NCBI GenBank assembly: GCA_026708565.1
Contig: JAPOUR010000059.1
Span: 24,814 to 88,813 of the forward strand
Direction: 5' to 3'
Origin: Candidatus Dadabacteria bacterium
Lineage (GTDB): Bacteria > Desulfobacterota_D > UBA1144 > Nemesobacterales > Mycalebacteriaceae
DNA: 64,000 nt
In this document: piece by piece, positions 1 to 64,000 of the stretch
Numbering within the stretch: position 1 is the stretch's first letter
How the letters are laid out: every line of letters begins with the position of its first letter
Program-made: the position numbers and the translations under genes
The notes under the pieces: model-generated
Told to the model about the DNA's origin: nothing
The model's input: the letters and a program-made list of their open reading frames with translations, nothing else
The model's database searches: none

Positions 1-1523
1 CCCACCGGCGGAACAGTCAGTATGCAGGCGTTTCTGAGGCCGTTCTCGCGCACCGAATCAAGGACGTCTCCGTCAAGGGTGTCAAGGAACGGGCTTTTGA
101 AGTGCTGCTTTGCGTCGTATGCGGGGAACACCCCTTTCTCGCCCGCGAGTTTGGCGCTGGAGGAGTAAACCGTGTTTTTGATGTGGTTGAAGATATTGTC
201 CGTGAACTCAACGGCTTCATCCGAATCGTAACGTTTGCCGAGTTTGGCGAGCATGTCGCCGAAACCGGTGAAGCCCACGCCTATGCGCCTTGAGCGCCGG
301 GACGCGTCGGTCTGAAAGCCGAGCGGGTGTTTGTGCTCGTTGTAGTCCAGCACGTTGTCAAGAAAACGCACGGAGTATGAAAGCGAGCGGTCAAGGTTTT
401 CCCAGTCAACACGGGCGTCCTTTGTGAACTCGTTCTTGACGAAAAGGCTCATGTTTATGTTGCCGAGACAGCAGTTTCCGTAGTTCTCAAGCGCCTGCTC
501 GCTGCACGGGTTGACGCCTTCAACCTCCATGCCTCCGTATTCGGTGGGTGAGTAGCGTTTCACAGCATCCCAGAAGATGAGGCCCGGCTCCGCCGAAGCC
601 CACGCCGATTTTACAAGCCGCGTCCAGATGTCTCTGGCTTTGACCGTCTTTCTCATCCGCACTTTTTTGTTTTCGTATTCAAGGTCAAAATCCCCGTCCT
701 CTTCCACGGCCTTCATAAACTTGTCCGAAACCTTCACCGATATGTTGGCGAACTTGACCTGAGACCTGTCCGAATCGTTTTTTATGTCAAGAAAACTGAA
801 TATGTCCGGGTGGCTGACGTCTATGGTGATCATCAGCGCTCCTCTTCTGCCCGCCTGCCCGATAGTGCCCGTGGTGGTGGAGAGAAGCTCCATAAAGGAG
901 ACCGCTCCGGTGGAGTGGATTGCCGAGTTGTTTACCGGCGCCCCCTTGGGCCTCAGGGGAGAGATGTCCGTGCCTACGCCGCCGCCGAAGGAGTAGGTCC
1001 TTGCGGCCTCTTTGCACCATTCAAATATCCCCTCTATGGAGTCTTCCTTGATGGGCATAAAGTAGCAGTTAAGCAGTGTTGAGCGGCGCGTCTGCCCGGC
1101 GCCGAACAGGATTCTCCCGCCGGGGATGAAGCGGAAGTTGGAAAGAAGCCAGTAGAACTTCTCCGTCCATTCCTCGCGCAACTCCGGCGTGGTTTCGGGG
1201 GAGGCCATTTCGGAGGCGACCCTTTTCCACATCTCCTGCGGGCGGGTTTCAACTGTGCCGCCTTCTTCGTCTTTCAGGGCGTATTTCTCAAAGAACACCC
1301 TTGCGCGGAGTTCGTCTCCGCCGAATTCTTCAATGGTTTCGGGGGGAAGGTCCCGCCCGCTCTCGTCGGGCTTCTCGGTTACGAGCCTCGGAACTTCGGG
1401 TCTCTCTTCGCCCGAAAAAACGGTATCATTTGAGAGAGACTTCTTGGGAAGTTCAAATATGTTTCCTCTTTCCTCCGTTGCACCGTTTCCGGTCTTGCCC
1501 GTTTCCGTTTTCTCTGATGACAT
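1..1523 (-). CDS. nrdJ: Ribonucleotide reductase, class II (adenosylcobalamin-dependent), N-terminal ~507 aa. The gene continues past the left window edge.
   Basis: Manual minus-strand translation starts at ATG 1523, preceded by RBS GGAGG. Contains 'GVNPCSEQALENYGNCCLGNINMS', matching the class II RNR active-site motif NPC(G/S)E...C.LGSIN. No stop codon before position 1, so the ORF is not in the provided track. Confidence 0.75.
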   Translation of the reverse strand, partial: MSSEKTETGKTGNGATEERGNIFELPKKSLSNDTVFSGEERPEVPRLVTEKPDESGRDLPPETIEEFGGDELRARVFFEKYALKDEEGGTVETRPQEMWKRVASEMASPETTPELREEWTEKFYWLLSNFRFIPGGRILFGAGQTRRSTLLNCYFMPIKEDSIEGIFEWCKEAARTYSFGGGVGTDISPLRPKGAPVNNSAIHSTGAVSFMELLSTTTGTIGQAGRRGALMITIDVSHPDIFSFLDIKNDSDRSQVKFANISVKVSDKFMKAVEEDGDFDLEYENKKVRMRKTVKARDIWTRLVKSAWASAEPGLIFWDAVKRYSPTEYGGMEVEGVNPCSEQALENYGNCCLGNINMSLFVKNEFTKDARVDWENLDRSLSYSVRFLDNVLDYNEHKHPLGFQTDASRRSRRIGVGFTGFGDMLAKLGKRYDSDEAVEFTDNIFNHIKNTVYSSSAKLAGEKGVFPAYDAKQHFKSPFLDTLDGDVLDSVRENGLRNACILTVPPV

Positions 1524-1708
1524 TAGCCTCCTCCAAGCAGTCCAACTACTGTATTTCGTGTTGCAGTGAACTCGTGAACACCAGATATTGTAGTAGCACA
1601 CGGCGGGCAAGTCAAACGGATTTGTGCCTGTTTTATGACAAACAGGGAATTATCCTTTACTGAAAGACAGTAAGCGAGCATAGTTAGAAAGTGTTGGAGG
1701 GCTGTTTT

Positions 1709-2323
1709 ATGCTGAATGACGGATTTGCGCGGCGGATACACCGGTTTTGGTTCGGTGAAATGGGCGAAAACGGGCTTTGCGACCCGGAGTTGATGTCAAA
1801 GTGGTTTGCCGGGGATGAGGGTTTTGACCGTCTTGTTGAGAGGGAGTTCGGCGCTGCTCTCCGGGCGGCGGGCGCGGGAGAGCCGGAGGGCATGTCTCAA
1901 ACGCCACGCGGGGCGCTTGCCTGCATACTTCTCACCGACCAGTTTCCGCGCAACATTCACAGGGGCGTGCCGGAGTCTTTCGCGTTTGACGGCCTGTCTC
2001 TCGCCGTGTGCAGAAGGGGGATGGAAAAGGGGTTTGACAGGTCTCTTTTCCCTATTGAGAGGATTTTCTTTTACATGCCGCTGATGCATTCGGAAAGTTT
2101 TGCGATTCAGAAGATATCGGTTGAAACCTTTTCCTCTCTTGCCGGGGAGTTCAGGGAAGCCCCGGAGGTTTATGAAAGGCTGAAATCATCGGAGGATTTC
2201 GCCCGCAGGCATTTTGAAATTATAGAGAGGTTCGGCAGATACCCGCACAGGAACGGGATACTGGGGAGGGGAAGCACGGAGGAGGAGATTGAGTTTTTGA
2301 AACAGCCGGGGAGTTCGTTTTGA
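1709..2323 (+). CDS. DUF924-family protein (conserved bacterial protein of unknown function)
   Basis: 210-aa ORF ending '...RFGRYPHRNGILGRGSTEEEIEFL', which matches the conserved C-terminal RFGRFPHRN motif of DUF924/COG3803. RBS GGAGGG lies 9 nt upstream of ATG 1709. Confidence 0.5.
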   Translation: MLNDGFARRIHRFWFGEMGENGLCDPELMSKWFAGDEGFDRLVEREFGAALRAAGAGEPEGMSQTPRGALACILLTDQFPRNIHRGVPESFAFDGLSLAVCRRGMEKGFDRSLFPIERIFFYMPLMHSESFAIQKISVETFSSLAGEFREAPEVYERLKSSEDFARRHFEIIERFGRYPHRNGILGRGSTEEEIEFLKQPGSSF

Positions 2324-2363
2324 TGTATTGCTACAAGCCCGAAGTGTTTTGTAGCATACGTGC

Positions 2364-2410
2364 CTGCGCAGAACCCCCTTGGGGTTCTGCGCAGGTGTTT
2401 ACTTTTTCTG
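2364..2410 (+). terminator. Rho-independent terminator
   Basis: Perfect 15-bp stem CCTGCGCAGAACCCC / GGGGTTCTGCGCAGG with a 2-nt loop, followed by the T-rich stretch TGTTTACTTTTTCTG. It lies just downstream of the DUF924 stop codon. Confidence 0.8.
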
Positions 2411-2460
2411 AAGATTGGGTAAAGATTTGAACTTACAACCTTTGCGCAGGAGGTGTTGTT

Positions 2461-2688
2461 ATGGAAAAAGTAGAAAGTGCCGGTGTTCCTATGAAGACGA
2501 AAAGAGAAGCGGGCAAAGCCGATACAATGGAAGAGAAAAGGCAGGAACTGTTAGAAAACATGAGTCTGCAAATCTCTGATGAACTGAAGAACGCCATTGA
2601 TGTTTCTTACAAGTTGTCAAAGAAAAGAGCTCCAAATCCTTTTTTGTCGTTTTCCAGCAGTAGTGACCCAAATGGCGACACTTTCTGA
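2461..2688 (+). CDS. Small hypothetical protein (75 aa) immediately upstream of, and overlapping, the SDH-family protease gene
   Basis: ATG at 2461 is preceded by RBS GGAGG at 7-nt spacing. Lies in an AT-rich island. No recognisable motif. Confidence 0.35.
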   Translation: MEKVESAGVPMKTKREAGKADTMEEKRQELLENMSLQISDELKNAIDVSYKLSKKRAPNPFLSFSSSSDPNGDTF

Positions 2689-3599
2689 TATTCGCAACGA
2701 AGTTGGTAAAAGAAGCCTACCGGATGAGATAAGGCGCATTTATCTCAAGAAACTCGGTGAATACACCAAACGAGATACGGTTGTTTATGCTTCCAGTTTT
2801 TCCTCGCCAAATCCGAACATACCTAGTTCAGCATACTCTATTGAGTTGAATGACCTTCAAGCCTTTATGGCTGTTTTCCATGGCTTGAAGAGAAAAAACT
2901 TGGATATTATTTTGCACAGTCCGGGAGGTTCTTTGGAAGCCGCTGACCAAATAGTGCAATATATTAGGAGAAAGTATGACCACATAAGAGCAATTATTCC
3001 TCAAAACGCCATGTCTGCCGCCACTATGATAGCGTGTGCTGCCGATGAGATTATTATGGGTAAAGAGTCGGCGTTGGGGCCGACAGATCCTTTGCTCAAC
3101 GGAGCGTCAGCCCATGCGGTTTTAAGCGAATTCGCTCAAGCGAGGAGTGAAGTTATTAAAGATCCGAAAACTGCTCCAATATGGGTTTCAAGAATAGCAA
3201 ACTGGCCACCGGGTTTTTTTGGACAGTTGTCAGAAAGCATTGGATCTGTCTCAGGAGAAAGTTTTCGAATGGCTGTCAAACTATATGTTTAAGGGTGAAA
3301 ACAATGATAAGCCTCGGGAAATTGCAAAGTGGCTTGCTGATGCCAGACAGCATAAAACCCATGCACGCCCATTGGGTATTGACTTGCTTCAGGAGAAAGG
3401 GTTGAAGGTGATTCCACTGGAGGAAGATCAGGAATTCCAAGAAATCATTTTGTCTGTTTTTCACTCAACTATTGTCACCTTTGAATCAACCTCATGTATA
3501 AAACTTGTGGAAAACCATGAAGGAAAAGGGTCTTTCCTTCAGTTTCGACCGCAAATGCTTATTCCTCCGGTGCAAGGAAATACATCTACGGGCAAGTAG
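2672..3599 (+). pseudogene. SDH-family (Pfam SDH_sah-like), ClpP/crotonase-fold serine protease. The reading frame is split at a T7 homopolymer (3214-3220).
   Basis: ORF 2597-3292 carries 'DIILHSPGGSLEAADQIVQYIRRKYDHIRAIIPQNAMSAATMIACAADEIIMGKESALGPTDP', a ClpP-like catalytic-region signature. The overlapping ORF 3219-3599 (frame +1) encodes the expected C-terminal half, '...KVFEWLSNYMF...HARPLGIDLLQEKGLKVIPLEED...'. Deleting one T from the T7 run fuses the two into a ~309-aa protein. Confidence 0.6.
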
Positions 3600-3653
3600 A
3601 TATTATATCAGAGTGGTTTGAAGTTATTGGACGAAATTGAGCTGGGGTTCATC

Positions 3654-6600
3654 TTAAATTGGGACTATGTGTGAGAATCCGGTTTTCAGATTCCCGTTTT
3701 TGGAAATCAGTTGTTTGATTTTTCCCAGTCTTGATTTGCGTCTTTTCCACAGTTCTTTTTCATTTTCATTCTCTTGCAGATAAGCAATGAGCCCCACAAT
3801 AAGAGATGCCTGAATGTCCGCGTCTGAAATATGTCCGCAAAACGGACATGTGAAAACGGGTTGATTTCCCCGTTTTTCTTTGAATTCCCCGGCTTCCCTC
3901 CGGTTTTGAAATACGGGGTTCTTTCCCGCCAGATTTTCAACGGGCTGCCGTGAAAAGTTTTTTACGGCATTGATGGCTTCCCTTCCGGTCATCGTATTGC
4001 CGGATTGTTTTGAAATTCCGTTTATGTCGTGTTTTCCAATCTTGATTTTACAAAAGCCGTCTTTTTCGTATGTAACCGGAAAACTATCTTTTTCCCGTTC
4101 CCGCGTTATGTGCGCGTATATGCTTTCACCGCAGGAACTGCATATATTGCTTGTGGCGTATGCGTCAATCTCTTTTCCGGGGGCTTTGGCAGTTCCCCAT
4201 ACAAGTTTGCGCTCATCTTTGTCGGCTTTAATTTCCTGTCTTTTGTTGCGAATGTCGGCGCGTTTGACCGACTTGTAAACTTTGGAAACCTTTTTTGAAG
4301 AGTTATATGGTTCAAACGCGCTTGTCTGCTCTTCGTAAATCGTTGCCGCCTTGTAGCGCACGGCGATGTCGTGAATCCGGTTTCTCAAAGCGCCTATGGC
4401 GTTTTCCCTTATGTCGGCGAGTTTCGTGGAGGATTCTCTGAACATTCCGGTTCGTTGCCGCGTTTTCCCGTGTCTGATGGTTTCTCTTATCTTTCCGAGG
4501 GACGGGTGGGAGATAAAGCCCTGTTTTACAATTTTGAGTTTGGGTTTTGTCTCAAGAACAGTGTATCCGAGACCGTATTCCCCCGTGTCAATTCCGAGCA
4601 GCCGTTTGGGTTTTGTTTCCTCCCCGCCCGATATTTCAAAGGGAATGGAGACAAACACCCTTTCATCGGAAAACATCTTAAGCGAGGGCTTGAAGCCGTC
4701 CTCCGTCTTTTCCCATTCAACAGCCAGTTTTCTTTCGGCGATTAAAGAATGGTCGCCGGGCTTCATTGTGATGCCGCCTTTCGGGTTTACGGACTTTTCA
4801 AGAAACTGTGTCTGATATTTTGAAGATCTGATTGGAAAACTTATTGAATTCCCCTCCGCATCCTTTGTTTCTATAAACCATCTCTTTTTGTCGCCGTTGT
4901 GGATGAGGGGGAAACTTTTCTTCAGGTTTTCAAACTGAACGGTCGCCCGCACTATGTATTGTTCCTGTGTCATACGGCTCAGAGTTCCCCTTAATTCGGA
5001 GCAGATGATTGTGTTAATGAAAGTTCCCAACTGCCCGCCTTTCAACTTGCCGCCTTTTGCAAACGCTTTTATAAACGGCGCGGCTTTATAGAAGTCCTTT
5101 TTTATATGCGGGGGTATGGACGCGGAAATGTCGGGTTGAAGGTGTATAACACATGCGGCTCTTGCTTTTTCAACCTCAACCGCGTCAAGAAGTTCGTGTA
5201 TGGCGTTTTTGAAACCGCCTTTCATTTTGAATATGCCGTTCCAGTCGGGTTGCAGATTTTTAACAAGCCCCTCAATCAACGGGAGGGGGTTTTTCCCCTT
5301 GATGTTTGCGGAAAGGTCTTTGCCCGACCATCTTCGTTGCGAGTTCACGCCCTTTCCCCGGATGAAATAGTCTTTTTCGCCGCAGTCGTGCAGATCAATC
5401 TTTGCCGCTTTGAGAACCGCGTTTCTCACCACTCCGGCAAACCTTGCGGTGTTCATTGAGCCGTTTCTCAGGGTGGCGTCTTTTTCTTTCTGTTTGCCGT
5501 ATATTCTCTTGAGAGAGTTCAAACGCCCAAGCAGAAACTCTTCATCTTCCTGCGCGGGCTTGCGTCCGCCGCTTTCCGGGGTTTTCAGGGTTTCCGCCAG
5601 AAATTCAGTTCCGGCTTTTAGACGCTCCCATGAGTCCGCGTATTTTTTATACATTTCCTTTGCGGTTTCTCCGGGAAATGCCGGTATCTTGCGCAGGTCG
5701 GAGTGAATGCTCTTGTATGCGTGCGCCGCCGTTTCATACTTCGCTTTTTTATTGTTGGTGTCGCTTTCCTGATACCGGCGGTTCAGTTCGGAGCGGAATC
5801 TTCCCATCAGGTCGTCGTAGAAATTCAATTCCTCGTGAGGCGAGTCTTCCATTTTACCCCTCAACCCAACGGCAAGGTTTTCCAGTTTTTGAAGGTGTTC
5901 CATATACTCTTTGGACAGGGGAAACTCTCCCGCTTCAATGTCTTTTCTTATTTCCTTGAAATCCTCAATGTGTTTTTCAATCTGCTCTTCTATTTTTCCT
6001 TTCTGTGTTTCAATGTTTGACACATAAGATTTGATCTTGCCCATTTGAAGACGGTATATCCTCCATTCGGCAAGTTCGGGGCGGTCGGCAAGTTTTTTCG
6101 CGCATTGGGAGAGTTTATCCAGACGCTTCTCAAGTTCTTTTTCTTTACCTTTCCAAACGGGGGCGGCTTTGAGAATGTCCGCTTTAATTTCTCCGGTTTT
6201 CCCTTCGCGCAGCCTTTTGAGTTGCGCTCCGAGGTAGTTTGACTGGGAATTGTATTCGGAATCAAGACCCATGCGATCCTTGTATTTTTCTCCGAACATG
6301 TTTTGAATCGTATTCATCAGGTCTTTGATGTCGGCTTCCCGATTCGCCGGAATGTCGGGATGAGGGCAAAAAGTCAGATTTGTTTCCATATCTGTTTCGG
6401 ATAACAGGTTGCGATTGATGCCGTATTTTTTTAGCAGAATGTTATGTTTTTCTTCCTTGCCTTTTCCTATCAGGCTTTTTATTGTGAAACAAAACTCTTT
6501 TGCGTTGCCGTCTATGGTTTCTTCTTTTTCCAGTTTGAAAATCTCTTTCATTTCTGCTTCAACTTTACCTTTGGTCTTGTTGCTTCTGAATTCTCTTGGC

Positions 6601-7004
6601 AGGACGACATATCCCATGAGTTTGTCCCAATCTTTGACCAGATTGGAAAAATCAGGGTTTGTTTTTTGGACTTGCCTTTTAATGCTCTCTTTAATGTCAG
6701 GATTGAACCGGTCAATCAGTTCCGCGGCGTTTGGGAAGAAAACCACTCCCGCCCGCAGTGAATCACGCCAGAAATCAAAAAGCGAATAGGGATGTTTTTC
6801 CTTTTCCTTGTTTTTTATCCAGTCGTTTATGTTGAAGTCGCCGACAATCGCCTGATAATCGCTGAAAATATGGTCGGCGAGGTTTTTCAGATGTTTTTTG
6901 TTTTTGCAATCAATTGGGTATTTTACGGCGCGTGTCGCTTTTCCGCCGGAAAAATCTATCCGTTTGAGATGAAGACTGTATCCGGTGAGTCCTTTATATT
7001 TCAT
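3654..7004 (-). CDS. cas12: Type V CRISPR effector, Cas12 family (1116 aa). Subtype unassigned.
   Basis: - RuvC-I: 'RLLGIDTGEYGLGYTVLE' (Asp ~806, nt 4587-4589).
- RuvC-II: 'AVRYKAATIYEEQTSAF' (Glu ~891).
- Zn-finger: CxxC...CxxC ('CSSCGES' and 'CPFCGH'), inserted before RuvC-III.
- RuvC-III: 'SDADIQASLIVGLIAY' (Asp ~1061/1063, nt ~3816-3824).
- The gene sits immediately downstream of, and co-oriented with, a CRISPR array.
- It is AT-rich relative to its flanks. Confidence 0.85.
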   Translation of the reverse strand: MKYKGLTGYSLHLKRIDFSGGKATRAVKYPIDCKNKKHLKNLADHIFSDYQAIVGDFNINDWIKNKEKEKHPYSLFDFWRDSLRAGVVFFPNAAELIDRFNPDIKESIKRQVQKTNPDFSNLVKDWDKLMGYVVLPREFRSNKTKGKVEAEMKEIFKLEKEETIDGNAKEFCFTIKSLIGKGKEEKHNILLKKYGINRNLLSETDMETNLTFCPHPDIPANREADIKDLMNTIQNMFGEKYKDRMGLDSEYNSQSNYLGAQLKRLREGKTGEIKADILKAAPVWKGKEKELEKRLDKLSQCAKKLADRPELAEWRIYRLQMGKIKSYVSNIETQKGKIEEQIEKHIEDFKEIRKDIEAGEFPLSKEYMEHLQKLENLAVGLRGKMEDSPHEELNFYDDLMGRFRSELNRRYQESDTNNKKAKYETAAHAYKSIHSDLRKIPAFPGETAKEMYKKYADSWERLKAGTEFLAETLKTPESGGRKPAQEDEEFLLGRLNSLKRIYGKQKEKDATLRNGSMNTARFAGVVRNAVLKAAKIDLHDCGEKDYFIRGKGVNSQRRWSGKDLSANIKGKNPLPLIEGLVKNLQPDWNGIFKMKGGFKNAIHELLDAVEVEKARAACVIHLQPDISASIPPHIKKDFYKAAPFIKAFAKGGKLKGGQLGTFINTIICSELRGTLSRMTQEQYIVRATVQFENLKKSFPLIHNGDKKRWFIETKDAEGNSISFPIRSSKYQTQFLEKSVNPKGGITMKPGDHSLIAERKLAVEWEKTEDGFKPSLKMFSDERVFVSIPFEISGGEETKPKRLLGIDTGEYGLGYTVLETKPKLKIVKQGFISHPSLGKIRETIRHGKTRQRTGMFRESSTKLADIRENAIGALRNRIHDIAVRYKAATIYEEQTSAFEPYNSSKKVSKVYKSVKRADIRNKRQEIKADKDERKLVWGTAKAPGKEIDAYATSNICSSCGESIYAHITREREKDSFPVTYEKDGFCKIKIGKHDINGISKQSGNTMTGREAINAVKNFSRQPVENLAGKNPVFQNRREAGEFKEKRGNQPVFTCPFCGHISDADIQASLIVGLIAYLQENENEKELWKRRKSRLGKIKQLISKNGNLKTGFSHIVPI

Positions 7005-7094
7005 TATCCTGTCAGTTAATCAAAAAACGGGAAAAGAACAACCGGACGGGTTGAGGCAAAACAGAATCTATAAAGATTTCTGAGAAGAACCGTT

Positions 7095-7311
7095 AAAAGG
7101 GCATTGTCCAACGAGACGCAGGTCTTTCGCGTCCTGTGTTAGGTCTCACATCCCCCTTGTTTAAGGGTATCGTCCAACTTGCCTTCCACTCTTGAACCAT
7201 TCCGGGGCGCCTCACATCCCCCTTGTTTAAGGGTATCGTCCAACACTTGATGGCAGAAATAGAAGGCGACAACGGCCTCACATCCCCCTTGTTTAAGGGT
7301 ATCGTCCAACT
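7095..7311 (-). CRISPR. Minimal CRISPR array with three perfect 36-nt repeats plus one degenerate terminal repeat, and 30-31-nt spacers
   Basis: Repeat G[T/C]CTCACATCCCCCTTGTTTAAGGGTATCGTCCAAC is found at 7144-7179, 7210-7245 and 7276-7311 with a 66-nt period. A degenerate copy (…AAAAGGGCATTGTCCAAC) lies at ~7095-7112. The repeat contains the hairpin CCCTT-GTTT-AAGGG. Strand is inferred from the position of the degenerate (trailer) repeat next to cas12 and the AT-rich putative leader at 7312-7490. Confidence 0.8.
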
Positions 7312-7496
7312 GAAAGACCCGGAGACTTTCATCAACTCCTTATTGTTCAGGGGATTTTCCGGTTTTCTTTCCCGTTATTTGACTTTCAAAGAACAAAAAA
7401 GCGAAGATTTCATACCGTCCCCGCTCTTTATTCCGTAAAATAGTATGAAGTAAGCCCGCATTGTCAAGACACAAGCGCGGCTGAACGGACTTGTCA

Positions 7497-7910
7497 ATGA
7501 AAACCCTTGCTCTTGATGTCGGAACGAAAACCATCGGCGTTGCCGTGAGCGATGAACTGGGCATCACGGCAAACGGCCTTGGGGTTGTCCGGCGGACGGA
7601 TGAAAAAAACGACCTGCAATCCCTCGCGGCTTTGATAAACGAACACAAGCCGGGGCGCATTGTGGTCGGAATCCCGTTTAACGCGGACGGCTCTCTCGGA
7701 GAGCGGGCGAGGGCGATAAAAGACTTTTCCGAAACGGTTTCCCGGACTTTCGGAATAAAGACGGTTCTGTGGGATGAAAGTTTCTCCACCAAAGAGGCGG
7801 AAAAAGCGCTAATCGGCGGCGGAATGGGCAGAAAGAAAAGAAAAAAAGTTGTTGATAAGGTCGCCGCAACGGTCATACTGCGGGAATATCTGGACAGCGC
7901 GGAGGGATAA
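7497..7910 (+). CDS. ruvX: Holliday-junction resolvase-like / pre-16S rRNA nuclease YqgF (RuvX)
   Basis: 'MKTLALDVGTKTIGVAVSD' is the N-terminal RuvX signature. Length is ~138 aa. Confidence 0.85.
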   Translation: MKTLALDVGTKTIGVAVSDELGITANGLGVVRRTDEKNDLQSLAALINEHKPGRIVVGIPFNADGSLGERARAIKDFSETVSRTFGIKTVLWDESFSTKEAEKALIGGGMGRKKRKKVVDKVAATVILREYLDSAEG

Positions 7911-7911
7911 T

Positions 7912-8703
7912 ATGCCGATTGCCAAAGTGAACGGGGTGAACATTAACTACGAGGAACACGGCTCTGGAAAGCCGGTTTTCCTCATCGGAGGGCTCGGAAG
8001 CACAATATCAAGCTGGGACGACCAAATACCGGTTTACTCAAAACACTTCAAAGTCATAGTGTTTGACAACAGAGGGTCGGGCCTCTCAAGCAAACCGACC
8101 GCCCCGTATTCCACACGGGACATGGCGGACGACACAGTCGCCCTTGCCGATTTTCTGGGGATTGAAAAGGCGTCTTTTGCGGGCAAGTCCATGGGCGGAA
8201 TGATAGCGCAGTGGATAGGCATCAACCATCCCGAAAGAGTCCGGCGGCTGGTTATGGGCTGCTCAACCGCCCACAGGGACGAGGTCGGAAACCTGATACT
8301 TGAAACGGGCAGGCAAATATCCGAAAAGGCGGGCATGGGGCCCGTGTGGCTCACCGCGCTTTTCCTCGGCTACGGCAGGCAATACATTGAAGACAATCTC
8401 ACCGCCATCAAAGAGCGCCTCGCCGGTGTGCAAACCACACCCGAAGACATTGCGGGATACCACGGCCAGTGCGCGGCGTGCGAAGGGCATGAAACCGCCG
8501 GGCTTCTTCCACGTATTAAGTCGCCCTCTCTTGTTATGTTCGGGACGGAAGACAACGTTACCGACCCGAAGCGGGCGGCGGAGGTGGGGGAACTCATACC
8601 GGACGCGACCGTCCGCGCGTTTGAAGGCTGCGGGCACGGATTCTGGCGCGAAAAAAGAGAGGAAGTGGACGCCCTTGTGGTTGACTTTCTCTCAAGCGGG
8701 TAG
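7912..8703 (+). CDS. Alpha/beta-fold hydrolase
   Basis: 'VFLIGGLGSTISSW', nucleophile elbow 'GKSMGG', and a C-terminal 'GCGHGFW'. Confidence 0.8.
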   Translation: MPIAKVNGVNINYEEHGSGKPVFLIGGLGSTISSWDDQIPVYSKHFKVIVFDNRGSGLSSKPTAPYSTRDMADDTVALADFLGIEKASFAGKSMGGMIAQWIGINHPERVRRLVMGCSTAHRDEVGNLILETGRQISEKAGMGPVWLTALFLGYGRQYIEDNLTAIKERLAGVQTTPEDIAGYHGQCAACEGHETAGLLPRIKSPSLVMFGTEDNVTDPKRAAEVGELIPDATVRAFEGCGHGFWREKREEVDALVVDFLSSG

Positions 8704-8734
8704 TATCTACTTATAACAGCGGGGACTTTAGACA

Positions 8735-9163
8735 ATGATTCTCAAACACCTTTTTGCAACTTCGGGATACGCGCCCCTCATAGCGCGGGTGACTCTGGGA
8801 GTCGTGATTTTTCCGCACGGCTTCCTGAAAATTATAGAGTTTGACCAGAGTATGGCGAGCCTCACCACCTGGGCCGGATTGCCGTCCGTGGTGGCGTTTC
8901 TGGTGATAATAGGGGAATCGCTGGGCGCGGTTTCCCTGATAGTGGGCTTTCTGTCGCGTTTCTGCGCGCTGTCAATAGGCATCATAATGACGGGAGTGAT
9001 GATGATGCACCTCCAGCACGGGTTTTTTATGAACTGGCGCGGAAATCAGGCGGGCGAGGGGATTGAATACACCCTTCTCGCCATCGGTCTTGCGCTTGCG
9101 GTTACCGTTTCGGGCGGCGGCTACCTATCCGTTGACAGGCTGATAGCGCGCGCCCGCCTTTAG
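8735..9163 (+). CDS. DoxX-family membrane protein
   Basis: 142-aa hydrophobic protein with a DoxX-like topology and the N-terminal pattern 'LIARVTLGVVIFPHGFLKI'. Confidence 0.6.
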   Translation: MILKHLFATSGYAPLIARVTLGVVIFPHGFLKIIEFDQSMASLTTWAGLPSVVAFLVIIGESLGAVSLIVGFLSRFCALSIGIIMTGVMMMHLQHGFFMNWRGNQAGEGIEYTLLAIGLALAVTVSGGGYLSVDRLIARARL

Positions 9164-9169
9164 AACCCC

Positions 9170-9487
9170 TTATTCCTTTTCGGCGAGGGTCTTCTCAAGT
9201 TCCCCGTTGTGGAACATCTCCTCGCAAATGTCGCAACCGCCCACAAAGTTGCCGTCCACGTAAAGCTGGGGAATGGTGGGCCAGTTTGAAAAATCCTTTA
9301 TCCCCTGCCTTATTGCCTCGTCCCGCAGCACGTCAACAGTTTCGTAGGAAACCCCCAGCGCGTTCAGTATCTGCACCACGCGGGCGGAAAAACCGCACTG
9401 CGGCATATCCCTGCTTCCCTTCATGTATAGAAGAACGCGGTTGCCCTCCACTTGCGATTTGATTGTGCTTATTATGTCTCCTGCCAT
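9170..9487 (-). CDS. grxD: Monothiol glutaredoxin (Grx4/GrxD family)
   Basis: 'CGFS' active site and '[19 protein letters not shown]'. Confidence 0.9.
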
Positions 9488-9488
9488 T

Positions 9489-9722
9489 TTATCCTCCGTA
9501 TTGCCCCGGTGTGTAGGTTTTGATTGAAAGGGCGTGTATCTCCTCTCTCATTGCGTCTCCGAGCGCGGCGTAAACCATCTTGTGCCTCTCAACCGGCGTT
9601 TTGCCCTCAAATTCGCCTGATACCACGACCGCCTCAAAGTGCGCTCCGTCATCGCCGCTGACCTCAACATGGGAGGCGTTGATTGATTTTTCTATGGCGG
9701 ACTTGATGTTTTCCGGGCTCAC
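9489..9722 (-). CDS. bolA: BolA-family protein
   Basis: 77 aa with a BolA-like 'HF...VVS..F.G...V.RH' pattern. Forms the classic bolA-grx pair. Confidence 0.8.
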
Positions 9723-9782
9723 GGGTGGTATTATCTATTGACCGGGGCGGGATTGTCAACATTTCCGCTCCGGGCGGAAGCC

Positions 9783-10223
9783 ATGCTTGTTTCTAAAATA
9801 ATGTCGGAATCGCCCCGGACCATAAGCCGGGACGCCACCATAGAGGACGCGGCGCGCGCAATGACCGAGCGCTCCGTCAGCTGCCTGCCGGTTGTGGACG
9901 GGGACGGCAATGTGGTCGGGCTGATATCCGAAAGCGATTTCATCGGCAGGATGAGCGCCGTCCCGTTTTCCAGAGAGGAGCGGCACTCGCTGTTCGGCAT
10001 CTGGACTGAAACCCGCGACATCACAAAGGCGTGCCGGGCGGCGGCGGGGCTGAGCCTGAAGGAGTTTATGCGGACGCCGGTCATCGCCGTCGCCCCGGAC
10101 GATACCGTTGAGCGGGCGGTGGAAATGATGCTCAAGCACCGCGTCCGCCGCCTGCCCGTGGTCAAAGACGGAAAGCCCGTGGGCGTGCTTTGCAGGAGAG
10201 ACCTGCTGAAGGTCTTTCTGTAG
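9783..10223 (+). CDS. CBS-domain pair protein
   Basis: Two CBS motifs ('CLPVVDGDGNVVGLISESDF' and 'RRLPVVKDGKPVGVLCRRDLL'). Confidence 0.8.
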   Translation: MLVSKIMSESPRTISRDATIEDAARAMTERSVSCLPVVDGDGNVVGLISESDFIGRMSAVPFSREERHSLFGIWTETRDITKACRAAAGLSLKEFMRTPVIAVAPDDTVERAVEMMLKHRVRRLPVVKDGKPVGVLCRRDLLKVFL

Positions 10224-10242
10224 TTCCGGCGGGAGCGGCCGC

Positions 10243-11638
10243 GGTGTATCCCAGAGTTGTAATAGCGGGCGAGCGGAGCGGATGCGGGAAAACGACCGTT
10301 TCCCTCGCCGTAATGTCCGCCCTGTCCGCGCGCGGGCTCACCGTTCAGGGTTTCAAAACCGGGCCAGACTACATAGACCCGTCCCACTACGAAGCCAGAA
10401 CGGGCAGAAAGGGCAGAAACATAGATTTGTGGATGACAGAGCCGCAAGACTGCCTTGAACTGTTTTTGAAAAACTCATCGGGCGCTCACATCTCGGTTAT
10501 AGAGGGGGTTATGGGGCTGTATGACGGAGCGCGCCCGGACGGCAGGGCGTCCGCCGCCCATACGGCGAAATTCCTCCGCGCCCCCGTGATACTGGTGCTG
10601 GACGGCATGCGCGGCCCCTCGTCCGCCGCCGCGACCGCGCTGGGGCTCAAGATGTTTGACCCGGAGGTGAACATAGCCGGGTTTATTCTCAACCGCGCCG
10701 CGCCTGCGGACGCGGCGCGCGCGGCGCGCGCGGTTGCCGCCGCGACCGGCATTTCCTATCTGGGCTTTCTTCCCCCGGACGGAGATCTGGAGACCCCGTT
10801 CAGACACCTTGGGCTTGTGCCCGCCAACGAAGCCCCGCCCGGCGGGCGGAAACTGGAGGCCGAGCGTCTCGCCGCAAGCCGTCTTGACATGGGGCTTATT
10901 GAGAAAATTGCCCGCTCCGCCCCCGCCCCGCCCCCGGCGCAAAGCCGTCTTTTTCCCCCCTCGCCCCGCCCGCAGCGCGCCCGCCTCGCCGTCGCCCGCG
11001 ACAAGGCGTTTTCCTTTTACTACGAAGACACCCTTGACCTGCTCTCCCTCTGGGGCTGCGAGGTCGCGCCGTTTTCCCCGGTGTCGGAAGAGCGGCTGCC
11101 CGAAGGGGCGGACGCCCTTTACATAGGCGGCGGGTTTCCCGAGGTTTACTGTGAGGAACTTGAGGCCAACAGCCCGATGAGGGAGGCCGTGAGGGATTTC
11201 TGCCTCTCCGGCGGCGCGGTTTACGCCGAATGCGGCGGGATGATGTATCTGGGCTCAAGCATCACCGATTTGCGCGGACGCGATTTTGAAATGTGCGGCG
11301 CGGTCGGCGGGGGTTTTCTCATGCGCGGCAAACTCCAGTCCATCGGCTACAGAGAGGTGGTCGCGTCCGGAGACGCGGGGTTTTTCCGCCGTGGCGACAC
11401 CGAAAGGGGGCATGAGTTCCACTACTCGTCCGCCGCCGGAGACGCGGGCGGGTTTTTCAACGTTACAAACTCTGCGGGCGACCGCTCCGGGGCGGGCGTG
11501 CGCCTTTGCAACACGGTTGCCTCATACGTCCACCTGAGCCTTGTTTCATCCGGAATTGCCGCCCGCGCCGCCGACCGAATCAAACCCGAAGCGGGCGAGC
11601 CTGAAGCAGGCAAACCTGAAGCGGGGGCGTGCGGGTGA
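10243..11638 (+). CDS. cbiA: Cobyrinate a,c-diamide synthase (CbiA/CobB)
   Basis: 'RVVIAGERSGCGKTTVSLAVMSAL', '...GFKTGPDYIDPSHY', and a C-terminal glutamine amidotransferase region. Confidence 0.85.
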
Positions 11639-12702
11639 GTTTTGTTCCGCGCGCCGCGCCGCCCTTTCACGGCGGGCTTGACCACGGGGAGATAAGAGCC
11701 CTCGGCCTTGACCCGCTTGAAATCGCCGATTTTTCAAGCAACCTGAACCCGTTTTTCCCGTCTTCAGAACTGCTCGCGGGCGCGTGCGCCGGTTCGTCCG
11801 CCTATCCCGATGCCGGATACTCGGAGCTTCGCGCCACCATAGCCCGTTTTCACGGGGCCAGCGCAGACTGTGTTTTCGCCGGAAACGGCGCGTCCGAGAT
11901 AGTTCACCTGCTCTGCCGCTGCCTCAGGGGGGGGGAGACCGTTCTGGTGGCCGTGCCGACTTTTTCCGAATACGAAAGGGCGGCGTTGATTTGCGGGGCG
12001 CGCGTTGTCCGGTGCGCCGCCGGAAAAGATTTGCGTTTCAACCCGTCCGCGCTTGTCCGCGCCATAAAACGCCACCGCCCGGCGCTTGTTTTTCTCTGCA
12101 ACCCGAACAACCCCACGGGGTTGCTTATGCCGGACGGCGGCACGGAGGAGGTCGCCCGCGAGGCGGGGGGCGCGGTGCTGGTTATAGACGAGTCGTATGC
12201 GGACTTCACGGAGCGGCGGTGCGATTCAACCCCGCTTGCCGCCCGTGGCGGCGCGGTTGTCATCCGCTCGCTCACGAAGTTTTTCGGCCTCGCGGGCGTC
12301 AGGATGGGCTATGCGGTTTCAAGCCCCCGGATAACCGCCGCGCTGAACAGCGTCCGCCCGCCGTGGAACGTCAACTCGGTTGCCTGCCGCGCGGCGGAAA
12401 AGGTGTTTTCTCTTCCGCCGTCCGCTCGCGAAGAGAGCCGCCGCCGCCTTTTTGCCGCAAGAGACCGCCTCATAAAACGGCTTGCCGGGGCGGGCAAAAC
12501 GTGCCTTCCCACGGACACGGGGTTTTTCCTCGTCAAGCAGCCTGACGCGCGCGGCACAAGAGACCGGCTTCTCAAAAAAGGGGTCGCCGTGCGGGACTGC
12601 GCCTCTTTCGGGCTGCCGTCCCACATACGCATAAGCGCGATGCCGGAGCGGGATTGTGAAAAACTTCTCAAGGCATGGGCGGAGGCGGACGGTGAAGGCT
12701 AA
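11629..12702 (+). CDS. cobD: Threonine-phosphate decarboxylase CobD (class I/II aminotransferase fold)
   Basis: 'SSNLNPFFPS...AYPDAGYSELRATIARFHG' is CobD/HisC-like. It has a GTG start overlapping the cbiA stop, and lies between cbiA and cobQ. Confidence 0.75.
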   Translation: MRVSFVPRAAPPFHGGLDHGEIRALGLDPLEIADFSSNLNPFFPSSELLAGACAGSSAYPDAGYSELRATIARFHGASADCVFAGNGASEIVHLLCRCLRGGETVLVAVPTFSEYERAALICGARVVRCAAGKDLRFNPSALVRAIKRHRPALVFLCNPNNPTGLLMPDGGTEEVAREAGGAVLVIDESYADFTERRCDSTPLAARGGAVVIRSLTKFFGLAGVRMGYAVSSPRITAALNSVRPPWNVNSVACRAAEKVFSLPPSAREESRRRLFAARDRLIKRLAGAGKTCLPTDTGFFLVKQPDARGTRDRLLKKGVAVRDCASFGLPSHIRISAMPERDCEKLLKAWAEADGEG

Positions 12703-12709
12703 AACCCTG

Positions 12710-14194
12710 ATGATTCAAGGCACGGCGTCTCACGCGGGCAAAAGCGTCATAGTTGCCGGCATATGCCGGGCTCTTGTGAGAAAAGGGCTGTCTGTCGCCC
12801 CGTTCAAGTCGCAGAATATGAGCCTCAACTCTTTTGTAACCGATGACGGCTCCGAGATAGGCAGGGCTCAGGCAATGCAGGCCGAAGCCGCCCGGACGCC
12901 CCCGCTTGCGGATATGAACCCCGTATTGCTTAAGCCCGCCGGGGAGGACCTGTCGCAGGTGATGGTTATGGGCAGGCCGGAGGGGCACATGAGTTTTGAA
13001 CAATACGGCAAGTTCCGCCCGCGCGCTCTGGAGGCCGTGCGCGCCTCGCTCGGGCGGCTTATGAGCGGCTTTGATGTTGTGGTTATAGAGGGGGCGGGGG
13101 CGGCGGCGGAGATTAACCTTGCCCGGACAGAGATAGTGAACATGTCGGTCGCCCGTCTTGCGGACGCCCCCGTTCTTCTTGTCGGAAACATAGACAGGGG
13201 CGGGGTTTTCGCCTCGCTCGCCGGGACTTTTGAACTGCTTGACCCCGAAGACAGGGAGCGCGTCAGGGGGATGATAATCAACCGGTTCAGGGGAAACATC
13301 TCGCTTCTTTCCGGCGGATTGAAATTTCTTGAGAAAAAAACCGGCAGGCCGGTTCTCGGGGTCGTGCCCCATATTGACGGGCTTTTTCTTGACGATGAAG
13401 ATTCGGTGTCCCTTGACGATGACCGCCCGCCCCGTCCGGGAGACTTGAAGGTGTGCGTGCCCCGGCTGCCGCGCATTTCAAATTTCACCGACCTCCGCCC
13501 GCTTGAAATGGAGGACGGCGTTGCCGTCTCCTACGTCCGCTCGCCCGCCGGTATGGAGGGCGCGGACGCGGTGGTTGTCCCCGGAAGCAAGGCTACGATG
13601 GAGGATTTGAAGTTTTTCAAACAAAGCGGCATGGCCTCCGCCGTCCGCCGCCTCTGCGGGGCGGGAATTCCCGTAATCGGCATTTGCGGCGGCTACCAGA
13701 TGATGGGATCGGTTCTTGCCGACCGGGGGGCGTTTGACTCCACCGCCGGAGAGGAGGAGGGGCTGGGAGTTTTCGCCGCCCGCACGGAAATGGAGGAGGC
13801 AAAGACACTTGAGAGGACCGAAGCAGTTGTAAAAAACGGGGGCGCGGTTTTCGCGGCGATTGAAGGGGAGCGGGTGTCGGGATACGAAATACACATGGGG
13901 CGGACGCGGCTTGAGGAGGGGGGCAGGCCGTTTCTCTCCCGCCCGGACGGCTCTGCGGACGGCGCGGTGAGCGGGCGGGGCAATGTTTACGGGACTTACC
14001 TTCACGGCATCTTTGAGAATGACAACCTGAGGGGCGAGTTTGTGCGTTATTTGAGCGAAAAAAGGGGGGCGGACGCCCCGGCGGCGGAAAGTTTCGCCCT
14101 CAGGAGGGAAAAACAATACGACCTGCTCGCCGACCGCATTGAGAAAAGTTTGGATATGGACGCGGTGATGAGTATTGTTTTCAACCGCAAATGA
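12710..14194 (+). CDS. cobQ: Cobyric acid synthase CobQ/CbiP
   Basis: 'MIQGTASHAGKSVIVAGICRAL' is the N-terminal CobQ signature. The C-terminal GATase domain contains 'IPVIGICGGYQMMG'. Confidence 0.9.
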   Translation: MIQGTASHAGKSVIVAGICRALVRKGLSVAPFKSQNMSLNSFVTDDGSEIGRAQAMQAEAARTPPLADMNPVLLKPAGEDLSQVMVMGRPEGHMSFEQYGKFRPRALEAVRASLGRLMSGFDVVVIEGAGAAAEINLARTEIVNMSVARLADAPVLLVGNIDRGGVFASLAGTFELLDPEDRERVRGMIINRFRGNISLLSGGLKFLEKKTGRPVLGVVPHIDGLFLDDEDSVSLDDDRPPRPGDLKVCVPRLPRISNFTDLRPLEMEDGVAVSYVRSPAGMEGADAVVVPGSKATMEDLKFFKQSGMASAVRRLCGAGIPVIGICGGYQMMGSVLADRGAFDSTAGEEEGLGVFAARTEMEEAKTLERTEAVVKNGGAVFAAIEGERVSGYEIHMGRTRLEEGGRPFLSRPDGSADGAVSGRGNVYGTYLHGIFENDNLRGEFVRYLSEKRGADAPAAESFALRREKQYDLLADRIEKSLDMDAVMSIVFNRK

Positions 14195-15246
14195 GCATCC
14201 TCACGCGCAAGATTCCCATAACGGTTGTTACCGGCTTTCTCGGCGCCGGAAAAACCACGCTTGTCCGCAGCCTGCTCACCGGCGCGGCGGGGCGGCGCAT
14301 AACGGTTATCGTCAACGAGTTCGGCGACGTGGGCATTGACGGCGAGATCATCCGCTCGTCCTGCGGCTGTGAGGAGGGTGATATTGTTGAACTCAGCAAC
14401 GGCTGCCTTTGCTGCACGGTTCAGGAGGAATTTCTGCCGGTGATGAAAAAACTTGCCGACAGAAAGGGCGACATAGACCACATAGTGGTTGAAACCTCCG
14501 GGCTTGCGCTACCGAAACCCCTTGTCCGCGCCGTGAACTGGCCCGGTCTCAGGCCGCATTTTTCAGTTGATGCCGTGGTTACGGTGGTTGACGCGGCGGG
14601 CGCGGCCACCGGGGAAATATGCGACAGAAAAAAGGTTCAGGCGCAACGCGAGGCGGACGATTCCCTTGACCACGAGACCCCCATAGAGGAGCTTTTTTCA
14701 GACCAGCTCTCGTGCGCGGACATGGTTGTTCTGAACAAGACCGACCTTGTGGAGGGCGCGGAACTTGCAGGTGTTGAGGAAGGCTTGAAGGGCGCGATGA
14801 GGCCGGGCGCCCCGGTGGTGAGGGCGCGCATGGGGGAGGTTTCCCCGGACATACTGCTGGGAATCGGAGCCGCCGCCGAGGATGATTTGGACTCCCGGCG
14901 CTGCGTTCACGAGGAAAAACACGAAAGCGGGGAAGAGCACGGGCACGATGACGACATAGATTCGGTGGTGGTGGAAATAGATTCGGACGCCTCGCCGGAG
15001 CGGCTTGTGGAGGCGCTGAAAAAAACCGCGCGCGAGAATGAAATCTACAGAGTCAAGGGCTTTATGCGGGTTTCCGGCAAGCCGATGAGAATGCTTATTC
15101 AGGGGGTCGGCGAGAGGTTTGACGGATATTATGACAGGGCGTGGCTTGCGGGCGAAACCCCGAAAACCCGTCTGGTTTTTATCGGAAGAAAACTCTCCGC
15201 GCTGAACATCGGTGAGACAGTGGAAAAACATCTGGCGCAAAATTAA
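14191..15246 (+). CDS. cobW: CobW / G3E-family metallochaperone GTPase
   Basis: 'ITVVTGFLGAGKTTLV', 'GCLCCTV', and a His-rich segment 'HEEKHESGEEHGHDDD'. Sits between cobQ and cobN. Confidence 0.85.
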   Translation: MSILTRKIPITVVTGFLGAGKTTLVRSLLTGAAGRRITVIVNEFGDVGIDGEIIRSSCGCEEGDIVELSNGCLCCTVQEEFLPVMKKLADRKGDIDHIVVETSGLALPKPLVRAVNWPGLRPHFSVDAVVTVVDAAGAATGEICDRKKVQAQREADDSLDHETPIEELFSDQLSCADMVVLNKTDLVEGAELAGVEEGLKGAMRPGAPVVRARMGEVSPDILLGIGAAAEDDLDSRRCVHEEKHESGEEHGHDDDIDSVVVEIDSDASPERLVEALKKTARENEIYRVKGFMRVSGKPMRMLIQGVGERFDGYYDRAWLAGETPKTRLVFIGRKLSALNIGETVEKHLAQN

Positions 15247-15264
15247 TTTTGCCTCTTTGCCGTC

Positions 15265-18200
15265 ATGCACCTTATAGCGACCATACCGGGGGGGTGGAGT
15301 CCCGGGGACGGCGGCGGAGTTTTTTCCGTTGAGCAGACCCCGGGCGACATGGTTTTCCTTTCCGCGGCGGACACAGACATACTCTGCATGAATTCCGCAT
15401 ACAGGGAAATTCTCTCAAGCGAAAAACATATTCCCTCCCTCCGCATGGCAAATCTCGCCCACCTTAAACAGGAGGCGTCCGCGGACGGATATATTGATTC
15501 CGTGGTCGGCGGCGCGCGGCTGGTGGTTGCGAGAATGCTCGGAGGCAGAAACTACTATCCTTACGTTTGCGACTCCCTTTGCGCGGAATGCAAAAAAAAT
15601 AACACCCCGCTCGTTTTTCTCCCCGGAGATGACAGCCCGGATGCGGGACTCATGTCTTTGTCAACCGCTCCTCCGGACTGGACTCGCGCCGCATGGGATT
15701 ATTTTTCCTCCGGCGGAACGGAAAACTGCGGGAATTTTCTCAGGCTGGCGTTTAACACTTTTTTCGGTTTTTCCCTGAAAGTCTCCCCGCCGCGAAAAAC
15801 CCCGGACATATTTCTGTTTGACGAATTTGAAAAACCCGCAAATAAAAAGGCATCCGCGGCGATTGTCGCCTACAGAAGCCTTTATCTTTCGGCAAACTTG
15901 TCGCCTATGGCATCGCTGGCGCGCGCCCTTGCCTCCCTCGGCATCGCCTCCCGCGCGATTTTTGTTAAAAGCCTCAGGGAGCGCGAAGATGTTCTCGCCC
16001 TTGAAAACGCGCTTTCCGGAGGCGGGTTTGACATTATATTCAACGCCACCAGTTTCGCCCTGAAGGGCGCGGCGGACGGCGGAGATTTTATTTTTGAAAA
16101 AATAAAACTGCCGGTTTTTCAGGCGGTTTTCGCGTCATGCGCGCAAGAGTCATGGAGGGAAAACCTTTTCGGGCTTTCCCCGACCGACATGGCGATAAAC
16201 ATTTCCCTTCCGGAAATGGACGGGAAAATTGACGCGGGCCCCGTCTGTTTCAAGCGCGCGCTGGAAAAAGACCCGGCAACGGATTCGGAAATAGTCGCTT
16301 TCGCCCCCTACGAGGACGGTTGCCGCCGTGCGGCGGCCCTTGGAGACGGCTGGCTTTCGCTCGCAAAAAAAGACAACGCCCGGAAAAAAATAGCCCTGAT
16401 AATGCCAAACTATCCCTCGCGGGACGGGCGGCTCGCAAACGGCGTGGGGCTTGACACGCCGCAGAGTTGCGTCCGCATTCTGGAGGCGCTTGCGCGGGAC
16501 GGTTACCGCCTCGGCGGCGAGTTTCCGCTTTCGGCCCCAGAACTTATGGACGCCATCGCGAGCAGGGTTACCAACGAGCCGGATTTTATGAACGTGAGGG
16601 AAAGCGAAATTTTTCTGCCGCTGGCGGATTTTCTCTCCTGCTACCGCCTGCTGCCCGAAAGCATGCGCGGGCGCATTGAGGCGCAGTGGGGCGCGCCGGA
16701 AAAAGACCCCCGTCTTTGCGGCGGCGGGTTTCCGCTTCCGGGGATAATGTATGGAAACGTATTTGTTTCCATACAGCCGGAGCGCGGCTACGGACAGGAT
16801 ACAAAAGCGGTTTACCACTCGCCGGACATCCCGCCGCCCTTTCGTTATCTTGCGTTTTATTTCTGGGTTTTCCGGCGGTTCGGCGCGGACGCCGTGGTTC
16901 ATCTCGGCAAACACGGAAATCTTGAGTGGCTTCCGGGCAAAAGCGTGGCTCTTGACCCTGAAACCTGTTTTCCCGCGGCCGTTTTCCCTCCGGTTCCGCA
17001 TTTTTACCCGTTCATCGTCAACGACCCCGGCGAGGGCTCTCAGGCAAAGAGGCGGGCGCACGCCGTAATCATAGACCATCTGATCCCCCCGATGGTTCGC
17101 GCCGGGGGCTACGGCGACTACTTGCGCCTTGAGCAACTTCTGGACGAATACTATCAGGCGTGGGGGCTTGACCCCGCAAGGGCGGAGTTTCTGAAAGAGG
17201 AGATAGCGCAGGTCGTGGAGAAAACCCGCATCCATGAAGACCTCGGCTGTCCGGCGGACGACTTGGACGAGGTTATGGCGCGGCTGGACGCCTATCTGTG
17301 CGAAATCAAGGAGTCTCAAATACGCGGCGGACTGCACATCCTCGGACAGCCTCCGGAGGGAGAGCCGCTTGCCGAACTGCTTGTCGCCCTTCACAGGATC
17401 GGCGCGGGGGAGCTTCCCGGAATAACGCAGGCGCTCGCAAGCGACATGGGACTCAGTTTTGACCCGGTTGACTGCGATTACGGGTCTGCTTTCAGCGGCA
17501 AAGTGGGAGAGAAAACCCCCAGAACTCTGGGCGCGGCGGTGGAGGAACTTGAGGAGATGGCAAAAACCGCCATGGAGCGCGCGGTTGCGGGCCGCTCCGC
17601 CGGGTGTGTTGACAGGGGAAAATTTCCCGCCTTTGCGTCCGTCTGCGAGGCGGCCCTCCGCGACACGCTTCCCCGCTTGGAGCGGTGCCCGGACGAGATT
17701 ACAAACCTGCTTGCCGGTCTGCGCGGGCTTCATGTGCCGTCCGGGCCTTCGGGCGCGCCCACCAGAGGAAGGCCGGACATCCTGCCCACGGGGAGAAATT
17801 TCCATTCCCTTGACACAAGGGGGCTGCCCACACGCGCCGCGTATGCCCTCGGCAAAAAAAGCGCCGAAGCCCTCATTGCGCGCCACCTTCAGGACAGCGG
17901 CGAGTTTCCGGCCGCGGCGGGCATCTCGGTCTGGGGAACATCAACCATGCGCACGGGCGCGGACGACATCGCGCAGGCGTTCGCGCTGATGGGGCTGCGC
18001 CCCGTGTGGCAGGGCGAGAGCGGCAGGGTGACGGATTTTGAGGTTGTTTCCCTCACGGAACTCGGCAGGCCGCGCGTGGATGTTACCCTGAGAATCTCCG
18101 GCTTTTTCAGAGACGCTTTTCCCGACCTGATATCGCTTTTCAACCATGCGGTTGACAAGGTTGCGGCAATGGATGACGAGCCGCCGGAAATGAACCCGCT

Positions 18201-18993
18201 CAGAAGCCGCCACCTTCTGGAAAAATCCCGCTGGGTGGCGGAGGGGCTGGATGAGGGCGCGGCGGCGCGGCGTTCGCTTCACAGGGTCTTCGGCTCAAAG
18301 CCCGGCTCATACGGCGCGGGGCTTCAGTCCGCAATAGATTCAAAGAACTGGAAGACGCCGGAGGACCTGGCGATGATATACGTAAACTGGAGCGGCTACG
18401 CCTACGGGCCGGACGGCCCCCGGTCAGAGCACGAGGCATACGGAATGCGCCTCGCCTCCCTGGACATAGTCCTCCAGAATCAGGACAACCGCGAGCACGA
18501 CATTCTGGATTCGGATGATTACTATCAGTTTCACGGGGGCATGGCAAACGCCGCGCGCGCAAGCGGGGCCGGCGGCGCGCCTGCGGTTTACTTCGGCGAC
18601 AATTCAAGGCCCGAAAGCCCGAAAATCAAAACCCTCAAAGAGGAGTTGCTCAGGGTTTACCGCTCCCGCGCGGTAAACCCCAAGTGGATTGAGGCGATGA
18701 GAAATCACGGATACAAGGGCGCGTTTGAGATGGCCGCCACCGTTGACTACCTGTTCGGCTACGATGCCATGACCGGTATTGTGGACGATTTTGTTTACGA
18801 AGGGGTGGCGGAGGCGTATCTGTTTGATGCGGACAACTTCAAATTTCTCAAGGAGAACAACCCCCGCGCGGCGGCGGAGATGGCGGAAAGGATGCTTGAA
18901 GCCGCCCAGCGCGGGATGTGGGAAAACCCCGGCGGGCAAACGCTGGAGCGGTTGCGGGAGATATTCACCGAGGCCGAAGCCGTTCGGGAATAA
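15265..18993 (+). CDS. cobN: Cobaltochelatase large subunit CobN
   Basis: 1242-aa protein with the conserved CobN/Mg-chelatase H-subunit architecture, directly following cobW. Confidence 0.85.
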   Translation: MHLIATIPGGWSPGDGGGVFSVEQTPGDMVFLSAADTDILCMNSAYREILSSEKHIPSLRMANLAHLKQEASADGYIDSVVGGARLVVARMLGGRNYYPYVCDSLCAECKKNNTPLVFLPGDDSPDAGLMSLSTAPPDWTRAAWDYFSSGGTENCGNFLRLAFNTFFGFSLKVSPPRKTPDIFLFDEFEKPANKKASAAIVAYRSLYLSANLSPMASLARALASLGIASRAIFVKSLREREDVLALENALSGGGFDIIFNATSFALKGAADGGDFIFEKIKLPVFQAVFASCAQESWRENLFGLSPTDMAINISLPEMDGKIDAGPVCFKRALEKDPATDSEIVAFAPYEDGCRRAAALGDGWLSLAKKDNARKKIALIMPNYPSRDGRLANGVGLDTPQSCVRILEALARDGYRLGGEFPLSAPELMDAIASRVTNEPDFMNVRESEIFLPLADFLSCYRLLPESMRGRIEAQWGAPEKDPRLCGGGFPLPGIMYGNVFVSIQPERGYGQDTKAVYHSPDIPPPFRYLAFYFWVFRRFGADAVVHLGKHGNLEWLPGKSVALDPETCFPAAVFPPVPHFYPFIVNDPGEGSQAKRRAHAVIIDHLIPPMVRAGGYGDYLRLEQLLDEYYQAWGLDPARAEFLKEEIAQVVEKTRIHEDLGCPADDLDEVMARLDAYLCEIKESQIRGGLHILGQPPEGEPLAELLVALHRIGAGELPGITQALASDMGLSFDPVDCDYGSAFSGKVGEKTPRTLGAAVEELEEMAKTAMERAVAGRSAGCVDRGKFPAFASVCEAALRDTLPRLERCPDEITNLLAGLRGLHVPSGPSGAPTRGRPDILPTGRNFHSLDTRGLPTRAAYALGKKSAEALIARHLQDSGEFPAAAGISVWGTSTMRTGADDIAQAFALMGLRPVWQGESGRVTDFEVVSLTELGRPRVDVTLRISGFFRDAFPDLISLFNHAVDKVAAMDDEPPEMNPLRSRHLLEKSRWVAEGLDEGAAARRSLHRVFGSKPGSYGAGLQSAIDSKNWKTPEDLAMIYVNWSGYAYGPDGPRSEHEAYGMRLASLDIVLQNQDNREHDILDSDDYYQFHGGMANAARASGAGGAPAVYFGDNSRPESPKIKTLKEELLRVYRSRAVNPKWIEAMRNHGYKGAFEMAATVDYLFGYDAMTGIVDDFVYEGVAEAYLFDADNFKFLKENNPRAAAEMAERMLEAAQRGMWENPGGQTLERLREIFTEAEAVRE

Positions 18994-19038
18994 ATTTCCA
19001 AATCTCCGCCGTTGCTGTAAACTTGGCGGCAGGTTTCC

Positions 19039-20043
19039 ATGAACATAGCAATTGTAGGATACGGATACTGGGGCCCGAACCTCGCCCGTAATTTCGCCTC
19101 TCTTGAAGGGGCGTCAGTCCGGGCTGTTTGCGAGACCGACCCCGCGCTTGCAAAAAAGGCGCAGGCCGACCACCCGCTCTCCGCAGTTACGGCAAGTTTT
19201 GACGACATACTCGCGGACTCTTCCATAGACGCCGTTTGCGTGGCGACCCCGGCGTCCTCCCATGCGGACCTTTCCATGCGCGCGCTTGCCGCGGGAAAGC
19301 ACCTGCTTGTTGAAAAGCCAATGGCAATGAGTTCGTCAGGTTGCGACAGGATGGCCGAACTCGCCGACAAAAAAGGGCTTGTCCTGATGGTTGACCACAC
19401 TTTTGTCTATTCGGGCGCGGTGAGGAAGCTGGCCGCGATTGCGGGGGGCGGCGAACTTGGAGACCTTTATTACTTTGATTCGGTGAGGATCAACCTCGGA
19501 ATTGTCCAGACGGATGTCAATGTGCTTTGGGACCTTGCCGTTCACGACCTTTCAATCCTTTTTCAGGTCAGCGGCGAGCAGCCGGTCGCGGTTTCCGCCT
19601 CGGCGGTCTCGCACATCTCCGGCATGCCCGTTGACACCGCCTACATGACGCTTCATTACAAATCTTCATTCATCGCGCACATACATGTGGGGTGGCTCGC
19701 CCCCGTTAAAATAAGGCGCACAACGGTCGCCGGAAACCGCAAAATGGCTATATACGATGACACGGAGTCCACCGAGAAACTGAAAATTTACGACAGCGGG
19801 GTTGATATGAGGAGCGCCGGCACGGACATAAAGCAGCTTCGGGTTGAGTACCGTTCGGGAGACATACATGTTCCCCGGATTGAATCATCTGAACCGCTTT
19901 CCCTTGTGGCGTCGGAGTTTCTTTCGTCCGTCCGGGAGGGAAGAAAGCCGCGAACGGACGCCGCCGCCGGGTCGCGTATAGTGCGCATACTTGAGGCCGC
20001 AGACCTGTCAATCAGGCAAAACGGGGAGAGGGTTGCCCTCTGA
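19039..20043 (+). CDS. Gfo/Idh/MocA-family NAD(P)-dependent oxidoreductase
   Basis: 'MNIAIVGYGYWGPNLARNF' plus 'EKPMA' in a Rossmann N-terminus. Confidence 0.85.
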   Translation: MNIAIVGYGYWGPNLARNFASLEGASVRAVCETDPALAKKAQADHPLSAVTASFDDILADSSIDAVCVATPASSHADLSMRALAAGKHLLVEKPMAMSSSGCDRMAELADKKGLVLMVDHTFVYSGAVRKLAAIAGGGELGDLYYFDSVRINLGIVQTDVNVLWDLAVHDLSILFQVSGEQPVAVSASAVSHISGMPVDTAYMTLHYKSSFIAHIHVGWLAPVKIRRTTVAGNRKMAIYDDTESTEKLKIYDSGVDMRSAGTDIKQLRVEYRSGDIHVPRIESSEPLSLVASEFLSSVREGRKPRTDAAAGSRIVRILEAADLSIRQNGERVAL

Positions 20044-20051
20044 CACGCGCC

Positions 20052-21152
20052 ATGAAAGTTCCCTTTCTTGACCTGTCCGTTGCGGATGCTTCCGTTCGGG
20101 ACGAGATGAAACGCTCTCTCGCCGCCGTTGCGGACTCCGGTTTTTACGTTCTGGGCCCCGAAGTGGAGGCGTTTGAAAACAGGTTCGCCGAATTTGCCGG
20201 CGCAAGGCATGCGGTGTGTGTGAACAGCGGCACAAGCGCCCTTCACCTCGCCTTTCTCTCCGCCGGAGTGGGCGCGGGAGACGAGGTTATCGTCCCCGCA
20301 ATGACCTTCATAGCCACCGCGATGGCGGCGACATACATAGGGGCGAAGCCCGTTTGCGTTGATGTTGACGGTTTCTGCGCAATGGACCCCGGAGCGGTTG
20401 AGGCCGCGATAACCCCGAAAACAAAGGCAATTGTTCCCGTGCATCTTTACGGTCAGCCCGCCGGTATGGACGCGATAACGGAGATAGCCGAAAGAAACGG
20501 CGTCCCCGTAATAGAAGACGCCGCTCAGGCGCACGGGGCGGAATACCGGGGGGAGAGGTGCGGGGGCATGGGGCTTGCCGCCGCATGGAGTTTCTATCCG
20601 GGCAAAAACCTCGGCGCTCTGGGCGAGGGCGGAGCAATTACCACAAACGACTCTGCGGTCGCGGAGAAATGCAGAATGTTGCGGGACTGGGGGCAGTCGT
20701 CAAAAGGGTTTCACTCGGAAAAGGGTTTCAACTACAGAATGGACGCGCTTCAGGGGGCGGTTCTGGGCGTCAAACTCGGGCGCGCGGAGGAGTGGGCAAA
20801 CCTTCGCGCCGCCGCCGCAGTCCGCTACCGCGAACTGCTTTCCGGTTCCGCCGTCCGCTTGCAGGAACTCCGCCCGGACTGCCGCCATGTGTGGCATGTG
20901 TTCGCCGCGATGGTGGAAAACAGAGACCTCGCCGCCGCGCGTATGCGCGAGCGGGGAGTGAGTGTCGGCGTTCATTATCCGAGCCCGGTTCATCTTCACC
21001 CGTGCTACAAAGACCTCGGATACAAACGGGGTGATTTTCCAAATGCGGAAAGAATCGCGGATACCGAACTCTCCCTGCCGATGTTTCCCGGCATCACCGA
21101 TGAGCAGATAAGGTATGTCTGCGATGTTCTGCTTGAAGAGGCGGCGGCCTGA
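20052..21152 (+). CDS. DegT/DnrJ/EryC1/StrS-family PLP-dependent sugar aminotransferase
   Basis: 'FYVLGPEVEAFE..FAEFAGARHAVCVNSGTSAL' and '...YRMDALQGAV'. Confidence 0.9.
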   Translation: MKVPFLDLSVADASVRDEMKRSLAAVADSGFYVLGPEVEAFENRFAEFAGARHAVCVNSGTSALHLAFLSAGVGAGDEVIVPAMTFIATAMAATYIGAKPVCVDVDGFCAMDPGAVEAAITPKTKAIVPVHLYGQPAGMDAITEIAERNGVPVIEDAAQAHGAEYRGERCGGMGLAAAWSFYPGKNLGALGEGGAITTNDSAVAEKCRMLRDWGQSSKGFHSEKGFNYRMDALQGAVLGVKLGRAEEWANLRAAAAVRYRELLSGSAVRLQELRPDCRHVWHVFAAMVENRDLAAARMRERGVSVGVHYPSPVHLHPCYKDLGYKRGDFPNAERIADTELSLPMFPGITDEQIRYVCDVLLEEAAA

Positions 21153-22084
21153 TGAGGAAGATATCCGTCATAACCCCCGCCTTTAACGAGGAGGCAAACC
21201 TTCCCGCGGTTCACGCCGAACTGATTCCGGTTCTTGAAGGTCTGGGGATGGAGTGGGAGTGGATAATCATTGATGACCACTCCACTGATTCAACGCCCGA
21301 TGTGATAAAGGGGTTTGCGCGGGCGGATTCAAGAATAAAGGGCCTTCGCGCGGCGAAAAATGAGGGCTCTCACGCGCTCTGTCTTTTCGGTTTTCAGAAG
21401 GCGTCGGGTGACTGCGCGGTTATATTGTCCGCAGACGGGCAGGACGCGCCCGGCAACATTGCGCGGCTTGTGGAAGAGATGAAAAAGACGGGGAGCAAAG
21501 TCGTGTGGCTCACGCGCGAGGGAGGCAGGGACGACCCGTTTTTCAAACGTTTTATGGCGGGGTTTTACTACTTTGTCATGCGCCGCATTATGGGGGTTTC
21601 CTCAATTCCTCCGGACGGGGGAGACATGGTTCTTGTCAGGGACGGGGCTCTGGATGAAATAAGGAAGATGAGGGGAAAAAACATCAACATCCTCGCCGCC
21701 GTTGCCGAGGTGGGGTTTTCCCAGTCCCGTGTTCCGGGCGAGAGGCGTGCGCGTGTCCACGGCGAAAGCAGATTCACTTTCTCAAAAAACATCAATCTGC
21801 TTTTTGACACTCTCACCGCCCATACTGTCGTGCCGCTTCGGGCGATAACCTTTCTGGGTTTCTTTACGGCTTTTCTGGGGTTTCTCTACGGTGTCAATGT
21901 GGTTGTCGCAAAATTCGCGGGCGTTCCCGCCGAGGGGTGGGCGTCTCTTGTTCTCGTGGTGTTGATTCTCGGCGGCGTGCAGATGGTTATGCTCGGAATC
22001 ATAGGCGAATACCTGTGGCGGACACTTGAGAATACAAGAAAACAGGAAGTTGTTGTTGAGGAGAGAATAGGGGAGTGGCATTAG
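21152..22084 (+). CDS. GT2 polyprenyl-phosphate sugar transferase (ArnC/GtrB-like) with C-terminal transmembrane helices
   Basis: 'ISVITPAFNEEANL', a DxD-type core, and two C-terminal hydrophobic helices. Confidence 0.8.
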   Translation: MRKISVITPAFNEEANLPAVHAELIPVLEGLGMEWEWIIIDDHSTDSTPDVIKGFARADSRIKGLRAAKNEGSHALCLFGFQKASGDCAVILSADGQDAPGNIARLVEEMKKTGSKVVWLTREGGRDDPFFKRFMAGFYYFVMRRIMGVSSIPPDGGDMVLVRDGALDEIRKMRGKNINILAAVAEVGFSQSRVPGERRARVHGESRFTFSKNINLLFDTLTAHTVVPLRAITFLGFFTAFLGFLYGVNVVVAKFAGVPAEGWASLVLVVLILGGVQMVMLGIIGEYLWRTLENTRKQEVVVEERIGEWH

Positions 22085-23016
22085 CCCCCGGCAATCCAGT
22101 CCCATGTTTTTGAGATTCCGTTCTCTATGCCGACTTCGGGACGCCAGCCCAGAGTTTCTTCAGCAAGCGAGTAGTCAAGGCATATCCTGTCCACATCGCC
22201 GCTTTTGGTCGCGGCTTTTTTAATTTTCACCTCTTTACCTGAAACCCGGGCGAGGCAGTCAATAATGTCGTTTATGGAGGTTTCCTTTCCGGTGCAGACA
22301 TTGAAGATGCCGCCCGGTTTTCCCGCGCTCAGGTGTTGCGCGCAAAGGGCGTTTGCGCGCGCAACATCGGAGCAGTGGACATAGTCTCTGGTCTGCCCGC
22401 CGTCCCCCCAGATTGTTGTTTCCAGCCCCCGTTTGTGGTTTCCGCAGAGTATTGCCACAATGCCGGTTGTTCTTTCGGTGTCCTGCCGCTCCCCGTAAAC
22501 ATTTGAGTATCGCAGGGCAGTAAAGTCAATTCCCCGCTCATTCTTGAAGAAATGAAGGTAGTTCTCAACGCACAGTTTCGCTATTCCGTAGGGAGACTCC
22601 GGCTGCCGGGGGGTTTGCTCACCGGCGGGGATTTTTGAGACGTTTCCGTAAACAGCCCCCGTTGAGGCGAAAATGAACTTTCCGACCCCGTGCCGGGAGC
22701 ATAGGTTCAGCAGATTGAGAGAGCCCGCTATGTTTATATCCGCATCAAAAGCCGGGTCATCCGCCGACACGCGCACATCTATGTGGGCGGCGTGGTGGTC
22801 TACCAGATCGGGCTTGAAAGATGAAAAGATCTTTTCCATCGCGCCGCCGTCCCGTATGTCACACTTTTCAAATTCCGCTTCCGCCGGAAGGTTGTCCTCC
22901 TTTCCGGCGGACAGGTCGTCAATGATTAAAACTGAATGCCCGTTTTTGATGAATTCGCGGGAAACGTGAGAGCCGATAAAGCCCGCCCCGCCCGTAAGGA
23001 GTATCTTCATAAACAC
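22081..23016 (-). CDS. NAD-dependent sugar epimerase/dehydratase (GalE-like SDR)
   Basis: 'MKILLTGGAGFIGSHV' and the 'YGIAK' catalytic motif. Confidence 0.85.
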   Translation of the reverse strand: MFMKILLTGGAGFIGSHVSREFIKNGHSVLIIDDLSAGKEDNLPAEAEFEKCDIRDGGAMEKIFSSFKPDLVDHHAAHIDVRVSADDPAFDADINIAGSLNLLNLCSRHGVGKFIFASTGAVYGNVSKIPAGEQTPRQPESPYGIAKLCVENYLHFFKNERGIDFTALRYSNVYGERQDTERTTGIVAILCGNHKRGLETTIWGDGGQTRDYVHCSDVARANALCAQHLSAGKPGGIFNVCTGKETSINDIIDCLARVSGKEVKIKKAATKSGDVDRICLDYSLAEETLGWRPEVGIENGISKTWDWIAGG

Positions 23017-23084
23017 CCAGACTACCCGCCTTTATCTTCAATGCAAGTTTTCCACATTCTTTCCGTGTGTTATAATGCGCCATC

Positions 23085-24059
23085 GTGCTTCAGCCCGTTC
23101 TTTCAAAACTTCGTTGCCCTGTGTGTATGAATAGAGGAGAGGAGGGCAGTTTGCGCTTTGAATTGGGGGTTTGTAGTTGCGTTTCCTGTTCGGAAACTTT
23201 CACAGGGCCGGGCGGCGTGACTGAGCTGGTTATTCCGCAATTGCGTTATGAAAATACTGGTAAGAATTCCGGCGGGGAGTATTCCGCTCAGGTTTCACAG
23301 CGGGAGCATTTTGATCAATGGTCTTCGGACAGCGAGTTGAGTTACGAAGATTTCAAGGAAAAACCTCACAGCGTGGTGGTGGAAGAAGTCATATTTCGTT
23401 ATTTGCAAAAAAGAACCGAGCGGAGCGGCTGGTTGTTGGATGCGGCTTGCGGACCCGGCGATTTTGCCCTCAGAATGGCGGAAGCCGGGCATTATGTTGC
23501 CGGTTTTGACATCTCCCGCGAATCCATTCTGCGGGCCATGCGGAAGGCGGAAGAAAGAGGCCTTTCCGACCGTGTTTGTTTTTTTGTCGCGGATCTTCAT
23601 GAACCGCCGGTTTGCGAAAATTCATGGGACTGTGTGTTAACTATCGGCGCTTTGCACCATGTTCCCGACCCGAAACAATCCTGTATTAGGATTCAATCGG
23701 CTTTGAAACCCGGAGGATTTCATTTTTTCAGCGAGAATAACAAATCGTTTGTTCGTCCCGTTTTTGATTTGATGATGAAGTTGTGGCCCCTTTGGCACGA
23801 AGAGGCGGGTTCCCATAATGTAATTTCCAAGCGGGACATTATTGACTGGCACAGAGGAATGGATGTTGAAACAGACTTTTTCTACAGCATGTTTGTTCCG
23901 CCGCACCTTGAAACATTGGTTGGCGGAAACCTGAAATCGCTTGTTTCTGTCACGGACAAAGTGTTCGGTCAAATGCCGTGGGTTTGTCGTTTGGGCGGTT
24001 TTATACACGGCTCTGTTAAAAAACTGTCTTGCGGGAGAGACCTTGTTGAAGAAAGTTGA
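23085..24059 (+). CDS. Class I SAM-dependent methyltransferase with an N-terminal Cys4 zinc-ribbon
   Basis: 'CPVC...CSCVSC' is followed by 'LLDAACGPGDFALRMAEAGHYVAGFDIS' (SAM-binding motif I). Confidence 0.75.
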   Translation: MLQPVLSKLRCPVCMNRGEEGSLRFELGVCSCVSCSETFTGPGGVTELVIPQLRYENTGKNSGGEYSAQVSQREHFDQWSSDSELSYEDFKEKPHSVVVEEVIFRYLQKRTERSGWLLDAACGPGDFALRMAEAGHYVAGFDISRESILRAMRKAEERGLSDRVCFFVADLHEPPVCENSWDCVLTIGALHHVPDPKQSCIRIQSALKPGGFHFFSENNKSFVRPVFDLMMKLWPLWHEEAGSHNVISKRDIIDWHRGMDVETDFFYSMFVPPHLETLVGGNLKSLVSVTDKVFGQMPWVCRLGGFIHGSVKKLSCGRDLVEES

Positions 24060-24603
24060 ATCGGCGCGTGGTGTAACGGTTTCATTCCGCCTTGTTGAAG
24101 AAGCGGATGCGGAGTTTATTGTGAGGTTGAGAACCGACCCTGAACTTGGGCGCTACCTGTTTCCTACTGATCCCTCGGTTCAGAAACAACGGGAATGGCT
24201 TGCGGACTACAAAAAACGTGAGGCAGATGGGGTGGAGTATTACTACATAATTTTCCGCAACGAAGACGAGAAAAGGTGCGGTACGGTCAGGTTGTTTATT
24301 GAAGAAGATCATTTTGAGTGGGGAAGTTTGATTTTGAATGGCGACAAGACTCCCACCTCCTCAATTGAGATGGCGCTTTTTATTTGTCAGGCGGGTTTTG
24401 AAGTTTTTGGTTTTCAAAAAGCTTCCTGCAAGGTTCACAAAGACAACCTACCCTCGATCAAGTTTCATGCAAAAATGAATGCGCGCATTGTTGGCGAAGT
24501 GGAAACCGGAGTAGGGATGGAACGTCTTTACGAAATGAACTTGGAAGACTGGGAAAAACTTCGCCAAAAGTTTAAGCCGCTTCTTGTGAAAGAGTTGAAT
24601 TAA
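24047..24603 (+). CDS. GNAT-family N-acetyltransferase (start uncertain; no ATG available, so a TTG is assumed)
   Basis: ~185 aa with a GNAT-like core 'YYYIIFRNEDEKRCGTVRLF...'. Lies inside the sugar-modification cluster. Confidence 0.5.
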
Positions 24604-24612
24604 AGAGAAGAT

Positions 24613-26613
24613 ATGAAAGGAGAGTTTATCAGATTTCTTATGGTCGGCGGCGCAAAGACCGTATTGACCTACGGCATCTATCTGGTTCTGCTTTACTTTA
24701 TCAATCCTTACTGGGCTTACATTGCGTCTTTTGTCGCAAGCGTTTACCCTTCTTACCTGCTGAATGTGAAGTTCACTTTTCGCGCCGAACACTCATCGGA
24801 AAAACTGGTTTCCTACCCCCTTGTTTTTGTGGTCCAAATGCTTGCCGGTCTTGCCGCTTTGCACATATCCCTTCAAGCGGGTGCTTCCGATAAACTGGCT
24901 CCTATTTTTGCTATCATGGTTGGAATTCCGGTTGGCTTTCTTATGGCGAGGTGGGTAATAGGAGAGGGAAAAGAAAACAGAAATCCGGTTTTGTTTCTTG
25001 CCGTTTCCGCTTTTGCAGTTTCAATCGCCGCGATTTACGGCGCGCTTTTGAACGGTGATTTGTTTCTGCACGGGATTCTTTTTAGTTCGGACGAGGCAAC
25101 ACCTTTTGTTATGTGGCAGGATGTCCGGGCTGGGATTTTTTCCTATGCCGACTGGAATTTCCAAAGAATAGCGCCCACTTACCTGTTCACTGATTTCCCC
25201 GTTATATGGTCTCTTTTCTGGCTGACGAGCGGCAACATAGCTTTGGGCACTCATCTTTTTGGCGCTTTGATGATGTTTCTTCATGCGCTCGCGTGGATGC
25301 TTGTCAGTGATTTTCTCTTTGGGAAAGACCCTCTGCGCCGCGCCTTTGTTTTCATCCTCTGCACTTTGGGATGGGTCATTCTCGCATACGGGGCGGATGC
25401 CGTTTTGCCCGGAGAGTTTCTTACTCCAACTCGGCATGCCTCAACGTGGGTTGTAGCAGGTTTTGGGGTTTTTCTTTTTCTTTACTCTGTCCGCTCGCGC
25501 CGCACACCCTTTTATATTTTTCTTTTTATACTGTGTTTGACAGGTGTCGTTTCGGATCCCATTTTGACCGTGTGGTTTGTTGCTCCGGCGGCTACTGCGG
25601 GGATTTTGTGGGCCGGTTTATTCAGAACCGTGACTCCGGTTTTCTCGTCCATTGCATGTATAGCAGGGTTTTTATGTTCGCCTCTTTTGAGAGAGTATTT
25701 CATAGAGAAAGGCGAAACAACATTGCAGTATTCCGGATTTGGCAGTCCTGATCAAATCATTGTCGCTTTCAGGGATATGGGAACATGGGCGGCGGAGACG
25801 GCTGTGCGGCATCCGATTTTAGCCGTCGTGTGGGTTTTATTCTTTGTGCTTCTTTTGAGAGCTGTTTTCAAAGGCATCCGCTCTACAACGAATACAAAAG
25901 CGGAACTTTTGTTTGTTCTAATGTTTTTTTTCTTTGCATCTGCCGCTTCGGTGGTTGCGACGGTTTTGAGTGGGAATTTCTTCCTCGGTGGGATGCCTTC
26001 CGAAATTGTGGGGAATGGCAGATATTTTATTCCCGCGCGCGCTGTTCCACTTTTTATCGGATGGGCTTTTTTGATAACGAGCCGCATTACGCTGTTGCCG
26101 CAAATGTTCACAATTACGGCCGTTATTCTGATGACGGTCTGTGCCCCGTATGCGCTTGCATTAAAAAAGAATGGAGCCGCGCTTGTGAATTATTATCCGC
26201 CGTCCGCACAATGTTTTGATGAGGGCATCCGGAGGTTCGGTTTAAAAAAGGGCCTTGCCACTTACTGGTGGACAAAATCAATTATGGCAACCTCAAAAGC
26301 CGAAGTTCAGATAGCGCAAGTCTCCGTCTATCTAAACCGTGAGGGCAAAATCCTGCTTTATCCGTGGAAATTCGGCGTACCCGACCGCTTTTATGAAGGG
26401 CCGTTTGATTTTATAATTGCCAATACCGGCAAAGGTCCCCCCGAAAGAGATTTGTGTTCCATATACAAATGCGGCTCGCCCAGAGATCCGCTGTCAACCT
26501 ACATTCTCTCTCAGGACCGGGCTATGGCGTGGGCGGCACAACATAACAGGCAACCCTCCGCCGTTTTTGAGTGCGAAGGAGCAAAGATTCTGGTTTTCAA
26601 TCCACCACTTTAG
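24613..26613 (+). CDS. GtrA-like flippase domain fused to a large polytopic membrane domain (putative lipid-linked glycosyl transferase/polymerase)
   Basis: The N-terminal ~120 aa ('FIRFLMVGGAKTVLTYGIYLVLLYF...') is GtrA-like. It is followed by more than 12 predicted TM helices and a C-terminal soluble domain. Confidence 0.6.
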   Translation: MKGEFIRFLMVGGAKTVLTYGIYLVLLYFINPYWAYIASFVASVYPSYLLNVKFTFRAEHSSEKLVSYPLVFVVQMLAGLAALHISLQAGASDKLAPIFAIMVGIPVGFLMARWVIGEGKENRNPVLFLAVSAFAVSIAAIYGALLNGDLFLHGILFSSDEATPFVMWQDVRAGIFSYADWNFQRIAPTYLFTDFPVIWSLFWLTSGNIALGTHLFGALMMFLHALAWMLVSDFLFGKDPLRRAFVFILCTLGWVILAYGADAVLPGEFLTPTRHASTWVVAGFGVFLFLYSVRSRRTPFYIFLFILCLTGVVSDPILTVWFVAPAATAGILWAGLFRTVTPVFSSIACIAGFLCSPLLREYFIEKGETTLQYSGFGSPDQIIVAFRDMGTWAAETAVRHPILAVVWVLFFVLLLRAVFKGIRSTTNTKAELLFVLMFFFFASAASVVATVLSGNFFLGGMPSEIVGNGRYFIPARAVPLFIGWAFLITSRITLLPQMFTITAVILMTVCAPYALALKKNGAALVNYYPPSAQCFDEGIRRFGLKKGLATYWWTKSIMATSKAEVQIAQVSVYLNREGKILLYPWKFGVPDRFYEGPFDFIIANTGKGPPERDLCSIYKCGSPRDPLSTYILSQDRAMAWAAQHNRQPSAVFECEGAKILVFNPPL

Positions 26614-26637
26614 TTCCGTCTCAATTTTGAGCCCGTT

Positions 26638-28236
26638 TTACTGTTTTTTGTAAGGTGTCAGCGGAAGAGGGTCTGTTTCAATTCCCGCCTCTTTTGCCCG
26701 TCTTCCGATATTCATCCAGTTCGGGTCAAAGGTGTCGTAGTAAAACCCGGCAAGTCGCCGGACAGTTTTGGGGTTTTTGTTTTCGTATATCCTCCATCCG
26801 GGCCATCCCGGAATTCCGCCCCGCTCTTCAAATCCTTCAAGCCTGCTTACGGGCTGTGGCGAGATAATATGGGTTGCGACCGTGTTCAACTTCCCGCCCG
26901 AATTGAGATGTTCTGAGACAATGGCGCGATCTTGAGGGTCGGCCATAAAATATGAGGGAATGTTTTTGTGAAGGTAGAAATATCCGCCCGAAAATATCTG
27001 GTTTCCCGCAAGCCACAAGACACCGCGAACCTGCGCGCTTGGCAGTTGTGAAAGCTGTTTCGCCGCGCTTATGCCCGGAGTTGTTGAGGCGTTTATGTAG
27101 CGAGTGTAATCGCCGAGGGCAAGTTCCATTTTCGGCAGTTTTCCCAGAAGCCCGGTAAGCGATATACACAAAAAAAGCCCGCAGGCAATGATTCTTGTCC
27201 TGCCGCCCGTAAGACCCGCAAAACCTCCCGCGGCCATCAGTGAAAGTGGAATCACAATGAAGATGTTTCTGTATTCAATTCCTTCAGGAAGCATGTGAAC
27301 AGACAAAACAAGTAAAGCCGCAAAAACCGGGAAAAAAAGCCGTTGCCGCTTTGCCACGCCCGCAAGGGAAATCAGATGAACCCCCAAAGATGCGGTGACA
27401 AGCCAGACAATCCCTTTATGCCACGGAGTAGTATGGCTCGCGAAGAATTCAAGAGTTTGGAAAACGGTTGATATTTGCAGCATCATTGTTACGGAATGAA
27501 AAAACTGCCCCCATGTAAAAAAGTCAACAACTCCCCAGATTGCGATTGAAAGTATCCCGCCCGTAACTGCGGCTTTGCGCCCGTCATCTATGGATATAAG
27601 CCACATCAGCCCCGCCGCGCCCGCAACCGGGGCGTATTGCCACCGGAGGGTTGCCGTGAGTCCCAACAGCAGACCGGTGATGAAGATTTTTTTGCCGTTC
27701 TTCCGCGACATCAGGGCGAGCGCGCCGAAAAATGCGGCGGTGGCGTAGGGTTCGGCAAGAGCCCGTGGCGCAAACGCTATCAGCTCGTACCAGAAAAGCC
27801 CGAAAACAAGCGCGTAGCGCGCGGCATTTTCCGACACGGCGCGGCGGGTGAAAAAATACATTCCGGCGGGTATTGCCATGGATATGAGGGCGTTGAACGA
27901 ATACACAAAGGGAACATAGAAAGACGGTGAATCAAGCCCCGCTGTCTTTGACAGCCATAGCGGCAGGGCGGGGATAGCCGGTATGAGCCAGGAGCGGACA
28001 CCGAACCTGTATTCCCACGGGATAAACCCGTATCCGAAAACCACCCTGTGCGCCTGCTCAAGGTAGTTCATTACCTCATCCGCATAAGCGTGACAGTCGC
28101 AAGTGAGGGCGACAACAAGCCGCATCGCAAACCCCAGAGCCATAAGGCGCGGGAACCACTTCCATATCTTTGTCTTTTCTGAACTTTCAGAGTTTGAAAA
28201 AAGCGAGGACTCGCAAAACTGTCTGATTTTCCTCAT
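26638..28236 (-). CDS. GT-C fold membrane glycosyltransferase (ArnT/PMT-family-like)
   Basis: 533 aa, polytopic, with N-terminal 'LVVALTCD...EQAHRVVFGYGFIPWEYRFGVRSWL', which resembles the ArnT/PMT loop-1 acidic motif region. The start was moved to ATG 28236 because the track ORF runs through a tRNA. Confidence 0.6.
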   Translation of the reverse strand: MRKIRQFCESSLFSNSESSEKTKIWKWFPRLMALGFAMRLVVALTCDCHAYADEVMNYLEQAHRVVFGYGFIPWEYRFGVRSWLIPAIPALPLWLSKTAGLDSPSFYVPFVYSFNALISMAIPAGMYFFTRRAVSENAARYALVFGLFWYELIAFAPRALAEPYATAAFFGALALMSRKNGKKIFITGLLLGLTATLRWQYAPVAGAAGLMWLISIDDGRKAAVTGGILSIAIWGVVDFFTWGQFFHSVTMMLQISTVFQTLEFFASHTTPWHKGIVWLVTASLGVHLISLAGVAKRQRLFFPVFAALLVLSVHMLPEGIEYRNIFIVIPLSLMAAGGFAGLTGGRTRIIACGLFLCISLTGLLGKLPKMELALGDYTRYINASTTPGISAAKQLSQLPSAQVRGVLWLAGNQIFSGGYFYLHKNIPSYFMADPQDRAIVSEHLNSGGKLNTVATHIISPQPVSRLEGFEERGGIPGWPGWRIYENKNPKTVRRLAGFYYDTFDPNWMNIGRRAKEAGIETDPLPLTPYKKQ

Positions 28237-28270
28237 CGGTTCAAGCCATCCAACTTTCCGCCGTCCCCTT

Positions 28271-28355
<85 letters not shown>

Positions 28356-28521
28356 CGGAAGGCACATTATAACGCAACCATACGGCCCCGCCCAATGAAA
28401 AAACTTTTCTTGACAACAACGGGGCGGTGATTATCCTTATAACCGTTGCGGGGCGTGTGAGTGGTTTTGCCACTTCTGCGGTTGTCCTGTTGCGACAAAA
28501 AAACACATTCAGGAGGGTGAA

Positions 28522-28821
28522 ATGGCTTCAAAGGTAAAGTTCAGGCCTCTTCACGACAAGGTTCTTGTAAAGAGATTGGAAGGTGAAGCGAAAACATCGG
28601 GGGGTATCATAATACCCGACACTGCTCAGGAGCAGTCTCAGGAAGGCGAGGTCGTCGCGGTCGGAAACGGCGCGACAGGGCGGGACGGTAAAGTCATAAA
28701 GCCCGACGTCAAGGTTGGGGACATGGTTCTCATCAGCAAATACGGCGGAACGGACATCAACATAGAGGGTGAAAGTCACGTCGTCTTGAAAGAGGAAGAC
28801 ATACTTGCCGTCATCGGTTGA
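28522..28821 (+). CDS. groES: Co-chaperonin GroES
   Basis: '[28 protein letters not shown]' over 99 aa. Confidence 0.95.
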
Positions 28822-28849
28822 GACGGCATCCACATAAAAGGAGGAAAAA

Positions 28850-30505
28850 ATGTCTGCAAAAAGCATTCAATTTGACAGAGAGGCGCAGAATCTGATTGTG
28901 TCCGGAGTGAACAAACTCGCCAATGCGGTGAAGGTTACTCTCGGGCCCAGAGGCAGAAATGTGCTTATGGACAAGGCGTTCGGCGCGCCTGCGGTTACCA
29001 AGGACGGCGTCAGCGTCGCCAAGGAAATAGAACTTGAGGACAAGTTTGAAAACATGGGGGCGCAGATGGTAAAAGAGGTCGCTTCAAAAACAAGCGAAGT
29101 CGCCGGAGACGGCACCACAACCGCCACCGTTCTCGCGCAGTCCATCGTTGCCGAGGGCACAAAACTGGTCGCCGCCGGGCATGACCCGATGAAACTCAAA
29201 CGGGGAATTGACAAGGCGGTTGAGAAAGTTGTTGAAAGCATCAGAAAACAGAGCAAACAGACCAGAGACAGGACGGAGATTTTTCAGGTTGCCACCATCT
29301 CCGCAAACGGCGACAGCGACATTGGAAACAAGATAGCGGACGCAATGGAGAAGGTCGGCAAAGACGGGGTTATAACCGTTGAAGAGGGGAGAAGCCTTGA
29401 GACCGAACTTGAGGTTGTTGAGGGAATGCAGTTTGACCGCGGATACCTGAGCCCCTATTTCGTAACCGATTCGGAGCGGATGCTGGTTGAGCTTGAAGAC
29501 CCGTTCATCCTTCTTTTTGACAAAAAGGTGGCCGTGATGAAAGACCTCGTTCCCCTGCTTGAAGAGGTTGCGAGGAATTCAAGCCCGCTTCTTATCATCG
29601 CCGAGGATGTTGAGGGCGAGGCGCTTGCCACACTGGTTGTGAACAAGATTCGCGGCACATTGAAGGCCGCCGCCGTCAAGGCTCCCGGATTCGGCGACAG
29701 GCGCAAGTCCATGATAGAGGACATAGCGACCCTTACTGCGGGCAAGGTCATATCCGAGGAAGCGGGTATGAAACTTGAAAACGCCACGATTGCGGACCTT
29801 GGAAGGGCAAAAAAGGTTGTCATAGACAAAGACAACACCACCATCGTCAGCGGGGCCGGCAAGAAAGCCGACATCAGCGGCAGGATAAATCAGATAAGAG
29901 GGCAAATATCCACCGCGAGCGGCGAGTATGACAGGGAGAAGCTTCAGGAGCGTCTCGCCAAACTTGCCGGCGGAGTGGCGGTCATCAGGGTCGGAGCCGC
30001 GACCGAGGCCGAGATGAAGGAAAAGAAAGACAGAGTGGAAGACGCTCTCAACGCCACCCGCGCCGCCGTGGAAGAGGGCATAGTGCCCGGCGGCGGAGTC
30101 GCGCTTGTGCGCTCAATTGAGTCCCTTGAAGCATTCAAGGGCGCGGATAGTGAGGAGCAGGCCGGTGTCAACATAGTGAAGAGAGCCCTTGAGCAGCCGC
30201 TCAGGGAAATAGCGGGCAACGCCGGGAAAGACGGCTCAATAGTTGTCCAGAAGGTGAGAGAGGGCAAAGGGCCCTTCGGCTTTGACGCCGCGACCTTTGA
30301 ATACGGAGACATGCTGAAAGCGGGAATCGTTGACCCCTCAAAGGTTACGAGATCCTGTGTTCAGAACGCCGCGAGTGTGGCGGGGCTTTTGCTCACCACC
30401 GAGGCGCTTATAGCGGACGCTCCCTCAAGGGAGCCCGAAATGCCGATGGGCGGCGGGGCTCCCCCCATGACCGGGGGTCCCGGCGGCATAGGCGGGATGA
30501 TGTAA
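28850..30505 (+). CDS. groEL: Chaperonin GroEL
   Basis: '[17 protein letters not shown]', '[12 protein letters not shown]', and a C-terminal GGM tail. Confidence 0.95.
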
Positions 30506-30527
30506 TTCCTTCCTTGTTCCGGTAATA

Positions 30528-30571
30528 TAAAAACCGGCGTTGCCCAGCGTGGCGGCGCCGGTTTTTTATTT
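30528..30571 (+). terminator. Rho-independent terminator after groEL (A-tract upstream and T-tract downstream, so possibly bidirectional)
   Basis: AAAAACCGGCG…CGCCGGTTTTTTATTTT forms a GC-rich hairpin followed by a T-run. Confidence 0.75.
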
Positions 30572-30591
30572 TGCCAAACGGAGGCTGAACT

Positions 30592-31821
30592 ATGAACAAC
30601 GGAAGAAGTCTTTTGTTGCCCGCCATTATTGCGGGCGTTGCCGTGGGGGCCGTAACCGGAACCTTCTTTCCGGATACCGGTGTGAAGGCCGAATTTATCG
30701 GCGGCCTCTTTCTTGACCTTCTTAAGATGATGGTCATACCGCTGGTAATGGTCAGCATAACGCTCGGCGTTATGAAGATGCGCGATTTCAAATCCGTCGG
30801 GCTCAAAACCGTTTTGTATTATGCCGTTACAACCGCCGTTTCGGTTACCATCGGTATTTTTGTCGTTTCCCTGATTCAGCCCGGCGGTTCGCCGGAAATC
30901 CTCGGAACCATGACCGATGAAATGAGGTCGGCGGCGGCGATGAAGGTTGAGGGAAAGAATGCGGGCGCCGAAGAGATACTGAAAAGCATGGTAACCCCGA
31001 ACGTCTTTATGTCCGCCACGGAGTTTCAGATACTGCCGCTTATAGTTTTCTCGCTCCTTTTCGGGCTTGCGCTCTCCCGCCTCGGCGTAAAAGAGGCGGA
31101 GCCGCTTGAGCGCGTTCTGACCGCGCTTGACGGCGCGATAATGAAAATCGTTCACTGGGTCATCGCCCTCACGCCGGTGGGCGTCGCATGCATCATTGCC
31201 GCGCGCGTGGGAAAGGCGGGCGGAGGGGATGCGCTGTTTTCAATGGCGGCGGGCATAGCAAAGTATATGCTTGCGGTTATAGCGGGGCTCGGCATCCACG
31301 GGCTTATTGTCCTGCCCCTTGTGCTTTTTCTGTTCGCCCGCAGAAACCCGATTGCCTACGTCAGGCACATGAGCAAGGCGCTACTGACTGCTTTTTCCAC
31401 CGCCTCATCCTCGGCGACCCTTCCGCTCACTATGTCCGGCGCCATTGAGGAGGCGAAGGTGTCGCCGAGGGTGGGGAATTTTGTCCTGCCCCTCGGAGCG
31501 ACGGTGAACATGGACGGCACGGCGCTGTATGAGGCGGTGGCGGTCATATTCATCGCGCAGGTTTACGCCGTGCCGCTTGATTCAACGGCGCTTGTCATAA
31601 TCTTTCTTACGGCCACCCTTGCCGCCATAGGCGCGGCGGGCATCCCAGAGGCGGGCCTTGTCACCATGGTGATAGTCCTCTCAAGCGTGGGGCTTCCCCT
31701 TGAGGGCATAGGTCTTCTGCTGTCGGTTGACTGGCTTCTTGACCGTTTCAGAACCACGGTCAATGTGTGGGGAGACAGCGTGGGTGCCGCCGTGATAGAC
31801 AGGTCTTCGGGAGGCGTTTGA
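30592..31821 (+). CDS. Dicarboxylate/amino acid:cation symporter (DAACS/GltP family)
   Basis: 'NMDGTALYEAVAVIFIAQ' and 'VNVWGDSVGAAVI' are conserved DAACS motifs. Confidence 0.85.
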   Translation: MNNGRSLLLPAIIAGVAVGAVTGTFFPDTGVKAEFIGGLFLDLLKMMVIPLVMVSITLGVMKMRDFKSVGLKTVLYYAVTTAVSVTIGIFVVSLIQPGGSPEILGTMTDEMRSAAAMKVEGKNAGAEEILKSMVTPNVFMSATEFQILPLIVFSLLFGLALSRLGVKEAEPLERVLTALDGAIMKIVHWVIALTPVGVACIIAARVGKAGGGDALFSMAAGIAKYMLAVIAGLGIHGLIVLPLVLFLFARRNPIAYVRHMSKALLTAFSTASSSATLPLTMSGAIEEAKVSPRVGNFVLPLGATVNMDGTALYEAVAVIFIAQVYAVPLDSTALVIIFLTATLAAIGAAGIPEAGLVTMVIVLSSVGLPLEGIGLLLSVDWLLDRFRTTVNVWGDSVGAAVIDRSSGGV

Positions 31822-31829
31822 CGCAGGCG

Positions 31830-32897
31830 ATGGACTTTGGCGCTCTGATTGACGCTTTCAGAACGGCGGGCTTTTATGAATACTTCCGCCCTCTGGCCGC
31901 GAGCGCGGTTGCCTTCGTTATTTTACTGGTCGCCGTCAGGTATTTGTCCGCGCGTTTTCGCAGGTTTTCCCGGACAACCGAAAACACCTTTGATGACGCC
32001 GTTGCGGACATCATAAGCGGCACTCACACCTTCTTTGTTCTTGCCGTCTCCGTATATGTCGGCTCCGCATTCCTCGCCCCCGACAGCGCGCGGGCGGAGG
32101 GGATTTTGAGAAATGTTTTCACCGCCGCGCTTGTTGCTCAGGCGGTTTTGTGGTTTGAGGCCATCGCCCGCCATTACATTTCCCGCCGCCACGAGCGGTG
32201 GGGGCTCACCGTCACCCAGTCGCGGGTTGCGATGTTTTTTTTGCGGATGGTTCTGTGGTTTCTCGCCGCGCTTATCCTGCTTGAAAATCTGGGCATCAGG
32301 GTAACCCCGCTTATAGCCGGGCTCGGAGTCGGCGGAATCGCCCTTGCCCTTGCCGTCCAGAATGTGCTCGGCGAACTCATAGCGTCTCTTTCAATAGTTC
32401 TGGACAAGCCGTTTGTGGTGGGCGATTTCATAGTTGTGGGGCAGTTCAGGGGCGAGGTGGAAAAAATCGGTTTCAAGACCACGCGCGTGAGGAGCATATC
32501 GGGCGAACTTGTGGTTTTTTCAAACAACCAGCTTGTTTCCGACACGGTGCTGAACTACAGAAACCTTCCCCGCCGCCGCTGTTTCTTTACTTTCGGGGTC
32601 GTTTACGAGACGGATGCGGAAAAACTGGGGCGCATTCCCGCCATGTTGAAAGATATAATAGACCGCCACCCCATGACGGAATACGAAAGGGTTCATTTTG
32701 TTGAGTTTGCGGATTTTTCGCTCAATTTTGAGGTCGCCTACTACGTCCTGACGAGCGATTACACAACCTATCTTGACGCGCGTCAGGACATAAATCTGGA
32801 GATAGTGAGCAGATTCCGCGAGGAGAAAATCAGTTTTGCCTACCCGACCCAGACCCTGCTTGCGGGAAACAGGGTTGAGGTTGCGGTGAAGGAGTAA
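31830..32897 (+). CDS. mscS: Small-conductance mechanosensitive channel (MscS family)
   Basis: 'LGVGGIALALAVQNVLGELIASLSIVLDKPFVVGDFI' is the MscS pore-helix/beta-domain signature. Confidence 0.85.
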   Translation: MDFGALIDAFRTAGFYEYFRPLAASAVAFVILLVAVRYLSARFRRFSRTTENTFDDAVADIISGTHTFFVLAVSVYVGSAFLAPDSARAEGILRNVFTAALVAQAVLWFEAIARHYISRRHERWGLTVTQSRVAMFFLRMVLWFLAALILLENLGIRVTPLIAGLGVGGIALALAVQNVLGELIASLSIVLDKPFVVGDFIVVGQFRGEVEKIGFKTTRVRSISGELVVFSNNQLVSDTVLNYRNLPRRRCFFTFGVVYETDAEKLGRIPAMLKDIIDRHPMTEYERVHFVEFADFSLNFEVAYYVLTSDYTTYLDARQDINLEIVSRFREEKISFAYPTQTLLAGNRVEVAVKE

Positions 32898-32904
32898 GGG
32901 CGCG

Positions 32905-34296
32905 ATGTCAAAAAAAACGCTTTGGTCGGGAAGATTTTCAGAAGCGCCTCACGGCCTTGCCAGAAGTTTTTCCGCATCCGTGGATATTGACAAAGCCCTT
33001 GCCATGGAAGACATCAGGGGAAGCGCCGCCCATGTGAAGATGCTTGCCGGGCGGGGGATAATTCCCAAAAAAGACGCGGCGCGCATACAAAAAGCCCTGT
33101 CCGAGGTGAAAGCGGAAATAGAGAAAGGGGACTTTCCTTTCAGGGACGAATACGAAGACATACACATGAACATAGAGAAGCGGGTCATTGAAAAGGCGGG
33201 TCCCGCGGGCGGTATGATTCACACGGCGCGCAGCAGGAACGATCAGGTGGTTCTGGACGAGCGGCTTTATCTCAAGTCGCAGACGGCCCTGATACTTGAC
33301 GGGATAGCCGTCCTGTGCGACCGCATAGTCTCTCTCGCCGAAGACTGTTTCGGCGCGGTGATGCCGCTTTATACGCACCTTCAGCGCGCCCAGCCGGTGC
33401 TTGTCTCCCACCACCTGCTGGCGTATTTTGAAATGCTCAAACGTGACCGCGGCAGATTTGAGGACTGTCTCAAAAGGATGGATTCAAACCCTCTGGGCGT
33501 GTGCGCGGGGGCCGGGACGTCTTTTCCCATAGACAGAAAAATGACCGCTCGGCTGCTCGGCTTTTCATCCGTTACGGAAAACAGCATAGACACCGTGAGC
33601 GACAGGGATTTCATGACAGAGTTTGTCTTTTGCTCGGCCGCCCTGACGGGGCATCTGGGCAGGCTGTCGGAGGAACTTGTGCTGTGGTCGTCGGAGGAGT
33701 TCGGTTTTGTTGACCTCGGAGACGCTTTTACCACCGGCTCAAGCATAATGCCGCAGAAAAGAAATCCCGACATAGCGGAACTCGCGCGCGCCAAAGGGGC
33801 GAGAGTAACCGGTAATCTGGTTTCACTGCTTACATTGATGAAGGGTCTGCCGCTTTCATACAACCGCGACATGCAGGAGGACAAACAGCCCGTTTTTGAC
33901 ACCGCCCGGACGGTCGCCGGGACGCTTGCCGTCATGTCGGAAATGCTTGCCGGTTGCCGTTTTAACACCGGAAAAATGAGAGAAAGCCTCTCCGGCGGAT
34001 TTGTTACCGCGACCGACCTGGCGGACTATCTGGCGCGCAGGGGAGAGCCCTTCAGAAGCGCCCACGAAATTGCGGGCAAGGCGGTGGCGCATGCGGAGAA
34101 AAAGGGCAAAGACATAAGCGAACTGTCTCTTTCCGAACTCAGGAAGTTTTCCGGCAGGATTGGCGAAGACGTTTACGATGCGGTCTCAATTGAGGGTTCC
34201 GTGAAAAGCAGAAACTCTCAGGGCGGCACCGCCCCCTCTCAGGTGGGGAGGATGCTGCGCAAAGCGCGGCGCCAGATTTCAAAGTGGGGTTGCTGA
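32905..34296 (+). CDS. argH: Argininosuccinate lyase
   Basis: 'LWSGRFSE' N-terminus and 'GSSIMPQKRNPD' fumarate-lyase signature. Confidence 0.95.
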   Translation: MSKKTLWSGRFSEAPHGLARSFSASVDIDKALAMEDIRGSAAHVKMLAGRGIIPKKDAARIQKALSEVKAEIEKGDFPFRDEYEDIHMNIEKRVIEKAGPAGGMIHTARSRNDQVVLDERLYLKSQTALILDGIAVLCDRIVSLAEDCFGAVMPLYTHLQRAQPVLVSHHLLAYFEMLKRDRGRFEDCLKRMDSNPLGVCAGAGTSFPIDRKMTARLLGFSSVTENSIDTVSDRDFMTEFVFCSAALTGHLGRLSEELVLWSSEEFGFVDLGDAFTTGSSIMPQKRNPDIAELARAKGARVTGNLVSLLTLMKGLPLSYNRDMQEDKQPVFDTARTVAGTLAVMSEMLAGCRFNTGKMRESLSGGFVTATDLADYLARRGEPFRSAHEIAGKAVAHAEKKGKDISELSLSELRKFSGRIGEDVYDAVSIEGSVKSRNSQGGTAPSQVGRMLRKARRQISKWGC

Positions 34297-34641
34297 ACCG
34301 GCCTCAAACTTCACCCTCGGCAGGTCCGACCACAGTCCCTCAAGGTTATAAAACTCGCGCGCCTGCGGGTGGAAAATGTGTATTATCACATCGCCGGTGC
34401 CGATAAGAATCCAGGTTTGCCGGGCAAGCCCCTCCCTGTCCAGAATGCGTATCTTCTTTTCCCTGAGGGATTTTTCCACATGCTCGCCGAGCGCCTTGAC
34501 CGCCCTTTCCGAAGACGCGCTGCATATCACAAAGAAATCCGCTATGCCGCTTCCGCCCCTTGCGTCTATGACGGAAATGTTTTCCGCTTTTTTATCCGCC
34601 GCGCAATGCGCGAGAAAAATTGCCTGCTGTTTGGAAGTTAT
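34279..34641 (-). CDS. rsfS: Ribosomal silencing factor RsfS (Iojap). There is no canonical start codon, so the N-terminus is uncertain.
   Basis: Track ORF 34279-34530 (GTG) encodes 'WILIGTGDVIIHIFHPQAREFYNLEGLW'. The in-frame upstream extension to ~34641 encodes the expected N-terminus 'SKQQAIFLAHCAADKKAENISVIDARGGSGIADFFVICSASSERAV'. That extension contains no ATG/GTG/TTG. It overlaps the nadD stop codon. Confidence 0.7.
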   Translation of the reverse strand: MTSKQQAIFLAHCAADKKAENISVIDARGGSGIADFFVICSASSERAVKALGEHVEKSLREKKIRILDREGLARQTWILIGTGDVIIHIFHPQAREFYNLEGLWSDLPRVKFEAGSATPL

Positions 34642-35303
34642 TTTCGGGGGTCTCCGGTATAGAGTTTGTTCTGCCGTATGAAATCCGCCACCGCAGACGG
34701 GACGAGGCGCTCAAATTCGCCGCCGTCTTTCACCCGGTTTCTTATAAGGGTTGATGAAATATCCGGGGCGTCTATTTTCACAAACCACAGCCGGGAACCG
34801 CTTTTGTGGTTGAAGCGAACCGTCTCCATGCCCTCTCCATCATATAGAAAACAGTCTCTGATTTCAAAAGGCGGCGCGGCCTCCGCGCTGACGCCGCGCC
34901 TTGAGATAACCGCTATGTTTGTTTTCTCAAATATCTCTTCAAAGTCCCTCCACTCCGCAACGGATGAAAAAAGGTCGCGCCCCATCACAAACCACAGAGA
35001 GCCGTTTCCCTCCCGTTCCCTCCACAGGCGCAGAGTTTGCGCCGTGTGGGACGGCGGCCCTCTTTCGGTTTCAATCCGGGAGATTTCAAGCCCTTCCTTT
35101 CCGGCCACGGCGAGCCTCAGCATTTCAAGCCGTTCTTCGGCGGACGCCCCGGCGGCCTGTTCCTTGAGGGGGTTTTGGTAATTCGGAACAAGCACGACCC
35201 TGTCCCCCCCCAGTTTCTCTCTGACCGCGACCGCGGCGGATATGTGCCCGTTGTGAACCGGGTCAAAACTGCCTCCGAACAGAGCGGTTTTACTTGGTTT
35301 CAA
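34638..35303 (-). CDS. nadD: Nicotinate-nucleotide adenylyltransferase
   Basis: 'ALFGGSFDPVHNGH'. Confidence 0.9.
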   Translation of the reverse strand: MKPSKTALFGGSFDPVHNGHISAAVAVREKLGGDRVVLVPNYQNPLKEQAAGASAEERLEMLRLAVAGKEGLEISRIETERGPPSHTAQTLRLWREREGNGSLWFVMGRDLFSSVAEWRDFEEIFEKTNIAVISRRGVSAEAAPPFEIRDCFLYDGEGMETVRFNHKSGSRLWFVKIDAPDISSTLIRNRVKDGGEFERLVPSAVADFIRQNKLYTGDPRK

Positions 35304-36412
35304 AACTCCGGGTAGGCCTCCACAACTATTGTTCCTGACATTTTTGCCACCCGTTCAATCCTCACTCTCCGCGCCCCGCGGACGGCGTCCGTTCCCGGCC
35401 CCGCCACCATGTCCGCGCCGTCTCCCCCGATTATTAAAGGCGAGTAGAAAAAGACCATTTTGTCAACGATTTTTTCCCTTATGGCCGAGGCGGCTATCTT
35501 CCCCCCGCCTTCAATCAGAACCGACCGTATTCCCCGCGCGAAAAGTTTTTTCATCAAATCCTTCAGGCAGACCCCTCCCGCGCCGCCCTTGCGGACGTTT
35601 ATGATTGTCGCGCCCACCCGCTCAAGGGCCTTCGCTTTTTTTCCGTTCGCCCGGTGACGGGCGGCTATCAGAACGCCCTCTCTCGCGAGCAGTTTTGCCG
35701 AGAGCGGTATCCTCAAATCAGTGTCCGCTACCACCGGCGCGGGCTGCCGCGCCGCGCCGACCAGCCTCACGTCCAGCGAAGGGTCGTCCTTTCTGACCGT
35801 TTCAACGCCCACCAGAACCGAGTCGCACCGTCTTCTGAGAGCGTGAGCGGCTTTTCTCTGCGCCGTGTTGCCTATCCACTTGGAGTCTCCCGAACGCGTG
35901 GCTATCTTGCCGTCCACCGATGCGGACAACTTCAAAATGGTGAACGGGAGCTCCTCTGCGGCGTTTTTGAAAAAAATCTCATTCAGCGTCTCGCACCGCT
36001 CCCTGAGCACGCCCGATGTTACGGAAATGCCTTTCTTTTTCAGCGCCGCGCCCGCGTCTCCCGATTTCGGGTTGGGGTCATCGCAGCCGATGACCACCTC
36101 CGATACGCCGCTCTCTATTATCGCTTCGCAACAGGGGGCGGTCTTTTTCCCCTTGTAGCGGCGGGCGCACGGCGCGAGGTTCACATACATTGTCGCGCTG
36201 CGGGGCGAGTTGCCTCTGCGCCGGCAGTCTTCAAGGGCTTCAATCTCCGCATGGGCAAGCCCCGAACCCTTGTGCCACCCGGCGCCGATAATCTCCCCCT
36301 TTTTTACCAGCACCGCGCCCACGAGCGGGTTCGGGCTCACAAGCCCCTCCCCTTTTTTCGCAAGCGCAAGCGCGCGGCTCATAAACTTTTCATGCGTTTT
36401 GTTTTCCGGCAC
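35300..36412 (-). CDS. ribD: Bifunctional riboflavin biosynthesis deaminase/reductase RibD
   Basis: 'HAEIEAL' plus 'PCARRYKGKKTAPCCEAII' form the CMP/dCMP-type deaminase zinc site. A C-terminal reductase domain follows. Confidence 0.9.
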   Translation of the reverse strand: MPENKTHEKFMSRALALAKKGEGLVSPNPLVGAVLVKKGEIIGAGWHKGSGLAHAEIEALEDCRRRGNSPRSATMYVNLAPCARRYKGKKTAPCCEAIIESGVSEVVIGCDDPNPKSGDAGAALKKKGISVTSGVLRERCETLNEIFFKNAAEELPFTILKLSASVDGKIATRSGDSKWIGNTAQRKAAHALRRRCDSVLVGVETVRKDDPSLDVRLVGAARQPAPVVADTDLRIPLSAKLLAREGVLIAARHRANGKKAKALERVGATIINVRKGGAGGVCLKDLMKKLFARGIRSVLIEGGGKIAASAIREKIVDKMVFFYSPLIIGGDGADMVAGPGTDAVRGARRVRIERVAKMSGTIVVEAYPEF

Positions 36413-36414
36413 GG

Positions 36415-37506
36415 TCAGTCCCCTTCCTCAAAAAGGGAGGATACGAAACTTTCGGGGTTGAATTCGGCAATGTCGCCCGGTTTTTCCCCCGTTCCCACAT
36501 ACAGCACCGGTATTTCAAACCGCCGCGCAATCGCCACCGCGATGCCGCCCTTGGCTGTTCCGTCTATCTTGGCAAGAACTATCCCGGTTACGCCCGCCGT
36601 CTTGTCAAACATTTCGGTCTGCCGTATTGCGTTCTGCCCCGTAGTGGCGTCAAGAACCAGAATAACCTCGTGAGGCGCGCCGCTTTGCGCCTTGCCGACC
36701 GCTTTTTTTACCGCCGCCAGTTCGTCCATAAGGTTTGTTTTTGTATGAAGCCGCCCGGCGGTGTCTATTATAAGGATGTCGCAGTTTTTCATTCCGGCGG
36801 ATTTCACGGCGTCAAACGCCACGGTGGCCGGGGCGGCTTCCTTGCCCCCGCCGATAAACTCGCTTCCGCTCTCTCGCGCCCACTTTTCAAGTTGCTCCGA
36901 GGCGGCGGCCCTGAAGGTGTCGGCGGCGGCGAGCATGACCTTCCGGCCCCTGCCGCAGAAAAGCGCGGAGAGTTTTCCGGCGGTGGTTGTTTTTCCCGTG
37001 CCGTTCACCCCGACCATCATAATGACCTTAAGACCGCCGGTCTCCGGGCGGTCGGGGGACGCTTTTTGCAGCATTTCCCGAACCTCATCCATCAGGGCGT
37101 TTTTGATTTTCGCGCCGTCCGCAAGGTCTTCGCCTGAAAGCCGCTTTTCAACCCGTTTTCTTATCTCCGCCGCCGTTTCCGCTCCCGTGTCCGCCAGCAC
37201 AAGCGTCTCCTCAAAACTCTCCCACATCCGCTCGTCCATTCCGCCGCCGGAAATTATGTCCGCCAGTCCGGACAGAATACCGGAGCGGCTTTTTTTGAGA
37301 CCCTCCCTGAGGGTGTCCGCAGGGGGGGGCGGCGTTTGCTCTTCCGCCGGTGTTTGGGTGTCTGCGGGCGGCTGCCCGGCGGCGGGGGATGCCTCCGGCG
37401 TTTGCCTGTCCGCCGCCGGGGATTTTTTCAGCGCAATAATCAGGGCGACCGCAACGGCCAGCCCTCCGGCGAGAAACGGAAGAATTGCGAGGATGGCGGT
37501 GTTCAT
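36415..37506 (-). CDS. ftsY: Signal recognition particle receptor FtsY
   Basis: 'MMVGVNGTGKTTTAGKLS', 'LAAADTFRAAASEQL', and 'DTAGRLH' are SRP-GTPase motifs. Confidence 0.9.
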   Translation of the reverse strand: MNTAILAILPFLAGGLAVAVALIIALKKSPAADRQTPEASPAAGQPPADTQTPAEEQTPPPPADTLREGLKKSRSGILSGLADIISGGGMDERMWESFEETLVLADTGAETAAEIRKRVEKRLSGEDLADGAKIKNALMDEVREMLQKASPDRPETGGLKVIMMVGVNGTGKTTTAGKLSALFCGRGRKVMLAAADTFRAAASEQLEKWARESGSEFIGGGKEAAPATVAFDAVKSAGMKNCDILIIDTAGRLHTKTNLMDELAAVKKAVGKAQSGAPHEVILVLDATTGQNAIRQTEMFDKTAGVTGIVLAKIDGTAKGGIAVAIARRFEIPVLYVGTGEKPGDIAEFNPESFVSSLFEEGD

Positions 37507-38228
37507 TTTCGGGAGCCGGTTTTGAATATCGCCTTTCCCGCAAAGAACGGCCCCATCTCCTCAATGTATTGCGAGGTCTGCCTTGTTTTTCTCATCGCCT
37601 GAACCACCGAGGACAGCGGATAAAGATGCCTGCCGAGAAGCCCTATGACGAAGTCATTGTCTTTTTTGTCAACGCCGTGGCACGCAAGGCGAATGTCTTT
37701 TACCAGCCCCGCCTCGCCGTATTTGAAGCCCAGTTTGCCGTGCTCGCCCAGAACAGCCCTCTGCTCGTCGCCGCTCAGGGTTTCAAACCCCTTGGCGCGC
37801 CGCAGCGGATACCACACCGCCCACGGCCAGTCGGGGTCAAGCATTTTCCTTTTCGGGGCGTCCACCAGGGTTTCGTCAAGGTCGCTCTCGTAGCCGAGAG
37901 AGTAGGTTCTGCCGAACATGGAGTATTCGCCCTTCAGGGCAAGGGAGTCAAAAGGCGCGGAGTTCAGAATGTTTCTCAATCCGTCAACGAAGAAGTTTTC
38001 ATCCTCGCTCATAAACAACGTTCCGATGCCGCGCGGGTCGTTCAGGTCGGCGTAGATTACGCAGTCAATTCCGCGCCGCGCCGCCGCCCGCGCCGCCTTT
38101 TGCGGGTCGGGCGCGCCGCCAAAGGCAAGGAACTGGACAAACAGCCGCCTGTCGCTGCGGACGGTCTTTCCGGCCTTTGTCCTTCCGGTCTCGCGGATGT
38201 CAATTTTTGCGCCTTTGCCCCCGTTCAT
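37503..38228 (-). CDS. Hypothetical protein, possibly chlorite dismutase/HemQ-family
   Basis: 241 aa. The C-terminal 'HLYPLSSVVQAMRKTRQTSQYIEEMGPFFAG' weakly resembles Cld/HemQ. No decisive motif. Confidence 0.3.
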   Translation of the reverse strand: MNGGKGAKIDIRETGRTKAGKTVRSDRRLFVQFLAFGGAPDPQKAARAAARRGIDCVIYADLNDPRGIGTLFMSEDENFFVDGLRNILNSAPFDSLALKGEYSMFGRTYSLGYESDLDETLVDAPKRKMLDPDWPWAVWYPLRRAKGFETLSGDEQRAVLGEHGKLGFKYGEAGLVKDIRLACHGVDKKDNDFVIGLLGRHLYPLSSVVQAMRKTRQTSQYIEEMGPFFAGKAIFKTGSRK

Positions 38229-38237
38229 GCCGCCCTC

Positions 38238-38851
38238 TTAAACCACCGCTGATATTTTGGATATCAGGTTGTCTATCTGCGGCGATTTGAGTTTCATCGC
38301 CGCCTTGTTCACAACAAGCCGCGCCGTTATGTCCATTATGGACTCCATCTCAACAAGTTTGTTTTCCCTGATGGTTCTGCCGGTCGCCGTCAGGTCAACG
38401 ATTACGTCCGAAAGCCCCACAACCGGCGCAAGTTCAACCGAGCCGTAAAGTTTAATTATCTCGGCGCGGATGTTTTTCTCCTCAAACCAGTTTCTCGCTA
38501 TGCGCGGATACTTTGTCGCCGCCCGCACCGTGCCGCCGCTCGGGAATTTGTATCCCTCGGAAGCCGCCACTATCATACGGCACTTGCCTATTCCGAGGTC
38601 AAGCGGCTCGTAGAGGTTGTTTTCCCTCTCCATTATGGAGTCCTTGCCGACTATGCCGCAGTCCGTTACGCCGTATTCCACATACGCGGGCACGTCCGTG
38701 GGCCGGACGACAAAAAGCGTGAGCCCGTCCTCTTTGACCTCGTGTATGAGTTTTCTTGATTTCCTCGCGGCTTTTCCCGTTTTGATGCCCGCTTTTGCGA
38801 ACACGTCCAGAGATTCCTCAAACAGCCTTCCCCGCGACACCGCTATCTTTA

Positions 38852-38855
<4 letters not shown>
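38238..38855 (-). CDS. hisG: ATP phosphoribosyltransferase (short form)
   Basis: 'MIKIAVSRGRLFEESL' and 'VRPTDVPAYVEYGVTDCGIVGKD'. Confidence 0.9.
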
Positions 38856-40095
<1,240 letters not shown>

Positions 40096-40108
<13 letters not shown>

Positions 40109-40944
40109 TATCCGGCCACCGTTCTTGTTTTTCCTGCAAGGTCGCGCGCGGTCGTTACGCGCGTAAAACCGCAGAGCCTGAAAATCTCCGCGCAACCGTC
40201 CGCCTGCCCTTCGCCGACCTCAACTATGCAGCGCCCCCCGTTTCTCAGAACGCGCGGGGCTGATGAAATCACCTTCCGTATGTGTTCAAACCCGTTTTCT
40301 CCGCTGACAAGCGCGCCCTCCGGCTCAAAGTCCCTCACTTCGCGGGGCAGGGCTTCAAACTCCCGCTCCGACACATACGGCGGGTTTGAGACCACCATGT
40401 CCGCGCAGTTGTCTTCAAAGGGCGACAGCATATCGCCGGGGGTAAAACTTATATCCGCGGAGTGGGCGCGGGCGTTTCGTTTTGCGACCTCAAGGGCTTC
40501 GGGGGATATGTCGGACGCGCCGACAACCGCGCCGGGCATGTTTTTTTTCAGCGCGACCGCCGCGCAACCGCAGCCTGTTCCTATGTCCAGCGACCGCTCT
40601 CCCGGCGAGAGCATGCGGAGCGCCTCCTCAACAAGCGTTTCCGTCTCCGGGCGCGGTATCAGCACCGCCGGGCTCACCTCAAACCGGAGGGAGAAGAACT
40701 CTTTGAACCCCGTTGTGTAGGCGCACGGCTCGCCGTCCAGCCGTCTCCGGACGCGTGCGGCGCACTCCCGCGCGTCTTTTTCCCCCACCACAGTTTCCGG
40801 CTCGGTGTAAACCGCATGAGGCGGTTTTCCGATGACCGAGCACAGAATGACGGACGCCTCAAGGCCGGGATTTTCCATCCCGCCGCCGCTCATCCGCCGT
40901 CTTGTCGCGCGGTAGAGCGCGCCCAGATTTGTTTGGAGACACAT
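40096..40944 (-). CDS. prmC: Release factor glutamine N5-methyltransferase PrmC/HemK (start approximate)
   Basis: 'VLIPRPETE', 'DIGTGCGCAAVAL', and the 'VVSNPPY' NPPY motif. Confidence 0.8.
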
Positions 40945-41032
40945 AGTTGGAAAGCCGGAGATGAATTGTATATGCGGCCAAAGCCTTTTCAAAACTGCGG
41001 CGGGCAAAGCCGGGGGCTGGTAAAATAGGTTT

Positions 41033-41713
41033 GTGGCCGCCGTTGAAGAGAACATCGCGCTCGTGAGGGAAAGAGTAAAGTCCGCCGCCCGCCGCGCGGG
41101 GCGGAAAGAGGGCGATGTGCTGCTTGTCGCCGTGAGCAAAACGGTCGCCCCGGAGGTCGCCGTCCGGGCGGCGCGGCTGTGCCATCTCGGAGAGAATTAC
41201 GCTCAGGAGTTCAGGGATAAACTGGCCTTTTTCAATAGCGCGGAGGCGCGCGCGGACTGGCATTTCGTGGGGCGGCTTCAGAAAAACAAGGTAAAGTATG
41301 TTGTCGGCAACTGCGTTTTGATACACTCGGTTGACAGCCCCGGCCTTGCCGCCGGTATAAATAAAAGGGCTGAGGCCCTGGGCGTGGAGGCGCAAGTTTT
41401 GATCGAGGTCAATCAGGACAGCCCGGCAAAGGGGGGCGTGAGGCCGGAGGAGGCGCGGGCGCTCTTTGATGCGGTTGACGGGCTCGGCAACGTCCGGGCG
41501 CGCGGGCTTATGTCCATGCCGCCGCAAGCGGACAACCCGGAGGATTCAAGACGTTATTTCAGGGAGATGAGAGATTTGAGGGACACACTTGCCGCCGATT
41601 TTCCGGACGCGCGCGAACTCTCCATGGGGATGAGCGCGGATTTTGAGACCGCGATAGAGGAGGGCGCCACCATAGTGCGGGTGGGCTCGCTGATATTCGG
41701 GGAGAGGGCATGA
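41033..41713 (+). CDS. yggS: YggS-family PLP homeostasis protein
   Basis: 'LVAVSKT' (PLP lysine), 'HFVGRLQKNKVKYV', and 'IHSVDS'. Confidence 0.9.
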   Translation: MAAVEENIALVRERVKSAARRAGRKEGDVLLVAVSKTVAPEVAVRAARLCHLGENYAQEFRDKLAFFNSAEARADWHFVGRLQKNKVKYVVGNCVLIHSVDSPGLAAGINKRAEALGVEAQVLIEVNQDSPAKGGVRPEEARALFDAVDGLGNVRARGLMSMPPQADNPEDSRRYFREMRDLRDTLAADFPDARELSMGMSADFETAIEEGATIVRVGSLIFGERA

Positions 41714-42528
41714 GCACGGCGGACATTGCTTTTATCGGCGCGGGAAAGATGGCCGAGTCTCTCATAGGCGGCGCTGTCAGGGCGGGGGCTTTCTCCGCCG
41801 CCCGCATGGTCATCAGCGACACAGACCCCCGGCGGCTTGCCGAGGTGGGTGAAAAATACGGGGTTGCCGCCGCGCCGGACAATGTTGCGGCGGCGGCGGC
41901 GGCGGATTGCGTGGTACTGGCAGTAAAACCGCAGGACATGGACGCCGCCCTGTCGGACGTGAGCCGCGCCGGGCGCGGGGCGGACGCGGTTTTTGTCTCC
42001 ATCGCCGCGGGCGTGAAGGTGGCGCGCATAAGGTCGGCTCTGGGCGCGGAGTGCGCGGTTTTCAGGGCGATGCCGAACCTGCCGGTTACGGTGGGGGAGG
42101 GGGCGTGCGTGGTTTGCGGCGAAGGCGGGCGGGATGACATTGAGACGGTGGGCAGGCTGTTCGGCTCATCGGGTGTGGTGGAGTTTGTTGACGAGGGGCT
42201 GATGGATGCGTTTACGGCGCTGTCGGGCAGCGGTCCCGGATTTGTGGCGGCGTTTGCCGAATCTCTCGCCGCCGCCGCGGAAAAACTCGGCATAAACCGC
42301 CGGACGGCGGAGCGCTTTGCGGTTCAGACGGTTTTCGGCGCCGCCGCCATGATGAAGGCCGGAACTCCGCCGGACGGCTTGAGGGAGATGGTAACCTCGC
42401 CCGGAGGGACTACTGCGGCGGGGCTTTCCGCGCTTGAGCGGGGCGGCTTTTCCGCCGCCGTTGAAAGCGCGCTTGCCGCCGCCCGCCGCCGCGCGGAGGA
42501 ACTGTCTTCACAGGGAGGGAAAAAATGA
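41710..42528 (+). CDS. proC: Pyrroline-5-carboxylate reductase
   Basis: 'IAFIGAGKMAESLIGG' and 'MVTSPGGTTAAGL'. Confidence 0.9.
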   Translation: MSTADIAFIGAGKMAESLIGGAVRAGAFSAARMVISDTDPRRLAEVGEKYGVAAAPDNVAAAAAADCVVLAVKPQDMDAALSDVSRAGRGADAVFVSIAAGVKVARIRSALGAECAVFRAMPNLPVTVGEGACVVCGEGGRDDIETVGRLFGSSGVVEFVDEGLMDAFTALSGSGPGFVAAFAESLAAAAEKLGINRRTAERFAVQTVFGAAAMMKAGTPPDGLREMVTSPGGTTAAGLSALERGGFSAAVESALAAARRRAEELSSQGGKK

Positions 42529-42818
42529 TGATTGCGCAAAACACGGTCATGGCGCTTGCCGAGGTTGTCGGGCTGATACTGCAAATTTACTTGTGGCTCA
42601 TAGTCGGTCGCGCCATTATCTCATGGGTTGACCCCAACCCCTACAATCCCATAGTGAGGTTTGTTTATTCGGCGACCGAGCCCGTCCTTGAGCAGGCGCG
42701 GCGCATTATTCCGCCCCTCGGCGGGATAGACCTCTCCCCCATAGCCGTGCTGCTGCTCATCATCTTTCTGAGAAACCTGATTGTGAACTCCCTTTACGAC
42801 TTCGCAAGCCGGTTGTAA
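42525..42818 (+). CDS. yggT: YggT-family membrane protein
   Basis: 97 aa with 'WLIVGRAIISWV' and 'GGIDLSPIAVLLLI'. Confidence 0.8.
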   Translation: MMIAQNTVMALAEVVGLILQIYLWLIVGRAIISWVDPNPYNPIVRFVYSATEPVLEQARRIIPPLGGIDLSPIAVLLLIIFLRNLIVNSLYDFASRL

Positions 42819-42824
42819 TTTGCC

Positions 42825-43598
42825 ATGCCCCGGATACGGATTGGCGCAGACTCCATAAACTACGAGGCTTCAGGCCCCGCTCCGCTTGAGGGGCGGTGCG
42901 TTGTGATGATTCACGGCGCGGGGCAGGGCGCGGCATGCTGGGAGAATCAGCTTGAAGCGCTCAAACTCCGGGGGCGCTTTCCCTCGGCGGCGGTTGACCT
43001 GCCCGGACACGGGCGTTCGGGCGGTCGCGCGATGGATTCAATGGAGGGCTATGCGGATTTTGTCAAAAAATTCTGCGGGGCGGCGGGAATTACAAATCCG
43101 GTTCTCATCGGGCATTCAATGGGGGGAAGGATAGCCCAGCTCCTCGCTCTGGACGGCGGGGTGAGCCCGTCGGGGTGTTTGTTTGCCGCCACGGGAACGC
43201 GCATAAGGGTCTCGCGCTGGTCTCTAAAAACCGTGCTTGCGGACTACCGGACTTTTTGCGAGACTGCGGCGCAAAACGCTTTCGGCCCCGGCGCTCCGGC
43301 GGGCGTCCGGGAGGTTTTTCTCAAGAGATTGCTTTCAACCCCCGCCGACACCAGCCACAGAGACCTGCTCGCGTGCGACGGCTTTGACGCCTCGGAGTCC
43401 GCGGGCCGCATAGATGTTCCCTCCGTGATAGTTGCCGGCGGGCTGGACACGCTCACACCGGCAAAGCATACAAACGCCCTGCGCCGCCACATAAGGGGGT
43501 CAAAACTTTTCGTCATTGAGGATGCGGGGCATTTTATGATGATGGAGAGGCCGGACGCCTTTAACAAGATAATGATTGACTTTTTGAACCTGCTTTAG
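42825..43598 (+). CDS. Alpha/beta-fold hydrolase
   Basis: 'VVMIHGAGQGAACW', nucleophile elbow 'GHSMGG', and 'DAGHFMMME'. Confidence 0.8.
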   Translation: MPRIRIGADSINYEASGPAPLEGRCVVMIHGAGQGAACWENQLEALKLRGRFPSAAVDLPGHGRSGGRAMDSMEGYADFVKKFCGAAGITNPVLIGHSMGGRIAQLLALDGGVSPSGCLFAATGTRIRVSRWSLKTVLADYRTFCETAAQNAFGPGAPAGVREVFLKRLLSTPADTSHRDLLACDGFDASESAGRIDVPSVIVAGGLDTLTPAKHTNALRRHIRGSKLFVIEDAGHFMMMERPDAFNKIMIDFLNLL

Positions 43599-43670
43599 GC
43601 CGGGGGCTTTTGCGGCGGCGGTTTGTTTGTTACAATAAGCGCCTACTTCAGCAGTCAGGAGGGACTCAAT

Positions 43671-44330
43671 ATGAAAATTTCTCTTTTGGGAGGCACGGGC
43701 GACATAGCCGAGGGGCTGGTTCTCAGGTGGTCAAAGGCCGGGCATGAGATTTTTGTCGGCTCAAGAAGCAAGGAAAAGGCGGACACCATAACCGCCGGTT
43801 ATGTGGAAAAACTGAACTCTCTGGGCGTAACGCCGAGGGTTGTCGGGATGGAAAACGCCGAAGCCGCGGCAAGTTCCGAGGTTGTGGTCATAAGCATTCC
43901 GCCCGAATACGCCGCAGACACAATAGCGGGGCTTGGCGGGAGCATAACAGACCAGATAGTGGTAACGCCCGTTGTGCCGATGGCGAAAGAGGGAAAGACT
44001 TTTCTGTTTGTCCCGCCGCCTCAGGGCTCGTCTGCTCTTGAGATAAAGGAAAAACTTCCGCCGACCGCGCGTCTTGTTTCCGCGTATCACAACCTTCCGG
44101 CGAAGGGGCTCAGCAATCTGGACAAAGACCTTGACGCCGATGTTGTCATTTGCGGTGATGATGAAGAGGCCAAAGCGGTGGTTGCCAAACTCACCGAAGA
44201 CCTGTCGGGACTGAGAACCCTTGATGCCGGGGCGCTTGAAGTGTCGCCGATGATAGAGGCGATCACCCCGCTGATAGTCAATCTCAACATACGCCACAAG
44301 AAGCACTTCTCCGTGAAGTTTGTGGATTGA
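43671..44330 (+). CDS. NADPH-dependent F420 reductase-like / ProC-like Rossmann oxidoreductase
   Basis: 'MKISLLGGTGDIAEGLVLRWSKAGHEIFVGSRS'. Confidence 0.6.
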   Translation: MKISLLGGTGDIAEGLVLRWSKAGHEIFVGSRSKEKADTITAGYVEKLNSLGVTPRVVGMENAEAAASSEVVVISIPPEYAADTIAGLGGSITDQIVVTPVVPMAKEGKTFLFVPPPQGSSALEIKEKLPPTARLVSAYHNLPAKGLSNLDKDLDADVVICGDDEEAKAVVAKLTEDLSGLRTLDAGALEVSPMIEAITPLIVNLNIRHKKHFSVKFVD

Positions 44331-44337
44331 CGCGGGG

Positions 44338-44754
44338 CTATCCGCTAATCCGCACGACAATCTCGCGCGTTCTGGGGCGGTTGTCAAAGTCAACAAGCAC
44401 GATTTGCTGCCATGTTCCCAGAAGCAGGCGCGCCCCTGCGACCGGCACGGACAGGGACGCTCCCAGAATCGCCGCCCTCACATGCGAGTGGCCGTTGCCG
44501 TCTCCCCAGCGGGCGTTATGGGCGTAGGGAATATCTTCGGGGCACATGCGCTCAAACGCGTCTTTGAGGTCGGCAACCGCTCCGCTTTCAAACTCTATGG
44601 TGGTAATCCCCGCCGTTGAGCCCGGCACGAAAACGGTCGCAAGCCCGTCTTTGACCCCGAAACTCCTGACGATTTCCTCAACATCGGGGGTGATGTCAAC
44701 AATGTCCGTGTTGCCGCGGCTTGAAACTGAAAACGACTTTGTGAGTTGCGTCAT
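44338..44754 (-). CDS. yjbQ: YjbQ/UPF0047 secondary thiamine-phosphate synthase
   Basis: 'DITPDVEEIV...TVFVPGSTAGITTIEFE' and 'GHSHVRAAILG'. Confidence 0.85.
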   Translation of the reverse strand: MTQLTKSFSVSSRGNTDIVDITPDVEEIVRSFGVKDGLATVFVPGSTAGITTIEFESGAVADLKDAFERMCPEDIPYAHNARWGDGNGHSHVRAAILGASLSVPVAGARLLLGTWQQIVLVDFDNRPRTREIVVRISG

Positions 44755-44807
44755 TTTTTGCTCCTCCGGTGATTGTATGTTTAATTCTACTCTGAACGGA
44801 GGGCTTT

Positions 44808-45890
44808 ATGGCTACAAAGAAAGAAATTGAGCAGACCGAGGCGTTGCTTGCCGAACTCACCGAAGCGGGCGGCGTGGCGGGTTACGAGCGGGAGATTTCC
44901 GCAGTTCTCAGAAAGCATTTTGACAGGTTCGGGGCGGTTTCAAGCGACAGGATGGGCAGTCTTATATGCGCGGCGCGCGGCGCTCCGGAGTCGCCCAGGG
45001 TGATGCTGGCGAGTCACATGGATGAGATCGGCTTTATGATTCGCGCCGTCACGCCGGACGGGTTTTTGAAGTTCACGCCGCTCGGCGGCTGGTGGGATCA
45101 GGTTCTTCTCGCCCAGCGCGTCCTTATCAAGACCTCAAAGGGCGAGGTTGAGGGCGTCATAGGGGCAAAGCCGCCCCACCTTATACCGCAGGAAGACCGG
45201 AGCAAGATGGTGCAGAAAAAGAGCATGTATATAGACATCGGCGCGTCATCGGACAAAGAGGTTGAGAAAGCGGGCGTGAGGGTGGGAGACCCGGCTGTTC
45301 CGGTAAGCGGTTTCACAAAACTTGCGATTGATGGGGTGTATATGGCAAAGGCGTTTGATGACAGGGTGGGGTGCGCCGCGCTGATATCCGCTCTCGGCAG
45401 GTTGAAAAAGCCCCCGTGCGCGGTTTACGGGGTGGCCACCGTTCAGGAGGAGGTGGGCATTCGCGGGGCGACAACAAGCGCCCGCGCGGTTGACCCGGAT
45501 GCGGCAATCATACTTGAATCGGACATTTCCGGCGATGTTCCGGGGATAAGCAATGAGGAGTCGTCCACAAAACTGGGCGGCGGCCCCTCGCTTCTGCTTT
45601 ACGATGCGAGGATGATACCGAATCTCAAACTGCGCGACCTTGTGGTAAGCACGGCGAAAAAGGCGAAGATTCCTCTTCAGTTTGCCTCAATGGAAGGGGG
45701 CGCAACGGACGGCGGGGCGATACACTTGCACAAGCAGGGAGTTCCGACAGTCGTTCTCGGCGTTCCGACCCGGCACATACACAGTCACAACTCAATCATT
45801 CAGAGGAAGGACTTTGAGAACACTGTTAAGTTGGTTGTGGAAGTGGTGAAGAGGCTGGATAAGAAGATGGTTGACGGGCTTGCGGGGTGA
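44808..45890 (+). CDS. M42-family aminopeptidase (FrvX/PepA-like)
   Basis: 'HMDEIGFMI', 'AFDDRVGCAA', and 'QEEVGIRGA'. Confidence 0.85.
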   Translation: MATKKEIEQTEALLAELTEAGGVAGYEREISAVLRKHFDRFGAVSSDRMGSLICAARGAPESPRVMLASHMDEIGFMIRAVTPDGFLKFTPLGGWWDQVLLAQRVLIKTSKGEVEGVIGAKPPHLIPQEDRSKMVQKKSMYIDIGASSDKEVEKAGVRVGDPAVPVSGFTKLAIDGVYMAKAFDDRVGCAALISALGRLKKPPCAVYGVATVQEEVGIRGATTSARAVDPDAAIILESDISGDVPGISNEESSTKLGGGPSLLLYDARMIPNLKLRDLVVSTAKKAKIPLQFASMEGGATDGGAIHLHKQGVPTVVLGVPTRHIHSHNSIIQRKDFENTVKLVVEVVKRLDKKMVDGLAG

Positions 45891-45933
45891 GGGTGGTCCG
45901 TTACAATGGGGCTTGCTTTCTGGTTGAGTTGTT

Positions 45934-46869
45934 ATGAGTTATGAAGCGGAACAACTTCAAAGATACAATATGCCTTCTCGGAAGGATATGGAAGAATCTT
46001 TGCTCAAAGCGATTTTCAACAATAACGGAGTTATAAGAGAATTCGGTTCAAGGGAGAGTGTAGTTGAAGAACTTGCTGATGAGTTTCATTTGAGCAAAGA
46101 GCAAAGAACCGCTTTTCTGGAAACAGTTTACAGAAAGGAAAACAGGGTGAAAAAACCAAATCTTTGGCACCGACTGTTATTTCGGGTAGCTAATAACTTG
46201 GCGGAGAGAAAATTTTTGTCCAGACCTACTCAGACTTTGAAGCTAACCAATAAAAAAGAATGGATGCTCACAGAGAAAGGTTTTGATAAGGTATTGAAAG
46301 TAATGGGAATGTCGGTCGAACATAAAGAAGACCTTCTTGTTAAATCTTTTGAAGTTGAAACATTTGCCAGAAAGTTAAAGAAAAAGAGCAAACCTACAAA
46401 CTACAATCCTATAGGTGGAAAAAAGGAAGCGAAACAGTCACAAAGACTTATGAAAATAAGAAACAGAGGATTTAGACAGGCTGTTATTGAAGCATACGAC
46501 TATAAGTGTGCTGTTTGCGGTTTGAAAATTTGTTCTCCAGCAAGCCACCAATGGGAAGTGGAAGCCGCCCATATAGTTCCTCATGGTTTTAATGGAAAAG
46601 ATGACATCTGGAATGGTTTGTCTCTTTGCCGTTTTCATCATTGGTCTTTTGATGTTGGTTGGTACAGTTTTGATGAAAAATTTAATTTGGTTGTCTCTGG
46701 CAAGCTGGGAGATCTTCCCGATGATATGGGAAAGATTTGGAATTACGGGTTGTTAAAACAACTCTCAGCAAATAAAGATGGTGTGCAGCTTCCAAGGCAA
46801 TCGAAGTTGTGGCCGGATTTGAATGCGGTCAAGTGGCATAGGGAAAATGTTTTTGGAGGGTGTGGTTAG
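45934..46869 (+). CDS. HNH_2-type nuclease with an N-terminal non-catalytic domain (restriction-like). The gene is AT-rich.
   Basis: 'YDYKCAVCGL…EAAHIVPHGFNGKDDIWNGLSLCRFHHWSFD' is the His-Asn-His ββα-Me signature with a flanking CxxC…C/H zinc site. Confidence 0.75.
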   Translation: MSYEAEQLQRYNMPSRKDMEESLLKAIFNNNGVIREFGSRESVVEELADEFHLSKEQRTAFLETVYRKENRVKKPNLWHRLLFRVANNLAERKFLSRPTQTLKLTNKKEWMLTEKGFDKVLKVMGMSVEHKEDLLVKSFEVETFARKLKKKSKPTNYNPIGGKKEAKQSQRLMKIRNRGFRQAVIEAYDYKCAVCGLKICSPASHQWEVEAAHIVPHGFNGKDDIWNGLSLCRFHHWSFDVGWYSFDEKFNLVVSGKLGDLPDDMGKIWNYGLLKQLSANKDGVQLPRQSKLWPDLNAVKWHRENVFGGCG

Positions 46870-46916
46870 AATGAAAGCACATACAAATTTCATCAGTCAA
46901 GGGATGGGTTCAGATT

Positions 46917-47111
46917 ATGGTCAAACGACAGAGAAGTGAAAAAAGAATCATCTATTCCATCAATGTGGAAGATATTCAGACTGTTGCGGACGAAGTTTTG
47001 AAAAGGCCGTTAACAGAAGCAGAAATTGCGAAAATAGAGGACGCTGTTGGAGAAAACGTCTCTTGGTTTGATGCAATTGAACAGGCTATGATTGATAACA
47101 AATTAGTTTGA
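46917..47111 (+). CDS. Small hypothetical protein (64 aa) downstream of the HNH nuclease
   Basis: RBS AAGGGA is 8 nt upstream of ATG. The gene is AT-rich and has the same orientation as the HNH gene. No recognisable motif. Confidence 0.4.
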   Translation: MVKRQRSEKRIIYSINVEDIQTVADEVLKRPLTEAEIAKIEDAVGENVSWFDAIEQAMIDNKLV

Positions 47112-47338
47112 TTGATGCCCTGCTTCCGCTTATTTCTTTCCCTCAAACGCCGCTTCTTCCCGTATGGTACTCCCCCGACCGGTTCTCCCAAGTAAAGCGT
47201 CTCTCCCTTCTCAACCGCCACACACTCGCCGAGTCCAGCGTGTTTCTCAAACTCGCTATCATCCTCGCAGAAATAAACCTTCCTTCAACTGTGGCAACAT
47301 CGTAAAATAGTCTTGACCATTTTACGACATTGCTTAAA

Positions 47339-48553
47339 ATGGTCAGGGTGAAACGGAGTTACCAAGCAATCATCGCGGATCATTTCGCCCGCCACCGGCA
47401 GATGGCATTCATCACCGGCCCCCGGCAGGTGGGCAAGACCACCCTGTCCATGTCCATCGGGAAACAGACAGACACCCGCTATCTTAACTGGGATGACCCG
47501 GAAGACAGAGACCTGCTGCTGACCGGGTCGGCCTCTATGGCGGAACACCTTGCTCTGGATAAAGCCCGCGCAAAGCCGCTTACTGTCATCTTTGATGAAA
47601 TTCACAAATACTCCGGGTGGAAGCAGTTTGTTAAGGGGTTCTATGACCGCTATAAAGACCGCTGCAACATCATCGTAACCGGCAGCGCGCGTATGGACAG
47701 CTTCAGAAAAGGCGGAGACAGCCTTATGGGGCGGTATTTCAACTACCGCCTTCATCCGCTTTCAGTCGCGGAATTGCTGAACGGGCCGTCGCCGGAAAAT
47801 GAATACGGCCCGCAAAGGAAACTGAGCGGCAAACAGTTTCAGGCATTGCTGCAATGGGGCGGGTTTCCGGACCCTTTCATAAAGAGGGACCAACGGTTCT
47901 ACAACCGCTGGAGCCGGTTGCGTGAGCAACAACTCATCCGCGAGGATATCCGCGAGATGACACGGGTGCAGGAACTGGACCAGCTGGAGATGCTCGCGCT
48001 GTTGCTCAAAAACCAAGCCGGTCAACTGACCGGCTACACAAGCCTTGCGAAGAAAATCCGCGTGTCGGTTGACACCATACGCCGCTGGGTGCTTGTGCTG
48101 GAATCTCTTTATTACTGCTTTACGGTGCGACCATGGAGCAGGAACATAACGCGCTCCATATTGAAAGAGCCCAAATACTTTTTGTGGGATTGGTCACAAT
48201 GTGATGACGAGGGCGCTCTGTGCGAAAACTTCATCGCCTCCCACTTGCTCAAAGCCGCGCATTTCTGGACTGACACCGGGCTCGGTAATTACGACCTGTA
48301 TTATGTGCGCGACAAGGAAAAACGGGAGGTTGATTTTCTGGTTACGAAAAACCGCAAGCCGTGGATGCTGGTGGAGGCGAAAAAATCCTCCGGCGCGGCT
48401 CTGTCCCCCGGTCTCAGACACTTCAGCAAGGCGTTAAATGTCTCCCACGCATTTCAGGCGGTGGTTGACGATGACTATGAGGATGTGGATGTCTTTTCCT
48501 GCAAGACTCCCGTGATTGTTCCGGCGGGGACTTTACTGTCGCAACTTTGTTGA
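47339..48553 (+). CDS. AAA+ ATPase with a C-terminal DUF4143 restriction-endonuclease-like domain (COG1373)
   Basis: Walker A 'ITGPRQVGKTTL' and Walker B 'VIFDEIH'. The C-terminal region 'YDLYYVRDKEKREVDFLV' is typical of DUF4143. Confidence 0.8.
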   Translation: MVRVKRSYQAIIADHFARHRQMAFITGPRQVGKTTLSMSIGKQTDTRYLNWDDPEDRDLLLTGSASMAEHLALDKARAKPLTVIFDEIHKYSGWKQFVKGFYDRYKDRCNIIVTGSARMDSFRKGGDSLMGRYFNYRLHPLSVAELLNGPSPENEYGPQRKLSGKQFQALLQWGGFPDPFIKRDQRFYNRWSRLREQQLIREDIREMTRVQELDQLEMLALLLKNQAGQLTGYTSLAKKIRVSVDTIRRWVLVLESLYYCFTVRPWSRNITRSILKEPKYFLWDWSQCDDEGALCENFIASHLLKAAHFWTDTGLGNYDLYYVRDKEKREVDFLVTKNRKPWMLVEAKKSSGAALSPGLRHFSKALNVSHAFQAVVDDDYEDVDVFSCKTPVIVPAGTLLSQLC

Positions 48554-48591
48554 CGGGGTTTCGCTCCCGCAGTTTTCAATAAGCCTCCCGC

Positions 48592-49908
48592 TCACTTTTT
48601 CCCTCCAAACGGGTCTTCCACTTCCGGATGCCACAGTTTGAAATGATTTTTATGCAACTCCGTGTAAGCCCCCGGCGGATAAAACTTGTCGTAAAAGTCC
48701 AGATCAAGATGATGCGCCTGAACCATAAAACGCAGAAACATCGGGTCTGAAAACGCGGGGAATCTCCCATAGGTGTCGTAAATGTAGTTGCAAATGTCCT
48801 TTACAACCTGAATCTCCTTTTTCCCCGGACGGACGGTCTCCTCGTAAACGCCCTGCGGGTTTGTGTAGGGCATGTTTTTCTTCTCCCAGTTGCTCCATTT
48901 CATATCGTTGAACGCCTCAACCGCCTCGCCCATGTCTTTGTAATAGGGCGGGCAGAAGCCGTGAAACAGCCCGTCTTTGCCCACCGCAACCGGATTGGGA
49001 TTCGCCGTTTCCCCGCTAGGTTCGGGCTTGGTGAAAGTAAAGCCGAGACCCTCAAAATCATCCGACATTCCAAGCACAAACGGGCTTGCAAAACCGCTGA
49101 ACAGCCACCCGCCGAGGCCGAGAGTCTGAAGCGTCAAAACCATGTTCTGCCCCAGAAACGCCTGCTCCGCTATGAACCCGTTGGCAAAACGCAACTCCGC
49201 CTCTATCAGCGGCATGGTCTTGTTTTTGTCTATGAAGCCGCTTTCAATCCACTTTTGCGTTCCCGGCGGCTTCATGCCGCGCAACTCGTCCGCAAAATTG
49301 AACCTGTGCCCCTCGCGCATGTAGAAGAAATACAGGTTGATGATGCAGGAGGTAAGGTCGGTTACCGGCATAAAGACGGTTGTTCCGGGCTTGTTCACAT
49401 TCCACAGGTTGTGCGTGGCAAGCCCCGGCGGCCGGTCGGGAATGTCCGCACGGCCTTCGCCCGTCTTTATTCTTGACTCCCTGAACAGACGCACGATTTC
49501 ATCAACCCTCTTTTCAAAAGGCATCGCCTCAAGCCCCTTGAAATCATCCGGCTTCATATCGTGCATCTTTATCATGTATGAGCCGCTGTCATTCGTGTAG
49601 AAAAGCTCCGTCCGGTGCACGTCCCCCAGGGCGGGGATGGTTTTGCTTGTGAACTGAACCTCAAGGTCAAGCCCGAGGTGCGGCGGGAAGTCGGACAGGT
49701 TGATGTTCTTTATGCCGAGACCCGTCCATACGATGATTGCCTCCTCAAGTTCGGAAAGCGGCAGCGCCTTGTGGCGCGATTTATACTTGAGCGGGCCCTC
49801 GGTTATCTCCATTCCGAGACCAAACCGCCGCGACCGCCTCTCAAATACGGTGTCAAAGAAGCCGTGCCGCACGGCCTCGTGAAGTCCTTTCGGATAACGG
49901 TCATTCAT
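48592..49908 (-). CDS. Hypothetical protein, possibly nitroreductase-fold (SagB/ThcOx-like) flavoenzyme
   Basis: 438 aa. The N-terminal 'FERRSRRFG' resembles the nitroreductase RRSxRxF motif. Otherwise unassigned. Confidence 0.3.
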   Translation of the reverse strand: MNDRYPKGLHEAVRHGFFDTVFERRSRRFGLGMEITEGPLKYKSRHKALPLSELEEAIIVWTGLGIKNINLSDFPPHLGLDLEVQFTSKTIPALGDVHRTELFYTNDSGSYMIKMHDMKPDDFKGLEAMPFEKRVDEIVRLFRESRIKTGEGRADIPDRPPGLATHNLWNVNKPGTTVFMPVTDLTSCIINLYFFYMREGHRFNFADELRGMKPPGTQKWIESGFIDKNKTMPLIEAELRFANGFIAEQAFLGQNMVLTLQTLGLGGWLFSGFASPFVLGMSDDFEGLGFTFTKPEPSGETANPNPVAVGKDGLFHGFCPPYYKDMGEAVEAFNDMKWSNWEKKNMPYTNPQGVYEETVRPGKKEIQVVKDICNYIYDTYGRFPAFSDPMFLRFMVQAHHLDLDFYDKFYPPGAYTELHKNHFKLWHPEVEDPFGGKK

Positions 49909-49920
49909 GGGGATGATTTT

Positions 49921-52194
49921 ATGCTAAAAACCGGCAAATCCGCAAACCGCGCCCCCGTCCGTGATAAAGTTTTGTCCGTGCCCGCCCCGAATGTTTTTGA
50001 AAACCCCGGCCGCTTCGGCGGCAAAACCGCAATTGTTGACACCGAAGGCGAATGCTCCTACGCATTGCTTGACGATATGTCGCGCCGCGCTGCGGGGGCG
50101 CTGCTTGAGATTGCGGGCTCGCGGGATTTGGCGGAGCGGCGCGTGGCGTTTCTCGTTCCGAAGGGCAGGGAGTATGCAGCCCTCAAAATCGGAATATGGA
50201 GGGCGGGCGGCGTTTCAGTCCCGCTGTGCCCCGACCACCCCCCGGCGGAGACAGCCCGCGCCGTCCGCGATTGCGACCCCTTTGCGGTGGTCTGCCACCC
50301 GGCGTTTGAGCCCGCAGCGCGGAAGATTTGTTCCGGCGGAGGGGCGGTTTTTGCGCTTGCAGGTGAGTTGCTGTCCGCCGCTCCCGCGCCGTCTCTTCCT
50401 GATGTAGACCCTTCGCGCCGGGCGATGATCATCCGCACAAGCGGAACAACCTCCGCGCCCAAGGGGGTTGTTACCACCCATGCCAATATAAACGCTCAGG
50501 CGCGCGCCATGATAAGCGCGTGGGAGTGGACGGAAGATGACGCGGTTTTGAACGTTCTGCCCCTTCACCACCTGCACGGGATTTTGAACCTTCTGCTGTG
50601 CCCGCTCGCCGTGGGGGCGACATGCGAAATGGCGGATTTTGACGCCCGCGCCGTCTGGAAAAGGTTTGAGCGGGGCGGCATAACGGTCTTTATGGCCGTT
50701 CCCACCATTTACGCAAAACTCTCCGACGCTTGGGACGCAATGGATGAAAGTGAAAAAAAAGCGGCGGGAGACTCTTGCCGCGCAATGCGTCTGATGGTTT
50801 CGGGCTCCGCTCCGCTCACTGTCGGGCTGATTTCCCGGTGGCGCGGCATAAGCGGCCACACACTGCTTGAGAGATACGGCATGACCGAGACCGGCATGAT
50901 TCTCTCCGCCCCCCTCAGGGGGGAGAGGAAACCGGGCTTTGTCGGCAGGCCGATGCCGGGCGTTGAGGCGGCGGTTTTCAACTCCGGCGGCGAGCCCGCC
51001 GCAGCGGGCGAAGAGGGCGAGATACGGGTGAGGGGGGAAAACGTGTTCCTTGAATACCACAACAACCCGCAGGCCACCTCGGAGGCGTTTGAAAACGGCT
51101 GGTTCAAAACCGGAGACATCGCCCGGACGGACGGCGGGGGGGATTTCCGGATATTGGGCAGGCGGTCTGTGGACATCATCAAAACCGGCGGATACAAGGT
51201 CTCCGCCCTTGAGGTGGAAAGCGAGATACTTGAGAGCCCCGATGTGGCGCGCTGCGCCGTTGTGGGGGTGGAGGATGAGGTATGGGGGCAGAGGGTGGCC
51301 GCCGCGATTGTGCCGCAGCCGGGGCGGGCGTTTGACGGGGACGGCCTCAGGCGGCGTCTCAAAGAGCGCCTTGCCCCGTATAAAGTGCCTTCGCTGTTTG
51401 AGGTTGTGGACGAACTGCCGGAGAACGCCCTCGGCAAGGTTTTGAAGCCGGAGGTTTCGCGCATCTGGGAAGGCGGCGGAGGCGGCGGCAAGGGCGGGGC
51501 GATAGACCCGGCGAGCCATTTTGACAGGGAGCGCGCCGGGGCTTATGACCGCAGGGTCAGAATTCTGATTCCCGCCTATGACGCGCTTCAGGAACTTGCC
51601 GCCTCCCTGCTTGGGAGCGTCCTTGCCGGGGGCGCAAGGGTTCTTGTCGCCGGCGCGGGAACGGGCAACGAGGCGGTTTCCCTTGCGTCCGCCAATCCCG
51701 GCTGGACGGTAACCGGGTTTGACCCGGCGGGGGAGATGGTGAGGATTGCAAGGGCGAAGGTGGAAAAGCGGGGGCTTGGCGGGCGCGTCCGCCTGATTGA
51801 AGGTTTTGCGGACGCGCTTGAAAAGGGGGAGATTTTTGACGCCGCCACCGCCATACTGGTAATGCACTTTCTGCCCGATGACGGCTCAAAGGACGCATTC
51901 GCGCTGGAGATTTCAAAACGTTTGAAACCGGGCGCGCCGTTTGTCCTTGCCGACCTTGAGGGCGACCCCTCTTCGGACGGTTTCGCCGCCCTGGTGGGGG
52001 CGTGGAGACGCCGCATGCGGTCTCTTGAAGTTGAGGCGGACAAGGTTGAGGAAACCATGACGAACATAATGAAAAACGTGAAGTTTGTTCCCGAAAGCAG
52101 ATTGCGCGAAATACTTGAAAACGCGGGATTTGAGCCGCCCGTAAAGTTCTTCGGGGGCTATCTTGCGGGCGGATACTTCGCGGTAAAATCCTGA
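49921..52194 (+). CDS. Fusion protein with an N-terminal AMP-dependent synthetase/ligase (acyl-CoA synthetase-like) domain and a C-terminal class I SAM-dependent methyltransferase domain
   Basis: - AMP-binding motif 'MIIRTSGTTSAPKGV'.
- 'YGMTETG'.
- 'GWFKTGDIARTDGGGDFRILGRRSVDIIKTGGYKV'.
- Methyltransferase motif I at 'VLVAGAGTGNEAVSLA'. Confidence 0.8.
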   Translation: MLKTGKSANRAPVRDKVLSVPAPNVFENPGRFGGKTAIVDTEGECSYALLDDMSRRAAGALLEIAGSRDLAERRVAFLVPKGREYAALKIGIWRAGGVSVPLCPDHPPAETARAVRDCDPFAVVCHPAFEPAARKICSGGGAVFALAGELLSAAPAPSLPDVDPSRRAMIIRTSGTTSAPKGVVTTHANINAQARAMISAWEWTEDDAVLNVLPLHHLHGILNLLLCPLAVGATCEMADFDARAVWKRFERGGITVFMAVPTIYAKLSDAWDAMDESEKKAAGDSCRAMRLMVSGSAPLTVGLISRWRGISGHTLLERYGMTETGMILSAPLRGERKPGFVGRPMPGVEAAVFNSGGEPAAAGEEGEIRVRGENVFLEYHNNPQATSEAFENGWFKTGDIARTDGGGDFRILGRRSVDIIKTGGYKVSALEVESEILESPDVARCAVVGVEDEVWGQRVAAAIVPQPGRAFDGDGLRRRLKERLAPYKVPSLFEVVDELPENALGKVLKPEVSRIWEGGGGGGKGGAIDPASHFDRERAGAYDRRVRILIPAYDALQELAASLLGSVLAGGARVLVAGAGTGNEAVSLASANPGWTVTGFDPAGEMVRIARAKVEKRGLGGRVRLIEGFADALEKGEIFDAATAILVMHFLPDDGSKDAFALEISKRLKPGAPFVLADLEGDPSSDGFAALVGAWRRRMRSLEVEADKVEETMTNIMKNVKFVPESRLREILENAGFEPPVKFFGGYLAGGYFAVKS

Positions 52195-52200
52195 AATTTT

Positions 52201-52692
52201 GTGTATGGTCTCCCTGAAATGAGCGATTTTTCACCGGAACAGAAACTGCGGGAGATGGGAATTGTCCTGCCCGGAGTTCCGTCCCCTGCGGGCTCTTACC
52301 GGCCTTGCGTCCGTTCGGGGCGGCTTGTTTTTATTTCCGGGCAACTGCCGCTTAAAGACGGGAAACTGCTGTTTGAGGGGCTTGTCGGCGGCGGGGTTTC
52401 CGTTGAGCAGGCGGTGCTGTGCGCCCGTCAGGCGGCGGTGAACTGCCTTGCCGTCCTCAGCGCGGAGGCGGGCGGCCTCGGAGCGGTCGGGAGGATTGTG
52501 AAGGTTACGGGGTATGTGGCTTCGGCGGCGGGTTTTGTCCGGCAGGCCGATATTGTGAACGGCGCGTCCGACCTGTTTGCGGAGGTGTTCGGGGAGAGGG
52601 GACGCCACTCAAGGGCGGCGGTCGGGGCAAGCGCGCTGCCCCTCGGCGCTCCGGTTGAGATTGAAGCCGTGGCGGAAGTCCGGGACGGATGA
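52201..52692 (+). CDS. ridA: RidA/YjgF-family reactive intermediate deaminase
   Basis: 'FISGQLP', 'VKVTGYV', and 'RAAVGASALPLGAPVEIEAVA'. Confidence 0.85.
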   Translation: MYGLPEMSDFSPEQKLREMGIVLPGVPSPAGSYRPCVRSGRLVFISGQLPLKDGKLLFEGLVGGGVSVEQAVLCARQAAVNCLAVLSAEAGGLGAVGRIVKVTGYVASAAGFVRQADIVNGASDLFAEVFGERGRHSRAAVGASALPLGAPVEIEAVAEVRDG

Positions 52693-53474
52693 GAAGTTGC
52701 AATCTCCGGACGGACTGCCTGCCCGCCGGGGTTGACGCCGCCGGGGTGTGCGAATTTCTCCGGCGGTTCGGGTTTGAGGCGCGTCCGGCGGGAGAGTTGT
52801 TTGAAGGCGCGCGCTCCGAGGCGGAGTTTCTCGCCTCCATACGCATAAGGGATTTTGAAAAGCCGCTTGACGTCCCGGCGCGGCCTTCCGGCGGCGGGGT
52901 GAACGGGGAGTTGTGCGTGATTGCCTCCCGCGCCGCCGACCCCCGGGCGGCTTATGACGGTTTCTGGTTTCAGAGGGAGGCGCACCGCATCTGCGCGAAT
53001 TCCTCAAAGCCCGGCGCGGCAAATCTGGTATGCACGGGGCGGCTTCTCTGCACATACGGGCGGGGCAGGTATCACGCGCGGACGGTTGTTATGGGAGACG
53101 CGCCTTCCGTTCAGGTGGTTTCGTCCGAAGGCGTGCTTGAGGGCCCGGCAAAGCCGCCCGAATACTACTGGGCCAAGGCGAGGATGCTTCAGGAGGGCGC
53201 GGCGGACGAAAAGGCCCTTTCCGTTCTTGACGAGGTTTTTGAGGGCGGGTTTGTAAGGCGGTCGGGCGGTTTGCTCGGTCGCGCGGTGGCGGCCTACTGC
53301 CTTCAGCCGCTTATGTATTTTTTCTTTGGAAGGGAGTTCTGCGGCGACCCGCAGTGCAGTTTGTTCAATTCTCACCGGCAGTCCGAGGTGCTGGCCGCGC
53401 AGGCGAAGGGGCGGCTGTGCGCCGGGTGTGAAAAGGTGTTGGAGAGGGGAGGGGTTACCCTTCCATCTTTCTGA
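52689..53474 (+). CDS. Hypothetical Cys-containing protein
   Basis: 261 aa ORF in an operon-like overlap with ridA. Carries 'CGDPQCSLFNSH…CAGC' near the C-terminus. No family assigned. Confidence 0.4.
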   Translation: MRSCNLRTDCLPAGVDAAGVCEFLRRFGFEARPAGELFEGARSEAEFLASIRIRDFEKPLDVPARPSGGGVNGELCVIASRAADPRAAYDGFWFQREAHRICANSSKPGAANLVCTGRLLCTYGRGRYHARTVVMGDAPSVQVVSSEGVLEGPAKPPEYYWAKARMLQEGAADEKALSVLDEVFEGGFVRRSGGLLGRAVAAYCLQPLMYFFFGREFCGDPQCSLFNSHRQSEVLAAQAKGRLCAGCEKVLERGGVTLPSF

Positions 53475-54240
53475 GCGTTTCAATCGCCACGCGGGCGGCC
53501 TTCTTTCCGGAGAGCAGCATCCCCCCGAATGTGGGTCCCATTCTGGGCAGTCCGTATGTGGTGTTGACGGACATTCCGCAGGCTATGAGGCCGGGGTGAA
53601 CCTCTCCGGTGTATTCAACAAGGGCGTCTTCCGCTTTTTCCACCCACATTGAGCCGTGCCCCGGCAGTTCTTTGTAAAGCCCCTGCTGTGAGAGGCGCGA
53701 CACCGCATAGGCGTCATGCCCGGTTGCGTCAATAACCAGTTTTGATTCTATGGATATCGGGTCAAGGCAGGTTATTTCCTTGGGCACATTGGCTATGGGC
53801 GTCCAGTTGATGACGATTCCGGCGACCCGCCCGTCCTCTCTCAGAACCAGGTCGTCAAACATCGTCATGTTTCTTATTGTCACGCCTGCCTCGCAGGTCA
53901 TTGCTATGAGTTTTGAACACGCATAAGGGGCGTCCACGAGAAAATGCCCTTTGGAGACCTCCTCGTAGGGAACTTCTATTTCGTCCAGAACGGTTTCCCC
54001 CGGAGCGCGCACGCTCGCCTTGTTCATAAGGTAGCCGCCTATCCAGAAGCCGCCGCCGAGCGAGTTCAGACGCTCAACCAGCAGCACCTTGTATTTTGCA
54101 AGCGCAATGTCTTTTGCGGCGACAAGCCCGCTGGGGCCCGCCCCGACGACTATCACGTCGCTCTCCGTGTATTCAAGAAACTCGCGGGAAAACCCCTCAA
54201 CGATTGCCCTTGTAACCTCTTTTTCCCCGACCGGGGCAAA
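53455..54240 (-). CDS. thi4: Thiazole synthase Thi4 (sulfide-dependent ADP-thiazole synthase)
   Basis: 'DVIVVGAGPSGLVAAKDIA', 'NVPKEITCLD', and 'GMSVNTTYGLPRMGPTFGGMLLSGKKAA'. The start was reset to ATG 54240, because the track ORF's Arg-rich N-terminus is antisense to the rplI acidic tail. Confidence 0.8.
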   Translation of the reverse strand, partial: FAPVGEKEVTRAIVEGFSREFLEYTESDVIVVGAGPSGLVAAKDIALAKYKVLLVERLNSLGGGFWIGGYLMNKASVRAPGETVLDEIEVPYEEVSKGHFLVDAPYACSKLIAMTCEAGVTIRNMTMFDDLVLREDGRVAGIVINWTPIANVPKEITCLDPISIESKLVIDATGHDAYAVSRLSQQGLYKELPGHGSMWVEKAEDALVEYTGEVHPGLIACGMSVNTTYGLPRMGPTFGGMLLSGKKAARVAIETLRKMEG

Positions 54241-54262
54241 CTTCACTTTTCCGTTTCCGTCT

Positions 54263-55093
54263 TCAGCCATTGTTGTGCTCCTCTTCTTCCGCGCCGGTTT
54301 CCGCCTGTTCAACATTCTCCGCCGTTTCCGTTTCCGTCTGTTCCGCAACGGATTCTGCGCCTGAATCCGCCGCCTCTTCTCCGGGCTGCTCCGCTTCCGT
54401 CTGCTCCGCCTCCGGTTGCTCCGGCGCGGATTGCGCGGGCTCTGTTTCCGCAGACTCCGTAGGCTCCGCGTCCGGGGCTGCTTCCTCCGCAACCTCCTCG
54501 GTTTCGCCCTCCGTCTCCGGTTGTTCCGTTGCGGTTTCCGCCGCCGTTCCGTCTCCGGCGTCCGTCTCCGCCGCCGCTTCCGCCGTTTCAGTCTCCGTCT
54601 GCTCCGGCGGGGCCTCCATGGCCGCTTCCTCATCAATCTCCTCTTCTTTGTCCGGTTTTATGTCAACAATCACGGTCGCTTTTATATGCCCCTTGATCCT
54701 CACGGGCACATCGTGCGTTCCCACGGATTTGATGTTTTTCTCAAGCAGTATGTTCCTTTTTTCCACCGTGATGCCGTGCTGCTCTTTCAGCGCGTCCGCT
54801 ATTGTCTGGGCGGTTACCGAGCCGAACATTTTCTCCCCGCTACTGACTTTGAACTCCATGGTGATGACCTTTCCCTCTATGTCGCCCGCCGTCCTTTCAG
54901 CGTCCGCAATGACCTTTTCGCGTTTCAGCCTCAGGTTTTCAAGCCGCTTTTCCCAGTCTCTGATGTTGGTGGCGGTCGCCTCAATAGCCAGACTTTTCGG
55001 GATGAGGTAGTTGCGCGCAAGACCGTTTTTCACGACCTTTATCTCGCCCGCGAAACCGATGTCGTCTATGTCCGATGTCAGGATGACTTTCAT
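54263..55093 (-). CDS. rplI: 50S ribosomal protein L9 with a ~130-aa acidic low-complexity C-terminal extension
   Basis: 'MKVILTSDIDDIGFAGEIKVVKNGLARNYLIPKSLA', followed by an E/T/A/P-rich tail. Confidence 0.85.
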   Translation of the reverse strand: MKVILTSDIDDIGFAGEIKVVKNGLARNYLIPKSLAIEATATNIRDWEKRLENLRLKREKVIADAERTAGDIEGKVITMEFKVSSGEKMFGSVTAQTIADALKEQHGITVEKRNILLEKNIKSVGTHDVPVRIKGHIKATVIVDIKPDKEEEIDEEAAMEAPPEQTETETAEAAAETDAGDGTAAETATEQPETEGETEEVAEEAAPDAEPTESAETEPAQSAPEQPEAEQTEAEQPGEEAADSGAESVAEQTETETAENVEQAETGAEEEEHNNG

Positions 55094-55103
55094 TTCCGTC
55101 CCG

Positions 55104-55349
55104 CTACCTGTGAAGGGTTGTGTAAGGCAAAAGAGCCATAAAGCGCGCCCGCTTGATGGCGACCGCAATCCTTCTCTGCTCCTTGGCGTTCAAGCCCGTC
55201 CCCCTTTTGGAGATAATCTTCTTCCTCTCGGTGATGAACTGCGAAAGCAGCTCGGTGTCCTTGTAGTCTATTCTCCTGCCCTCTTTGGCAAGGTTGCGGA
55301 CCTTCTTTCCCCTTTTCCTGTTGTGCCTTCTCTGGTTGTGGCTTCTCAT
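55104..55349 (-). CDS. rpsR: 30S ribosomal protein S18
   Basis: '[51 protein letters not shown]'. Confidence 0.9.
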
Positions 55350-55852
55350 TTCCGCTCTCCCTCCTTCTCCCTGCGGGCGGACTTCCAGGGGCTTGAGCCC
55401 TCATCGGACGCCCTTCCGTTCCGCTGTCCCGAAGAGCGCCTCTGCCCTCCGCCCTCTCTTTCTCTCGTGTGCCCTCCGCGCCCGTCTCGCCCTTCGTTTT
55501 CAACCGGAGGGGGGGCGGGCGGCTTTTCAGGCTCTCTGCCGTGCGCCTGGTCTTCACCCACGGACACGGTTATAAACCGCATGATATCGCTTTTGTAAAA
55601 TCCCAGATGTTTCTCAAGCGCGGCGGGCGCGCCGGGAAGGGCCTTGTATGTGAGAATGTGGTATGCGCCGCGCCTGTAGCCCCGCACTTCGTAGGCGAGG
55701 TCGCGCTCGTCCCATTTCTCGTTGCGGATGGTCTCGGCCTCATTTTCCTTGAGCGCCGCGGCCAGTTTGCCCTGTATGGCGGAAAGCTCGTCCTCCCCTA
55801 TGTCCGGCCGGACAAGGTAGAGGGTCTCGTAAAAGTTGCGTTTGTCAGTCAA
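55346..55852 (-). CDS. rpsF: 30S ribosomal protein S6 with a charged C-terminal extension
   Basis: '[15 protein letters not shown]…[22 protein letters not shown]'. Confidence 0.85.
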
Positions 55853-55924
55853 ATGTTTCCTCCTGCTTTGGTCTTGCGCCCGCGCGCCTCATCAATATCG
55901 GAGCGCGGGAACAGGCAAGAAAGA

Positions 55925-55951
55925 CCGCGCCTATTATAACCACAGGCGCGT
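55925..55951 (-). promoter_or_regulatory. Candidate sigma70 promoter for rpsF-rpsR-rplI
   Basis: On the minus strand, TTGACC (55946-55951) is followed by a 15-nt spacer and TATAAT (55925-55930). Confidence 0.4.
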
Positions 55952-55965
55952 CCGGGTCAAACGTC

Positions 55966-58053
55966 TCACAGCATAAGCGGCGCGATGACGAGCGACACGA
56001 TGGACATCAGCTTGATGAGAATGTTCATCGCGGGCCCCGAAGTGTCTTTGAACGGGTCTCCGATGGTGTCTCCCACGACCGCCGCCTTGTGCGCCTCAGA
56101 GCCCTTGCCTCCGAGGTTGCCCTCTTCTATGTACTTTTTGGCGTTGTCCCATGCGCCGCCGGAGTTCGCCATAAGAAGCGCAAGCATAACGCCCGTTACC
56201 ACCGCGCCCGCAAGAAATCCGCCGAGCGCCTCTTTGCCGAGCGCAAGCCCCACCGCTATCGGGGCGACAATCGCAACAACGCTGGGCGCTATCATCTCGC
56301 GCAGAGAGGCGTCCGTGCTGATGCTGACGCATGTGGAGTAGTCCGGCTTGGTCTCGCCCTCAAGAATTCCCTTGATCTCCCTGAACTGCCGCCTCACTTC
56401 CTCAACCATCTTCTGCGCCGACCTTCCGACCGCGCCCATGGTGAGAGCGCCGATGAGAAACGGCATCGTTCCGCCCACAAGCATCCCGATCACCACATCG
56501 GGGCGCGAGATGTCTATTGACTCAAGCCCCACGGCGTTCACATATGCGGCAAAGAGCGCAAGCGCGGAAAGCGCCGCAGAGCCGATGGCAAACCCCTTGC
56601 CGATTGCGGCGGTGGTGTTTCCGAGGGAGTCAAGTTTGTCGGTGATCTTTCTCACATCCTCTCCGAGCCCCCCCATTTCCGCTATGCCGCCCGCGTTGTC
56701 CGCAACGGGGCCGTAGGCGTCAACCGACATGGTCATCCCGATGGTCGCAAGCATGCTGACCGCCGCTATGCCTATTCCGTAAAGCCCCGCGCAGTAATAC
56801 GCGCCGCCGATTGCCACCGCGATTGTAAGCACGGGCGCGGTCGTGCTGTACATGCCGACCGCAAGCCCCTCTATGATGTTTGTCGCCACGCCGGTTTCAG
56901 ACGCTTCGGCAATCTTCCTGACCGGGGACGCCGAGGTGTAATACTCCGTTATGCGCCCTATCACAACGCCAGAGAAAAGACCCAGAACCGAGGCGAGGAA
57001 AATCCCCATGGCGCTCAGGGTCAAAACCTCTCCCGCGTTTCCGAAGCCGTGAAAGCCGCTTGCGTCAAGCGCGGTGCTTTTTGCAAGAAGCAGCAGCCCC
57101 GCAAGCGACAGCCCTACGTAAACCACCCCCGCTATGATTGTTGACCAGCGCAGAACGAGTTGCGGCTCGGAGTTTTTCAGCCACCCGACCGACTGCGCCC
57201 CTATAAGAGAGGACAAACTTCCGAGCAGTATCAGGCCGAGCGGAACGGACATAAGGATTGAAGTGTCAACATACGCTCCCGCCCCCGATATAAAACTTGT
57301 TGACGCGGCTATCACCACGGTGGCGATAACAGCCCCCACGTAGGACTCAAACAGGTCCGCCCCCATTCCGGCCACGTCTCCCACGTTGTCTCCCACATTG
57401 TCCGCTATGGTTGCCGGGTTTCGCGGGTCATCTTCGGGAATGCCCGCCTCAACCTTGCCGACAAGGTCCGCGCCCACATCAGCCGCTTTTGTGTAAATCC
57501 CGCCGCCGATTCTGGCAAACAGGGCGACCGTGCTTGCGCCCATGGCAAACCCGCCTATGATTTCGGCAAAGGCGAAGTTGTCTCCGGTTCCGAGAACCAC
57601 AAAGGCGACCGCGAGCCCCAGAAGGCCGAGCCCTGCCACGGAGAGCCCCATGACGTTTCCGCCTTTGAAAGCGGCTTCAAGGGCTTTTCCCTGCCCGCCG
57701 CTTGCCGCCGCCTGCGCGGTTCGGACATTCGCCTTCGTGGCGGATTTCATCCCGAAAAATCCCGCAAGCACGCTGCACGCCGCCCCGCCGACATACGCAA
57801 CTCCCGTCTCAAGCCCGATGAAGTATGAGACGCAGGCGAAAACCGCCGCAACAAATAACAGAATAATTCTGTATTCCCTTTTGAGAAACACCATCGCCCC
57901 TTCGTGAATGGCTTCGGATATTTCCCTCATCCTGTCGCTTCCCACGGGAAGCCCGCTCAAGCCGCGGTAGACCACATAGGCGTAGAGCAGAACAACCGCT
58001 CCGACCGCTATTCCGGCAATTCCCGCCGTGCTTGCATCAAAATTTGCCAACAT
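55966..58053 (-). CDS. hppA: Membrane-bound proton/sodium-translocating pyrophosphatase
   Basis: '[44 protein letters not shown]' and '[16 protein letters not shown]'. Confidence 0.95.
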
Positions 58054-58056
58054 CTT

Positions 58057-58641
58057 TTATCCTCCGTTGTGTTGTTTTTGGTTTGTGTTGTATCGGTTCA
58101 TGACGCTTTCCACGCCTTTGGACGCCATCTCAATCACCGCGTCCGCGGCTCTTGACACTGAATCCTCCACTGCCCCGGTTTCCTCCCGGGTGAATCCTGA
58201 AAGAACGTAATCGGCGGTGTCCACACCGGCGGGGGGGCGTCCCACGCCCACTCTCAGCCTTGCGAAACCGCTTCCTATTTTGCCCGCAACGGACTTGACG
58301 CCGTTGTGCCCCGCGCTTCCGCCGCCCGTTTTCACCTGAATGCGCCCCACGGGCAAATCAACCTCGTCATGCGCCACAACGGCGGCGTCCGTGTTTAATC
58401 CGTAAAATCCCATTATCTTTCTGACCGGCTCTCCGCTGTTGTTCATAAATGTCTGCGGCTTGAAAAGTATCAGTTTTGTTTCGCCGCAAAAACCGCTTCC
58501 GCACTCTCCGTCAAACTGTTTGCCCGAAATCCCGATGCCGGTTTTTTCCGCAACTTTCTCAACCACCATAAACCCGGCGTTGTGCCTGCTGTTTGCGTAA
58601 CGCAAGCCCGGATTGCCGAGACCGACCACCAGAAAAACCAC
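58057..58641 (-). CDS. pth: Peptidyl-tRNA hydrolase
   Basis: 'LVVGLGNPGLRYANSRHNAGFMV'. Confidence 0.9.
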   Translation of the reverse strand: MVFLVVGLGNPGLRYANSRHNAGFMVVEKVAEKTGIGISGKQFDGECGSGFCGETKLILFKPQTFMNNSGEPVRKIMGFYGLNTDAAVVAHDEVDLPVGRIQVKTGGGSAGHNGVKSVAGKIGSGFARLRVGVGRPPAGVDTADYVLSGFTREETGAVEDSVSRAADAVIEMASKGVESVMNRYNTNQKQHNGG

Positions 58642-58648
58642 CGTGCGC

Positions 58649-59344
58649 CTATTCTCCTTCGCCTTCCTTCGCGGGGGTTTCCTCCCCGGTCTTCTCCTCC
58701 TCCTCTCCGGCGGTCTCCCCGTCCGCCTCCTCCCCCTCTTCGCCGTCTCCGGTTTTCTGGGCGGCGGCTTCGGAGATGGCCGCTCTGGGCGCTATGACCA
58801 TAACGACCGGGTCATCCGGATTGTTCAAAACTTCAATGCTTTCGTCAAAGTTCAAGTCTCTCACATGAAGGGAGTCGCCTATGCAGACCTCGGTGATGTC
58901 AACCTCTATTTTGCTTGGTATGTTTTCGGGCAGGCATCTGACCCTGAGGGTTCTTTCAATCTCCTCAAGTATGCCTCCGTCCCTGATGCCCTGAGACCTT
59001 CCCGTGAACTCAACCGGAACTTCAACCACCAGCGCGGTGTCGGGGTCTATTGAGTGAAAGTCCAGATGGATGGTTTTCCCGGTAAGCGGGTCTTTCTGCA
59101 CGTCTTTGATGATGGACAGGGCGGGTTTGTCTCCCGAATTTTCTATGCTGACCTCAAGAAGGGTGTTTCTCTGTGATTCGGTGGAGAGGGCTTTTTTCAG
59201 GTCTTCCGGCTCAACCTCCACGCTCACCGGGCTTATTCCCTTTCCGTAGATGACCGCCGGAATTTTCTTCTCCCTGCGGACTCCGGCGGCGCCGGACTTG
59301 CCGACTCTATCCCTTTTTTTCACGGTCAGACTGCTTGTCGCCAT
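58649..59344 (-). CDS. rplY: 50S ribosomal protein L25 / general stress protein Ctc, with an acidic tail
   Basis: 'VIYGKGISPVSVEV', a Ctc-form C-terminal domain, and a terminal E/G-rich tail. Confidence 0.85.
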   Translation of the reverse strand: MATSSLTVKKRDRVGKSGAAGVRREKKIPAVIYGKGISPVSVEVEPEDLKKALSTESQRNTLLEVSIENSGDKPALSIIKDVQKDPLTGKTIHLDFHSIDPDTALVVEVPVEFTGRSQGIRDGGILEEIERTLRVRCLPENIPSKIEVDITEVCIGDSLHVRDLNFDESIEVLNNPDDPVVMVIAPRAAISEAAAQKTGDGEEGEEADGETAGEEEEKTGEETPAKEGEGE

Positions 59345-59375
59345 TGCTTGATGTTCCTTGCCCGGTCGGCTTTCT

Positions 59376-60329
59376 TCAATTAAACAGGGGGCTTATGGAC
59401 TCCCCTTTTGCCACTCTGCGGATGGACTCTCCTATCAGGTCCGCCATGCACAGGACGGTCAGTTTATCACATTTTTTCATTTTTTCTTCCTGCGGGATGG
59501 TATTTGTTACAATCACCTCGTCAAGCGCCGATGAGTTGATTCTGTCAATGGCCGGTCCCGACAGTATGCCGTGCGTGCAGCACAGGGAGACGCTCAGCGC
59601 CCCCTCGTTCATAAGGATTTCAGCCGCCTGAGTGGCCGTTCCGGCGGTGTCAACCATGTCGTCAACGATTATGACGTGCCTGTCTTTCACTTCGCCGATA
59701 ATGTAGTCCACATCCGCCACATTGGGCGCGGTGCGCCGTTTTGTGGTCATTGCGATATCCAGGCGCATTCTGTCCGCATAAAAGCGCGCTCTTTCCATTC
59801 CGCCCGCGTCCGGCGAGACCACCACGGCGTTTTTTCCCTCAAACCTTCCGTTCAGGTAGTTGATAATCACCGGGGAGGCGTAGAGGTGGTCAACCGGAAC
59901 ATCAAAGAAGCCCTGTATCTGTCCGGCGTGAAGGTCTATGGTCATCACCCGCCTCACTCCCGCGTTGACGACCGTGTCGGCTATCAGTTTGGCGGAGATG
60001 GGCCCGCGCGGTTTCACCTTTCTGTCCTGCCGGGAGTATCCGTAGTAGGGCATCACGGCGGTTATGGAGGCGGCGGAGGCGCGTTTGAGGGCGTCCGTTA
60101 TTATCAGCAGTTCCATAAGGTTCTCGTTGACGGGCGGGCATGTGGACTGCACCACAAACACGTCCGCCCCGCGCACGCTTTCCACAATCTCGGCGTAGAT
60201 TTCGCCGTCGCTGAACCGGTGAATGTTGATTTCCCCCGGTTTCACGCCAATCTTTTCGCAGATTGACTCAAAAAGCGGGGTGTTGGAGTTGCCGCTGAAA
60301 ACCTTTATCTCTTCGTTAGAACCGGACAT
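59376..60329 (-). CDS. prs: Ribose-phosphate pyrophosphokinase
   Basis: 'KVFSGNSNTPLFESICEKIGV', 'DLHAGQIQGFFDVPVDHL', and 'VDDMVDTAGT'. Confidence 0.95.
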   Translation of the reverse strand: MSGSNEEIKVFSGNSNTPLFESICEKIGVKPGEINIHRFSDGEIYAEIVESVRGADVFVVQSTCPPVNENLMELLIITDALKRASAASITAVMPYYGYSRQDRKVKPRGPISAKLIADTVVNAGVRRVMTIDLHAGQIQGFFDVPVDHLYASPVIINYLNGRFEGKNAVVVSPDAGGMERARFYADRMRLDIAMTTKRRTAPNVADVDYIIGEVKDRHVIIVDDMVDTAGTATQAAEILMNEGALSVSLCCTHGILSGPAIDRINSSALDEVIVTNTIPQEEKMKKCDKLTVLCMADLIGESIRRVAKGESISPLFN

Positions 60330-60439
60330 TGCAATCCCGTAAAGCCCGCTTTGTGGGCGGGGGCTTTAAGTATAGGGGGAAGGGGGGATTATGCAAGAGG
60401 GACGCTACAGATTATAATATGGGAAACGGAGGAGTTGAG

Positions 60440-61444
60440 ATGAGTGATAAACTTGCTGAGATTGTTGATGAAATAAACAAGAAGATAGACAAATATGAGA
60501 TAGGGGGTTTCCACGCTTGGCGCAAAAGACAGAACCCAAAACTTGTGGGCGGTAAATTTCTTATGCCGAGTAATGGTAAGACTTGGACGGCGCACCGGGG
60601 TGGGAGGTTGGAATTACAATATAATGTTGGAATACGGAAAGACGAAAATGAGTTCCGCTATGGAGTGGCGTTTTCTTTCAGAAAGTCTAAAACTTATCAG
60701 TTTCAGGACCTTAGAAAGCATTTAGAGCCTAAAGTTCAAAAATTTAATCAGTATGTCAGTTCTCACCCTGACCTTCTTGAAGAAATGGTTTGTTTTCGAT
60801 ATGATGAGGCGAAAGGAAAACGTTTTTTACTGAAAGACTCTATTCCGAATAATCTGGTCAAAGAAGGAGTTTTCATCTTTTTCGGAAAAACTTGCAAAGT
60901 TAATGAGAGAAATTATGACGAAATTTTGAGAACTTTTGACCGCCTTTTTCCGCTTTACAAAGTCTGTGGAGCCAAAATGCCACTTGTTGAGGGCGAGGAT
61001 AATAAGAGGGAAGGTGTTTCTTCTAACCCCGGATTTAACCCGACATCTCGGTCAACAGAAAGAACAATTCAAGAAAGGACAATTCAGACTGAAGAAAGGC
61101 ATGACAAGATTAAAGACCTCCTGTATAAAAAGAAAGTAAGAGAACACGGTAAGCAAAATGTGGATACGGAGTGGCGTACGGATAATGGTCAAAGTGTTGA
61201 TTTAGTGGTTCTACAAGGTTCCAAACGCTGGTTTTATGAGATAAAAGTGCAAGATAATGACCGCCTATGTATCCGCGAAGCCATGGGGCAACTGCTTGAA
61301 TATTCATACTGGCCGGGTTGTGAAGTGGCGGAGCGTCTCATAGTCGTGGGAGAACCAAAACTTACAAAAAAGGGCGAGGCATACTTGAAAACACTACGGG
61401 AGAAATTCAACATTCCCGTATTCTACGAACAAATCACTTTATAG
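60440..61444 (+). CDS. Hypothetical protein (334 aa) with a C-terminal PD-(D/E)xK-like restriction-endonuclease-fold motif. The gene is AT-rich.
   Basis: RBS GGAGG is 7 nt upstream of ATG 60440. The C-terminal 'SVDLVVLQGSKRWFYEIKV' matches a D…(E/D)xK core. The N-terminal ~220 aa has no recognisable family. Confidence 0.5.
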   Translation: MSDKLAEIVDEINKKIDKYEIGGFHAWRKRQNPKLVGGKFLMPSNGKTWTAHRGGRLELQYNVGIRKDENEFRYGVAFSFRKSKTYQFQDLRKHLEPKVQKFNQYVSSHPDLLEEMVCFRYDEAKGKRFLLKDSIPNNLVKEGVFIFFGKTCKVNERNYDEILRTFDRLFPLYKVCGAKMPLVEGEDNKREGVSSNPGFNPTSRSTERTIQERTIQTEERHDKIKDLLYKKKVREHGKQNVDTEWRTDNGQSVDLVVLQGSKRWFYEIKVQDNDRLCIREAMGQLLEYSYWPGCEVAERLIVVGEPKLTKKGEAYLKTLREKFNIPVFYEQITL

Positions 61445-61490
61445 GTCGTATATGTCATTTTCAGTTGCTGGACACCTTGCCTATGCTTCG

Positions 61491-62675
61491 TTACAAATAA
61501 GACCTTGCTTTCGGAAGCAGGTCAAACTTTTCCTTAAACTCTTTCTCGCTCATCTTTTCCGCCCATAAAAGATTTATACTCATTTCATTTGTCGCTTCAT
61601 CAACTTTCACCGCTTCCAGATCAAGCAGTTTTTTGAAATCCCTTTGTATGGCATTGTCAAGTTTCTTCAGTCCCGAATACAAAGACCTGCTCACCGCCTC
61701 TTTTGCAAAATCTTCCGCCGGAAGAGAGCCCTTTTCAAGCAGTATGTTCAAAAGACGCATCTGCCTCTCCGCAATCACCCGTTTCCTCGGACTCTCAAGC
61801 TTGCCGAACAACTCATGCATCCGCTCGCGGAAAAGCGACTTGCGGAGATGAAGGGCTATCTCCCCGGCGGCCCTTTTGCAGAGGGTCTTTATTCCCCTCA
61901 ACCCGAATTTCACAAAGTCCGTCAGGTCTCCGTGTTTTCCGGCGGTTTCGCTTAAAACCTTCAAATACTCGGCATTGTTTTCATAGTAAAAATTGGAAAC
62001 CGGTATGAAAATCTCTTCCTGCAACCCCGCCTTGCGGAGCATAAACGCCTCCGCCGCCCTTGCGGTTCTGCCGTTTCCGTCAAGAAAAGGGTGAATTGCC
62101 GCAAGATGGTAATGAACGGCAAGGGACTGAATCAGCGGGTCATGGCTTCCGAATTCCCTTGACGCCGCCCTTACAAGTTCCTCAAGCGCCTCCCCGCACT
62201 CATTTCCGCCCTCCGCGCCCCGATGCTGCGGCAAGCCGAAAATCACATTCTGCCCGCTTCTCCGCAACGCGCCCGGCTCGCAATGGTCATCATCGCAACC
62301 CCTGACAATCCGCCTGTGAATCTCTTTTATCAAATCGCCGCCAAACGGATAGCCGGACGGCAACGCGGTAAGCCACCTGTAGGTTTGCTCCGCCGCTCTT
62401 GCCTGCCGCTGGGAATGGGTCAGCCCGTATTCGGCGGAGGTTTCCCTGAGCGCCTCGTCAAGTTCGTCTTCGGTGAACTCCGCGCCCTCTATGCGCGATG
62501 TTCCCGCCGCTTCGCGCCTTAACTGCTCCGCTTTCCACCGCTCCGTGTAGTCGCGTGTGCGGGGCAGAAGTTTCAAGGTTTCAACCGCCGCCTTCGCCTC
62601 GGCAAGAGGGGTCGCAACCTCCTTGAAGTCGTAACTGATCCAATCTGCGGGTTTTCCGTATTTTATGACGCTCAT
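61491..62675 (-). CDS. fic: Fic-family protein (class II, with an N-terminal inhibitory helix)
   Basis: Canonical FIC motif 'HPFLDGNGRTARAAE'. Inhibitory motif (S/T)xxxE(G/N) at 'TSRIEGAEFT' lies upstream of the Fic core. Confidence 0.9.
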   Translation of the reverse strand: MSVIKYGKPADWISYDFKEVATPLAEAKAAVETLKLLPRTRDYTERWKAEQLRREAAGTSRIEGAEFTEDELDEALRETSAEYGLTHSQRQARAAEQTYRWLTALPSGYPFGGDLIKEIHRRIVRGCDDDHCEPGALRRSGQNVIFGLPQHRGAEGGNECGEALEELVRAASREFGSHDPLIQSLAVHYHLAAIHPFLDGNGRTARAAEAFMLRKAGLQEEIFIPVSNFYYENNAEYLKVLSETAGKHGDLTDFVKFGLRGIKTLCKRAAGEIALHLRKSLFRERMHELFGKLESPRKRVIAERQMRLLNILLEKGSLPAEDFAKEAVSRSLYSGLKKLDNAIQRDFKKLLDLEAVKVDEATNEMSINLLWAEKMSEKEFKEKFDLLPKARSYL

Positions 62676-62691
62676 TGTGAGGTCATAAGGT

Positions 62692-62814
62692 AGTTCATTG
62701 TCAGTTCATTGTCAACTCATTGGAAAAAATATCTTTATGTATCAAATAGTTATAGCGCATATACACAGTTTCATTGTCAGTTCATTGTCAACTCATTATA
62801 ACTTCATTGTCATT
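62692..62814. repeat. Two clusters of tandem 10-nt 'TTCATTGTCA' direct repeats (≥5 copies) in the fic upstream/menB downstream intergenic region
   Basis: Copies at 62695-62704, 62706-62715, 62771-62780, 62782-62791 and 62805-62814, plus degenerate 'CTCATTG' copies. The ~29-nt block AGTTCATTGTCAGTTCATTGTCAACTCATT is duplicated ~77 nt apart. Confidence 0.75.
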
Positions 62815-63601
62815 TCCGAAACTTCCCGAAATCCACCTCGCGCTTCTCCACAAACGCGTCCACACCCTCTTTTGACTCCTCGGTCAGGTGAAACAACTCA
62901 AGGGAGCTCAGCCCCATGCGGGATATGCCGAATATGCTGTCGGTGTCCGCATTGAAGGAGTATTTTGCCATCTTCAGGGCGGTGGGGCTTTTCTCAAGAA
63001 TTTCATCACACCAGCGGTCAACCTCGGCGTTCAGGTCTTTTTCCGGCACGACCGCGTTCACAAGACCCATCTCAAGCGCCTCGCGGGCGGAATACTTTCT
63101 GCACAGATACCACATCTCCCTTGCCTTCTTCTCACCCACTATCCTTGCCAGATAGGCGGTCCCGAAACCCGCATCCACGCTTCCGACCCTCGGCCCCACC
63201 TGCCCGAAAACGGCGGTCTCCGCCGCAATTGTCAAATCACACACCACCTGAAGCACGTTGCCGCCGCCTATGGCGTATCCGCTCACGGCGGCAATAACGG
63301 GCTTTGGAATGTTGCGTATTATGTAGTGCAGTTTTGCCACATACGCGCCCACGCCAAGAAGTTTTGCGTCCGGCTTGCCCTTTTTCGCCTTCTGGTCGCC
63401 GCCCGTGGAAAACGCCCTGCCTCCCGCGCCGGAAATGACCACAACACCCACCTTTTTGTCCTTCCACGCATCCGTCAGCGCCTCTATCATCTCGCGGAGC
63501 GTTACAGCCCTGAAAGCGTTCAGAACACGCGGGCGGTTTATTGTTATGAGGGCGCGCCCGCGTGTTTTTGAATATTTTATGTCCTTGAAATCAGCCGCCA
63601 T
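62810..63601 (-). CDS. menB: 1,4-dihydroxy-2-naphthoyl-CoA synthase
   Basis: 'ITINRPRVLNAF', 'GGDQK', and 'GPRVGSVDAGFGTAYLARIVGEKKAREMWYLCR' closely parallel MenB. Confidence 0.85.
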   Translation of the reverse strand: MAADFKDIKYSKTRGRALITINRPRVLNAFRAVTLREMIEALTDAWKDKKVGVVVISGAGGRAFSTGGDQKAKKGKPDAKLLGVGAYVAKLHYIIRNIPKPVIAAVSGYAIGGGNVLQVVCDLTIAAETAVFGQVGPRVGSVDAGFGTAYLARIVGEKKAREMWYLCRKYSAREALEMGLVNAVVPEKDLNAEVDRWCDEILEKSPTALKMAKYSFNADTDSIFGISRMGLSSLELFHLTEESKEGVDAFVEKREVDFGKFRK

Positions 63602-64000
63602 ACCACTTGACCGCCGGGACGCCGGAGATGTTGACCGTTTTTGTCTCAAGATAGTTCTCAAGTCCCTCCGCTCCCAGTTCCTTTCCGAAACCGCTCTGCT
63701 TGAATCCGCCGTAGGGCGTCTGGGGGATGATTCCGCCGTAGGTGTTCACCCACACATAACCGGCCTCCACCGCGCGCGCGCACCTCATCGCGCGGTTTAT
63801 GTCTTTTGTCCACACGCCGCCCGCAAGTCCGTAGCCGGTGTCGTTGGCAATTTTGAGCGCCTCCCCCTCGGTCTTGAAACTCATCACGGCAACCACGGGC
63901 CCGAAGATCTCCGTCTGCGCGGCCACATTTCCGGGGCGGACGTCCCCAAGAACGGTGGGCTTGAAGAAATACCCCGCGCCGCGCCGCCTCCCGCCGCCGC
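63591..64000 (-). CDS. Aldehyde dehydrogenase, C-terminal part. The gene continues beyond the right window edge.
   Basis: 'GYFFKPTVLGDVRPGN(V)AAQTEIFGPV' and 'ANDTGYGLAGGVWT' are ALDH signatures. The frame is open to position 64000. Confidence 0.85.
   Translation of the reverse strand, partial: GGGRRRGAGYFFKPTVLGDVRPGNVAAQTEIFGPVVAVMSFKTEGEALKIANDTGYGLAGGVWTKDINRAMRCARAVEAGYVWVNTYGGIIPQTPYGGFKQSGFGKELGAEGLENYLETKTVNISGVPAVKWYGG

What the first reader, a model, noticed from the sequence alone, without database searches (positions are those of the whole stretch)
3654..7004. Stand-alone Cas12-family (type V) effector of 1116 aa with no adaptation module
The protein shows the complete split-RuvC architecture of Cas12 nucleases:
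- RuvC-I 'GIDTGEYGLG'.
- RuvC-II '…ATIYEEQ…'.
- A CxxC…CxxC zinc finger in the Nuc/TNB insert.
- RuvC-III 'SDADIQASLIVGL'.

It is encoded directly downstream of a co-oriented CRISPR array. No cas1, cas2 or cas4 is present within 3.6 kb on one side or tens of kb on the other.

Size and locus organisation (effector plus a short array only) recall compact subtypes such as V-I or degenerate V-B. The N-terminal ~790 aa and the repeat sequence do not let me assign a known subtype by inspection. It may be a divergent or new branch of type V.

The locus is AT-rich relative to the genome, which suggests horizontal acquisition.
Basis: partly seen in the sequence, partly recalled or inferred. Interest (0 to 1): 0.9.

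Follow-up and report, generated by a model that had tools for sequence, protein, structure and literature searches.

The report
Cas12d cassette with atypical long array
This is a known kind of CRISPR nuclease gene (Cas12d/CasY, type V-D), already labelled as such in GenBank and carried on a recently acquired 5-kb cassette in a Dadabacteria chromosome; it is unusual only in lacking the family's own spacer-integrating enzyme and in having an array of 36-nt repeats and 30-nt spacers instead of the family's usual 25/18-nt format.

Summary
A 1116-aa ORF lies at 3654-7004 (-), with the quoted RuvC and zinc-finger motifs, just downstream of a co-oriented mini-array. No cas1, cas2 or cas4 was found in the parts of the 64 kb checked.

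The "unknown or new subtype" reading does not hold. The protein scores 1001 bits on NCBIfam's Cas12d/CasY equivalog (cutoff 250). It is identical to GenBank MCY4047870.1, "Cas12d [Candidatus Dadabacteria bacterium]". In a tree it sits inside the Cas12d radiation.

Four findings go beyond the annotation:
- **Cassette.** The gene sits in a 5155-bp, 45%-GC cassette (2322-7476). A strain about 99% identical in both flanks lacks it.
- **Array format.** All 50 arrays beside Cas12d relatives have a 42-46-nt period, and most of those loci have an adjacent Cas1. This array has a 66-nt period (36+30) and no Cas1.
- **scoutRNA.** The best whole-window match to a scoutRNA model, whose seed includes the experimentally active KbCas12d scoutRNA, lies at 7095-7044. 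Its dock, GCCUCA, pairs with this repeat's altered 3' end, UGAGGC.
- **Selection.** dN/dS is 0.32 against an 89%-identical allele that carries a different spacer.

Verdict: a probably functional type V-D interference module whose spacers were likely integrated by a different integrase. It is a new variant of a known kind.

The parts
2322..7476 (.). Strain-variable, low-GC cassette (5155 bp, GC 0.449) that carries the whole Cas12d locus. It lies between DUF924 (1709-2323, +) and ruvX (7497-7910, +).
   Evidence: L080, a 1.2-Mb contig from ERZ21788732, is 99.3% identical to window 1-2321 and 98.7% identical to 7477-12000. In between it has only 751 bp holding one unrelated 236-aa ORF.
3654..7004 (-). 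cas12d (casY), 1116 aa. RuvC residues D806, E891 and D1063; zinc finger C955, C958, C1053 and C1056.
   Evidence: NCBIfam Cas12d equivalog, 1001.6 bits against a cutoff of 250. PADLOC Cas12d E = 1.5e-149. Identical to MCY4047870.1. Catalytic columns are conserved in 47-50 of 50 sequences. D806 and E891 align to D828 and E914 of the 1125-aa KbCas12d-type protein P0015. dN/dS is 0.32 against the L003 allele.
7044..7095 (-). Candidate scoutRNA: UAACGGUUCUUCUCAGAAAUCUUUAUAGAUUCUGUUUUGCCUCAACCCGUCC. It has an outer helix ACGGUU/AA(C)CCGU, an inner hairpin CAGAA(A)UCU-UUAU-AGAUUCUG, and a single-stranded dock GCCUCA.
   Evidence: It is the top hit in the whole window with covariance model R3, which was built from 10 canonical scoutRNAs without this sequence: 16.5 bits, E = 0.074. 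With R2 the E-value is 4e-4 when the search is limited to the array-to-gene gap. It occupies the same position as the scoutRNA in canonical loci. One R3 seed, L054 123-168, is identical to the experimentally active KbCas12d scoutRNA 1. The dock is complementary to the repeat's 3' end, UGAGGC.
7077..7112 (-). Degenerate terminal repeat (GTTGGACAATGCCCTTTTAACGG...) whose 3' part runs into the 5' strand of the scoutRNA outer helix.
   Evidence: Sequence. The same element is conserved in the 89% relative L003. The KbCas12d locus L054 likewise has a degenerate last repeat running into its scoutRNA.
7113..7310 (-). CRISPR array: R1 7310-7275, S1 7274-7245, R2 7244-7209, S2 7208-7179, R3 7178-7143 (ends GAGAC instead of GAGGC), S3 7142-7113. 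The repeat is GTTGGACGATACCCTTAAACAAGGGGGATGTGAGGC (36 nt) and the spacers are 30 nt.
   Evidence: Other assemblies of the same locus carry S1+S3 (L001) or S3 only (L002). The 89% relative has a different 30-nt spacer.
7311..7476 (-). Leader, with a sigma-70-like promoter (TTGACA-16-TACTAT at 7467-7440) pointing into the array.
   Evidence: The promoter scan found 10 of 12 matches; 3 promoter-like sites were found in the region against 3.8 expected from shuffles. The region lies inside the cassette, because homology to the empty-site strain resumes at 7477. Function is inferred only.
2461..3599 (+). Cargo genes that travel with cas12d: a 75-aa ORF (2461-2688) and a ClpP-like SDH/NfeD-type serine protease gene (2672-3599) that is frameshifted in this window.
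   Evidence: Pfam PF01972 and PF25145. The gene is an intact 308 aa in L003, whereas the window switches reading frame after about codon 185. Neither gene has a PADLOC hit.

Best explanation
This is a type V-D CRISPR interference module consisting of a Cas12d effector, a scoutRNA and a mini CRISPR array. It was acquired horizontally as a 5.2-kb cassette at a strain-variable site of a Dadabacteria chromosome.

**Proposed mechanism**
1. A promoter in the cassette's leader transcribes the array and the scoutRNA that follows it (inferred).
2. The scoutRNA dock GCCUCA pairs with the UGAGGC end of each repeat. Cas12d binds the scoutRNA:crRNA pair and trims the crRNA 3' end. This step is inferred from what is reported for V-C and V-D systems.
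3. The complex cuts complementary DNA with the RuvC site D806/E891/D1063 (inferred; the residues are shown to be conserved).

**How it differs from other Cas12d loci**
- The family's Cas1-only integrase is absent.
- The array has 36-nt repeats and 30-nt spacers.
- The spacers were therefore most likely integrated by a conventional integrase encoded elsewhere, acting in trans or in a former host. This step is inferred and not shown.

Confidence by part: about 0.95 that it is Cas12d, about 0.7 that the module is functional, and about 0.35 for trans-adaptation.
For: **Family**
- NCBIfam Cas12d equivalog at 1001.6 bits against a cutoff of 250. PADLOC Cas12d E = 1.5e-149. The GenBank name is Cas12d.
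- All 28 of its nearest relatives also match the Cas12d model.
- It is nested in the Cas12d tree, with 100% and 77% bootstrap for the enclosing nodes.

**Active site**
- D806, E891, D1063 and the four Cys are conserved in 47-50 of 50 sequences.
- D806 and E891 align with D828 and E914 of the KbCas12d-type protein.
- D827A and E913A abolish KbCas12d cleavage (bioRxiv 10.1101/2023.12.12.571249).

**Selection**
- dN/dS is 0.32 (bootstrap 95% interval 0.25-0.41) against the 89% allele, and the indels between them are all in-frame.

**scoutRNA**
- Helices of the canonical element covary: 95% of cells paired, and 11 of 13 pairs show double changes.
- One seed of the model equals the active KbCas12d scoutRNA 1.
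- The model's best hit in the 64 kb is at 7095-7044 (-), exactly between the array and cas12d.
- Canonical loci pair a GCCUU dock with an AAGGC repeat end. Here both sides have changed, to GCCUC and GAGGC.

**Array format and Cas1**
- All 50 arrays next to relatives have a 42-46-nt period.
- A V-D Cas1 is found in 31 of 36 genome loci and 24 of 35 metagenome loci, but not in the window.

**Horizontal acquisition**
- An empty site exists in a strain about 99% identical in the flanks. Cassette GC is 0.449 against 0.565 for the rest of the window.

**Spacer turnover**
- Assemblies differ by exact 66-nt units.
- The 89% relative carries a different 30-nt spacer.
Against: - **No expression or activity data exist for this locus.**
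- **The scoutRNA call is not significant on its own.** Window-wide E-values are 0.074 with R3 and 0.19 with R2, where an antisense site inside cas12d scored higher. The single-sequence model R1 missed it, and nhmmer gave E = 0.29.
- **The scoutRNA outer helix is imperfect.** It needs a 1-nt bulge, and it competes with a terminator-like hairpin at 7053-7039.
- **The repeat resembles canonical repeats only weakly.** Its profile score is 3.6 bits against 16-32 for family members, with P about 0.01 against shuffles of the repeat. About 80 window positions score as well.
- **The array is tiny.** R3 carries a G-to-A change in the anchor, and the neighbouring protease gene is frameshifted. Both fit decay.
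- **No protospacer was found**.
- **No integrase was found.** Trans-adaptation therefore rests only on the repeat and spacer lengths.
- **Spacer differences between assemblies could partly be assembly collapse.** This applies especially to the Logan contig L002.
Confidence: 0.7

Rival explanations
1. Orphan remnant. The cassette is a decaying V-D locus that lost cas1. The array is frozen memory, and the effector is no longer useful and is on its way out.
For: - No Cas1 in the window.
- Only 1-3 spacers.
- R3's anchor is mutated to GAGAC.
- The adjacent protease gene is frameshifted.
- The cassette is absent from a strain about 99% identical in the flanks.
- No protospacers were found.
Against: - The 1116-aa ORF is intact with all catalytic and zinc ligands.
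- dN/dS is 0.32, with an upper bound of 0.41.
- The scoutRNA dock and the repeat anchor changed together, which implies selection on their pairing after divergence from canonical loci.
- Loss of cas1 alone does not explain the format. A canonical array cannot turn into 36+30 by decay, so these spacers must have been integrated by something.
- Two alleles carry different spacers.
Confidence: 0.2
2. New type V subtype: a branch distinct from Cas12a-n whose N-terminal part has no known relatives.
For: - Only about 26-33% identity to any relative outside its own 89% pair.
- The array format is unlike other V-D loci.
- No solved Cas12d structure turned up by sequence search; the only hit was Cas12c2 at E = 1.6e-4.
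Against: - Full-length match to the Cas12d equivalog at four times the curated cutoff, including the N-terminal 700 aa.
- Identities of 25-35% are the norm inside Cas12d.
- The protein is nested within the family in the tree.
- It scores higher on the family model than bona fide members such as P0005 (789 bits) and P0130 (358 bits).
Confidence: 0.03
3. The array is not Cas12d's. It is a leftover of another CRISPR type that merely sits next to cas12d, and Cas12d has no cognate guides here.
For: - A 36+30 format is typical of many type I, II and V-A arrays (background knowledge) and was never seen with Cas12d in 50 arrays.
- The repeat scores poorly on the canonical repeat profile.
Against: - The array lies inside the same cassette as cas12d.
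- It is co-oriented with the gene and has the same order as the KbCas12d locus: array, then a degenerate repeat fused to the scoutRNA, then cas12d.
- The best repeat-profile placement is flush with the 3' end in the correct orientation.
- The scoutRNA-like element's dock is a 6-nt complement of this repeat's 3' end, not of the canonical AAGGC.
- The arrangement is conserved in the 89% relative.
Confidence: 0.05
4. Non-defence use. The mini-array guides Cas12d to host or symbiont targets for regulation rather than immunity.
For: - Very short array and no adaptation genes.
- Cas12c, the sister family, has been reported to repress transcription, with varying reports of cis-DNA cleavage (table in PMC11127173).
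Against: - The RuvC triad is intact.
- No spacer has a match with 8 or fewer mismatches elsewhere in the 64 kb.
- Spacers differ between strains, which fits immunity rather than a fixed regulatory target.
Confidence: 0.03

Closest known systems
KbCas12d / CasY.1 and other type V-D systems (Burstein et al. 2017 and Harrington et al. 2020, cited from the papers read)
   Same: - Full-length homologous effector of about 1100-1250 aa with the same RuvC triad and zinc finger.
- Same gene order: array, then a degenerate last repeat running into the scoutRNA, then cas12d.
- A scoutRNA-like element with the same two-helix layout and a short dock complementary to the repeat's 3' end.
- crRNA polarity is repeat-5', spacer-3', as in the published KbCas12d crRNA.
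   Different: - No adjacent Cas1. It is found at 31 of 36 genome loci and 24 of 35 metagenome loci of relatives.
- Repeat 36 nt against 25-26 nt, and spacer 30 nt against 17-19 nt.
- Anchor and dock are GAGGC/GCCUC instead of the otherwise invariant AAGGC/GCCUU.
- The motif 5' of the inner hairpin is CUUCU instead of UUCC.
- The host is labelled Dadabacteria rather than Candidate Phyla Radiation.
- Only 26-33% protein identity.
Cas12c (type V-C), e.g. Cas12c2, PDB 7v93
   Same: - Related RuvC region (PDB phmmer E = 1.6e-4 over residues 799-919; NCBIfam Cas12c 63 bits).
- Also uses a short-complementarity scoutRNA/tracrRNA and ruler-type 3' processing (PMC9522604).
   Different: - The match is confined to the C-terminal RuvC part and falls below the Cas12c cutoff of 250.
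- The N-terminal 700 aa match Cas12d only.
- V-C systems also carry a Cas1 without Cas2 (PMC6977970).
Type V loci that lack an adaptation module, such as V-I, V-H and Cas-delta
   Same: Effector plus array only. The Cas-delta paper proposes dependence on coexisting systems for adaptation (PMC12721324).
   Different: - No sequence relationship: no Cas12i, Cas12h or Cas12b model matched at E <= 1.
- V-I, V-H and Cas-delta effectors use crRNA alone (table in PMC11127173; PMC12721324), whereas this locus keeps a scoutRNA-like element.

Membership tests
Type V-D (Cas12d/CasY) | The effector matches the Cas12d family profile over its full length, above the curated threshold | tested here: met
   NF033951.2 equivalog E = 7e-301, 1001.6 bits against a cutoff of 250; best stretch residues 6-704 against profile positions 1-734 of 1180, in two stretches. 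PADLOC Cas12d E = 1.5e-149. Nested in the family tree.
Type V-D (Cas12d/CasY) | Single split RuvC active site (D...E...D) with a CxxC...CxxC zinc finger in the insert | tested here: met
   D806, E891, D1063 and C955, C958, C1053, C1056 are conserved in 47-50 of 50 Cas12d sequences. They align to D828 and E914 of the KbCas12d-type protein, whose D827A and E913A mutants are dead. Catalysis itself was not tested.
Type V-D (Cas12d/CasY) | A scoutRNA with a 3-5-nt dock complementary to the crRNA repeat, encoded in the locus | tested here: inconclusive
   The candidate at 7095-7044 (-) is the best whole-window hit of model R3 (16.5 bits, E = 0.074). With R2, E is 4e-4 within the array-to-gene gap. 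Position, two-helix layout and a 6-nt dock complement of the repeat end all fit. However, it is not significant window-wide, was missed by R1, and its outer helix is imperfect. Expression was not tested.
Type V-D (Cas12d/CasY) | An adjacent cas1 without cas2 (Cas1-only integrase) | tested here: not met
   tblastn with V-D Cas1 found nothing in the 64 kb, although it found Cas1 in 31 of 36 genome loci and 24 of 35 metagenome loci of relatives. There is no Cas Pfam in the neighbourhood annotations. The rest of the genome was not searchable.
Type V-D (Cas12d/CasY) | Compact array: 25-26-nt repeats ending AAGGC and 17-19-nt spacers | tested here: not met
   The window has a 36-nt repeat ending GAGGC and 30-nt spacers, giving a 66-nt period. 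All 50 arrays beside relatives have a 42-46-nt period, and all 25 repeat consensuses derived from them end AAGGC. The literature gives the same format.
Type V-D (Cas12d/CasY) | scoutRNA-dependent dsDNA cleavage with a 5'-TR PAM and collateral ssDNA cleavage | not testable with these tools
   Needs biochemistry. No protospacers were found from which to infer a PAM.
Type V-C (Cas12c) | The effector matches the Cas12c profile above threshold | tested here: not met
   NF033950 scores 63.3 bits against a cutoff of 250, and only over residues 796-915.
   No Cas12i or Cas12b model appears among NCBIfam or PADLOC matches at E <= 1. The only others listed are Cas12c, and Cas12u3 and Cas12f at E > 0.05 on the zinc-finger stretch.

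The most novel reading that the evidence does not exclude
A Cas12d lineage that left the Candidate Phyla Radiation has dropped the family's Cas1-only mini-integrase. Its array is now built by a conventional Cas1-Cas2 integrase acting in trans, which would explain the jump from 25/18-nt to 36/30-nt repeat and spacer units. The effector, the scoutRNA dock and the repeat anchor co-evolved to keep working, and the enzyme may use or tolerate guides longer than 18 nt. This would be a natural case of a class 2 effector switching adaptation partner and array format.
Probability: 0.35. Interest if true: 0.6.

Novelty: new variant of a known kind. Interest (0 to 1): 0.4.

Why it matters
**Biology**
- Type V-D and V-C are the textbook cases of a minimal CRISPR system in which a Cas1-only integrase, short repeats and 17-19-nt spacers travel together with the effector.
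- This cassette shows the interference half (Cas12d plus scoutRNA) decoupled from that adaptation half and attached to a normal-sized array, in a bacterium outside the Candidate Phyla Radiation.
- If the module works, it shows that array format is set by the integrase and not by the effector. It would also be a concrete case of cross-system adaptation and of gene flow from CPR-type loci into other phyla.

**Practical use**
- The analysis gives a directly testable guide design: the 52-nt scoutRNA plus a crRNA made of the 36-nt, or 3'-most 26-nt, repeat followed by a spacer.
- This is a Cas12d orthologue that naturally carries 30-nt spacers.

**Limits**
- The enzyme family, its chemistry and its RNA requirement are already known, and the gene is already correctly annotated in GenBank.

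Tried and rejected
**Searches and tests that gave nothing useful**
- **Loose structural descriptor.** A home-made descriptor (outer stem, hairpin, dock, outer stem) matched 62 of 201 GCCTC sites in the window, so it was abandoned as non-specific.
- **nhmmer.** A profile of the scoutRNA plus 5'UTR of five canonical loci put its best hit at the right place (7058-6996), but only at E = 0.29.
- **Single-sequence model R1.** It did not find the window element.
- **MAFFT alignments of scoutRNAs.** They had register slips. A seed was obtained by iterating covariance-model searches instead. One mistyped alignment call failed.
- **Rfam.** It has no scoutRNA family; only tRNAs were reported in the window and in six canonical loci.
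- **Repeat profile.** Scoring the window repeat on a profile of canonical repeats gave only weak support.
- **Close relatives in JGI metagenomes.** None was found with peptide patterns from this protein.
- **Mobile-element collections.** No Cas12d relative was found in IMG/VR, PLSDB plasmids or GenBank phages.
- **Protospacers and repeat.** Exact 23-24-mers of the four known spacers and of the repeat core gave no IMG/VR match. No spacer has a match with 8 or fewer mismatches elsewhere in the window.
- **Solved structures.** Only Cas12c2 was found by sequence.
- **Literature.** The Harrington 2020 and Wright 2019 papers are not held. No paper mentions the run accessions. No paper surfaced on long-spacer Cas12d or on Cas12d in Dadabacteria.
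- **Failed look-ups.** One gene look-up failed on start-codon choice and one family scan exceeded the size limit.

**Ideas considered and rejected**
- The 360-bp gap downstream of cas12d encodes an RNA. It is the frameshifted 3' part of the protease gene.
- The leader encodes the scoutRNA. It contains no dock sequence.

**Not attempted**
- Structure prediction. Only four sequences were eligible as an alignment, and the family assignment did not depend on it.

Full report
**1. The observation**

The ORF is at 3654-7004 on the minus strand and encodes 1116 aa. The quoted motifs are at the stated places:
- GIDTGEYGLG from residue 804, giving D806.
- ATIYEEQ from 887, giving E891.
- CSSC at 955 and CPFC at 1053.
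- SDADIQASLIVGL from 1060, giving D1063.

Immediately upstream on the same strand are three copies of a 36-nt repeat, GTTGGACGATACCCTTAAACAAGGGGGATGTGAGGC. They have a 66-nt period and separate three 30-nt spacers. A degenerate fourth repeat follows at 7112. A 34-nt repeat core gave 3 matches in the window and none in 100 shuffles.

**2. What the protein is**

- NCBIfam's Cas12d/CasY equivalog NF033951 matches at E = 7e-301, 1001.6 bits against a curated cutoff of 250.
- PADLOC's Cas12d models give E = 1.5e-149.
- Cas12c reaches only 63 bits, on the RuvC part. No Cas12b or Cas12i model appears.
- The exact sequence is in GenBank as MCY4047870.1, [quoted passage not shown]. The neighbouring RuvX and the GroEL on the same 101-kb contig carry the same organism label.
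- An exhaustive HMMER search found 245 cluster representatives. One is 90% identical and the rest are 27-45% identical over the matched stretches. Full-length alignment to 26 of the closest gave 26-33% identity. All 28 aligned members, and even the weakest hits checked, are Cas12d by the same model.
- In an NJ tree of 50 sequences the window protein and its 89% relative form a long branch nested inside the family. Bootstrap is 100% for the ingroup and 77% for the next enclosing node. The exact sister group is unresolved.
- D806, E891, D1063 and the four zinc-finger cysteines are conserved in 47-50 of 50 sequences.
- D806 and E891 align with D828 and E914 of the 1125-aa KbCas12d-type protein P0015. 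D827A and E913A abolish KbCas12d cleavage (bioRxiv 10.1101/2023.12.12.571249). The numbering differs by one, and I take these to be the same residues.
- The only solved relative found by sequence is Cas12c2, PDB 7v93.

**3. Context: a recently acquired cassette**

The flanks are chromosomal housekeeping genes: cobalamin synthesis, ruvX, ribonucleotide reductase, ATP synthase, GroES/EL and ribosomal proteins.

A 1.2-Mb contig from another sample (L080) is 99.3% identical to window 1-2321 and 98.7% identical to 7477-12000. Between DUF924 and ruvX it has only 751 bp, holding one unrelated 236-aa ORF. The window has 5155 bp there. The cassette spans 2322-7476, with GC 0.449 against 0.565 for the rest of the window. 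On the cas12d strand it reads, in order:
- a leader with a sigma-70-like promoter at 7467-7440;
- the array;
- a scoutRNA-like element;
- cas12d;
- on the other strand, a ClpP-like SDH/NfeD protease gene and a 75-aa ORF.

The protease gene is frameshifted here but intact in the 89% relative L003. No relative of the protein was found in IMG/VR, PLSDB or GenBank phages, so the vector is unknown.

**4. How the locus differs from every other Cas12d locus examined**

I fetched 36 loci from GTDB species genomes and 35 from JGI metagenomes.
- All 50 arrays found beside these relatives have a 42-46-nt period. A few are the same locus seen in both collections.
- The 25 repeat consensuses derived from them are 25-26 nt long and end in AAGGC. 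This matches the published format of 26-nt repeats and 17-19-nt spacers.
- A conserved Cas1, 44-81% identical to the query Cas1 among the genome loci, lies next to the array in 31 of 36 genome loci and 24 of 35 metagenome loci. Most of the remaining loci are short or truncated contigs.

The window has a 66-nt period (36+30) and no Cas1 by tblastn in 64 kb. No Cas family appears in the Pfam annotation of about 60 kb of it. The 89% relative has the same repeat type, a 30-nt spacer and the same degenerate terminal repeat, so the format is stable in this lineage.

V-C and V-D systems lack cas2, and a V-C Cas1 alone integrates spacers (PMC6977970). From my own knowledge, that mini-integrase is what goes with the short format. 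Because the window protein is nested among canonical loci, loss of cas1 and the long format are derived traits.

**5. Is the array Cas12d's own? The scoutRNA test**

Cas12c and Cas12d need a scoutRNA whose 3-5-nt dock pairs with the repeat "anchor" next to the spacer. They trim the crRNA 3' end by a ruler mechanism (PMC9522604; PMC11127173).

Every canonical locus I examined has a conserved element just upstream of cas12d. It consists of an outer helix, a UUCC motif, an inner hairpin and the sequence GCCUU, which is complementary to the AAGGC repeat end. One of these, L054 123-168, is identical to "scoutRNA 1", the 44-nt minimal RNA that supports KbCas12d cleavage in vitro (supplement of the bioRxiv paper). 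The element I modelled is therefore the real scoutRNA.

I iterated covariance models from one sequence (R1), to six (R2), to ten (R3), never including the window. On the ten-sequence alignment 95% of cells pair, and 11 of 13 pairs show changes on both sides. That alignment was fitted to the model, which inflates these figures.

Search results in the window, both strands, filters off:

| Model or method | Result |
|---|---|
| R3 | Best hit in the whole window is 7095-7044 (-), 16.5 bits, E = 0.074 |
| R2, whole window | The same site is second, 14.0 bits, E = 0.19; an antisense site inside cas12d scored higher |
| R2, limited to the 138-bp array-to-gene gap | E = 4e-4 |
| R1 | Missed the site |
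| nhmmer profile | Best hit at the right place, E = 0.29 |

The hit lies exactly between the array and cas12d. The element reads UAACGGUU-CUUCU-CAGAAAUCU-UUAU-AGAUUCUG-UUUU-GCCUCA-ACCCGU. Its dock, GCCUCA, is complementary to the last six bases of this repeat, UGAGGC. Canonical loci pair GCCUU with AAGGC, so both partners have changed together here. As in the KbCas12d locus, the degenerate last repeat runs into the 5' strand of the scoutRNA.

Weak points:
- The window-wide E-values are not significant.
- The outer helix needs a bulge and competes with a terminator-like hairpin at 7053-7039.
- The repeat scores only 3.6 bits on a profile of canonical repeats. Its best placement is flush with the 3' end in the right orientation, with P about 0.01 against shuffles.

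I therefore treat the scoutRNA as probable, not proven.

**6. Is the module alive?**

- Between the window allele and the 89% allele, dN/dS is 0.32 (bootstrap 95% interval 0.25-0.41). The indels between them are all in-frame.
- Three assemblies of the identical locus carry S1+S2+S3 (window), S1+S3 (L001, a k141 contig) and S3 only (L002, a Logan contig). They differ by exact 66-nt units at the leader-proximal side. This fits polarised gain and occasional loss, but assembly collapse cannot be excluded, especially for L002.
- The 89% allele has a different spacer in the last position.
- R3, the oldest repeat, has a G-to-A change in the anchor.
- No protospacers were found.

**7. Mechanism proposed**

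Shown:
- family membership;
- conserved active-site residues;
- purifying selection;
- cassette boundaries;
- absence of cas1 in cis;
- the deviant array format;
- the position of a scoutRNA-like element with a matching dock.

Inferred:
- The leader promoter transcribes the array and the scoutRNA.
- The scoutRNA dock pairs with each repeat end.
- Cas12d binds the pair and trims the 3' end. If the ruler is unchanged, only about 18 of the 30 spacer nucleotides would be kept.
- The complex then cuts matching DNA through RuvC.

Also inferred, with less confidence: because the V-D integrase goes with 25/18 units, the 36/30 units were made by another integrase, either in trans in this genome or in a previous host.

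**8. Verdict**

This is a known, correctly annotated subtype (V-D), not a new branch of type V. It is nevertheless an atypical member. It lies outside the CPR, it is on a strain-variable cassette, it has no Cas1, and it has an array format not seen in 50 other Cas12d arrays, with a co-adapted dock-anchor pair. I found no paper describing this, within the limits of the held library.

Novelty: new variant of a known kind. Interest: 0.4.

Noticed in passing
window 2672-3599 (+): A ClpP-like SDH/NfeD-type serine protease gene inside the cassette is frameshifted after about codon 185. The 89%-related cassette (L003 3570-4496) has it as an intact 308 aa. With the 75-aa ORF at 2461-2688, it travels with cas12d in both cassettes. 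Neither has a PADLOC hit.
   Followed up: partly
L080 9241-9951 (-): In the strain about 99% identical in the flanks, the same DUF924-ruvX site holds a different low-GC (0.388) gene of 236 aa with no Pfam or PADLOC match. The site therefore looks like a hotspot for exchangeable cargo.
   Followed up: partly
window 45934-49908: A second low-GC patch (GC about 0.46). It holds an HNH_2 nuclease (PADLOC HNH, E = 1.2e-17), an AAA_14/DUF4143 ATPase matching the PADLOC candidate system PDC-S01 (E = 2.9e-56), and a gene of about 430 aa (438-aa ORF 48592-49908; called as 426 aa) with no match. It may be another defence islet.
   Followed up: partly
window 60329-62675: A third low-GC patch (GC about 0.45) with a 334-aa gene without Pfam hits and a Fic-domain gene. 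A 76-nt-period direct repeat lies at 62694-62797, just beyond it.
   Followed up: no
window 24613-26613: A low-GC stretch (0.467) covering a 666-aa GtrA-like membrane protein gene within a glycosyltransferase cluster.
   Followed up: no
L007, L025, L035, L038, L042, L015, L027, L033 (genome-contig loci): Cas12d loci with canonical 43-44-nt arrays and Cas1 also occur in MAGs labelled Leptonemataceae, Vampirovibrionia/Cyanobacteria, Deltaproteobacteria UBA2409, Propionibacteriaceae and Gammaproteobacteria. Either V-D is not confined to the CPR or these contigs are mis-binned.
   Followed up: no
L016, L017, L020, L023, L027, L030-L033, L040, L049, L055 and others, about 30-120 nt upstream of cas12d: A second, longer class of scoutRNA. 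It starts with GGGUUCCUAACCC, whose GUUCCUAAC is complementary to GUUAGGAAC inside the cognate repeat. That is an anti-repeat much longer than the 3-5-nt dock. It goes with the gene order cas12d-cas1-array.
   Followed up: no
L054 191-3539: This JGI contig carries the KbCas12d (CasY.1) locus, with a scoutRNA and repeat identical to the published ones. Its cas12d reading frame is interrupted after codon 270, from either an assembly error or a natural frameshift.
   Followed up: no
window 6616-6689 (+): Model R2 scored an antisense site inside cas12d (17.5 bits, E = 0.019) above the intergenic candidate. Its outer helix is broken and it dropped to 9.8 bits with the broader model R3, so it is probably a chance match.
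   Followed up: partly
window 7336-7343 (-) and leaders of L008, L010, L011, L022: The leader contains ATAAGGAG. A similar ATAA(A/G)G(A/G)G motif lies about 14 nt upstream of the first repeat in several canonical Cas12d leaders, whereas here it is 25 nt upstream. It may be a conserved leader element or a coincidence.
   Followed up: no
L001 18076-18650 (just outside the window): A HicA-like toxin gene (weak Pfam hit) with an adjacent 114-aa gene lies between the ribonucleotide reductase and ATP synthase genes.
   Followed up: no

Follow-up and report, generated by a model that had tools for sequence, protein, structure and literature searches.

The window analysed here, a 64-kb (64,000-nt) stretch of DNA from Candidatus Dadabacteria bacterium, carries on its minus strand a compact CRISPR locus consisting of an AT-rich leader with a sigma-70-like promoter (7311-7467), a three-spacer array (7097-7310), a candidate scoutRNA core (7046-7093), and a cas12d (CasY) gene encoding 1116 aa (3654-7004). 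The initial annotation had placed the array next to a cas12 gene, and this neighbour was identified more specifically as cas12d of subtype V-D. The 1116-aa ORF matched the NCBIfam equivalog NF033951 (Cas12d/CasY) with 1001.6 bits at a cutoff of 250; the second NCBIfam match, the Cas12c model, was weak (63 bits vs a cutoff of 250). Pfam detected a Cas12f1-like TNB zinc-ribbon domain in the protein, and an identical NCBI protein, MCY4047870.1, is named 'type V CRISPR-associated protein Cas12d [Candidatus Dadabacteria bacterium]'. The RuvC residues D806, E891 and D1063 are present and are invariant in alignments with other Cas12d proteins, so the catalytic triad is intact. An exhaustive HMMER search returned 245 clusters at 50% identity, in which the protein's own cluster, P0002, shows 90% identity and the best matches outside it about 33%; identity to any other Cas12d cluster is only about 25-37%. 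No solved Cas12d structure was found, and the nearest PDB chain by sequence was Cas12c2 (7v93, E = 1.6e-4). Dadabacteria, a class of Thermodesulfobacteriota, do not belong to the CPR lineages.

The GC content of the cas12d region is 44-47%, compared with 55-65% in its flanks. Both flanks carry housekeeping genes: on one side are ruvX, a gene for a hydrolase and cobalamin genes, on the other genes for an SDH/NfeD-type protease and a DUF924 protein. The serine protease gene beside cas12d is split by a T7 homopolymer (3214-3220, plus strand) into two ORFs (2597-3292 and 3219-3599). The same gene in the orthologous locus L001 has T6 and is intact (308 aa), and T7 recurs in L002, another assembly of the window strain; the split reflects either a frameshift that has made the gene a pseudogene or an assembly error in the homopolymer. 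Elsewhere in the window, two islands have a GC content of about 45-46%, compared with 55.6% for the window as a whole. One (45934-48553) encodes an HNH_2 endonuclease and an AAA_14/DUF4143 ATPase, and the other (60329-62675) an unannotated 371-aa ORF and a Fic/DOC protein; both may be mobile or defence-related insertions.

The repeat unit, GCCTCACATCCCCCTTGTTTAAGGGTATCGTCCAAC on the plus strand, is 36 nt long and recurs at a period of exactly 66 nt, separated by 30-nt spacers that are each unique within the window. Read on the minus strand, the array starts with the leader-proximal repeat R1 (7275-7310), followed by spacer S1 (CGTTGTCGCCTTCTATTTCTGCCATCAAGT, 7245-7274), repeat R2 (GTTGGACGATACCCTTAAACAAGGGGGATGTGAGGC, 7209-7244), spacer S2 (GCCCCGGAATGGTTCAAGAGTGGAAGGCAA, 7179-7208), repeat R3 (7143-7178), and spacer S3 (CTAACACAGGACGCGAAAGACCTGCGTCTC, 7113-7142) at the trailer end. 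In the 36-mer search, R1 and R2 were exact copies, and R3, the cas12d-proximal copy, had one mismatch to GCCTCACATCCCCCTTGTTTAAGGGTATCGTCCAAC (GTCTCAC on the plus strand). The initial annotation had reported three identical repeats ending at 7311; the repeat length, the strict period and the unique 30-nt spacers stand, but only two of the repeats are identical, the third differing by a single mismatch, and the array ends 1 nt lower, at 7310. The mismatch in R3 falls within the 5-nt anchor at the 3′ end of the repeat (GAGAC for GAGGC), and the same variant is present in L002 and L003, two assemblies of this strain described below; the S3 crRNA, carrying this mismatched anchor, may be impaired. 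Spacer S3, the oldest, is also internally self-complementary (GACGC-N10-GCGTC) and lies downstream of the repeat with the anchor mutation.

The cas12d-proximal end had been described as carrying a fourth, degenerate copy of the repeat. This copy is real, in phase and on the trailer side, but it comprises only the 5′ 16 nt of the repeat on the transcribed strand (GTTGGACAATGCCCTT at 7112-7097, 14/16 identical; 5 matches vs 0.37 expected), and the remainder of its 36-nt slot (7096-7077) bears no relation to the repeat. The terminal half-repeat, which is conserved in the orthologous loci L001 and L067, has neither the 3′ hairpin arm nor the anchor and runs directly into the scoutRNA-like element. 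The full repeat contains the 5-bp hairpin CCCTT-GTTT-AAGGG (CCCUU-AAAC-AAGGG on the minus strand), in accordance with the hairpin and the minus-strand reading given previously. Further copies of the 36-mer at up to 3 mismatches numbered 0 in the 64-kb window and 0 in 100 shuffles, and the repeat core was not found in IMG/VR. An Rfam scan of positions 3000-8000 (E up to 10) yielded sub-threshold noise only, with no CRISPR-DR or tracr family.

The feature conforms to the generic description of a CRISPR array, at least three near-identical direct repeats of 23-47 nt with unique spacers of similar length, and its spacer content differs between strains. Two contigs from other samples, L002 (ENA k141_25646) and L003 (Logan SRR10996909), align with the window over 8-17 kb at 99.7-100% identity. 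The window carries S1-S2-S3, L002 carries S1-S3, and L003 carries S3 only; S3 is therefore common to all three assemblies, S1 is shared by the window and L002, and S2 is found in the window only. In the more distant L001 and L067 (Cas12d 89% identical, DNA 92% identical), a different 30-nt spacer precedes the same half-repeat, and the contigs break inside a repeat. The array thus turns over, and the combination of constant repeats and flanks with differing spacers identifies it as a CRISPR array, as initially annotated, rather than a REP-like element or a coding repeat. A non-CRISPR origin, whether as a REP/MITE-like intergenic repeat, short and tandem or dispersed, or as part of an 80-aa ORF (7093-7335, minus strand), is exceedingly improbable: the copy number of only three, and the ORF running through repeats whose 66-nt period is divisible by 3, would fit such a reading, but the 30-mers are mutually unrelated and differ between strains, no other copies exist in the 64 kb or in IMG/VR, an intact cas12d adjoins immediately on the same strand, and the 3′ half of the repeat resembles canonical V-D repeats. 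The 80-aa ORF itself was rejected as a by-product of the 66-nt period.

For comparison, 60 further Cas12d loci were collected from GTDB genomes and JGI metagenomes, and 40 arrays were found in them. The repeat lies on the cas12d strand in 40 of these 40 Cas12d-linked arrays, and the consensus repeat has AAGGC at its 3′ end in 36, the other four being reported truncated at that end. On the cas12d strand, the window repeat has GAGGC at its 3′ end; over the final 25 nt (CCCUUAAACAAGGGGGAUGUGAGGC) it is similar to a canonical hairpin-type repeat, e.g. CUCCGAAAGUAUCGGGGAUAAAGGC. The only sigma-70-like site in 6900-7600, revealed by a promoter scan, is on the minus strand (7467-7440; −35 TTGACA at 7467-7462, 16-nt spacer, −10 TACTAT at 7445-7440; score 10/12) and is directed from the distal side into the array. 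The common strand of the comparison arrays and the direction of this promoter-like site agree with the minus-strand transcription toward cas12 proposed in the initial annotation. Its placement of the leader at the distal AT-rich side, with the trailer next to cas12d, likewise agrees with the low GC content of the leader (41-43%, with 43% in 7311-7490, vs 55.6% for the window) and with the related loci that have the array upstream of cas12d, where the terminal repeat also lacks part of its 3′ side. A 6-bp inverted repeat, TGAAAG-N9-CTTTCA (7311-7331), abuts the leader-proximal repeat and could be a leader motif for integration or processing.

The dimensions of the array set it apart from its relatives. 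The 40 comparison arrays have repeats of 25-26 nt where these are fully resolved and a dominant period of 42-46 nt, equivalent to spacers of 17-19 nt, in agreement with the published spacer length of type V-D (17-19 nt). Only the window combines a 36-nt repeat with 30-nt spacers, and it thus lies outside the V-D lengths in both respects. The extra 11 nt of its repeat (GUUGGACGAUA) are located at the 5′ end; the anchor at the other end shares with V-D the cas12d strand and the final ...GGC, reading GAGGC (GAGAC in R3) and not AAGGC. The array is also small, with three spacers compared with up to 51 in related loci.

A V-D cas1 gene was present next to cas12d at 40 of the 67 loci fetched, and the others are mostly short contigs. 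In the 64-kb window, cas1 gave no tblastn match at E ≤ 1e-3, and an HMM built from 20 V-D Cas1 sequences gave a best E of 4.4. The Cas1 mini-integrase that acts without Cas2 is described, in the part of PMC8390960 that cites Wright 2019, as measuring protospacers of about 18 bp. As a mini-integrase of this kind takes about 18 bp, the absence of cas1 and the presence of 30-nt spacers are coherent with each other. Most likely, the 30-nt spacers were integrated by a different Cas1-Cas2 acting in trans, as judged from the 64-kb window.

Alternatively, the array may be a genuine V-D array that has become a relic: cas1 was lost, no new spacers are added, the variants with one to three spacers arose by repeat-repeat deletion, and Cas12d operates on a few fixed spacers or is idle or repurposed. 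Such a relic would explain why no cas1 occurs within 64 kb, why only three spacers are present, why the trailer repeat has an anchor mutation, and why no protospacers were found in IMG/VR, INPHARED or PLSDB. The S1-S3 variant without the middle spacer also fits deletion and not ordered addition; deletion alone can explain it, and acquisition may have ceased. We nevertheless regard the relic as doubtful, as cas12d is intact, with 100% identity between samples and 89% protein identity to the ortholog, its substitutions are concentrated at third codon positions, and the trailer-end spacers of the two lineages are wholly different. Moreover, the 36/30 architecture is unlike that of every relative, which indicates that the array was rebuilt by some integrase and not simply inherited from a 25/18 ancestor. 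The locus is very probably a genuine, minimal array in a Dadabacteria chromosome, belonging to an atypical variant of type V-D.

Between the array and cas12d lies a 48-nt element (7046-7093, minus strand) whose position and layout are those of KbCas12d scoutRNA1. In 5′ to 3′ order, it comprises ACGGUU (7093-7088), a CUUCU linker, a CAGAAAUCU-UUAU-AGAUUCUG hairpin (7082-7062), UUUU, a GCCUC dock (7057-7053) and AACCCGU (7052-7046), in which ACGGUU and AACCCGU would form an outer stem. The dock together with the A at 7052 is the exact complement of the repeat end (U)GAGGC, so that the pairing reaches 6 bp, and this GCCTC(A) (7057-7052) is located 53 nt upstream of the cas12d ATG. Each of the 28 comparison loci examined has a sense-strand GCCTT, the complement of AAGGC, no more than 160 nt upstream of cas12d. 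In the loci closest to the window, which have the array upstream and hairpin-type repeats, the order is an outer stem, a UUUCC-like linker, a hairpin, 2-4 nt, GCCUU and the 3′ strand of the outer stem; counterparts with the same layout were found in 10 related loci between the truncated terminal repeat and cas12d, and the copy in L025 has the same sequence as the 44-nt 'scoutRNA1' with which KbCas12d/CasY.1 cleaved best in vitro. As the GAGGC of the window repeat is matched by GCCUC in the dock, both sides have changed together relative to AAGGC/GCCUU.

The region also showed constraint. In the 92 nt preceding the ATG, 2 substitutions separate the window from the 92%-identical ortholog, one in the hairpin loop and one in the linker, against a divergence of 11% at third codon positions and 23% in the intergenic region downstream of cas12d (P about 0.002 for the 92-nt region). 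Judged from this sequence divergence, the 92-nt region is under purifying selection. A terminator scan identified a terminator-like hairpin, CAACC-CGUCC-GGUUG (7053-7039), with a U-rich tail (7022-7053, minus strand), and CGUCC (7048-7044) could alternatively pair with nt 25-29 of the repeat (GGAUG), giving an interrupted duplex of 6 + 5 bp in the cofold of crRNA and scoutRNA. Since the docks of ten class-B scoutRNAs were out of register when aligned with MAFFT, a structural descriptor was used in place of a covariance model; it matches the candidate site, although it is loose and passes 12% of the GCCTC sites in the window. The fold of the scout region was no better than that of shuffled sequences (z = −0.64), the minimum free energy fold closes with GGU:GCC and not with the proposed bulged outer stem, and in local alignments the primary sequence of the region was not significantly similar to those of related scout regions (z ≤ 2.5).

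The weak fold score, the lack of primary-sequence similarity and the looseness of the descriptor would also fit a locus without a scoutRNA, in which the conserved 92 nt are the 5′ UTR or a regulatory region of cas12d and the crRNA acts alone with the repeat hairpin as its handle, as in Cas12a. Consistent with this, a 108-nt stretch has a chance of about 10% of containing GCCTC, and the repeat, extended by 11 nt, has a hairpin of its own. Such an arrangement seems unlikely, however, in view of the dock-anchor complementarity upstream of cas12d in every comparison locus examined, here with both sides changed and 6 bp long, and of the match in layout and position to the validated KbCas12d scoutRNA1. 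In addition, reviews of published work give a scoutRNA with short complementarity as required for Cas12d activity. The element at 7046-7093 is therefore best described as a probable scoutRNA on the basis of its sequence and layout.

Another candidate, a plus-strand anti-repeat in the protease gene (3286-3315), was rejected because its GCCTC is not conserved in the ortholog and its segments are in non-duplex order; its 11-nt exact complement of repeat nt 11-21 (TGTTTAAGGGT), located 14 nt before GCCTC, was judged to be chance. Other arrangements were observed among the comparison loci. Where the array is downstream of cas1 (L004, L008, L011, L031 and others), the conserved 5′ element of the scoutRNA (GGGTTCCTAACCC) complements the centre of the repeat (GTTAGGAAC) over 10-12 bp, and the two sides covary: the L031 repeat GGGTTAGTAACC is accompanied by the scout sequence GGTTACTAACCC, and L008 has the pair GGTTAGGGAC and GTCCCTAACC. 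This covariation suggests that a second, longer crRNA-scoutRNA duplex is formed beyond the 5-nt dock in those loci. The class that includes the window has the repeat's own hairpin instead of this longer duplex. In L027, the last repeat and the sequence that follows it lie upstream of cas12d (about 2176-2211), and the following sequence is a perfect 12-nt anti-repeat (GCCTTTATCCCC vs GGGGATAAAGGC) that folds with the final repeat into a long hairpin. A hairpin-plus-outer-stem layout was not found in this element, which looks tracrRNA-like or terminator-like.

The spacers gave no indication of their targets. The initial annotation had raised the possibility of self-targeting or a chromosomal origin, but no self-target was found outside the arrays when the window, L001 and L002 were searched with up to 7 mismatches allowed over 30 nt and up to 2 over the initial 18 nt. 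The search of viral and plasmid databases that it had suggested likewise produced no protospacer: the four spacers had no match in IMG/VR (24-mers) and no significant match in INPHARED or PLSDB. These collections probably contain no Dadabacteria viruses, and the missing protospacers are thus weak evidence. The two bases 5′ of each spacer are GC or AC, whereas the reported PAM of Cas12d is 5′-TR (TA/TG), which is consistent with self-avoidance.

From these features, the following course of events can be proposed. The leader promoter would drive a minus-strand transcript through the leader, R1-S1-R2-S2-R3-S3, the half-repeat, the scoutRNA and cas12d. The handle of each crRNA would be the 3′ part of the upstream repeat, i.e. 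the CCCUU/AAGGG hairpin and the anchor UGAGGC, and the anchor would pair with the dock GCCUCA, possibly together with GGAUG with CGUCC. The complex of Cas12d, crRNA and scoutRNA would then recognise complementary DNA beside a 5′-TR PAM and cleave it with the RuvC domain, the PAM being proposed by analogy with other Cas12d proteins. New spacers would be supplied by a different Cas1-Cas2 integrase encoded elsewhere or, alternatively, acquisition would have stopped.

Type V-D (Cas12d/CasY; e.g. CasY.1 = KbCas12d) was described by Burstein 2017 and Harrington 2020, as outlined in PMC7889808 and bioRxiv 10.1101/2023.12.12.571249. The window shares with this type an effector of the same family with the RuvC triad, an array upstream of cas12d and co-oriented with it, a repeat with an internal hairpin and a 3′ ...GGC anchor, a terminal repeat truncated on the 3′ side, and a compact candidate scoutRNA between the array and cas12d that combines an outer stem, a pyrimidine linker, a hairpin and a 5-nt dock. 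It differs in the length of its repeats (36 vs 25-26 nt) and spacers (30 vs 17-19 nt), in the anchor/dock pair (GAGGC/GCCUC vs AAGGC/GCCUU), in having no adjacent cas1, and in its host, which belongs to Candidatus Dadabacteria (Thermodesulfobacteriota) and not to CPR/Patescibacteria. The repeats of L017/L025, L015 and L046 are presumably exactly those of CasY.1, CasY.2 and CasY.4, respectively.

One exception within the family may be comparable. CasY.5, reportedly among the loci of Burstein et al. in 2017, is said to be the one CasY locus without Cas1, to have spacers of 27-29 nt and a 36-nt repeat, and to have a repeat ending in AAAGAC. The window resembles CasY.5, so described, in the absence of Cas1, the longer spacers and the 36-nt repeat, but its repeat ends in GAGGC and the nearest protein cluster is only about 33% identical, so the two would at best be distant relatives; a CasY.5-like architecture was not found among the 60 related loci. 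If this precedent holds, the locus is less distinct from known V-D systems.

Resemblances to two further types were noted. Type V-C (Cas12c) provides the nearest solved structure (7v93) and the second NCBIfam match, and its crRNA-scoutRNA pairing combines a 3-5-nt dock with additional short duplexes (PMC9522604). The possible GGAUG/CGUCC pairing in the window is reminiscent of these additional duplexes; unlike the window, however, V-C arrays have short spacers and a cas1 (Cas1-only mini-integrase), and the Cas12c model scored only 63 bits against a cutoff of 250. The arrays of type V-A (Cas12a) have 36-nt repeats, spacers of about 30 nt and a repeat hairpin that serves as a 5′ handle, as the window does. 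Cas12a needs no second RNA. In the window, the effector is not Cas12a, and beyond the hairpin the repeat continues for 11 nt up to an anchor matching a separate RNA. The initial annotation, in likening the hairpin to those of Cas12 crRNA handles, pointed to this kind of array; in V-D, 36-nt repeats and 30-nt spacers are atypical.

The differences from type V-D can be brought together in one scenario, which we put forward as a tentative possibility. The lineage would have swapped its adaptation partner: the V-D Cas1 was lost, the repeat was extended by 11 nt at its 5′ end, 30-nt spacers came to be supplied in trans by the Cas1-Cas2 integrase of a different CRISPR type that the genome also encodes, and the anchor and dock co-evolved from AAGGC/GCCUU to GAGGC/GCCUC.

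Part of this picture is already known: NCBI lists the protein as Cas12d, and CasY.5, a similar exception, may date from 2017. The NCBI name and the possible CasY.5 precedent make the advance incremental, not fundamental. Type V-D has been described as a CPR-bacterial system with 17-19-nt spacers, Cas1-only adaptation and a scoutRNA with a conserved 5-nt dock. The present locus keeps the logic of effector and scoutRNA, and breaks the rules of host phylum, repeat and spacer length, and cas1. The compensatory change of dock and anchor provides natural covariation evidence for their pairing, and the locus offers a test of whether that pairing is programmable or orthogonal, as well as of whether it is the integrase, and not the effector, that sets the spacer length in V-D. 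It also provides a compact 1116-aa Cas12d that may accept longer guides. If the adaptation partner was indeed swapped, the locus would represent a natural long-guide Cas12d with a naturally orthogonal anchor-dock pair.
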